Source of the DNA: Verrucomicrobiota bacterium
GTDB taxonomy: Bacteria; Verrucomicrobiota; Verrucomicrobiia; Chthoniobacterales; UBA10450
Reading direction: 5' to 3'
Assembly (NCBI GenBank): GCA_003219195.1
Contig: QHPX01000082.1
Coordinates: forward strand, 6,340 to 30,339
DNA length: 24,000 bases
Shown here: positions 1 through 24,000 of the stretch, in pieces
Position numbering within the stretch: the stretch's first letter is position 1
How the letters are laid out: each line of letters begins with the position of its first letter
The notes under the pieces: model-generated
What the model saw: the letters and a program-made list of their open reading frames with translations, nothing else
Told to the model about the DNA's origin: nothing
The model's database searches: none
Position numbers and translations under genes: made by a program

Positions 1-1518
1 CCCGGCACGGTCGGAACGGGTGACGATCCAGCGATAGGAATCGATAGCAACGGACGCGTTTATTTTGCTTTTTCCAACGCCGGCACTGCTGCGTCCGTCG
101 CTACATCCAGCGACTTCGGCGTTACCTGGCAAAACATCGTTAATGTAGGAGCAGTTTACGGAATAAACAACGCAGCGTTTCCAGCCGCAGTTGCCGGTGA
201 CGCCGGTCGCGCCGCTGTTGCTTACTATGGCGCGAACTCGGGGACGGGAGATTCGAATTCGGGGGCATTTACCGGCGTCTGGCATCTCTATGTGGCGCAC
301 ACATTCGATGGAGGATCGACATGGACGACCTCCGACGTGACACCGAGTTTGCCGATGCAGCGCAGCGGTATTTTAAGGGGCGGCGGCGCCGACATCGTTC
401 GGAACCTGCTCGACTTTTTCGACATCACGATTGATCGAGACGGTCGCGTTTTAGTGGGGTACGTGAACGGATGCTCAGGCGGCCCATGCGCGCAGGCAGC
501 GCCGACGGCACACGGCAACACATACAGCGCGACAGCGACAATCGCCCGGCAGTCCAGCGGCAGACGCATGCTTGCTGCCAAGGATCCTGCGAGCACCACG
601 TCCGTGCCCGGGATGCCATTCGTGACACAACGCAGAATCGGCCCTCTCGTCCACCTCGCATGGAATGAGGCCGATAACGGCAACTCGGCGATCAAGCGCT
701 ATCAGATATTGAGAGGAACGACGAGCGGCAGTGAGACTCTGCTGGCCAAGGTGTCGGGCAATCCGCCCGCGACGACTTATGACGACCTCACTGCGACTGA
801 CACGACCAAGACTTACTACTATAAGGTGATCGCGGTAAATGGCGTGGGATCATCATGCGGCAACGACGAAGTGGCGTCCCCATTCGTGGGCAGCCCGAGC
901 AGTGGAATGATTATCCACCAGAACGATCCGAGTCATCCGGAAGCCACCGGAGGAAGCGTGTCGCCGCCGCCCGCCCCTGAACTTCTGATTGACTATATTG
1001 CGGTCGGCGAGCCGACTGGAACGAGTAACCTGATGTTCACGATGAAAGTGGAGGATCTCTCCACTATACCGCCGAACAGCCGATGGAGGATCGCCTGGAA
1101 TTGGTGGACACCCACGAGTCAAATGTACTACATTGGAATGACGAGCGACCAGAACAGCGCGGTCACTTTCGAGTACGGCACGCTGGCGGACGCTGGCATT
1201 CCGGCCGTTCTCGTTCTCGGAGAGACGAAGGCTGGAGTGCCCGCTGGTAGTTTCAATACTGATGGCACAATTACGATGTTCGTGCCGAAGTCCGCTGTTG
1301 GAAATCCGCAGCCTGGAGATCTGATGGGCGCCATCGGTGGAAAGACAATCACCGGCGACACGCCAACCACGAATACTTTCGAGCGCTCGACCACGTTCGT
1401 GGACCACACCTTCATCAAAGGGCAAGCTGACAACTGCTATCCACCTGCGACATACACGGTGGCCGGCAATGGGCCGAGTCCAACGCCAACACCTACACCA
1501 AAGCCTCATAAAAAATGA
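1..1518 (+). CDS. Secreted Asp-box/BNR beta-propeller + FN3 + C-terminal beta-sandwich protein, paralog A (5' end lies outside the window)
   Basis: Frame 1 is open from base 1 (PGTVGTGDDPAIGIDSNGRVYFAF...), so track ORF 292..1518 is only the part after an internal Met. It aligns residue-for-residue with the C-terminal ~500 aa of the next gene (HLYVA-TFDGG--W, NLLDFFD, YQILRGT-SG-ETLL, IDYIAVGEP-GTSNLMF-MKV). It ends in PTPTPTPKPHKK*. Confidence 0.85.
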   Translation, partial: PGTVGTGDDPAIGIDSNGRVYFAFSNAGTAASVATSSDFGVTWQNIVNVGAVYGINNAAFPAAVAGDAGRAAVAYYGANSGTGDSNSGAFTGVWHLYVAHTFDGGSTWTTSDVTPSLPMQRSGILRGGGADIVRNLLDFFDITIDRDGRVLVGYVNGCSGGPCAQAAPTAHGNTYSATATIARQSSGRRMLAAKDPASTTSVPGMPFVTQRRIGPLVHLAWNEADNGNSAIKRYQILRGTTSGSETLLAKVSGNPPATTYDDLTATDTTKTYYYKVIAVNGVGSSCGNDEVASPFVGSPSSGMIIHQNDPSHPEATGGSVSPPPAPELLIDYIAVGEPTGTSNLMFTMKVEDLSTIPPNSRWRIAWNWWTPTSQMYYIGMTSDQNSAVTFEYGTLADAGIPAVLVLGETKAGVPAGSFNTDGTITMFVPKSAVGNPQPGDLMGAIGGKTITGDTPTTNTFERSTTFVDHTFIKGQADNCYPPATYTVAGNGPSPTPTPTPKPHKK

Positions 1519-1559
1519 CTGCTTCGAAACCTAAGCCAACTCACCGGCCGTACACTTAG
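1515..1559 (+). other. Conserved post-stop extension or mini-ORF in the -1 frame of paralog A (MTASKPKPTHRPYT*). ATG 1515 overlaps stop TGA 1516..1518 as ATGA.
   Basis: This is homologous to 4602..4646 and 8173..8223. Similarity between the three loci stops exactly at the shared -1-frame stop. Core substitutions fall on third codon positions of this frame. Confidence 0.35.
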
Positions 1560-1740
1560 CAGTGTGTCTCAGTTCAACCGACCAGATGTTTAAACAGCCT
1601 GCTTGAGAGTCGCAGGTCTTGATCGTCCGCGTAAGCTCGAGCTGAGTTTGCAACACGTATGCGGCCAGTTCTTTTCTGACTCTCGATTAAAGAATGAAGG
1701 CGGAATTACCGCCGTGAATCATCAATCGAAAGGATCTGCT

Positions 1741-4605
1741 ATGAAAAAAAGCTCCTCTTCAGTAACAGCTCGCGCCACCATCGGCACACTCCTTTTGCTG
1801 ACAGCCATTACCCTGGTTGTGTTCGCGCTCTTCGCAACCGGGCTACGCTCGGCGACGCCTAGCGCAGGTACACTTAACCCTGGCGGCCCGACCGTGAGTT
1901 GGGCGGGCACCGCGGCTGGCGGCGGTTCGCTGGACGAAAGCACATGCGTCGAAGGCGTAAACTGCGATACCTTCACCCTCACCTTATCCGGCACACCGAC
2001 TGATTGGACCGGCCTGAAAGCACGTATCGTCATTAGCTCTCCCGATCCTACGGGAGCTACCGATTACGATCTGTACGTGCACAAGGGCGACAACTCCGGA
2101 CCAGTGGTACCAGGCGGAATCTCGGCGAACAGCGGAACGCCCCCGGAAGTTGTCGATCTTGATCCGAGCGACCCCGCTATTGGCACCGGCCAGTTCTCTG
2201 TGCACGTGGTTTATTTTAGTGCCACTGCCGCCTTTCAGTATTCCGGCAGCGCCAGCGCAATATCTTCATCAACTGCGTCCGCACTAATTCCTACGGCGCC
2301 TCAGGATACAGGCCCGAAGATCGGGTTCCAGAACTTCAGCGCCCCGGGAACCTTGGTGCAAGTCGCATCGAGCAGCCAGGGACCTACAGCGCACACCGTG
2401 GAATACATGGGACATGACGCGGGCGAACCCTCCATTGGGAATCACTGGAGTACCGGCGTAACAAATTTTCAGTCGGACCTCCAAACGTTATTCATAAAGT
2501 TCGATGATACCTGCCCGTCAACCGGCCAGACTGCGACCTGGTATAACAGTGCGGCGCCGACATCTCTGTTCGTCGATTCTGACCCGATCGGCTTCACCGA
2601 TCGTCAAACCGGTCGGGTATTCGCAGGAGAGCTGACTCTGCTATCACCGACGTGCAAGGTGTCATTTACAGATACAGACGGTCTTGATGCATTGGGGCAA
2701 CCGGATCAAGCCGGTTGGACGCCGAGCGAGGGAAGCGGCATCCCGTCAAGTGTCGACCACGAAACAATCGGGGGTGGTCCGTATCACGCGCCGATTCCTG
2801 CACGTCCGCCGGGCACGATCTATCCCAACGCCGTCTATTATGCCTCCCAGTCGCTGGTCGTGCTCAATGTCCCGCAAGCGTCCAGGAGCGATGATGGTGG
2901 ACTGACATTTGGGCCATCCGTCTTGACAACGTCGGCCTGTGGCGGCCTGCACGGCCACATCAAGGTTGCACCGGACGGCACCGTCTTCATCCCGAACAAT
3001 AGCTGTAGTGGCGAGGGCGCTGTGTTGGTGTCGGAAGATAATGGGATCACATGGAGCATACGCACGGTGCCCGGCACTACCTCTAACCCCGCCCTACAAG
3101 ACCCGCAGGTTGGCATTGATAATAACGGCCGAGTCTATTTTGTAATGTCCAGTGCTACTAGCACTGGCTCTCAGGCAGTTGTCGCAACATCGGACGACCA
3201 TGGTGTGACGTGGAACAACGTCTTTGACGTGGGCGCGATTTATAAATTGCAAAACGTGTTTTATCCTGCAGCGGTGGCAGCCGACGCAGGCCGTGCCTCC
3301 GTCGCCTTCTACGGCTCAACGACAGGTGGAGACGGCTCGGCAAACAGTTTCAATGGTGTCTGGCATCTCTACGTTGCAAATACATTCGACGGAGGATTGC
3401 ACTGGACGACGACTGACGTAACTCCGAACGACCCGATGCAACGCGGTTGTATATGGGCGCATGGCGGTGCCGATATCTGCCGCAATCTGCTCGACTTCTT
3501 CGACATGACCGTTGACAGCGAGGGTCGCGTCGAAGTGGGGTACGTAGATGGGTGCGCCGATGGCACCTGCGCTCAGGCAGCGCTCACCGCAAAGGGCAAC
3601 GCCTACACGGCGAGAGGTGTAATCGCGCGACAGTCGAGCGGACGCCGGCTGATCGCAAGCTTCGATCCGCCGAAGCCGCTAAGCGCTAAGTCGGCACCCG
3701 GCATGCCGTCGGTCACAGAGCGACGCGTCAATTCAGTAGTCCACCTCGCATGGTCGGAGGCCGATACCGGCAATTCCACAATTAAAAAATATCAGATATT
3801 GAGAGGCACAGCGAGTGGCGCTGAGACTCTGCTGACGACCGTTTCGGGAAGTCAAACAACTTATGACGACCTGACCGCCACCACTATTGGCACGACTTAC
3901 TATTACAAAGTGCAGGCGGTTAATAGCGTCGGCGCATCATGCGCTAACAATGAGATCGCCGCGCCCTACGTGGGTGACACATGCAGTGGCTTGATTGTCC
4001 AGCAAACTCCGACGGGACATCCGGAACAGACGGCGCAAGGGCAAGCTCCTGCCTCGCTTGCCATCGACTACATCGCAGTCGGTGAGCCGCCCGGAACAAG
4101 CAACCTCATGTTCAAGATGAAAGTAACGAGCCTCAGCTCACTGCCGACCAGCAGCCGCTGGAGGATGGTCTGGAACTCGTACGCGTCGCCAGGCGAACAG
4201 TTCTACGTTGGCATGAGAACGGATCAGAACGGAGCTGTCACCTTTGAGTATGGGACTGTCGCCACCGCCGTCGTCGGTCTGGTGATTGGCGTCCCGACAG
4301 AAACTCCAATCGGAGCCTTGCCCGGAAGCAGCTTTAACGCTGACGGAACGATCACGCTCATCGTCTCCAAATCCGCCGTCGGCAATCCACAGCCCGGTGA
4401 TCTGCTCGGAGCCGTTAACGGAAGGACGTTCACCGGCGATACCAGCGAGACTCAAAACTTGGAGCGTTCGACCCTGCTGGTAGACCATACGTTCGTTAAA
4501 GCGCAGAGGGACAATGGCCATCCGGCGGCCACATACATGTTGGTCGGCAATGTCGCTTGTGGAGGGGCTACTCCTACACCCACACCAAAGCCTCATAAGA
4601 AATAA
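1741..4605 (+). CDS. Secreted PPC-like + Asp-box/BNR beta-propeller + FN3 + beta-sandwich protein, paralog B
   Basis: ATG 1741 is preceded by GAAAGGA (1728..1734). The N-terminus MKKSSSSVTARATIGTLLLLTAITLVVFALFA looks like a signal peptide. DYDLYV sits in the N-terminal beta-sandwich. Asp-box-like motifs are SDDGGLTF, SEDNGITW, SDDHGVTW and TFDGGLHW. The FN3-like segment is HLAWSEADTGNSTIKKYQILRGT...YYYKVQAVNSVG. The tail is TPTPTPKPHKK*. The track start 1603 (TTG) would add 46 residues with no signal-peptide character. Confidence 0.85.
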   Translation: MKKSSSSVTARATIGTLLLLTAITLVVFALFATGLRSATPSAGTLNPGGPTVSWAGTAAGGGSLDESTCVEGVNCDTFTLTLSGTPTDWTGLKARIVISSPDPTGATDYDLYVHKGDNSGPVVPGGISANSGTPPEVVDLDPSDPAIGTGQFSVHVVYFSATAAFQYSGSASAISSSTASALIPTAPQDTGPKIGFQNFSAPGTLVQVASSSQGPTAHTVEYMGHDAGEPSIGNHWSTGVTNFQSDLQTLFIKFDDTCPSTGQTATWYNSAAPTSLFVDSDPIGFTDRQTGRVFAGELTLLSPTCKVSFTDTDGLDALGQPDQAGWTPSEGSGIPSSVDHETIGGGPYHAPIPARPPGTIYPNAVYYASQSLVVLNVPQASRSDDGGLTFGPSVLTTSACGGLHGHIKVAPDGTVFIPNNSCSGEGAVLVSEDNGITWSIRTVPGTTSNPALQDPQVGIDNNGRVYFVMSSATSTGSQAVVATSDDHGVTWNNVFDVGAIYKLQNVFYPAAVAADAGRASVAFYGSTTGGDGSANSFNGVWHLYVANTFDGGLHWTTTDVTPNDPMQRGCIWAHGGADICRNLLDFFDMTVDSEGRVEVGYVDGCADGTCAQAALTAKGNAYTARGVIARQSSGRRLIASFDPPKPLSAKSAPGMPSVTERRVNSVVHLAWSEADTGNSTIKKYQILRGTASGAETLLTTVSGSQTTYDDLTATTIGTTYYYKVQAVNSVGASCANNEIAAPYVGDTCSGLIVQQTPTGHPEQTAQGQAPASLAIDYIAVGEPPGTSNLMFKMKVTSLSSLPTSSRWRMVWNSYASPGEQFYVGMRTDQNGAVTFEYGTVATAVVGLVIGVPTETPIGALPGSSFNADGTITLIVSKSAVGNPQPGDLLGAVNGRTFTGDTSETQNLERSTLLVDHTFVKAQRDNGHPAATYMLVGNVACGGATPTPTPKPHKK

Positions 4606-4646
4606 CTACTCCAAAGCCTAAGCCAACTCACCCTCCACATCCTTAA
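4602..4646 (+). other. Conserved post-stop -1-frame extension of paralog B (ITTPKPKPTHPPHP*); it has no ATG, with ATA at the homologous position
   Basis: Same alignment as 1515..1559 and 8173..8223, with TAA at the position that is TAG in the other two. The parent gene stop here is TAA 4603..4605. Confidence 0.3.
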
Positions 4647-4927
4647 CCGTTTCTTATCTAAAACGGCTGGCGATTAAACAGCGCGCTGAAACGTTGCTGC
4701 TGTTGTTCTGGCACCTCAACAGCGATCTTGTGATGTTGTTGTGTGTTCCCGGGGACTAATTTTTCTTTTCAAAAGCTGAGCGACCTTCTCGTACAGATAC
4801 TTTTTCGCGATTCGCGGAAGTAATTGTCGATCTCAACTTTCGTCGGGATCGCCGAAAAATCCTTCCCCGAGAGGCGTCCAACCGAGCCCGGGTTCTTCGA
4901 TTCCTCATACGTAACACAGGAGATCTC

Positions 4928-7900
4928 ATGAAAAAAAATCCTGCTTCGCAGTCCGGCCTTTTCAATCCCCGCGTCTTGTTAGCTTTTTGCCTTTGTTCAG
5001 TTGGCGGCTTGCTAGCTATGCTCAGCTTTGCGTCAACACCGTCGAGCGGAACGCTGACCGACACGTCCGGCCCCGTGACTTACACGGCCGGGCCATTTTT
5101 CGTAGCGAATCCCACTCCGGTGATCGAGGTTGACAGTGGCCCGGAATGCAACGGTTCGCTTCAGCCTTGCGACGATTACGCGTTGACGGTGACTCTGCCG
5201 TCTGGTTATGCCGCCGCGCATCCAAACGCCGCGATCAAGGCCACCATGAGCTGGACCGATAACGGCAGCGGCGCCTCGGACTACGACCTTTACATCTACA
5301 AAAATCCCCGCGGCGATTGCAGCCCCCAAGATTGCACGACCACAGACGGTTCCGAGGCGGCTGATTACCAATCGGCGAGCAGCGCTAACCCTGAGATCGC
5401 AACCATCAGCCCGCTGGCCGATGGCACTCAGAAGTACACCGTGGTGGTCGTGCCGTTCACACCGACTGGCGAAAGCGTCCATGTGACAATCGAATTACTG
5501 CCGGGTTCCGGGAGCGGGGGCGGCGGCACCGGCTTCGGAGGGCCCGATCCAACCACCCCGGGCGTTCCGCGCTACCAGAATTTTTATGCGCCCGCCAGTA
5601 GCTCTGCCGAAACCAGTAACGGCGAGTTCAACATTGGATTCAATCCTCACACCGGCCGAATCATGACGATGAATATCGGCCCGATCTGGCGCCTGACTCC
5701 GCCGGAGCGTTTGTCGCAAGCGCAGCCCGAGTGCTGCGAGGCGCTCTGGGAAGACAAAACCAATCTCACCACCATAACAGGTCTTGATCCAATCCTATTT
5801 ACCGATCAGAAGACCGGCCGCACTTTTGCCTCCAATTCCACTGTTGGCGCTAACGCTGTTTACGGATACAGCGACAATGACGGAGATCTATGGGTGCCGC
5901 TAGCTGCTTCACCGGCCAGCGGCGGCACCGATCATGAAACCATAGGCAGCGGTCCGTATCCCCCTGCGTTGAGCGCACTCTCAAACGCAGTCAATCAGGG
6001 GGAGGCAGTGTACTACTGCTCTCAATCATTCCCTCTCGGTCCCGCCACCTGCCAACGTAGCGATACCTTAGGTGCCAGTTATGGCCCGGGCGTACTGGCA
6101 TATGAAGGCAACGGTATCACGCAGTGCAGCGGTTTGCACGGCCATGTTCATGTCGCGCCGGATGGCACAGTCTGGCTGCCGGTCAATCAGTGCGGCGGCA
6201 AGCAGGGCGGCGCGCTGAGTACAGACGCAGGCACAACTTGGCAGGAGTTCATCGTCACGGGCAGCATCTCGCAGACCCAAGGCGCCGATCCTTCGATCGC
6301 GATCGACTCTGATAGCACCGTTTACTACGCCTATGTCAACAATGAGCCGGTCGCCGCGGGGAATCCGCCTGAAGGTCACGCGCGCGTCAAGGTAGGTCAC
6401 CGCAATCCAGATAACAGTGTCACCTGGACTAATGACTTCGACATCGGCGCATCTCACGGCATCGTGAACGCAGCGGAGATCGAGGCCGTAGGCGGCAGCT
6501 CCGGCCGTGCCGCGGTCGGCTTCCTTGGCACCAATGTCGCGGGCGATTACCAGGCGATAAGTTTCCCGGGCAAATGGTACGCCTTCATCGCCACCACTTC
6601 TGACGGTGGCCAAACCTGGACGACGGTCAACGCGACTCCGAATGATCCTGTTCAAAGCATGACCGGTGTCTGGCAGCAAGGGGGCAACCATCAAGACCGC
6701 AATCTTCTTGACTTCAATGAAATCACCGTGGACGACAAAGGTCGAGTGCTCTACGGCTACAGCGACGGCTGCGTGACGGAAGGCTGTATCGCCGGCACCG
6801 CGCCCAACGATTTTGTTGCCTTCATGCGCGTTGCACGTCAGTCCGGAGGCAAGAGTTTGTTCGCAAGTTTTGACACTGCGGAACCCGTAGCGCCGAAACC
6901 TCCTTGCCTCTCCGGCACACGCGATCCCTCCGCTTCCCATCTCACTTGGAAGGCCCCGGACAACGGCGGCTCTGACGTTGGTAACTACCAGATCTTGCGC
7001 GGAACATCGCCGGGTGCGGAGGCGCTGCTAGGCCAGACCGACAAAACCACCTTCGACGACACCACCGCCGATCCCGCTGTGTCACACTATTATTATGTGG
7101 TTAAGGCGATCAATGCCATCGGCACTAGTAGTTCGAGCAACGAAGTGGACCTAACAGTGGTCGTACCGCCGCCGCCAGAAAATGTCTGCGCGCTGCCTGG
7201 CCTGACCAAGCTCACGGACCCCGCTGGTGACACGTACATTTTAATCAACTTTGGGGTGCCTACTCCGGCCCCACCAGGTGCGGACCTGCTTTCCTTCCAA
7301 ATCGCTCAGCCTTATGCCGAGGACAATGTCATCAGGCTGGCGTTCACCATTAACACCGACAACGGCCAGTCGCCCCAGCCCCTGGGTACGTCCTGGTATG
7401 TCGCAATGAAGATACCTGACCCCGCCCCGGCAACGACTTTCCATTACCGTGCCGTGCACATGACTTGGAACGGCACCACGCCGACCTTCGAGTCCTATAC
7501 GCCGGCCCCCAACGGCAGCGGGGGAGTTGATGGCCGCTTTGTAACTGCCGGCAGTCAGAAGCCGGCCGAGCCGAGCAGTGGTTACGCCCCGCCATTTAAC
7601 AAGGTCGTCATTGTGGTCAAGGCGAGTGACCTTGGCTTGAACCCCGGCGACACCATCAGCGGCTTCGTTTCAGCAGTGTCGCAGACTGCGGGCGGTGTAA
7701 TCACGGGGTTGTATGATGACATGCCCGACAGTCTCGCCTTTACTGGCACCTACACCGTGAACAGCAACCAGTTCTGCAGGCCAAACGCTGCGCCGACAGC
7801 GGTGTTAACGGCAACGCCTACCTCGGGCACTGCGCCATTGACCGTGAACTTCGACGGCTCAGGTTCATACGATCCGGATACTGCGCCGCCGCCAGACACC

Positions 7901-8176
7901 ATCGCCTCCTATACCTTCAGCTTCGGCGATGGCTCATCTGCGGTCACACAATCCACGCCGACTATTTCACACATCTACAATGCGGCAGGTAATTATCCTG
8001 CACAACTCACCGTCACTGATTCCCGTGGACTACAAAGCACAAACACCGCACAGGTCGTGATCTCGGTCGCTCCAGCTAAGAAAGGCCATGGAAAGCCGAC
8101 CCCCACACCGACGCCAACTCCAACTGCAACGCCAAGTCCAACTCCCACGCCTACACCGAAGCCTCATAAAAAATGA
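4928..8176 (+). CDS. Secreted PPC-like + Asp-box/BNR beta-propeller + FN3 + beta-sandwich + PKD-domain protein, paralog C
   Basis: ATG 4928 is preceded by AGGAG (4918..4922). The signal peptide is MKKNPASQSGLFNPRVLLAFCLCSVGGLLAMLSFA. It has DYDLYIY; the Asp-box-like motifs SDNDGDLW, STDAGTTW and TSDGGQTW; NLLDFNE; and the FN3 segment LTWKAPDNGGSDVGNYQILRGTSPG...YYYVVKAINAIG. A PKD-like domain (TAPLTVNFDGSGSYDPD...YTFSFGDGS...HIYNAAGNYPAQLTVTDSRG) spans about 7781..8068. A long PT linker leads to the tail TPTPTPKPHKK*. Confidence 0.85.
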   Translation: MKKNPASQSGLFNPRVLLAFCLCSVGGLLAMLSFASTPSSGTLTDTSGPVTYTAGPFFVANPTPVIEVDSGPECNGSLQPCDDYALTVTLPSGYAAAHPNAAIKATMSWTDNGSGASDYDLYIYKNPRGDCSPQDCTTTDGSEAADYQSASSANPEIATISPLADGTQKYTVVVVPFTPTGESVHVTIELLPGSGSGGGGTGFGGPDPTTPGVPRYQNFYAPASSSAETSNGEFNIGFNPHTGRIMTMNIGPIWRLTPPERLSQAQPECCEALWEDKTNLTTITGLDPILFTDQKTGRTFASNSTVGANAVYGYSDNDGDLWVPLAASPASGGTDHETIGSGPYPPALSALSNAVNQGEAVYYCSQSFPLGPATCQRSDTLGASYGPGVLAYEGNGITQCSGLHGHVHVAPDGTVWLPVNQCGGKQGGALSTDAGTTWQEFIVTGSISQTQGADPSIAIDSDSTVYYAYVNNEPVAAGNPPEGHARVKVGHRNPDNSVTWTNDFDIGASHGIVNAAEIEAVGGSSGRAAVGFLGTNVAGDYQAISFPGKWYAFIATTSDGGQTWTTVNATPNDPVQSMTGVWQQGGNHQDRNLLDFNEITVDDKGRVLYGYSDGCVTEGCIAGTAPNDFVAFMRVARQSGGKSLFASFDTAEPVAPKPPCLSGTRDPSASHLTWKAPDNGGSDVGNYQILRGTSPGAEALLGQTDKTTFDDTTADPAVSHYYYVVKAINAIGTSSSSNEVDLTVVVPPPPENVCALPGLTKLTDPAGDTYILINFGVPTPAPPGADLLSFQIAQPYAEDNVIRLAFTINTDNGQSPQPLGTSWYVAMKIPDPAPATTFHYRAVHMTWNGTTPTFESYTPAPNGSGGVDGRFVTAGSQKPAEPSSGYAPPFNKVVIVVKASDLGLNPGDTISGFVSAVSQTAGGVITGLYDDMPDSLAFTGTYTVNSNQFCRPNAAPTAVLTATPTSGTAPLTVNFDGSGSYDPDTAPPPDTIASYTFSFGDGSSAVTQSTPTISHIYNAAGNYPAQLTVTDSRGLQSTNTAQVVISVAPAKKGHGKPTPTPTPTPTATPSPTPTPTPKPHKK

Positions 8177-8223
8177 CTGCTCCGGTGCCAAAGCCCAAGC
8201 CAACTCATCGGCCACACTTTTAG
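8173..8223 (+). other. Conserved post-stop -1-frame extension or mini-ORF of paralog C (MTAPVPKPKPTHRPHF*). ATG 8173 overlaps stop TGA 8174..8176.
   Basis: Homologous to 1515..1559 and 4602..4646. It differs from them by a 6-nt (in-frame) insertion and ends with TAG at the shared aligned position. Confidence 0.35.
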
Positions 8224-8332
8224 AACTGGCACCGTAACCATTGTCCGCTTCTAACCGCGGCTGTATGAGGCACGTCGGGGCGGCGACATGATCTTGCTTG
8301 CCTTGTTCTCTCGCGCCCAATAAAAGGCAGCG

Positions 8333-9334
8333 ATGCAATTCTCGCGAATGATTGGAGCAGCAGTTCTTTTGGTTCTCGTATCAGGTGCGCTCGTCTCGAC
8401 GAAGCTCTCCCGTGCACAGTCTGCGGCCGCAGAGCAAATCGTTGTGACCGGAGAGGAAGTGCCCAGCGCTTACGGTGCGCCGCCGGGGATTTCGCGCAGC
8501 CGCTTTTCACCGCTTACCAATGCGTATGTGTTGCCGCCGGGCGCAGTCTACGGCGGTTTGCTCTATGAAGGAGACGCGTTTCGGCATGGACCGCCCGATC
8601 ATCTCTTCATCGAAGAGGTCGAAATCGGATTACCGCATCGTTTCGGACTTGCCTTCGAAATCAGCCAGGAGCGTTTCAACGGCGACTTCCAAAACAAGAG
8701 CTTCAGCGTTGAAGCGCGTTACGCACTTGCCGACTGGAACAAAATTCCGCTGAATCCGACGCTATTCGCCGAATACAAATTCGGCACCGGGCGTATTCTT
8801 CACGAGGAACGCCCGCCGGAACAAGACATGGCCGAAGAAGAAGCGAGTCGCCAAGCGCATCTAAACCTCGAAGACATGAGCAATGAAGGTGACCTGAGCG
8901 CGGAAGGAAAACCCAAAATGCCCGATGCATATGAGTTCAGGCTTTTGCTTGCTGAAGACTTCGGCGAGCGGATCGAGTGGGCAATGAACTGGTTCTTCGA
9001 GCAAGAAATCGGTTTTGATCGCGGCCGCGAGTGGGGCTTTGCCCAAAGCGCGGTGATTCCGATTTTGCTCGAGCACGAACGTCTCAAAGCCGGCGTCGAA
9101 ATGCAGTACCGGAATTTCACTGACAAGGACACGCGCGGCGATCCACTCCACAGCTTCGTTGTCGGCCCGACCATCGCCTGGAAACCGACGCACAATACCC
9201 GCGTTGACGTTTCCCCGCTCTTCGGATGCACCGACGATGCGCCCCGCGCGCAAGTCTTCGTTGTCTTCTCGATGTTATTTGGGCCGGGCGGCGAAACCGG
9301 AGCCGAAGCGCCCGCTTCAACGCGTAATCGCTAG
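8333..9334 (+). CDS. Putative outer-membrane beta-barrel protein of unknown function
   Basis: The signal-peptide-like N-terminus is MQFSRMIGAAVLLVLVSGALVSTKLSRAQS. There is a series of short amphipathic strand-like segments (FGLAFEISQE, FSVEARYALAD, TLFAEYKFG, YEFRLLLAEDF, IEWAMNWFFEQE, AGVEMQYRNF, VVGPTIAWKP, QVFVVFSMLF). An acidic insert (EERPPEQDMAEEEASRQAHLNLEDMSNEGDLSAEG) is present. No catalytic motif was recognised. Confidence 0.55.
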   Translation: MQFSRMIGAAVLLVLVSGALVSTKLSRAQSAAAEQIVVTGEEVPSAYGAPPGISRSRFSPLTNAYVLPPGAVYGGLLYEGDAFRHGPPDHLFIEEVEIGLPHRFGLAFEISQERFNGDFQNKSFSVEARYALADWNKIPLNPTLFAEYKFGTGRILHEERPPEQDMAEEEASRQAHLNLEDMSNEGDLSAEGKPKMPDAYEFRLLLAEDFGERIEWAMNWFFEQEIGFDRGREWGFAQSAVIPILLEHERLKAGVEMQYRNFTDKDTRGDPLHSFVVGPTIAWKPTHNTRVDVSPLFGCTDDAPRAQVFVVFSMLFGPGGETGAEAPASTRNR

Positions 9335-9454
9335 AATATTTTTCTGCCGCGGCCGTCTATGACCAGCGGAATAATGCGACGCTCCTGGAGCGCCGCTCCA
9401 AGGCTTGACCGCTTCTCTTCGCCTCCGTAGCCTTTTTTCAGAAAGGAGCACGAG

Positions 9455-9691
9455 GTGAAAACCGAGATATCGATCGAATACTGCGTGGTTTGAAACTACA
9501 CACCCAAGGCCGTCAGTTTGGCGGCCAAAATTCTCGAACTCGGCGAGCGTATCAAGTCGCTTACTCTCGTTCCTTCGAGCGGCGGAGCATTCGAAATTCG
9601 CGCCAATGGAAAACTTCTCCATTCCAAACTCGATTCCGGCGATTGGCCGGACTTCGATGCCATTGTGCGCGACATCAAGAAACTCAAGTAA
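9455..9691 (+). CDS. SelW/Rdx-family selenoprotein (CxxU redox motif) with in-frame UGA = Sec at 9491..9493
   Basis: GTG 9455 lies 6 nt after AAGGAG (9443..9448) and is the first start after the in-frame stop at 9428. The translation is VKTEISIEYCVV-U-NYTPKAVSLAAKILELGERIKSLTLVPSSGGAFEIRANGKLLHSKLDSGDWPDFDAIVRDIKKLK*. This matches the Rdx pattern IEYC-x-x-C/U ... L-P-x-x-G-G-x-FE ... G-x-L-x-SK ... G-x-FP. It is absent from the ORF track because of the UGA. A hairpin follows the UGA, and the gene lies next to tRNA-Sec and selDAB. Confidence 0.85.
9508..9526 (+). promoter_or_regulatory. Candidate bacterial SECIS hairpin for the SelW-like gene
   Basis: ggccgtc AGTTT ggcggcc forms a 7-bp stem (one G-U pair) with loop AGUUU. 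The loop G at 9516 is 23 nt after the UGA. The same loop sequence occurs in the selD hairpin. Confidence 0.55.
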
Positions 9692-9768
9692 TCGCTCTTT
9701 TGCTTCTTCTGTAGCTCGGCGTTGGACCTTGAACGTTGGGCGTTGGACGTTTTCTGTTTTTTCTTTCC

Positions 9769-9862
9769 GGAGAGTGAAGGGTGCCTGGTGGCCCTCGCGG
9801 TCTTCAAAACCGTCGCCGCCGCGCAAGCGGCGAGATAGGTTCGATTCCTGTCCTCTCCGCCA
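9769..9862 (+). tRNA. selC: tRNA-Sec (anticodon UCA), 94 nt with encoded CCA
   Basis: The anticodon loop CU-UCA-AA is flanked by the 5-bp stem gcggt/accgt. A D-arm of about 6 bp has the 4-nt loop TGGT. The long variable arm is cgccgc-cgcgcaa-gcggcg. The T-arm is atagg-TTCGATT-cctgt. The acceptor GGAGAG.. pairs with ..CTCTCC, followed by discriminator G and CCA. The overall layout resembles E. coli selC as I recall it. Confidence 0.85.
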
Positions 9863-9888
9863 ATTCCATATTTTAGATCGCGTTGTAG

Positions 9889-9918
9889 CTGCCGCCGTCA
9901 CCGCGGCAGACCCATTTT
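9889..9918 (+). terminator. Weak hairpin plus T-run between tRNA-Sec and selD (possible partial terminator or processing site)
   Basis: ctgccgc (9889..9895) pairs with gcggcag (9903..9909) across a 7-nt loop. TTTT at 9915..9918 is separated from the stem by 5 nt, so this is not a canonical intrinsic terminator. Confidence 0.25.
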
Positions 9919-9936
9919 GGAGAGGGGGTGAGTCGG

Positions 9937-10989
9937 ATGTCGCGCGACCAAATTCGTAAACTAACGTCGCTCTCCTCCTGCGCGGGGTGAGCTTCCAAGT
10001 TGAGCCAACAGGCCCTGACGCAAGTTTTGCGTCAGCTTCCAATTTCCACGAACGCGAAAGTGCTCGTCAATTCGTACACGTTCGATGACGCCGGCGTTTA
10101 TCGTTTGGATCGACATCGTGCGCTCGTGCAAACGGTCGATTTCTTCACGCCGATTGTGGACGATCCATTTGCTTACGGCCAAATCGCCGCCGCCAATGCG
10201 CTCTCCGATGTTTTTGCCATGGGGGGCCGGCCGCTCACGGCCTTGAACATCATGGGATTTCCCGCTGATTTGGTTCCGTCGAAGACAATTACGTCGATTT
10301 TGCGCGGCGGTTATGAGAAAGCGGCCGAAGTTAGCTGCGCAATCGTCGGCGGACACACCATTCGCAATCCGGAACCAATTTACGGTCTTGCGGTCACGGG
10401 CATTGTTGACCTTCGACACATGATGACGAACGCAAAGGCGCGGCCCGGCGATTTGCTTGTCCTGACAAAACCGCTCGGCACCGGCATCGCCACAACTGCG
10501 CTCAAACGCGGCCTTTGCTCGCGCGAGGTCGAGCGAAAAGTCATTTCATTAATGTCGAGAATAAATTCGGTTGGCGCCAAGCTCGCCGAAAAGAAACTCG
10601 TGCGCGCGGCAATCGACGTCACTGGTTTCGGATTGCTCGGTCACCTTGCGTCGATGTGCCGAGCCAGCGAAATGAGCGCTGAAGTTTTGAGCGACCGGGT
10701 TCCGGCAATCGACGATGAGATATTTGAATTGATCGCGCGTGACTGCATTCCCGGCGGCAGCCGCGACAACCTGAAAAGCGCGAACAGCATTGTCGACTGG
10801 CAAAAAACGCCGCAGCCGCAACGAATTTTGCTCACTGATGCACAAACGAGCGGCGGTTTGCTTCTCGCTGTTGCGCCGAGCCGTCTCAACAAAGTGCTCG
10901 CGCTGCTCAAACGGAATCGCACAACATGCGCCGCCATCATCGGGAAAATTGTTCCAGCGCGCGAACCGCTCCTATGCATAAAGAAGTAA
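9937..10989 (+). CDS. selD: Selenide, water dikinase (selenophosphate synthetase), selenocysteine-containing form; UGA = Sec at 9988..9990
   Basis: ATG 9937 lies after GGAGAGGGGG (9919..9928) and is in frame with track ORF 10000..10989. The N-terminus reads MSRDQIRKLTSLSSCAG-U-ASKLSQQALTQVL. It aligns with the E. coli SelD active-site segment [25 protein letters not shown], with U at the Cys17 position and K at the Lys20 position. Downstream come DDAGVY, TVDFFTPIVDDPFAYGQIAAANALSDVFAMGG and the AIR-synthase-like fold motifs. Confidence 0.85.
10015..10035 (+). promoter_or_regulatory. Candidate bacterial SECIS hairpin for selD
   Basis: ctgacgca AGTTT tgcgtcag forms a perfect 8-bp stem with loop AGUUU. 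The loop G at 10024 is 34 nt after the UGA. Confidence 0.5.
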
Positions 10990-12344
10990 CTGCTTCGCGC
11001 CGCGCCATTCCCTCAGTCACGAAGGTGCTCGATTCGCTAGGCAAAATCGATTTAGCCCGGCCGTTGATTGTCGATCGTGTCCGACGAGAACTTTCGAGAA
11101 TCCGCGCCTCGGGCAAGATTCCTGAATTTCGATCGATTGTCGATCTTGTGCGCATTTCGCTCGAGGAGCTTCGTGCCAGCCGGCTGCAACCGGTCATTAA
11201 CGGAACTGGGATCGTCATTCACACAAACGTTGGCCGCGCCCCGCTCGCTTCAGCGGCAGTCCATGCGCTCAGCGAAGTTGGCTCGGCCTACTCCAATCTC
11301 GAGTACGATCTGATGACGGGTGGCCGAGGACACCGCGGCGCTTACATCGAGACCGCGCTCGCGCTGCTTTGCGGCGCGGAATCGGCCACGGTCGTGAACA
11401 ACTGCGCCGCCGCGCTGGTGCTGATCGTTCAACATTTTACCAGGACCAAGCCGGAAGTCGTCATCTCGCGCGGTGAACTTGTCCAAATCGGCGGTGAATT
11501 TCGCATCGGCGAAATCCTCGAGGCGACCGGCGTGAAGTTGCGAGAGGTCGGAGCGACAAACAAAACAGCGCTCGCCGATTACTCGCGAGCAATTGGTCCA
11601 CAGACCGGAATAATCTTGAAAGTTCATCGCAGTAATTTTTTCATGAGCGGTTTTGTCGAATCGCCTTCTTCGACGGCAATCGCCAGGCTCGCCCGAAAAA
11701 AGCGCGTTCCCTTTGCTGAGGATTTGGGCAGCGGCGCGATCGTTGCGACGGAACAATTTGGAATACCAGAGCATGAGCCGACGCCGGTTGAGGCGCTGGA
11801 AGATGGCGCCGATCTTGTTTGCTTCAGCGGCGATAAGTTGTTCGGCGGACCGCAAGCGGGGATTATCGCCGGGAAAAAGCGGTTCATCGCCGCCCTGAAG
11901 CGCGAGCCGCTATTTCGCGCGTTGCGCTGCGACAAACTGATTCTCACGGCGCTGCAATCGACTGTCGATTTTCACCTCACTGATTCGACGTCCGAAATCC
12001 CGGCAATCGCGTTCTTGCGGATTTCCAAAGACGAATTGCGCGCACGCGCCGCGGCGATCCTTGCCCGGCTTCGCGGATTACCGCTGCAAATCGCGATTGG
12101 GCGCGGCACCGTTAAAGTCGGCGGCGGCACACTGCCGAGGTCAGTGATGTCGTCAATCACGATCGATATTTTTCCGGAGAGTTGTTCTGTCCAGGATTTC
12201 GCGAGCACTCTTCGTCAATCGGTTCCACCGGTCATCGGTTACGTCGCGAATGAGCGGTTCAAGCTCGATCTGCGCACGATCTTTCCGCAACAGGACGACG
12301 CTGTCGTTGACGCGATTCGAACCGCCTGCGCAGCGACTCACTAA
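10974..12344 (+). CDS. selA: L-seryl-tRNA(Sec) selenium transferase
   Basis: MHKEVTASRRAIPSVTKVLD... has the SelA-type N-terminus. FSGDKLFGGPQAGII matches the SelA PLP-lysine motif. ATG 10974 is preferred to track start 10926; it gives a 16-nt overlap with selD instead of 64 nt. Confidence 0.85.
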   Translation: MHKEVTASRRAIPSVTKVLDSLGKIDLARPLIVDRVRRELSRIRASGKIPEFRSIVDLVRISLEELRASRLQPVINGTGIVIHTNVGRAPLASAAVHALSEVGSAYSNLEYDLMTGGRGHRGAYIETALALLCGAESATVVNNCAAALVLIVQHFTRTKPEVVISRGELVQIGGEFRIGEILEATGVKLREVGATNKTALADYSRAIGPQTGIILKVHRSNFFMSGFVESPSSTAIARLARKKRVPFAEDLGSGAIVATEQFGIPEHEPTPVEALEDGADLVCFSGDKLFGGPQAGIIAGKKRFIAALKREPLFRALRCDKLILTALQSTVDFHLTDSTSEIPAIAFLRISKDELRARAAAILARLRGLPLQIAIGRGTVKVGGGTLPRSVMSSITIDIFPESCSVQDFASTLRQSVPPVIGYVANERFKLDLRTIFPQQDDAVVDAIRTACAATH

Positions 12345-12355
12345 TTCTCGTCCAG

Positions 12356-14281
12356 ATGACGGAAAAACATTTCATTCTCGCAACCGCCGGCCATGTCGAT
12401 CATGGCAAGAGCGCGCTGGTCAAAGCGCTTACTGGAATTGATCCCGATCGCCTGCCGGAGGAAAAGGCACGGGGCATCAGCATCGAACTCGGGTTCGCGC
12501 AATTGATTCTCCCCGGGCCTGACGAGCAGCGGTACCACGTAGGAATTGTCGATGTACCTGGTCACGAAGATTTCGTCCGAAACATGATTGGGGGCGTTGG
12601 CTCGATCGATCTCGCACTTCTGGTTATTGCAGCCGACGACGGTTGGATGCCGCAGACAGAAGAGCACCTCCAAATTCTGATTTATCTCGGTGTGAAACGC
12701 GCGCTGATCGCGCTGACAAAGAGCGATCTGGGTAAGATCGACAATATCGCTGGGCAAATCCGCCACCGGCTACGCGACACTCCGGTTACAAGTTCACACA
12801 TCATTCCGACTTCCGTTCGCACCGGCGAAGGAATCGAAAATTTAAAACGCGCGCTTGCCCTGGAGTTCGCAACTCTGCCACCGCAACGCGATATCGGGAA
12901 AGCGCGCCTGTTTGTCGATCGCGCGTTTACGTTGCGCGGCATCGGCACGGTCGTGACCGGCACATTAACGGGTGGAAAACTCCGACGAGGCCAGAATGTT
13001 ATCGTCCAACCGCAAAATGTTTCCTCGCGTATCCGCTCGATTCAAAGTCACGGACGCGATCTGGAATCCGCCGAGCCCGGGATGCGCACTGCGGTCAATT
13101 TACCCGATGTCGAACTTGGAACCGGCCCGGCGGCGATCAAGCGCGGCGACGTGGTCACGATTGTCGATCTTGTTGCGCCCAGCGCGACCTTTGATGTTCT
13201 GCTCGAAAAATCGCCGCGCCTGAATCGAAGCGACCCGGCGGCGCGTCCGCTGAGAAATGGAACCTCGATTTACGTTCACCACGGCACCGCGCGCGTTTCG
13301 GCGAAGGTTGCGTTCCTTGAAGAAGAAACGTTGGCCTGCGGCGAAAGCTTGCTCGCGCGTTTGCGACTGAAGTCGCCCATCCTCGCCCTGCTCGGTGATC
13401 GGTTTGTTATTCGCGACTCATCAGAGCAGCATACGATCGCTGGCGGGATCATGCTGGATCCAGATGCTGATCGATCGAATTTTCAAAGCGCAGGCCAAAA
13501 GCGGCTTTTAAAACAGCGCGCGACTGCGCCGCACGATGTCGATCTTTGCCTGCAATCGGAACTTGCTCGCAGCGGCATCGCGGAAAGCAAGACGTTGCTG
13601 CGCAAATCGCACTTCAGCCAGGCTGAAATCACGTCTGCTTTGCTTCGGTTACAAGGTCGAGGCGCAATTATCTTGCGTAGCGAAATTGCCGCCGCTGCCG
13701 GCAAGTGGCTTGAGCTCGTACACCGCGCAAGTGAACTGATCGACACAACGCACAAAAAACATCCGGAAAAGCGCGGCCTTGAGCTTGCTGAGTTGCGCGC
13801 GGCATTGCCCGATCAATCAGCTGACGCTTTCGACGCGCTCCTTTCGGATTTGTGCGCAAACAGTTTTGTTCGAGCCGGCACGTCAATCGCACGCGCATCG
13901 CACCGTGCCGCATTGCCGCCGCAGATTCAGCCGGCCGCGGAGAAGATTCGAACCGCACTCTCGGCAAAGCCTTTCGATCCACCCGCGCGCAAACAAATCG
14001 CGCAAGATCGACATCTACAGCAGGCGCTCCGATTTTTGATCGAACAAGGCGAAGTCGTCGAAATCGGTGCTGACGTGGTCTTGTCGCGAGAAGCGTTCAC
14101 CCAAATGAAGGAAGCGGTCACGGCGTTCATTTCAAAAAACGATTCCGCCATCGTGGGCGAACTCCGCCATGAACTTCAGACATCGCGCCGAGTCATTGTC
14201 CCCTTGCTTGAGCGGCTCGATCGCGAACGCATCACCCGCCGCACTGGAGATCGACGAACGTTGGTCGCGATGAAATTGTAG
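12356..14281 (+). CDS. selB: Selenocysteine-specific translation elongation factor
   Basis: The GTPase motifs are AGHVDHGKS (G1), DVPGHEDF (G3) and TKSD (G4). The EF-Tu-like domains are followed by a long C-terminal extension of about 300 aa, which in SelB forms the SECIS-binding winged-helix region. The gene sits immediately after selA. Confidence 0.9.
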
Positions 14282-14310
14282 CGACTGCGAACATCGGGCT
14301 AGATTAGCCG

Positions 14311-17300
14311 ATGGTTCAGAGAAGCGCCAACGAGCGACAAAATGTGCGACATGTGACGCTTCATATTGGCGCCTCGTTTGAGGCCGCTTGGGAGAGCGTG
14401 CTCCAGCCGTGGTTTGAGTCTGTGTCTCAGATCGCTTGCGCCATCGCTAAGCCGGCGGTCGTTGTTTTGCCTTACCAGTCTCGCACCCAATTCTTCCGCT
14501 ATCGCCTCCTGGAGGCAGGCATCCCGCTCCTGGGAGTAAAATTCGTTGCTCCGTTGCAACTGCGGGAAATTCTCCTCCATCCGGCGGGAGTTAAATTGCC
14601 GCTCCGCGAGCACCTTCGTCTTCTGCTTTCCTTCGCAGCGGAGCAAGTCATCGCAGCGAACTCCGAAAATGAAGCCATCGACGCGACTATTGCCGCCGCA
14701 AAAACCGTCTGGCGCGCGCCCGATCATCTGCTTCGTACAATCGACCGGCTAAACGCTGCCGGCTGGTCTTTCGATGAGATCGGGCCACCGGCATTTCAAA
14801 AAGTTCTCTCTCGCTTTCGGACTCTGATTAAGAAGTGCGGCTTCACCTCTATTCACGAAGCCGACCGTCTTGCCCTGGCCCGGGCTGAGAACGCAGAGAA
14901 AATTTTTAGCAATTTGCTGGTTGCGGGATTCGACGGAGCCCACTGGCCGCTTTGGCCAATGCTCTCGGCCGCGACAAAAGCATCAGCCAAGGCCACAGTC
15001 GTTCTGACCGACCCTCGCGATGAAGCCCGTGATCTCGATGAATGTTGGATCGGAACCTGGGAACAAACATTTGCCGCTGCTCTACCAATCGAGCCGCCGA
15101 CCCGCGTGGCAAGAATATCTTCTCGCCAAATTTCCGGCGCTGCCGATCAAAAAAGTCAGCTCGAGCTTTTTGCGGATAAACTTGGCCGGCCAGTTCATTT
15201 TCTTCTGGGCCGCGAAACAACTGAAGAAGCTCGCGCTATTTCTACTCTTGTTTTGAAATTCCTCACCGAGCCTTCCGCTCGTCGCATTGGTGTTTTGTTT
15301 CCCTCCGCCGGCGCACTTGCCCGATCGGTCGCAGCGCTTCTCAGCGAACTCGAGATTCCGCACTACGATTCGATCGCTCATCTGATAGCGCCCACAATAG
15401 ATGATCTTGCCTGGCAAGCCTGGCTGCAGTTGCAGGAAAACAACCGGCTTAATCCTCTCCTCCACTTTCTATCGACCTTTGAAAACAACGCACGCCTGCT
15501 CGGCGACGTGACGCTGGAGCAAGTCGAGAATATTTTACGCCGCGCTTATCGACAAATCCTGATCGATGACATCGCGGTGCTGCGCGAATATTGCGCGCAT
15601 CACTCGACCGAGGAGGCTGCACCAGCAGCTGCAGTTCGCATGGCCGGCGTGAGATTTTTACCGGCAGCCGCGACTTTCCCGGAATTCATCAGGCAAACTT
15701 CCGAAATCTTCGCCGAACTGGGCTGGGAAAACCGGAAGATTGAATTGGAAAGATTGAGTAAGGATTGGAGCGAAACTATCGACGGCTCCTTTTCGCGCCA
15801 GAGTTACCTGCGGTGGCTACGTGAGATTCTCAGCAAACCGACGCGATCACGCGACCGATGCGGCGATCATCCCTACAGCCGCGTCCATTTGCTTTCGTTT
15901 AGAGAAGCCGAAGGGCAGGAGTGGTCGCATCTCATCCTCGCCGGGCTGAACGAAGGCGCGTGGCCGCGATCGGACAACGAATCGGATTTTGTTCGCGACG
16001 AAGAGATCGATGCTCTCAATCGCCGGATCAAAGTCTTGAACCGGCGCGCGATCGTGCAAGGCCGCCACGGAGAAGGACAGTGGAGCGTTAAGGAGGGAAA
16101 AACGTTGTGCCTCGGTTCGATCGAGCGGCAGCAGATCGCCCTCCGGCAGATGGCTAACTTGATGGAATCAGCGGAACAAGGGTTGGCAATCAGCGCGGCC
16201 TTGTTCACCGAATCATCTCCGCGGCGCATCGCCAATCCGAGCGAGTTTTTTTCCGGTCTGTATTTCAATCTCCATGGCAAGGCGCTTTCCCAACCCACGC
16301 TCGAAGCGATGGAGAAACAGACACATGAATGGGTGGAACAATCCGGCTTGCTTGTCAGAAAAGCGCGAGATGAAGCAGCCGTTGCGCAAACGCGAATTGC
16401 CTATAATGAGCGGCGCGCCGAAAAAAAAGCTGGTGAGTTCGAATTTGCCCTTCGGGCGCCGCTGATCGAGCCAATCTCACTTTCCGTATCGGAGTTCGAA
16501 CGATTATTCAAATCGCCGGCGCTCATCTGGATGAAGTCCTTTCTCGGCGTTGAGGCGGACGATCTCGATCTCGAGCAATGGAACCTAGCCGTTGGCATTT
16601 GGGTGCATGAATGGCTACGCGAGATTGTTGATCGCCCTTCCGCCCAAAGTTTCGGAAAACTTGGTTCCGATGCGCGAGAGCGCGTCCAGCGCGCGGCCAC
16701 GACGTTTCGTGACGAGATCGCAACAATGTTGAAACGATGCGGTCGCGCCGTGCCGGATTGGTGGAGCTCGACCTGGCACAATGCCTTTTACATATCGAAT
16801 TGTTTCGCTGGACATGTCGCCGCGACCAAGGAATGGCCCTATGCGGCGACGGAATGGTCGCTCCGCGCTTTGCCTGCAATTCAGATAAACGGCGCCGATG
16901 GACTCAAACTGCGCGGTCGCATCGACCTGATTCTGGCCAAGGAAAATCCAACTACCAACAAATTTACTGAGGAAGATCTCTGGGTGGTCGATTACAAAAC
17001 CGGAAAACGCAAAAACCTTCGCTCATCGCAGTGGCGGTTAGAGGACGACATTCGAAACGGAGTCCTCAAACAACTGCTCAAGGGCGAAGGCGTGCAAGTC
17101 GGCTTGTATGCTTTAGCGCTGGGTCAACTTGGAGCCAAAAACGTCGGGATCAGTTTGTTGGCGCGAGGTCTCGATCTTTCCGCGCCGCAGTTGATGCTGC
17201 CGCAGATCACGTGTCACGATCAGGTCTGGCGCGAACTGTCCGGCATGGAGAAGAGCGGTGTCTTCGGAATGCGTGGAGCGATTCGCTCTGAGTTTAATTT

Positions 17301-17412
17301 CACCGACGCATATCCATTGGCTACTCTGGCGGTCGATTACGACATCCTTGAAACAAAATGGACGTTGACACATCCGGCCTTTGCGACCGAATCGCCGGAG
17401 GAGGAACCATGA
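14311..17412 (+). CDS. addB: AddB-type subunit of helicase-nuclease complex (PD-(D/E)XK nuclease, degenerate helicase-like N-terminal region)
   Basis: It is 1033 aa long. The C-terminal RecB-family nuclease motif is GRIDLILAKEN...LWVVDYKTGKR...QVGLYALAL. I could find no Walker A motif. It is translationally coupled to the UvrD-like partner through an ATGA overlap at 17409..17412. Confidence 0.7.
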   Translation: MVQRSANERQNVRHVTLHIGASFEAAWESVLQPWFESVSQIACAIAKPAVVVLPYQSRTQFFRYRLLEAGIPLLGVKFVAPLQLREILLHPAGVKLPLREHLRLLLSFAAEQVIAANSENEAIDATIAAAKTVWRAPDHLLRTIDRLNAAGWSFDEIGPPAFQKVLSRFRTLIKKCGFTSIHEADRLALARAENAEKIFSNLLVAGFDGAHWPLWPMLSAATKASAKATVVLTDPRDEARDLDECWIGTWEQTFAAALPIEPPTRVARISSRQISGAADQKSQLELFADKLGRPVHFLLGRETTEEARAISTLVLKFLTEPSARRIGVLFPSAGALARSVAALLSELEIPHYDSIAHLIAPTIDDLAWQAWLQLQENNRLNPLLHFLSTFENNARLLGDVTLEQVENILRRAYRQILIDDIAVLREYCAHHSTEEAAPAAAVRMAGVRFLPAAATFPEFIRQTSEIFAELGWENRKIELERLSKDWSETIDGSFSRQSYLRWLREILSKPTRSRDRCGDHPYSRVHLLSFREAEGQEWSHLILAGLNEGAWPRSDNESDFVRDEEIDALNRRIKVLNRRAIVQGRHGEGQWSVKEGKTLCLGSIERQQIALRQMANLMESAEQGLAISAALFTESSPRRIANPSEFFSGLYFNLHGKALSQPTLEAMEKQTHEWVEQSGLLVRKARDEAAVAQTRIAYNERRAEKKAGEFEFALRAPLIEPISLSVSEFERLFKSPALIWMKSFLGVEADDLDLEQWNLAVGIWVHEWLREIVDRPSAQSFGKLGSDARERVQRAATTFRDEIATMLKRCGRAVPDWWSSTWHNAFYISNCFAGHVAATKEWPYAATEWSLRALPAIQINGADGLKLRGRIDLILAKENPTTNKFTEEDLWVVDYKTGKRKNLRSSQWRLEDDIRNGVLKQLLKGEGVQVGLYALALGQLGAKNVGISLLARGLDLSAPQLMLPQITCHDQVWRELSGMEKSGVFGMRGAIRSEFNFTDAYPLATLAVDYDILETKWTLTHPAFATESPEEEP

Positions 17413-20400
17413 TCGCGCCATCTGATCACGCGCAACGCGAGCGTTTTTGCTGCGACCTTGAGACCAATTTCTCCGTGGTCGCTGCGGCCGGCTCCGGAAA
17501 AACGCGCGCCATCACCGATCGCATCGTGCAAATCGCGCGCAGCTCAGGCGCCCTCGAATGGCTGCCCAAGTTGGTCGTCGTTACTTTCACCCACCGGGCA
17601 GCGGACGAAATGCAGAGGCGCGCGCGACAAAAAATCCTCGAAGCGCGCGTTTCGTTCGATGTTGTCGCGGCCTTCAATCGCGCCTTCTTCGGCACGATCC
17701 ACAGTTTTTGCGTAAGACTCCTGAGTGATTACGGACATTATCTCGGTTTGCCGCCGCGGCTCGATTTGATCAGCGATGACGACGAATTATGGCATGACTT
17801 CGTGCAAAGCCGGACTTCAATCGGCCATTGCTTAAGCGAGGAGAATCGCCGCATTCTCTTACGACATGTTCCCGTCCGGCAATTAATGGAACTTGGGCGC
17901 CGCGGAAATGTTTCTTTGCCCCACGCGACTGAGTTTGGACCCTGCCCCGAGCTCGATCTGGACGGCATTTATCGGTTTTCGCCATCAGCGAGATCTCTCG
18001 AAAAAATTGAGCGAGGTCACGCGGAAGTGCGCGAATGGGAAAATGCTTATCGCTCTGGCGTCGATTTTCTTCCGCTTCTGGAATGTCCTTCGAGTGCGCA
18101 GGGCTTCGTCGCCGTGTGGGACGAAGCTTTCGGCCCGTTCCGCAAATGGCTGAATTGCTGCGCGCTGTCAGTCGCCGCCAAAATCCAAAGCGCTTATCGC
18201 GACTTTCGGCTCGATCACGGTGTCCTCACCTACGACGACCAGATCGCGCTCGCCGATTCACTTTTACAACATCCAATCGCTGCCGATCGCATCCGCGAAC
18301 GAAATTTCCGCGTCATTCTCGACGAGGCGCAGGACACTGACCCGCAGCAGTTCTCGATATTGCTGGAGGTTGCGCGGCCTGCGAGAGCGCGTGGTCATTG
18401 GCTCGAGACTAGGACCGATCCGCCACGCGCCGGCCATTTCTGCATGGTGGGCGATTTCCAGCAATCGATCTTTGGCGACCGCGCGGATCTCAAACAATAC
18501 CGCCGCATCCACGAAACCCTTGTCGAAGGCGACGCCGGCGACGCGCTCGAGTTTGCAGTAACCTTTCGGCTCGATCAACGACAGCTCGACTTCGTTAACT
18601 CCGTTTTCCCGCTTCTCCTCAACGAGCAGGAAAACCAAGTCAAATTCGTTGAATTAAATCCACGTCCCGGCCTTCTGCCCGGGCAGGTTGTCCGTTTGGA
18701 CATTCAGGCCGAAAACGAGCGCGCGACACGCGACAAACAAAGTGAACGGCAGAAGGCGGACAAAGAAGCGCGCCAGGTCGCGGCCTGGATCAAAAAAAAC
18801 GGCTTGGAAAACTTGCGCGCATGGTGCTGGAGCGATGTCGCAATTCTGTGTCCGCGAAAAATTTGGTTGCGCCCGTTGCAGGAAGCACTCCGTCGGGTCG
18901 GCCTGGATGTGCAAACGCAATCGGACAACGAATTGAACGCCGATAATCCCGCGCACGCCTGGCTGACCGCACTTGTTACCGTTCTGGTCAAGCCACAGCT
19001 TAGTTACGAAATCGTTGGAGTGCTTCGCGAAATCTTTGGCCTCTCTGATGACGATCTTGCACGATTTTCCGATGGCAGCGGGCAGCGGTTTCAAGTTCAA
19101 TCAATTACCGGAGAGAAAGGCGTTGTTGCAGAAACGTTGAATTCCCTGGCCGCCCTTCGGGACGCCATTCGCTCCGCACCGCTTTACCAGGCGGTTTGCC
19201 AGGCCGTCGCTGACGTGCGCTTGCGCGAGCGACTCGAGAGTCTGCCAAGCGATGAATTTGACGATTTGAGCACTGAGCTTGACCGGCTTCTCGTTACAGC
19301 GGCTACGGCCGAAGCGGATGGAAAAACGCTGGCCGAGTTCGCGCGCGATCTGCGCGCCAATTTCGACGCGCCGCGCGAATCCGGGCCGGCACGACGCGAT
19401 GCCGTGCAATTAATCACCGGCCAAAAGGCGAAAGGCTCGGAATGGGACGCCGTGATTGTGCCGTTTCTCTCCCGCGAAGTGCGCACCCGGTCGCCCGATT
19501 ACGCTCGCATCGTCAGGATCCCGCCAACTGGCGAGCTGGTGGTCGCGCTTGGGCGCGACGATACGAGCAAAGAGGTCAAAGATGCGCTGAAATTGGCGGA
19601 GCGCCAGGAAATGGAGCGCTTGCTTTATGTTGCCCTGACTCGGGCAAGACACACTCTGGTGCTTGCATTCGATCACGCTCTTTTTCATACCGCGCAAGGC
19701 GCGAGTCCGAAAAATTCGCAGGCACGGTGGCTTCGCAGCGCCGAAACGGAAGAGAACAGTAAGGTTTTCGGAAAGCTCCCGAAAGAGACGCAATACTGCG
19801 CTGCAACGCAAGAACGGCAACGGGAAGACACGATACAACGAGAGTTAGAACAGAAATTAACTCTGCTTCCAGAAGTTGGAGCAAAGACAAAGAGCGACGG
19901 TTTGAAACGCGCCGCGGATTACGTTCGCAAATTAAACCCGAGCCGCGTCGCCGGCGGGCGCATCTTGCCAATCACCGGGTCCGACACTTGGAAAGAAACC
20001 GACCCCGAATTACGACCACTAGCGGTGGAGAGTGCGGCCACACGATATGGGCTATGGTGGCACGAGTTCGCGCAGCGAATTCCGTGGACAGCCGACGCGA
20101 ACACTTGCACAAGAATATTCGACGAGCACCAGTTACGTTCACCGGACACGGCTCGCTCGCGTCGGGAATGGCAGCGTTTGCAGGAACATCTTAACGATTC
20201 GACTGATTTCCGACAAAAGTTCGCGAGCGACAGTGTACTTTTGCATTCGGAAATGCCGTTTCTCTGGCCGGGCGAAGCTTCAAAATGCGTAGAAGGAATT
20301 GTCGATCTTGCGATATTTGATCGCGCCAAACGGGAATGGTTAATTCTCGATTGGAAAACAAACCGGATCAGCCGCGATCAAACCGCTCTATTGCGCAAAC

Positions 20401-20621
20401 AATACCTGCCGCAACTGGCGGCCTATTGGAGAGCAATCACGCAAATGACCGGCATGCCGGTTGAAGCGAGGATCTATTCAAGTGCAACTGGTCAATTTAT
20501 CGCTTACCAACCCGACGAGCTCGTGGCCGAATGGGAACGACTTCGGACGCTGCCGCTAAACGAGCTGACTCGGGAAATTGAGGCCAAGCCCCGCGTCAGC
20601 AATCACGCTCGCCGCGGATGA
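17409..20621 (+). CDS. addA: AddA-type UvrD/Rep-family helicase with C-terminal PD-(D/E)XK nuclease
   Basis: The motifs are Walker A AAAGSGKT, motif II ILDEAQDTD, VGDFQQSIFGDRA, ITGQKAKGSEWDAVIVP and RLLYVALTRARHTLVL. The C-terminal nuclease region is GIVDLAIFD...WLILDWKTN...QLAAYW. ATG 17409 lies after GGAGGAGGA and is preferred to track start 17358. Confidence 0.8.
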   Translation: MIAPSDHAQRERFCCDLETNFSVVAAAGSGKTRAITDRIVQIARSSGALEWLPKLVVVTFTHRAADEMQRRARQKILEARVSFDVVAAFNRAFFGTIHSFCVRLLSDYGHYLGLPPRLDLISDDDELWHDFVQSRTSIGHCLSEENRRILLRHVPVRQLMELGRRGNVSLPHATEFGPCPELDLDGIYRFSPSARSLEKIERGHAEVREWENAYRSGVDFLPLLECPSSAQGFVAVWDEAFGPFRKWLNCCALSVAAKIQSAYRDFRLDHGVLTYDDQIALADSLLQHPIAADRIRERNFRVILDEAQDTDPQQFSILLEVARPARARGHWLETRTDPPRAGHFCMVGDFQQSIFGDRADLKQYRRIHETLVEGDAGDALEFAVTFRLDQRQLDFVNSVFPLLLNEQENQVKFVELNPRPGLLPGQVVRLDIQAENERATRDKQSERQKADKEARQVAAWIKKNGLENLRAWCWSDVAILCPRKIWLRPLQEALRRVGLDVQTQSDNELNADNPAHAWLTALVTVLVKPQLSYEIVGVLREIFGLSDDDLARFSDGSGQRFQVQSITGEKGVVAETLNSLAALRDAIRSAPLYQAVCQAVADVRLRERLESLPSDEFDDLSTELDRLLVTAATAEADGKTLAEFARDLRANFDAPRESGPARRDAVQLITGQKAKGSEWDAVIVPFLSREVRTRSPDYARIVRIPPTGELVVALGRDDTSKEVKDALKLAERQEMERLLYVALTRARHTLVLAFDHALFHTAQGASPKNSQARWLRSAETEENSKVFGKLPKETQYCAATQERQREDTIQRELEQKLTLLPEVGAKTKSDGLKRAADYVRKLNPSRVAGGRILPITGSDTWKETDPELRPLAVESAATRYGLWWHEFAQRIPWTADANTCTRIFDEHQLRSPDTARSRREWQRLQEHLNDSTDFRQKFASDSVLLHSEMPFLWPGEASKCVEGIVDLAIFDRAKREWLILDWKTNRISRDQTALLRKQYLPQLAAYWRAITQMTGMPVEARIYSSATGQFIAYQPDELVAEWERLRTLPLNELTREIEAKPRVSNHARRG

Positions 20622-21699
20622 ATTGTTCGACGCAGCGATGCGCTTCGTCATCGGTCATCTGCACTGGCGGATGTTTGGAGAAGTAAGCGGAGGCGGAATG
20701 GAGCACCCCGCCAATGCCGCGATCGAGCGCGAGTTTGCAGCAGCGAATCGCGTCAATTACGACGCCGGCGGAATTCGGTGAGTCTTCGACTGAGAGTTTG
20801 AGATCGAGTTCCATCGGCACATCGCCGAAGAGCCGGCCTTCGACACGGATGAAGCAGATCTTGTTGTCGAGCTGCCACGGCACATAATCGCTCGGGCCGA
20901 TGTGAATATTTTCGTCGGCCAGCCGTTCGTTCATGACCGATTGCACGGCTTCGGTCTTCGAGGTTTTTTTCGAGGCGAGCCGGCTCCGATTGAGCATGTT
21001 CAGAAAATCGGTGTTGCCCCCGGTATTCAATTGGTAAGTCCGCTCGACTTTCACGCCGCGCTTGCGGAAAAGATCGACAATCGTGCGATGCAAAACAGTC
21101 GCGCCTATTTGCGCTTTGACATCGTCGCCGATGACCGGCAAATTTTTGTCGGCAAAACGCTTGGCCCAAACGGGATCGCTCGCGATGAAAACCGGAATGT
21201 TATTGACAAACGCGATGCCGGCTTCGAGCGCGCAACCGGCGTAGAAGCGCGTGGCTTCCTCCGACCCGACCGGCAGATAATTCACCATAATCTCCGCGCA
21301 GGAATCTTTCAGCTCAGCGATGATCTGTTCGCGGGTCGATTCCTTCTCCAGCGGCAGAAAAGTTCGCAGCGGATCCTGTTCGCGCATGTGGGGGGCATAG
21401 CTGTCGAAAACGCAGCCCATTTTCACGATTGCGCCGGTGAGGTTGATTTTATCGCAAAAAACCTTCGTGCAATTGGGCGGCGAGAATATGGCCTTGCTGA
21501 CGTCGAGACCGACCTTGCGCCGGTCAATATCAAAGGCAGCAACGACCTCGATATCGCCCGGGCGATAATGCCCAATTTGCCGGTGCATTAGTCCCACCCC
21601 GGCGCCATTAGCGGAGGAACCGTGATAGAAGTTTATTCCCTGGATGAGAGAGCTGGCGCAGTTCCCCACCCCGACGATAGCGATTCTAATTTTTCTCAT
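20596..21699 (-). CDS. ino1: Inositol-3-phosphate synthase (myo-inositol-1-phosphate synthase), short bacterial/archaeal type
   Basis: The 367-aa product has the N-terminus MRKIRIAIVGVGNCASSLIQGINFY (Rossmann GxGxxA/S). Its YQLNTGGNTDFLNM and SKKTSKTEAV segments resemble the MIPS family as I recall it. Confidence 0.75.
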   Translation of the reverse strand: MRKIRIAIVGVGNCASSLIQGINFYHGSSANGAGVGLMHRQIGHYRPGDIEVVAAFDIDRRKVGLDVSKAIFSPPNCTKVFCDKINLTGAIVKMGCVFDSYAPHMREQDPLRTFLPLEKESTREQIIAELKDSCAEIMVNYLPVGSEEATRFYAGCALEAGIAFVNNIPVFIASDPVWAKRFADKNLPVIGDDVKAQIGATVLHRTIVDLFRKRGVKVERTYQLNTGGNTDFLNMLNRSRLASKKTSKTEAVQSVMNERLADENIHIGPSDYVPWQLDNKICFIRVEGRLFGDVPMELDLKLSVEDSPNSAGVVIDAIRCCKLALDRGIGGVLHSASAYFSKHPPVQMTDDEAHRCVEQFIRGERDC

Positions 21700-21749
21700 G
21701 CGCGAAGTTGTAAGCTATGCGCAGCCCATTGGTTGGGGCAAGATGCAAG

Positions 21750-21775
21750 TAGCCCGTTTCCACAAAAACGGGCTA
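21750..21775. promoter_or_regulatory. Perfect 10-bp inverted repeat TAGCCCGTTT-N6-AAACGGGCTA in the divergent ino1/tolC intergenic region
   Basis: The arms at 21750..21759 and 21766..21775 are exact reverse complements. The repeat lies 51-76 nt upstream of the ino1 start. No flanking T-run exists on either strand, so it is more operator-like or a 5'-UTR stem than a terminator. Confidence 0.35.
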
Positions 21776-21914
21776 TCGTCCGCCCCGGAGCGGCTGCTGC
21801 TCGGACAATTGAAGGAATTTTCCACACTCGTGCTCGCTTGCAAGAACTGCTATAACCATAAAGCCGAGAGGGATTTTTGTTGAAAAAGAAAGCCTTGGCG
21901 GAGAGATAAACGAA

Positions 21915-23297
21915 ATGCGTTTGGTTCTTCGGGCCGTCGCGCTCTTAATCATATTTGCTTTACCCGCTCCATTGCGGGGGGCGACCCCCGATTATAGCAT
22001 CGAAGAAGCGGTCGCACTTGCCCAGGCTCAAAATCCCGAAATTGCCATCGCACGCAAGAAAATCGAGGCAGCGCGTGGTGGTCTGGTTGAAGCGCGCTCC
22101 GGCTTTCTTCCCTCGGTGGTATCGACGGGTCTGGTCGATAAACGAGAGCACCAGTCAGAAACACGCCTTCGAGATGAAGATTACAATGCCTCGCTGCGGG
22201 TGGTACAGAACCTTTACACTGGCGGCGCCGTCACCAGCCAGGTCGCGATCGCCCGCTTGAACATCGACAAGCAGGAATACGAGTTCCAAGAAATCGCCAA
22301 CCGGGTAGCGATGGATGTGCGCATCGGTTTTAACGAACTCCTTTTGAATCGCGCCAAGATTCGCGTGCGCGAAGATTCCGTGCGCGTCTTGGAAGAGGAG
22401 CTCAAAACGCAGCAGGAGAGGTTGAGCGCGGGCATCGTCGGCAAATTGAACGTCCAGCGCGCCGACGTTGCGCTGGCCAACGAACGACCAGAGTTGATCA
22501 ACGCGCAGACCCAGCTAAAAAATTCCTACCTGCGGCTCGGAGAACTTTTCGGGATCGACTTTCCGCCCGATTCTGAGCAAGCGCCCTTTGAAATCTCGGG
22601 ACAATTGCAATATCACCCGCGCCATTTCGACCTGAACGAGTGTCTGGTTCGAGCCGATTTCAGCCGTCCCGAACTTAAAGCGCGTCAGAAAGACATCGAG
22701 ATCGAAGATCGACAATACACGCTGGACCAAAGCGAACTTCGCCCGCGGGTGGGATTTTTTTCCGCCTACGAAATTTACAACGAGCGGGACCCGCAGGTCG
22801 GTCACGAATTTAATCATGGATATTTGGTGGGAATAAACGCGACCTGGCACATCTTCGACGGGTTTGCGACAAAGGGACGACTGCAGGCGACGCGCGCCCG
22901 GCGCGAAGCCGCCGTTCAAACGCTCGAAGCAGCGCGACGCGCGGTTGCTTCCGAAGTCCGCGGCGCATTTTTCGATCTCGAGCAAGCGGAACGCGTGCTC
23001 GAATCCGAAACTAAAAATGTGCAGACCGCCGACGAGTCGCTCGAGATTGCCAAGACCAACCTTGCCGCCGGATTAGGAACACAACTCGACATCCTGCAAG
23101 CATCCTCCGATGTAACGCGGACCCGAACCACGCGTCTAAGCGCAATCTATTTGCATAACGTGGCACTGGCGCGCCTCGCCCGCGCGTGCGCCAGCCGCCC
23201 GGAAGCGCTCGATTTCATGACCAGCAACAAAGACGAGCGGGCGGAAGCGCGAGTTTCAAACGTGGCGCAGCCACCGGCGAAGTTAACCGAGCGATGA
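21915..23297 (+). CDS. TolC-family outer-membrane efflux protein
   Basis: The signal peptide is MRLVLRAVALLIIFALPAPLRGA. Next comes the typical start of the family, SIEEAVALAQAQNPEIAIARKKIEAARGGLVEARSGFLPSV. The protein has two repeated alpha-helical/beta halves and is 460 aa long. Confidence 0.85.
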   Translation: MRLVLRAVALLIIFALPAPLRGATPDYSIEEAVALAQAQNPEIAIARKKIEAARGGLVEARSGFLPSVVSTGLVDKREHQSETRLRDEDYNASLRVVQNLYTGGAVTSQVAIARLNIDKQEYEFQEIANRVAMDVRIGFNELLLNRAKIRVREDSVRVLEEELKTQQERLSAGIVGKLNVQRADVALANERPELINAQTQLKNSYLRLGELFGIDFPPDSEQAPFEISGQLQYHPRHFDLNECLVRADFSRPELKARQKDIEIEDRQYTLDQSELRPRVGFFSAYEIYNERDPQVGHEFNHGYLVGINATWHIFDGFATKGRLQATRARREAAVQTLEAARRAVASEVRGAFFDLEQAERVLESETKNVQTADESLEIAKTNLAAGLGTQLDILQASSDVTRTRTTRLSAIYLHNVALARLARACASRPEALDFMTSNKDERAEARVSNVAQPPAKLTER

Positions 23298-23305
23298 AAC
23301 CGCGC

Positions 23306-23453
23306 GTTCTGGCTCCGGGGAGCACAGGCCGCTGGCCTGTAGTTCGCGGCAGCTTGCCGCGAACCGCTTTGGACATTGGGCGAGCTATTACGTGCAGATG
23401 CATTCGGCGCAGCGGCCGAATGCTACAGGCTGGCAGCCTGTGCTTCCCAGAAC
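23306..23453. repeat. 148-nt GC-rich multi-hairpin element (four stem-loops bracketed by an imperfect long inverted repeat)
   Basis: The outer arms are gttctgg...agcacaggc.gc..gcctgtag (23306..23342) and ctacaggc..gc.gcctgtgct...ccagaac (23423..23453). The internal perfect hairpins are gttcgcggca-gct-tgccgcgaac (23342..23364) and gcattcggc-gcagcg-gccgaatgc (23400..23423). Each outer arm can also fold on itself (acaggcc-gct-ggcctgt; acaggctg/cagcctgt). Confidence 0.6.
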
Positions 23454-24000
23454 TGGGCGCCCGACGGAGGCCAACCACAATCCTGAAAATATTTATTTCA
23501 GTTTTGATCGCTTACTTTGCCCAGGTAGGTAAGGCGATCACGCTGGACATGGTTCTGCAAACCACGCTGGAAAAAAATCCCGCGATCGCGCAGGCCAAAG
23601 CGGGTCTCGAGGAAGCGGCCGGCCAGCGGCTCATCCTCCGTTCCATCATGTGGCCCGATGCTAAAGTCGGCGTTCCCGGTGGCGTTCAAGGCGGCCACCG
23701 CGCGGGCGAAAGTGCTACGCAAGCGTTTGCCTTCGCGCGCGGATCTTTCGTTCAGTCCCTGTTCAATGCGGCGGCCGCGCCGTCGCGCCGGCGTGGAGAT
23801 GTCGGTCTTCTAATCGCGGAGCAACAATTGAACGTTGCCGTGGTGGAACAACTTCACGCGGCCCGGCTGGCCTTTTATACGGCGCTGTACAACCGCGAAC
23901 TGCAATCGCTCCGCGAAGACCAGCGACAACGATTGGAACAAACTGTTGCCAGTCAGAAAGATCGTTACGAAGCCGGATTAACTGATCGCAGCGCTTTGAC
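23420..24000 (+). CDS. Second TolC-family outer-membrane efflux protein (3' end outside the window; start uncertain)
   Basis: The frame is open from 23420 to the window end and is absent from the ORF track because it has no stop. It reads ...ILKIFISVLIAYFAQVGKA | ITLDMVLQTTLEKNPAIAQAKAGLEEAAGQ...NVAVVEQLHAARLAFYTALYNRELQSLREDQRQRLEQTVASQKDRYEAGLTDRSAL, which is TolC-like. ATG 23420 lies inside the hairpin element. A non-ATG start near 23483 (CTG) is the alternative. Confidence 0.7.
   Translation, partial: MLQAGSLCFPELGARRRPTTILKIFISVLIAYFAQVGKAITLDMVLQTTLEKNPAIAQAKAGLEEAAGQRLILRSIMWPDAKVGVPGGVQGGHRAGESATQAFAFARGSFVQSLFNAAAAPSRRRGDVGLLIAEQQLNVAVVEQLHAARLAFYTALYNRELQSLREDQRQRLEQTVASQKDRYEAGLTDRSAL

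What the first reader, a model, noticed from the sequence alone, without database searches (positions are those of the whole stretch)
9455..9691. Unannotated SelW/Rdx-like selenoprotein hidden by an in-frame UGA
No ORF-track entry covers this gene in the right frame; the 74-aa ORF 9490..9714 is in a wrong frame. Reading from GTG 9455 through UGA 9491 gives a 78-codon protein with IEYCVVU (a CxxU redox centre) and the Rdx-fold signature downstream. A 7-bp hairpin with an AGUUU loop sits 23 nt after the UGA. The gene lies immediately upstream of tRNA-Sec and selDAB, which strongly supports Sec decoding rather than termination.
Basis: partly seen in the sequence, partly recalled or inferred. Interest (0 to 1): 0.7.

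Follow-up and report, generated by a model that had tools for sequence, protein, structure and literature searches.

The report
Hidden SelW-like selenoprotein gene, confirmed
A 78-codon gene that looks broken by a stop codon really encodes a small selenium-containing redox protein of the well-known SelW/Rdx family in a common soil bacterium (Candidatus Udaeobacter group); the call is correct, but it is an ordinary member of a known family.

Summary
The finding is confirmed. GTG 9455 to TAA 9691 encodes a 78-residue Rdx/SelW-like protein with an in-frame TGA at 9491-9493, giving a C10-V-V-U13 motif. With U read as C it scores 64.5 bits on Pfam Rdx (cut-off 22.6) and 55.6 on TIGR02174 (cut-off 34.2). 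The 12 codons upstream of the TGA add about 22 bits.

In 80 of 80 related Chthoniobacterales/Ca. Udaeobacter genomes the codon is TGA, and both flanks evolve as coding sequence in this frame. One natural variant has TGT (Cys). In solved bacterial homologs, the second Cys of CxxC aligns with the TGA.

A hairpin at 9508-9526 (8 bp, GUU loop) follows the TGA, and synonymous variation nearly vanishes across it. In 51 diverse SelW-like TGA genes from other lineages the hairpin sits at the same codon-aligned position. There it shows strong compensatory covariation and an invariant first loop G, so it is a bacterial SECIS.

tRNA-Sec, selD, selA and selB follow directly. selD is also Sec-encoding, and its hairpin has the same A-GUU-U apex.

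Bacterial SelW-like selenoproteins, and their loss from annotation, have been documented since 2005, so this is a new member of a known kind. The tight linkage to the sel operon is lineage-specific.

The parts
9443..9448 (+). Shine-Dalgarno AAGGAG, 6 nt before the start codon
   Evidence: Read directly from the sequence. The consensus of relatives also has GGAAAGGAGG upstream.
9455..9691 (+). SelW-like (Rdx family) selenoprotein gene: 78 codons including one Sec codon, TAA stop at 9689-9691
   Evidence: Translation. Pfam Rdx 64.5 bits; TIGR02174 55.6 bits; PDB homologs. The start codon is GTG in 74, ATG in 6 and TTG in 1 of the 81 sequences compared (the window and 80 relatives). Variability by codon position is 0.017/0.003/0.236 upstream of the TGA and 0.055/0.029/0.194 downstream.
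9482..9493 (+). C10-V-V-U13 redox motif (TGC GTG GTT TGA)
   Evidence: Aligns with the CxxC of solved bacterial SelW-related proteins. The motif is invariant in 80/80 relatives.
9491..9493 (+). In-frame UGA read as selenocysteine (codon 13)
   Evidence: TGA in 80/80 close loci and 80/80 distant loci. TGT (Cys) in L081. TGA is an ordinary stop for five long plus-strand genes of the window.
9508..9526 (+). SECIS hairpin inside the coding sequence: 5' arm 9508-9515, loop GUU 9516-9518, 3' arm 9519-9526
   Evidence: dG -14.1, z -2.7. Codons 20-23 are invariant at every position and third positions of codons 14-23 are almost invariant. 93% of cells are paired against 16-50% for slid controls. On diverse sequences, covariation is 0.368 against 0.181 for shuffles, and G26 is invariant.
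9769..9862 (+). tRNA-Sec (selC), anticodon UCA
   Evidence: ARAGORN; Rfam RF01852 at 62.2 bits. Found 0-220 nt downstream on the same strand in 78 of 79 related loci.
9937..10989 (+). selD (selenophosphate synthetase), itself Sec-encoding: ATG 9937, in-frame TGA 9988-9990 (SSCAG-U-ASK)
   Evidence: Translation. TIGR00476 at 349 bits, with the match starting at profile position 16 for the ORF-list version 10000..10989. The TGA is conserved in 73/80 loci.
10015..10035 (+). selD SECIS hairpin: 9 bp, loop GUU 10024-10026, same A-GUU-U apex as the SelW-like hairpin
   Evidence: dG -16.9, z -2.3. Compensatory changes: GC/CG/UG in 49/20/5 and CG/AU/GU in 47/11/9.
10926..12344 (+). selA (Sec synthase); the true start is uncertain and may lie downstream of 10926
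   Evidence: Pfam SelA 395 bits; TIGR00474 473 bits.
12356..14281 (+). selB (Sec-specific elongation factor) with C-terminal winged-helix SECIS-binding domains
   Evidence: TIGR00475 305.6 bits. Pfam SelB-wing_2, SelB-wing_3 and Beta-barrel_SelB.

Best explanation
Window 9455-9691 is a real, expressed-type gene for a 78-residue SelW-like (Rdx family, thioredoxin-like fold) selenoprotein of a Chthoniobacterales / Ca. Udaeobacter soil bacterium.

Proposed mechanism:
1. Ribosomes start at GTG 9455, behind an AAGGAG Shine-Dalgarno.
2. At codon 13 the UGA (9491) is decoded as selenocysteine rather than stop. The mRNA hairpin 9508-9526 lies 14 nt downstream, inside the coding sequence, with a GUU apical loop. 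It recruits SelB-GTP-Sec-tRNA(Sec) through SelB's C-terminal winged-helix domains and delivers it to the A site in competition with RF2.
3. All the components are encoded immediately downstream. tRNA-Sec is at 9769-9862. selD makes selenophosphate and is itself Sec-containing, with a hairpin that has the same apex. selA converts Ser-tRNA(Sec) to Sec-tRNA(Sec). selB is the Sec-specific elongation factor.
4. The product carries a C10-x-x-U13 centre in the CxxC position that Rdx proteins share. It most likely cycles between selenol/thiol and selenenylsulfide as a thiol-dependent oxidoreductase.

Shown here: the gene, its frame and its family; conservation of the TGA; the Sec/Cys pairing; the conserved and covarying hairpin; and the adjacent machinery.

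Inferred from established knowledge of bacterial Sec decoding: SelB binding to this hairpin and actual Sec insertion.

Unknown, as for the whole family: the physiological substrate.
For: Family membership:
- Pfam PF10262 64.5 bits against a cut-off of 22.6, covering residues 4-75 and HMM positions 1-73 of 74; the part after the UGA alone scores 42.1 bits.
- TIGR02174 55.6 bits against 34.2.
- PDB sequence hits 2fa8 (E 8e-8), 2p0g, 3dex, 2ojl, 2obk, 2oka, MIEN1 and mouse SelW. The second Cys of their CxxC aligns with the UGA.
- An AF2 model of the Cys variant finds only these structures as its top 21 matches.

Recoding:
- TGA in 80/80 close genomes and 80/80 distant metagenome loci.
- Codon-position variability upstream of the TGA is 0.017/0.003/0.236 and downstream is 0.055/0.029/0.194. 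The 5' flank is 0.45 and the 3' flank 0.585.
- The start codon interchanges between GTG, ATG and TTG.
- L081 has TGT (Cys) at this codon.
- TGA is a normal stop elsewhere in the window.

SECIS:
- dG -14.1, z -2.7.
- Codons 20-23 are fully invariant and third positions of codons 14-23 vary by only 0.035.
- The bottom pair changes from G-C to A-U through two synonymous changes in 5 sequences.
- On 51 diverse sequences, 5 pairs carry double changes in 51 cells. Covariation is 0.368 against 0.181+-0.015 for shuffles (0/500) and at most 0.156 for slid controls. The first loop base G is invariant.
- The selD hairpin has the same apex and its own covariation.
- Only these two TGAs in the window have such a hairpin. 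The apex is nearly exclusive to these two genes in 785 kb of related DNA.

Machinery: tRNA-Sec, selD, selA and selB are adjacent and syntenic in 67-79 of 81 loci.

Literature:
- SelW-like CxxU proteins were the most abundant bacterial selenoprotein family in the Sargasso Sea survey (PMC1088965).
Against: - There is no direct evidence of expression or of selenium incorporation: no transcript, peptide or 75Se data.
- No Rfam family other than tRNA-Sec matched the region. The published bSECISearch model could not be run.
- In 44 of 81 close relatives, codon 24 is Thr (ACC) instead of Ala. This puts a C.A mismatch in the third pair from the bottom, so only the upper 5 bp are universally kept.
- RNAalifold on the closely related set preferred a different, G-U-rich long hairpin with little covariation.
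- The structural model is only of medium confidence (pLDDT 67), and the N-terminal 13 residues are unresolved.
- No promoter or terminator was found by consensus scans, so the transcription unit is unknown.
Confidence: 0.93

Rival explanations
1. The UGA is a genuine stop. The functional product would be the 57-residue protein starting at TTG 9518, as public databases annotate it, with or without a separate 12-residue upstream peptide. Under this reading the CxxU motif is illusory.
For: Gene callers annotate hundreds of relatives as 57-aa proteins. An AAGG lies about 10 nt before TTG 9518.
Against: - The 12 upstream codons are under strong purifying selection in the same frame, with variability 0.017/0.003/0.236.
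- They add about 22 bits to the Rdx match and supply the N-terminal segment and first Cys of the family's CxxC motif.
- The gene has its own Shine-Dalgarno and interchangeable start codons.
- A 57-aa product would lack the redox centre that defines the family.
- In the five relatives with AAA instead of AAG, the putative internal Shine-Dalgarno is weakened, but the change is compensated on the other arm of the hairpin.
- The TGA is invariant in 160 loci, although a stop could equally be TAA or TAG.
Confidence: 0.02
2. The UGA is read through, but by something other than the Sec pathway: near-cognate Trp or Cys tRNA suppression, or a reassigned genetic code in which UGA is a sense codon.
For: Public databases contain relatives translated as CxxW or CxxG at this position.
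Against: - TGA ends at least five long, family-confirmed plus-strand genes in the window, so the code is standard.
- The W and G versions are what callers produce under codes 4 and 25; the DNA is TGA.
- A conserved, covarying hairpin with an invariant loop G is placed at a fixed distance. Together with an adjacent tRNA-Sec/selDAB set, this is the signature of SelB-dependent decoding, not of leaky suppression.
Confidence: 0.02
3. Besides encoding a protein, or instead of doing so, the short UGA-containing reading frame acts as a selenium-sensing leader. The efficiency of Sec decoding at codon 13 would set expression of the downstream tRNA-Sec and selDAB genes through translation-transcription coupling.
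For: The gene sits directly upstream of tRNA-Sec on the same strand in 78 of 79 Chthoniobacterales loci. No consensus terminator or promoter separates them. The UGA is very early, at codon 13.
Against: - The full 78-residue protein is conserved as an Rdx family member, so a protein function is selected.
- The same early UGA position and hairpin occur in 80 distant loci, of which only one has sel genes nearby. The early UGA is therefore a family trait, not an adaptation to the operon.
- The spacing to tRNA-Sec varies from 0 to 220 nt.
Confidence: 0.05

Closest known systems
Bacterial SelW-like selenoproteins (Zhang, Fomenko and Gladyshev 2005, PMC1088965; short SelW genes of Geobacter sulfurreducens and Campylobacter jejuni, PMC1242214; epsilonproteobacterial SelW, PMC4607533)
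   Same: A protein of about 75-85 residues with an N-terminal ...IEYCxxU motif, Rdx family membership, a very early in-frame UGA, a small apical hairpin with a G in the loop a few codons downstream, and frequent loss or truncation in annotation. The 80 distant metagenome loci retrieved here share the same TGA and the same hairpin position.
   Different: The lineage is different: Chthoniobacterales / Ca. Udaeobacter, for which no paper in the searched library discusses selenoproteins. Here the gene is tightly and consistently placed directly upstream of tRNA-Sec-selD-selA-selB (78/79 loci). Among distant relatives, only 1 of 23 well-flanked loci shows any linkage. The match falls below the cut-off of the Campylobacter-type equivalog NF041051 (70.3 against 88).
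Mammalian selenoprotein W (SELENOW; mouse SelW NMR structure 2NPB) and the wider Rdx family (SelT, SelH, SelV, MIEN1/Rdx12)
   Same: The CxxU motif near the N-terminus in a thioredoxin-like fold, and the G-x-FE...G-x-L-x-SK core. Sequence hits: 2npb at E 0.018 and MIEN1 2ljk at E 3e-6.
   Different: Eukaryotic SelW uses a 3'-UTR SECIS and the SBP2/eEFSec machinery. Here the SECIS lies inside the coding sequence right after the UGA and is read by SelB. Identity is only about 25-30%.
Cys-containing bacterial SelW-related proteins with solved structures (Atu0228 2FA8, Vibrio cholerae 2P0G, SAV_2001 3DEX, 2OJL, 2OBK, 2OKA)
   Same: The same family and fold. Their CxxC aligns with C10-x-x-U13. They are the only top structural matches, with TM about 0.6.
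   Different: They have Cys in place of Sec and are about 20-30 residues longer at the C-terminus. None has a known function either.
Escherichia coli fdhF SECIS and the minimal SelB-binding hairpin (Liu et al. 1998, as cited in PMC4607533; G23/U24 numbering from my own knowledge)
   Same: A short upper stem with a small apical loop carrying G-U, at a fixed distance downstream of the UGA and within the coding sequence. Here the loop G-U is at nt 26-27, counting the U of UGA as 1. In fdhF it is at 23-24, one codon closer.
   Different: The stem sequence is different. There is no obvious bulged U in the 5' arm. The 3-nt loop G-U/G-N is closed by A-U or G-U. Binding by this organism's SelB is inferred, not tested.

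Membership tests
Rdx / SelT-SelW-SelH family (Pfam PF10262, NCBIfam TIGR02174) | Profile-HMM score above the curated family cut-off over the whole domain | tested here: met
   PF10262 scores 64.5 bits (cut-off 22.6), covering residues 4-75 and HMM positions 1-73 of 74. TIGR02174 scores 55.6 bits (cut-off 34.2). U was replaced by C for scoring.
Rdx / SelT-SelW-SelH family (Pfam PF10262, NCBIfam TIGR02174) | A CxxC or CxxU redox motif at the family's conserved N-terminal position | tested here: met
   C10-V-V-U13 aligns with the CxxC of 2fa8, 2p0g and 3dex. It is invariant in 80 close relatives, and ..YCxxU is present in 80 distant relatives.
Rdx / SelT-SelW-SelH family (Pfam PF10262, NCBIfam TIGR02174) | Thioredoxin-like beta-alpha-beta-beta-beta-alpha fold | tested here: met
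   The AF2 model of the Cys variant P0001 (86% identical to the window protein) shows alpha1, three strands and alpha2. Its top 21 Foldseek PDB matches are all SelW-related structures, with TM 0.53-0.62 and probability at least 0.97. Caveat: pLDDT is 67 and the first strand (residues 1-13) is not resolved, so this rests mainly on residues 14-78 and on sequence homology to solved structures.
Rdx / SelT-SelW-SelH family (Pfam PF10262, NCBIfam TIGR02174) | Thiol/selenol-dependent redox activity | not testable with these tools
   This needs biochemistry. The function of the bacterial family is unknown in the literature consulted (PMC1088965).
NCBIfam NF041051 SelTWH_Campy (Campylobacter-type equivalog) | Score above the equivalog cut-off | tested here: not met
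   70.3 bits against a cut-off of 88. It is related, but not a member of this narrow equivalog.
Bacterial selenoprotein gene (SelB/SECIS-dependent UGA recoding) | An in-frame UGA with conserved coding sequence on both sides in the same frame | tested here: met
   TGA in 80/80 close loci and 80/80 distant loci. Three-periodic variability is seen on both sides.
Bacterial selenoprotein gene (SelB/SECIS-dependent UGA recoding) | Sec/Cys pairing: homologs carry Cys at the UGA position | tested here: met
   The PDB homologs have Cys there. L081 has TGT. Among the listed representatives with a recognisable motif, 69 have CxxC, 31 have CxxW and 4 have CxxG; most of the W/G forms appear to be TGA mistranslated.
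Bacterial selenoprotein gene (SelB/SECIS-dependent UGA recoding) | A stem-loop immediately downstream of the UGA with a small apical loop containing G (the bacterial SECIS features described in PMC1088965 and PMC4607533) | tested here: met
   The hairpin is at 9508-9526 with loop GUU. There is family-wide covariation and an invariant loop G26. G is in the first two loop bases in 54 of 67 unique sequences.
Bacterial selenoprotein gene (SelB/SECIS-dependent UGA recoding) | Recognition by a published SECIS model (bSECISearch or a curated covariance model) | not tested
   bSECISearch is not available here. The Rfam scan of 9000-10200 returned only tRNA-Sec above threshold and no SECIS family.
Bacterial selenoprotein gene (SelB/SECIS-dependent UGA recoding) | The genome encodes tRNA-Sec, SelA, SelB and SelD | tested here: met
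   All four lie within 4.6 kb downstream.
Bacterial selenoprotein gene (SelB/SECIS-dependent UGA recoding) | Selenium is actually incorporated at the UGA | not testable with these tools
   This needs 75Se labelling or mass spectrometry.

The most novel reading that the evidence does not exclude
In Chthoniobacterales / Ca. Udaeobacter, the SelW-like gene is an integral first gene of a self-contained 'selenocysteine island': SelW-like(U) - tRNA-Sec - selD(U) - selA - selB.

Two readings follow. Either the SelW-like protein is functionally coupled to selenium handling, for example as a selenenylsulfide carrier or reductase that feeds selenide to SelD. Or it is the principal client for which these abundant soil bacteria keep the whole Sec machinery.

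An independent selB - SelW-like - selA arrangement in an unrelated metagenome contig (L123) hints that the linkage has arisen more than once. If true, this would give the first functional context for bacterial SelW-like proteins, whose role is unknown.
Probability: 0.12. Interest if true: 0.55.

Novelty: new member of a known kind. Interest (0 to 1): 0.3.

Why it matters
The practical value is in annotation. This gene, and hundreds of its relatives in one of the most abundant soil bacterial groups, are stored in public databases in wrong forms. Some are 57-residue fragments lacking the active site. Some are CxxW or CxxG mistranslations. Some are fused to the tRNA-Sec gene.

Correcting them shows that Ca. 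Udaeobacter-type bacteria use selenocysteine and carry at least two selenoproteins, SelW-like and SelD.

The family-wide SECIS defined here has an upper 5-bp stem, a G-U/G-N loop, and the loop G at nt 26 from the U of UGA. It could be used to find other selenoprotein genes in these genomes.

For selenoprotein biology the result is expected rather than surprising. Bacterial SelW-like selenoproteins and their mis-annotation have been known since 2005.

Tried and rejected
- The Rfam scan of 9000-10200 at E up to 10 found only tRNA-Sec, so a curated SECIS model gave no help.
- RNAalifold on the 81 closely related sequences proposed a different long hairpin (columns 25-60). It is rich in G-U pairs and has a covariation term of only -0.8. 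I rejected it in favour of the compact hairpin, which is the single-sequence MFE and centroid structure and which covaries in diverse sequences.
- The consensus promoter/terminator scan of 9250-10050 found nothing. The fold of the 9689-9770 spacer is not better than shuffles, z -0.65.
- The first attempt to scan metagenomes, with a 24-sequence alignment, failed because it had no conserved stretch. A 5-sequence alignment worked.
- The structure prediction gave only pLDDT 67, because just two full-length homologs were available for the alignment. I used it only as supporting evidence.
- Literature searches for Udaeobacter or Verrucomicrobia selenoproteins found nothing relevant. Searches for SelW together with sel genes found no report of linkage. 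BSepDB and a 2026 review do not mention SelW or Verrucomicrobia by those words.
- I considered that the frozen synonymous sites over codons 20-23 might reflect an internal start at TTG 9518. I rejected this because the bottom-pair change is compensatory, the same hairpin is conserved where no TTG exists in distant relatives, and selD carries the same apex.
- I tested the idea that linkage to sel genes is a general property of SelW-like genes. It largely failed: 1 of 23 well-flanked distant loci.

Full report
**1. Observation**

The region reads as the first-stage reader described.
- An AAGGAG Shine-Dalgarno at 9443-9448 is followed after 6 nt by GTG 9455.
- The frame runs 12 codons (V/M-KTEISIEYCVV) to TGA 9491-9493.
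- It then continues for 65 codons (NYTPKAVSLAAKILELGERIKSLTLVPSSGGAFEIRANGKLLHSKLDSGDWPDFDAIVRDIKKLK) to TAA 9689-9691.
- GTG 9455 is the first possible start in the open frame.

The mechanical ORF list has 9490..9714 (74 aa) in a different frame. It also has 9518..9691 (57 aa, TTG) in the correct frame, covering only the C-terminal part.

The hairpin is at 9508-9526 (GGCCGUCA-GUU-UGGCGGCC), with dG -14.1 kcal/mol and z = -2.7 against dinucleotide shuffles. tRNA-Sec lies at 9769-9862 (ARAGORN; Rfam RF01852 at 62.2 bits). selD, selA and selB follow.

**2. Family**

With U replaced by C, the scores are:
- Pfam Rdx (PF10262): 64.5 bits over residues 4-75, against a gathering score of 22.6. The segment after the TGA alone scores 42.1 bits, so the 12 upstream codons contribute real family signal.
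- NCBIfam TIGR02174 (CXXU_selWTH): 55.6 bits against 34.2.
- The narrower Campylobacter equivalog NF041051: 70.3 bits, which is below its cut-off of 88.

Against solved structures, the best sequence hits are the Cys-containing bacterial SelW-related proteins 2fa8 (E 8e-8), 2p0g, 3dex, 2ojl, 2obk and 2oka, then human MIEN1 and mouse SelW. In the printed alignments the second Cys of their CxxC falls exactly on the TGA codon.

An AlphaFold2 model of a natural Cys variant (P0001) is of medium confidence (pLDDT 67, first 13 residues unresolved). Its top 21 Foldseek PDB matches are exclusively those SelW-related structures, with TM about 0.6.

**3. Is the TGA translated?**

A protein search returned 501 relatives. 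Nearly all the close ones are 57-residue calls that start at the equivalent of 9518, and JGI names them 'selenoprotein W-related protein'. Annotation pipelines therefore see the family but cut off the active site.

A scan of one genome per species found 156 relatives, and the best 80 were retrieved. Nearly all are Ca. Udaeobacter, Chthoniobacterales or Verrucomicrobiota soil MAGs; a few carry other phylum labels.
- Codon 13 is TGA in 80 of 80, and the peptide VKTEVSIEYCVV is conserved upstream of it.
- Across 81 unique sequences, variability at codon positions 1/2/3 is 0.017/0.003/0.236 for codons 2-12 and 0.055/0.029/0.194 for codons 14-78. The 5' flank is 0.45 and the 3' flank 0.585. Both sides of the TGA therefore evolve as protein-coding sequence in one frame.
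- The first codon alternates between GTG, ATG and TTG, as a start codon does.
- One metagenome contig (L081) carries TGT (Cys) at this codon, with the rest of the gene, the hairpin and the downstream tRNA-Sec intact.
- TGA terminates at least five long plus-strand genes in the window, so the genetic code is standard and the recoding is site-specific.

**4. The SECIS element**

In the close set:
- Codons 20-23 (GTC AGT TTG GCG) form the core of the hairpin. They are invariant at all twelve positions, including four synonymous sites.
- The mean third-position variability of codons 14-21 is 0.035, against about 0.2 elsewhere in the gene. That is the footprint of an RNA-level constraint overlaid on the coding constraint.
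- The bottom pair is G-C in 71 sequences, A-U in 5 and G-U in 3. All five AAA (Lys) codons co-occur with GCT (Ala), so both substitutions are synonymous.
- The third pair from the bottom is C-G in 37 sequences and a C.A mismatch in 44 (Ala or Thr at codon 24). The lower stem is therefore dispensable.

The close set is too similar for a strong covariation test. I therefore retrieved 80 distant SelW-like loci from metagenomes, using the post-Sec segments of five diverged relatives as the query.
- All 80 have TGA preceded by ...IEYCxx.
- In 36 of 67 unique sequences, the best hairpin has its loop at exactly the same codon-aligned position, +25..27 from the T of TGA. The stems differ but remain complementary: CCGUCA/UGACGG, CCGCCA/UGGCGG, AGCUA/UAGCU, CCGCGA/UCGCGG, CGGUCA/UGACCG.
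- On a gapless alignment of 51 diverse sequences, the window's hairpin is paired in 80.9% of cells, against 19-47% for slid controls.
- Five of its eight pairs show double changes, in 51 cells. The covariation score is 0.368, against 0.181+-0.015 for shuffles (0 of 500 reach it) and at most 0.156 for slid controls.
- The upper five pairs are paired in essentially every sequence. The first loop base G and the closing U are invariant.

**5. Internal control**

selD in the same window is itself a Sec gene. The true start is ATG 9937, and an in-frame TGA at 9988-9990 gives SSCAG-U-ASK, the position of the catalytic Cys/Sec of SelD.
- It is followed by a 9-bp hairpin at 10015-10035 with the same A-GUU-U apex.
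- The TGA is conserved in 73 of 80 loci.
- The stem covaries: GC/CG/UG in 49/20/5, and CG/AU/GU in 47/11/9.

Scanning the whole window on both strands for a TGA with open frame on both sides, followed by such a hairpin, returns exactly these two sites. Hairpins of at least 8 bp with this apex occur twice in the window, against 0.085 expected. In 785 kb of related loci, nearly all such sites are SelW-like or selD. Two independent selenoprotein genes sharing one apex, next to a selB that carries winged-helix SECIS-binding domains, make SelB-dependent decoding the only economical reading.

**6. Context and linkage**

- tRNA-Sec follows the SelW-like stop by 0-220 nt, on the same strand, in 78 of 79 loci with enough sequence.
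- selD, selA and selB are syntenic in 79, 73 and 67 of 81 loci.
- The linkage reaches relatives of about 60% identity, whose miscalled proteins run into the tRNA-Sec gene (P0122, P0192).
- It is not a family property. Among 23 distant loci with at least 3 kb on both sides, only L123 has sel genes nearby, in a different order: selB - SelW-like - selA.

The arrangement is therefore best treated as lineage-specific gene order, with a modest possibility of functional coupling.

**7. Comparison with what is known, and novelty**

SelW-like CxxU proteins were the most abundant bacterial selenoprotein family in the Sargasso Sea survey (48 genes; PMC1088965). They are listed in many bacterial selenoproteomes (PMC1794560). 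They were found as short genes in G. sulfurreducens and C. jejuni (PMC1242214). [quoted passage not shown]

This gene passes every testable membership criterion of that family and of SelB-dependent recoding. What is new is the host lineage: no paper in the searched library links Udaeobacter with selenoproteins. The consistent placement at the head of the sel cluster is also new. The verdict is a new member of a known kind, and a correct catch of routine interest.

**8. What remains inferred**

Expression, SelB binding to the hairpin, and selenium incorporation are inferred from established knowledge of bacterial Sec decoding. The redox function is inferred from the CxxU motif and the fold. The physiological substrate is unknown for the whole family.

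Noticed in passing
window 9937-10989 (TGA 9988-9990; hairpin 10015-10035): selD is itself a selenoprotein gene. The ORF list shows only 10000..10989 (TTG). The real gene starts at ATG 9937 and reads through an in-frame TGA (SSCAG-U-ASK). A 9-bp SECIS hairpin follows, with a GUU loop and clear compensatory covariation. The TGA is conserved in 73/80 related loci.
   Followed up: yes
proteins P0122, P0131, P0135, P0136, P0141 and others; P0127, P0240, P0263; P0063, P0122, P0192: Public protein collections hold SelW-like proteins with CxxW or CxxG at the active site. These appear to be the TGA mistranslated under genetic codes 4 and 25 by metagenome gene callers. Other entries run through the stop into the tRNA-Sec gene, giving the spurious tail ...ESEGCLVALAVFKTVVG. 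The underlying codon was confirmed as TGA in all 80 retrieved distant loci.
   Followed up: partly
L123 5011-10138: An unrelated metagenome contig has a different linked arrangement: tRNA-Sec (complement 5011-5107), selB (5873-7705), a SelW-like gene with its TGA at 7998, and selA (8942-10138). This may be an independent origin of linkage between SelW-like genes and the Sec machinery.
   Followed up: no
L081 70-306: A single 1-kb JGI contig carries the same gene with TGT (Cys) instead of TGA, while keeping the SECIS hairpin and the downstream tRNA-Sec. It is either a recent Sec-to-Cys replacement or a sequencing error.
   Followed up: partly
window 8333-9334: The 333-residue ORF directly upstream of the SelW-like gene has no Pfam or NCBIfam match at E up to 0.01. 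It is nevertheless conserved in 69 of 81 related loci at a median 62% identity, mostly on the same strand and upstream.
   Followed up: no
window 9718-9727 and 9739-9748, T-rich run 9750-9766: A direct repeat, GGCGTTGGAC, occurs twice in the 77-nt spacer between the SelW-like stop and tRNA-Sec, followed by a T-rich run. The predicted fold is no better than shuffles (z -0.65), and the consensus scan calls no terminator.
   Followed up: partly
window 14311-17412 and 17358-20621: A PD-(D/E)XK nuclease-family protein (1033 aa) and a UvrD-type helicase (1087 aa) follow selB. They look like an AddAB-type pair. The first is syntenic with the sel cluster in 61 related loci.
   Followed up: no
window 9494-9507: The 14-nt spacer between the UGA and the hairpin (AACUACACNCCNAA) also shows strongly suppressed synonymous variation in close relatives, with third-position variability of 0.02-0.11. 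No pairing explains this. It may reflect constraints from the UGA context or from spacing.
   Followed up: no

Follow-up and report, generated by a model that had tools for sequence, protein, structure and literature searches.

A selD gene of Chthoniobacterales very probably encodes a selenocysteine-containing selenophosphate synthetase, and public gene calls cut it short

Where does the selD gene of contig QHPX01000082.1 begin, and what happens at the UGA that lies in frame ahead of its annotated start? Both questions arise from a single stretch of 24,000 nucleotides, called the window here. A mechanical list of its open reading frames lets selD begin at TTG 10000 and gives it 329 amino acids, and the identical protein is deposited in GenBank as the 329-aa SelD of a Verrucomicrobia MAG. 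A sequence-only reading of the window had proposed a different beginning, at ATG 9937, with translation passing through UGA 9988, so that the enzyme would itself be a selenoprotein. In our opinion this proposal is right, and we hold it with high confidence: selD very probably encodes a selenocysteine-containing selenophosphate synthetase, in which the UGA at codon 18 is recoded by means of a SECIS hairpin at 10015-10035.

The frame itself is easily verified, and on translation the ATG, the in-frame UGA and the TTG start of the listed ORF all proved to be where they had been placed. The coding sequence covers 9937..10989 on the plus strand and specifies 350 residues, residue 18 being the putative selenocysteine; it opens with ATG 9937, has a sole internal TGA (9988..9990, plus strand) and ends with TAA at 10987-10989. 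Its N-terminal translation reads MSRDQIRKLTSLSSCAG*ASKLSQQAL..., and 3' of the TGA an intact ORF of 332 codons follows. The Shine-Dalgarno-like sequence that was claimed ahead of the ATG is present as well. A purine-rich tract, GGAGAGGGGGTGA, occupies 9919-9931, and GGGGGTGA, read from the sequence at 9924..9931 of the plus strand, stands 5 nt 5' of the ATG; nine relatives keep a counterpart at this position, in the form of AAGGAGGTGA, GGGGGTGA or GGCGGTGA, 5-8 nt ahead of their own ATG.

Do the codons upstream of TTG 10000 belong to SelD? All homology tests of selD were run with U written as C. Against TIGR00476 the full product scores 372.7 bits (cut-off 125) over model positions 1-309 of 311, while the product of the TTG start scores 349.3 bits over positions 16-309; the 21 upstream codons thus match the N-terminal loop of the SelD family, as they should if the longer frame is the gene. 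The full product also scores 357.5 against NF002098 (cut-off 299), and both Pfam domains of the family, AIRS and AIRS_C (PF00586 and PF02769), are found in it. A phmmer search of the PDB aligns residues 2-343 to residues 2-339 of E. coli SelD (3u0o) with E=7e-74, and this alignment puts U18 on Cys17, K21 on Lys20 and S20 on Cys19. Hence U and K do fall where the sequence-only reading had put them, on the catalytic Cys and Lys of the E. coli enzyme; its CxxU arrangement is there too (C15-x-x-U18), and Ser indeed stands where GCGCK of E. coli has its second Cys. In the crystallised SelD of Aquifex aeolicus it is the loop SSGCAAK that aligns with the U18 loop. This loop, flexible and glycine-rich, is the site of the catalytic Sec or Cys and of the Lys in selenophosphate synthetases (PMC7595633).

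The alternative that has to be taken first is the annotated one. According to it UGA is a true stop, SelD is made from TTG 10000 as a protein of 329 aa, and the 17 upstream codons are a leader peptide or non-coding. Gene callers pick the TTG for nearly all close homologues, and it does have a possible ribosome-binding signal, since an SD-like GGGGTGA (9984-9990), which includes the putative Sec codon, lies 9 nt before it; this is probably the reason why gene finders accept the start. However, a protein begun there would be inactive, because the catalytic Sec or Cys and the Lys would both be absent, and synthetases truncated N-terminally in this way, so that the Cys/Lys loop is missing, fail to complement E. 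coli deficient in selD (PMC7595633). The upstream peptide, moreover, can be aligned with the N-terminus of SelD, and its frame is conserved.

That conservation is best seen in relatives. We compared ten genome loci from Chthoniobacterales, Spartobacteria and Verrucomicrobiota MAGs, at 64-90% identity. In nine of them selD codon 18 is TGA, and in the tenth (L009) it is TGC. Each of the nine TGA relatives has the same 17-codon peptide, the ATG and an AGGAGGTGA-like SD before the TGA. When the 17 upstream codons are compared over all pairs of ten sequences, synonymous codon differences (285) far exceed non-synonymous ones (96), which indicates that these codons are under purifying selection. A start at the TTG is, on the contrary, not conserved: of 56 close relatives 15 have CTG, CTC, CTA, CTT or TTA in its place, none of which serves as a start. 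It had been asked whether homologues begin at the position equivalent to 10000. In public calls they do, but the underlying DNA keeps the upstream frame, the ATG and the SD. Taken together, we consider initiation at the TTG, with the UGA as a stop, to be very improbable.

Metagenomes widen the comparison. One full-length homologue (P0088, at locus L011) differs from the present gene by one base at the codon in question, having TGC for TGA. We also scanned metagenome contigs for the pattern S-C-A-G-UGA-A-S-K/N, which by its own construction demands the Cys at -3. At least 120 loci were found, and among the matches listed 114 are SelD genes with SCAG-U-ASK, which belong to several clearly different lineages; the motif is therefore widespread and no peculiarity of contig QHPX01000082.1. 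Two natural Sec-to-Cys variants are thus at hand, L011 (192-194, TGA to TGC) and L009 (247-249), and in the Cys-type L009 a tRNA-Sec gene still lies directly upstream of selD.

If the UGA is decoded as selenocysteine, a bacterial SECIS should follow it closely within the coding sequence. The sequence-only reading had pointed to a perfect 8-bp hairpin with an AGUUU loop, and such a hairpin exists: the arms CUGACGCA and UGCGUCAG pair perfectly and leave AGUUU on 8 bp. In the minimum free energy fold a ninth, A-U pair is added, with arms CUGACGCAA and UUGCGUCAG, and a GUU triloop is left. The candidate SECIS hairpin hence extends over 10015..10035 of the plus strand (5' arm 10015-10023, GUU loop 10024-10026, 3' arm 10027-10035); folded alone, these 21 nt give -11.7 kcal/mol, and 33 nt (9991-10023) separate the UGA from the loop. 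As a standard we used the bSECIS model of Zhang and Gladyshev (bSECISearch), as summarised in a review of 2026 (PMC13188914, legend to Fig. 2). The model describes an upper stem of 4-16 bp that carries an apical loop of 3-9 nt, a G among the first two loop positions that is usually followed by G or U, a distance of 16-37 nt from UGA to apical loop, and an MFE of -7.5 kcal/mol or lower (PMC13188914). The selD hairpin agrees with it in all four respects, that is, in loop and stem size, the G-U beginning of the loop, spacing and MFE, its spacing of 33 nt being close to the top of the range.

Comparative data speak strongly for the hairpin. In all 56 distinct close-clade sequences the loop triplet is GUU, GUC or GUG. 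In these sequences 94.6% of the cells of the main helix are paired, and three pairs show compensatory changes, pair 4 being found as CG, AU, UG, UA, GC and GU, pair 5 as GC, CG and UG, and pair 9 as AU and GC. For the two-helix structure 95.5% of cells are paired in the 56 sequences; sliding the 3' partners gives 22-46% in controls, against 95.5% and 83.3% observed in the two alignments. Changes on both sides of a pair occupy 59 cells of the 56-sequence alignment, as compared with 19.2 +/- 3.3 after shuffling, and none of 500 shuffles reaches the observed number. A wider set of 80 sequences, picked by a Q-V peptide motif alone, has 90.7% of the main helix paired and compensatory changes at 6 of 9 pairs. 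The stem is not uniformly perfect in relatives. Pair 6 (10020/10030 of the window, columns 39/49 of alignment A2) is an A.C mismatch in 21 of the 56 close relatives, where an Arg codon CGA stands opposite GCC, and the SECIS stem apparently tolerates it.

One may object that the peptide, rather than the RNA, is what is being conserved here. Two observations speak to this. Substitutions in the stem change the encoded residues in either arm, codon 28 being T, M, S, R or A with codon 32 R or P; since these compensatory changes are not silent, it is the RNA pairing that constrains the protein at the SECIS. Further, the Cys-type genes offer a natural control. L009, the more distant of the two, keeps the L-x-x-V-L peptide context and has only 4 of 9 stem pairs, the hairpin being lost, so coding constraint alone does not explain the hairpin. 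L011, a very recent Cys variant, retains 8 of 9 pairs and thus carries a fossil SECIS.

A search of 9400-10150 against Rfam matched no SECIS family, either at the gathering threshold or at E<=10, and returned only tRNA-Sec and chance-level hits. This may reflect a library without a suitable bacterial SECIS model, rather than count as evidence against the hairpin. A second structural candidate was considered, owing to unusual conservation of synonymous sites, at 10004..10013 of the plus strand, where RNAalifold predicts a 3-bp mini-hairpin, GCC-AACA-GGC. Close relatives show no variation in it and in the wider set no more than 66.7% is paired, so that we regard it as unsupported. As a separate matter, the SCAG-U-ASK SelD genes of other clades (L013, L040, L060, L082, L096 and others) have a different hairpin about 10 nt nearer to the UGA, for example GCUCCUGGAGAUCUCCAGGAG (clade ASKMAPGDLQEVL) and GGGGCAGGGGGUCCUUGCCC (clade ASKLGQGVLARVL). 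Given these differing hairpins, at least two or three SECIS architectures exist inside one motif class.

The neighbours of selD are of the kind that selenocysteine decoding needs. Upstream, a tRNA-Sec gene (selC) with anticodon UCA lies at 9769..9862 on the plus strand, found by ARAGORN and by Rfam RF01852 (62.2 bits, gathering 47), and all ten genome relatives likewise have a tRNA-Sec ahead of selD. Downstream, on the same strand, follow selA for the Sec synthase (10974..12344; TIGR00474, 473 bits; Pfam SelA) and selB for the Sec-specific elongation factor (12356..14281; TIGR00475, 305.6 bits), which begins 11 nt 3' of the end of selA. Pfam finds GTP_EFTU, Beta-barrel_SelB, SelB-wing_2 and SelB-wing_3 in the selB product, the wings being the winged-helix SECIS-binding domains. 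The ATG of selA (10974) sits inside the 3' end of selD, so that the genes overlap by 16 nt (10974-10989, TATGCATAAAGAAGTAA). The overlap motif TATGCAT is present in the window and in seven relatives (L001-L006 and L011); in L007 and L008 an ATG lies just 5' of the selD stop in another context (CATATGCCTGA), and L010 is N-masked there. This conserved overlap suggests that translation of selA is coupled to that of selD, and hence to recoding of the UGA.

A second gene of the locus repeats the pattern of selD. At 9455..9691 of the plus strand, upstream of tRNA-Sec and selD, lies a SelW-like gene of the Rdx family, the translation of which gives 78 aa with CVVU at residues 10-13. Written with C for U, the product matches Pfam Rdx (PF10262) over positions 1-73 of 74 with E=1e-17. 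Its UGA is at 9491-9493 and a SECIS hairpin with a GUU loop is predicted at 9508-9526; the ORF list gives the gene only as a 57-aa fragment from TTG 9518. All 51 related loci that have the gene have the TGA, and in them too the gene lies upstream of tRNA-Sec and selD; a hairpin is predicted in most relatives. The two hairpins of the locus differ in UGA-to-loop spacing, 22 nt in the SelW-like gene against 33 nt in selD, and their stems are unrelated. The apex, a GUU triloop closed by A-U, is common to both, and from this comparison of the two hairpins we would suggest that the local SelB recognises an A-GUU-U apex.

Some further features of the region deserve mention in their own right. Between tRNA-Sec and the SD of selD, at 9889-9909, there is a perfect 7-bp GC-rich hairpin, CUGCCGC-CGUCACC-GCGGCAG, followed by ACCCAUUUUGG. 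A promoter and terminator consensus scan of 9300-10100 made no call, so by that scan the hairpin is no canonical terminator; it may serve in processing or attenuation. The flanks (292-8176 and 14311-23297) hold genes that look unrelated to selenium: two long ORFs with some 1000 aa each, presumably for secreted proteins, with BNR/fn3 and PKD domains, an AddAB-like pair of a PD-(D/E)XK nuclease and a UvrD helicase, a myo-inositol-1-phosphate synthase on the minus strand and an outer-membrane efflux (OEP) protein. Pfam returned no match for the ORFs 292-1518 and 8333-9334.

With the hairpin and the machinery in view, a second alternative can be judged, namely that the UGA is read through by something other than selenocysteine. 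A near-cognate Trp- or Cys-tRNA, for example, could decode it, the product would be a sulfur or non-catalytic variant, and the hairpin would only stimulate readthrough. The idea is not unreasonable: Cys is functional at this position in E. coli and occupies it in the close relatives L009 and L011, and insertion of Cys at a low level could conceivably help to bootstrap the system. Yet a complete Sec-decoding set adjoins the gene, the hairpin fits the bSECIS model, TGA is an ordinary stop elsewhere in the window, and clade-wide retention of TGA instead of TGC is hard to explain if Cys were what the gene intends. We therefore regard this alternative as very improbable. Genome-wide reassignment of UGA, a related thought, is ruled out by the same stops, TGA ending 6 of the 10 other ORFs checked in the window. 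The last alternative, that the TGA is a nonsense mutation in a pseudogene or an assembly or sequencing error, has nothing specific in its favour beyond the fact that metagenome-assembled genomes do contain errors, and is extremely improbable, as 9 independent genomes and over 100 metagenome contigs share this TGA and have the downstream ORF intact.

If selD is decoded as we believe, events would run as follows. Ribosomes would initiate at ATG 9937. SelB, carrying Sec-tRNA(Sec) and GTP, would attach by its C-terminal winged helices to the mRNA hairpin (10015-10035) and deliver Sec at UGA 9988, whereupon translation would go on to TAA 10989. In the protein, Sec18 and Lys21, both in the flexible N-terminal loop, would take part in forming selenophosphate, and Cys15, three residues before Sec18, could form a selenenylsulfide with it. 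The reading frame, the alignment, the conserved UGA, the paired and covarying hairpin and the adjoining genes are what we observed; insertion of Sec, binding of SelB and any role of Cys15 in this selD we infer from them.

It is tempting to go further. The UGA at codon 18 might be a selenium gate for the whole Sec operon of the Chthoniobacterales clade, and the conserved Cys15-x-x-Sec18 pair might define a mechanistically distinct subclass of SelD. We think this bolder version unlikely, and mention it for what would follow if it were true. When Sec-tRNA(Sec) is scarce, termination at the UGA would uncouple selA and perhaps, by polarity, selB, which would make selenium use a bistable, self-reinforcing on/off switch; a distinct subclass would mean a selenenylsulfide in place of the Cys17/Cys19 pair of E. 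coli.

The consequences for annotation are more tangible. The protein collection gives lengths of 329, 323 or 309 aa for nearly all close homologues, and those listed are 21 to 41 residues short, with the full-length Cys-type P0088 as the sole exception. In the shortened calls selD lacks its catalytic residues, and of the SelW-like neighbour either 57 aa are left or nothing at all. Anyone who used calls of this kind to survey how soil Verrucomicrobiota use selenium would count too few selenoproteins. A covariance model for the clade could be started from the aligned SECIS hairpins, 56-80 in number. The scientific gain is, in our opinion, little, and the practical value lies in annotation.

How does all this compare with what is known? 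FdhA and SelD are described as having the widest distribution among bacterial selenoproteins (PMC1794560; for SelD likewise PMC13188914), the SelD family is ranked second among prokaryotic selenoproteins in how widely it occurs, and Sec-to-Cys conversions in SelD, like those of L009 and L011, are documented (PMC1794560; PMC13188914). The sequence-only reading had stressed that a Sec-dependent SelD creates an autocatalytic dependency, selenophosphate being needed to make the enzyme that makes it. As an interpretation this stands, but it is not new: Sec-type SelD and the notion that it depends on itself have been known for a long time (PMC1794560; PMC13188914), and this self-dependence was raised, as a hypothesis of autoregulation, as early as 1996 by Guimaraes et al. 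(PNAS 93:15086), to judge from the citation of that work in PMC1717018.

The Sec-type SelD proteins of other bacteria (Haemophilus influenzae, Aquifex aeolicus, many Deltaproteobacteria and Clostridia; TIGR00476) are likewise AIRS-like two-domain enzymes, with Sec in the N-terminal loop three residues before the catalytic Lys, an in-frame SECIS after the UGA, and a gene linked to the Sec machinery. The loop differs slightly, being S-C-A-G-U-A-S-K (CxxU) here and S-S-G-C-A-A-K in the solved A. aeolicus chains. In native A. aeolicus SelD the residue at that loop site is Sec, and the H. influenzae loop is G-A-G-U-G-C-K. The host here, unlike those of textbook Sec-type SelD, belongs to Chthoniobacterales/Verrucomicrobiota, and its public gene calls are shortened. 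E. coli SelD (3u0o) has Cys rather than Sec, and hence neither a UGA nor a SECIS; Cys19, at +2, supplies its second thiol, and the enzyme described here has that thiol at -3 (Cys15) and Ser at +2. The hairpin shares with the bSECIS consensus its position directly 3' of the UGA within the coding sequence and its small G-U apical loop. It has no sequence resemblance to the SECIS of E. coli fdhF and ends in a minimal GUU triloop closed by A-U. Eukaryotic SEPHS2 (SPS2) offers the same logic, since there too the selenium donor is made by a selenoprotein, with a positive feedback loop as the result; the eukaryotic SECIS, however, lies in the 3' UTR and works with SBP2/EFSec, while here it would lie in the coding sequence and work with SelB.

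The differences from textbook Sec-type SelD, that is, the CxxU with Ser at +2, the GUU triloop and the host lineage, are minor. This selD is a standard Sec-type SelD, the phenomenon is ordinary, and what we have described is a wrongly annotated member of a known selenoprotein family. Little in it is new: the public calls of the clade are shortened (329 aa), and the genes form a conserved module, SelW-like(Sec)-tRNA-Sec-selD(Sec)-selA-selB.
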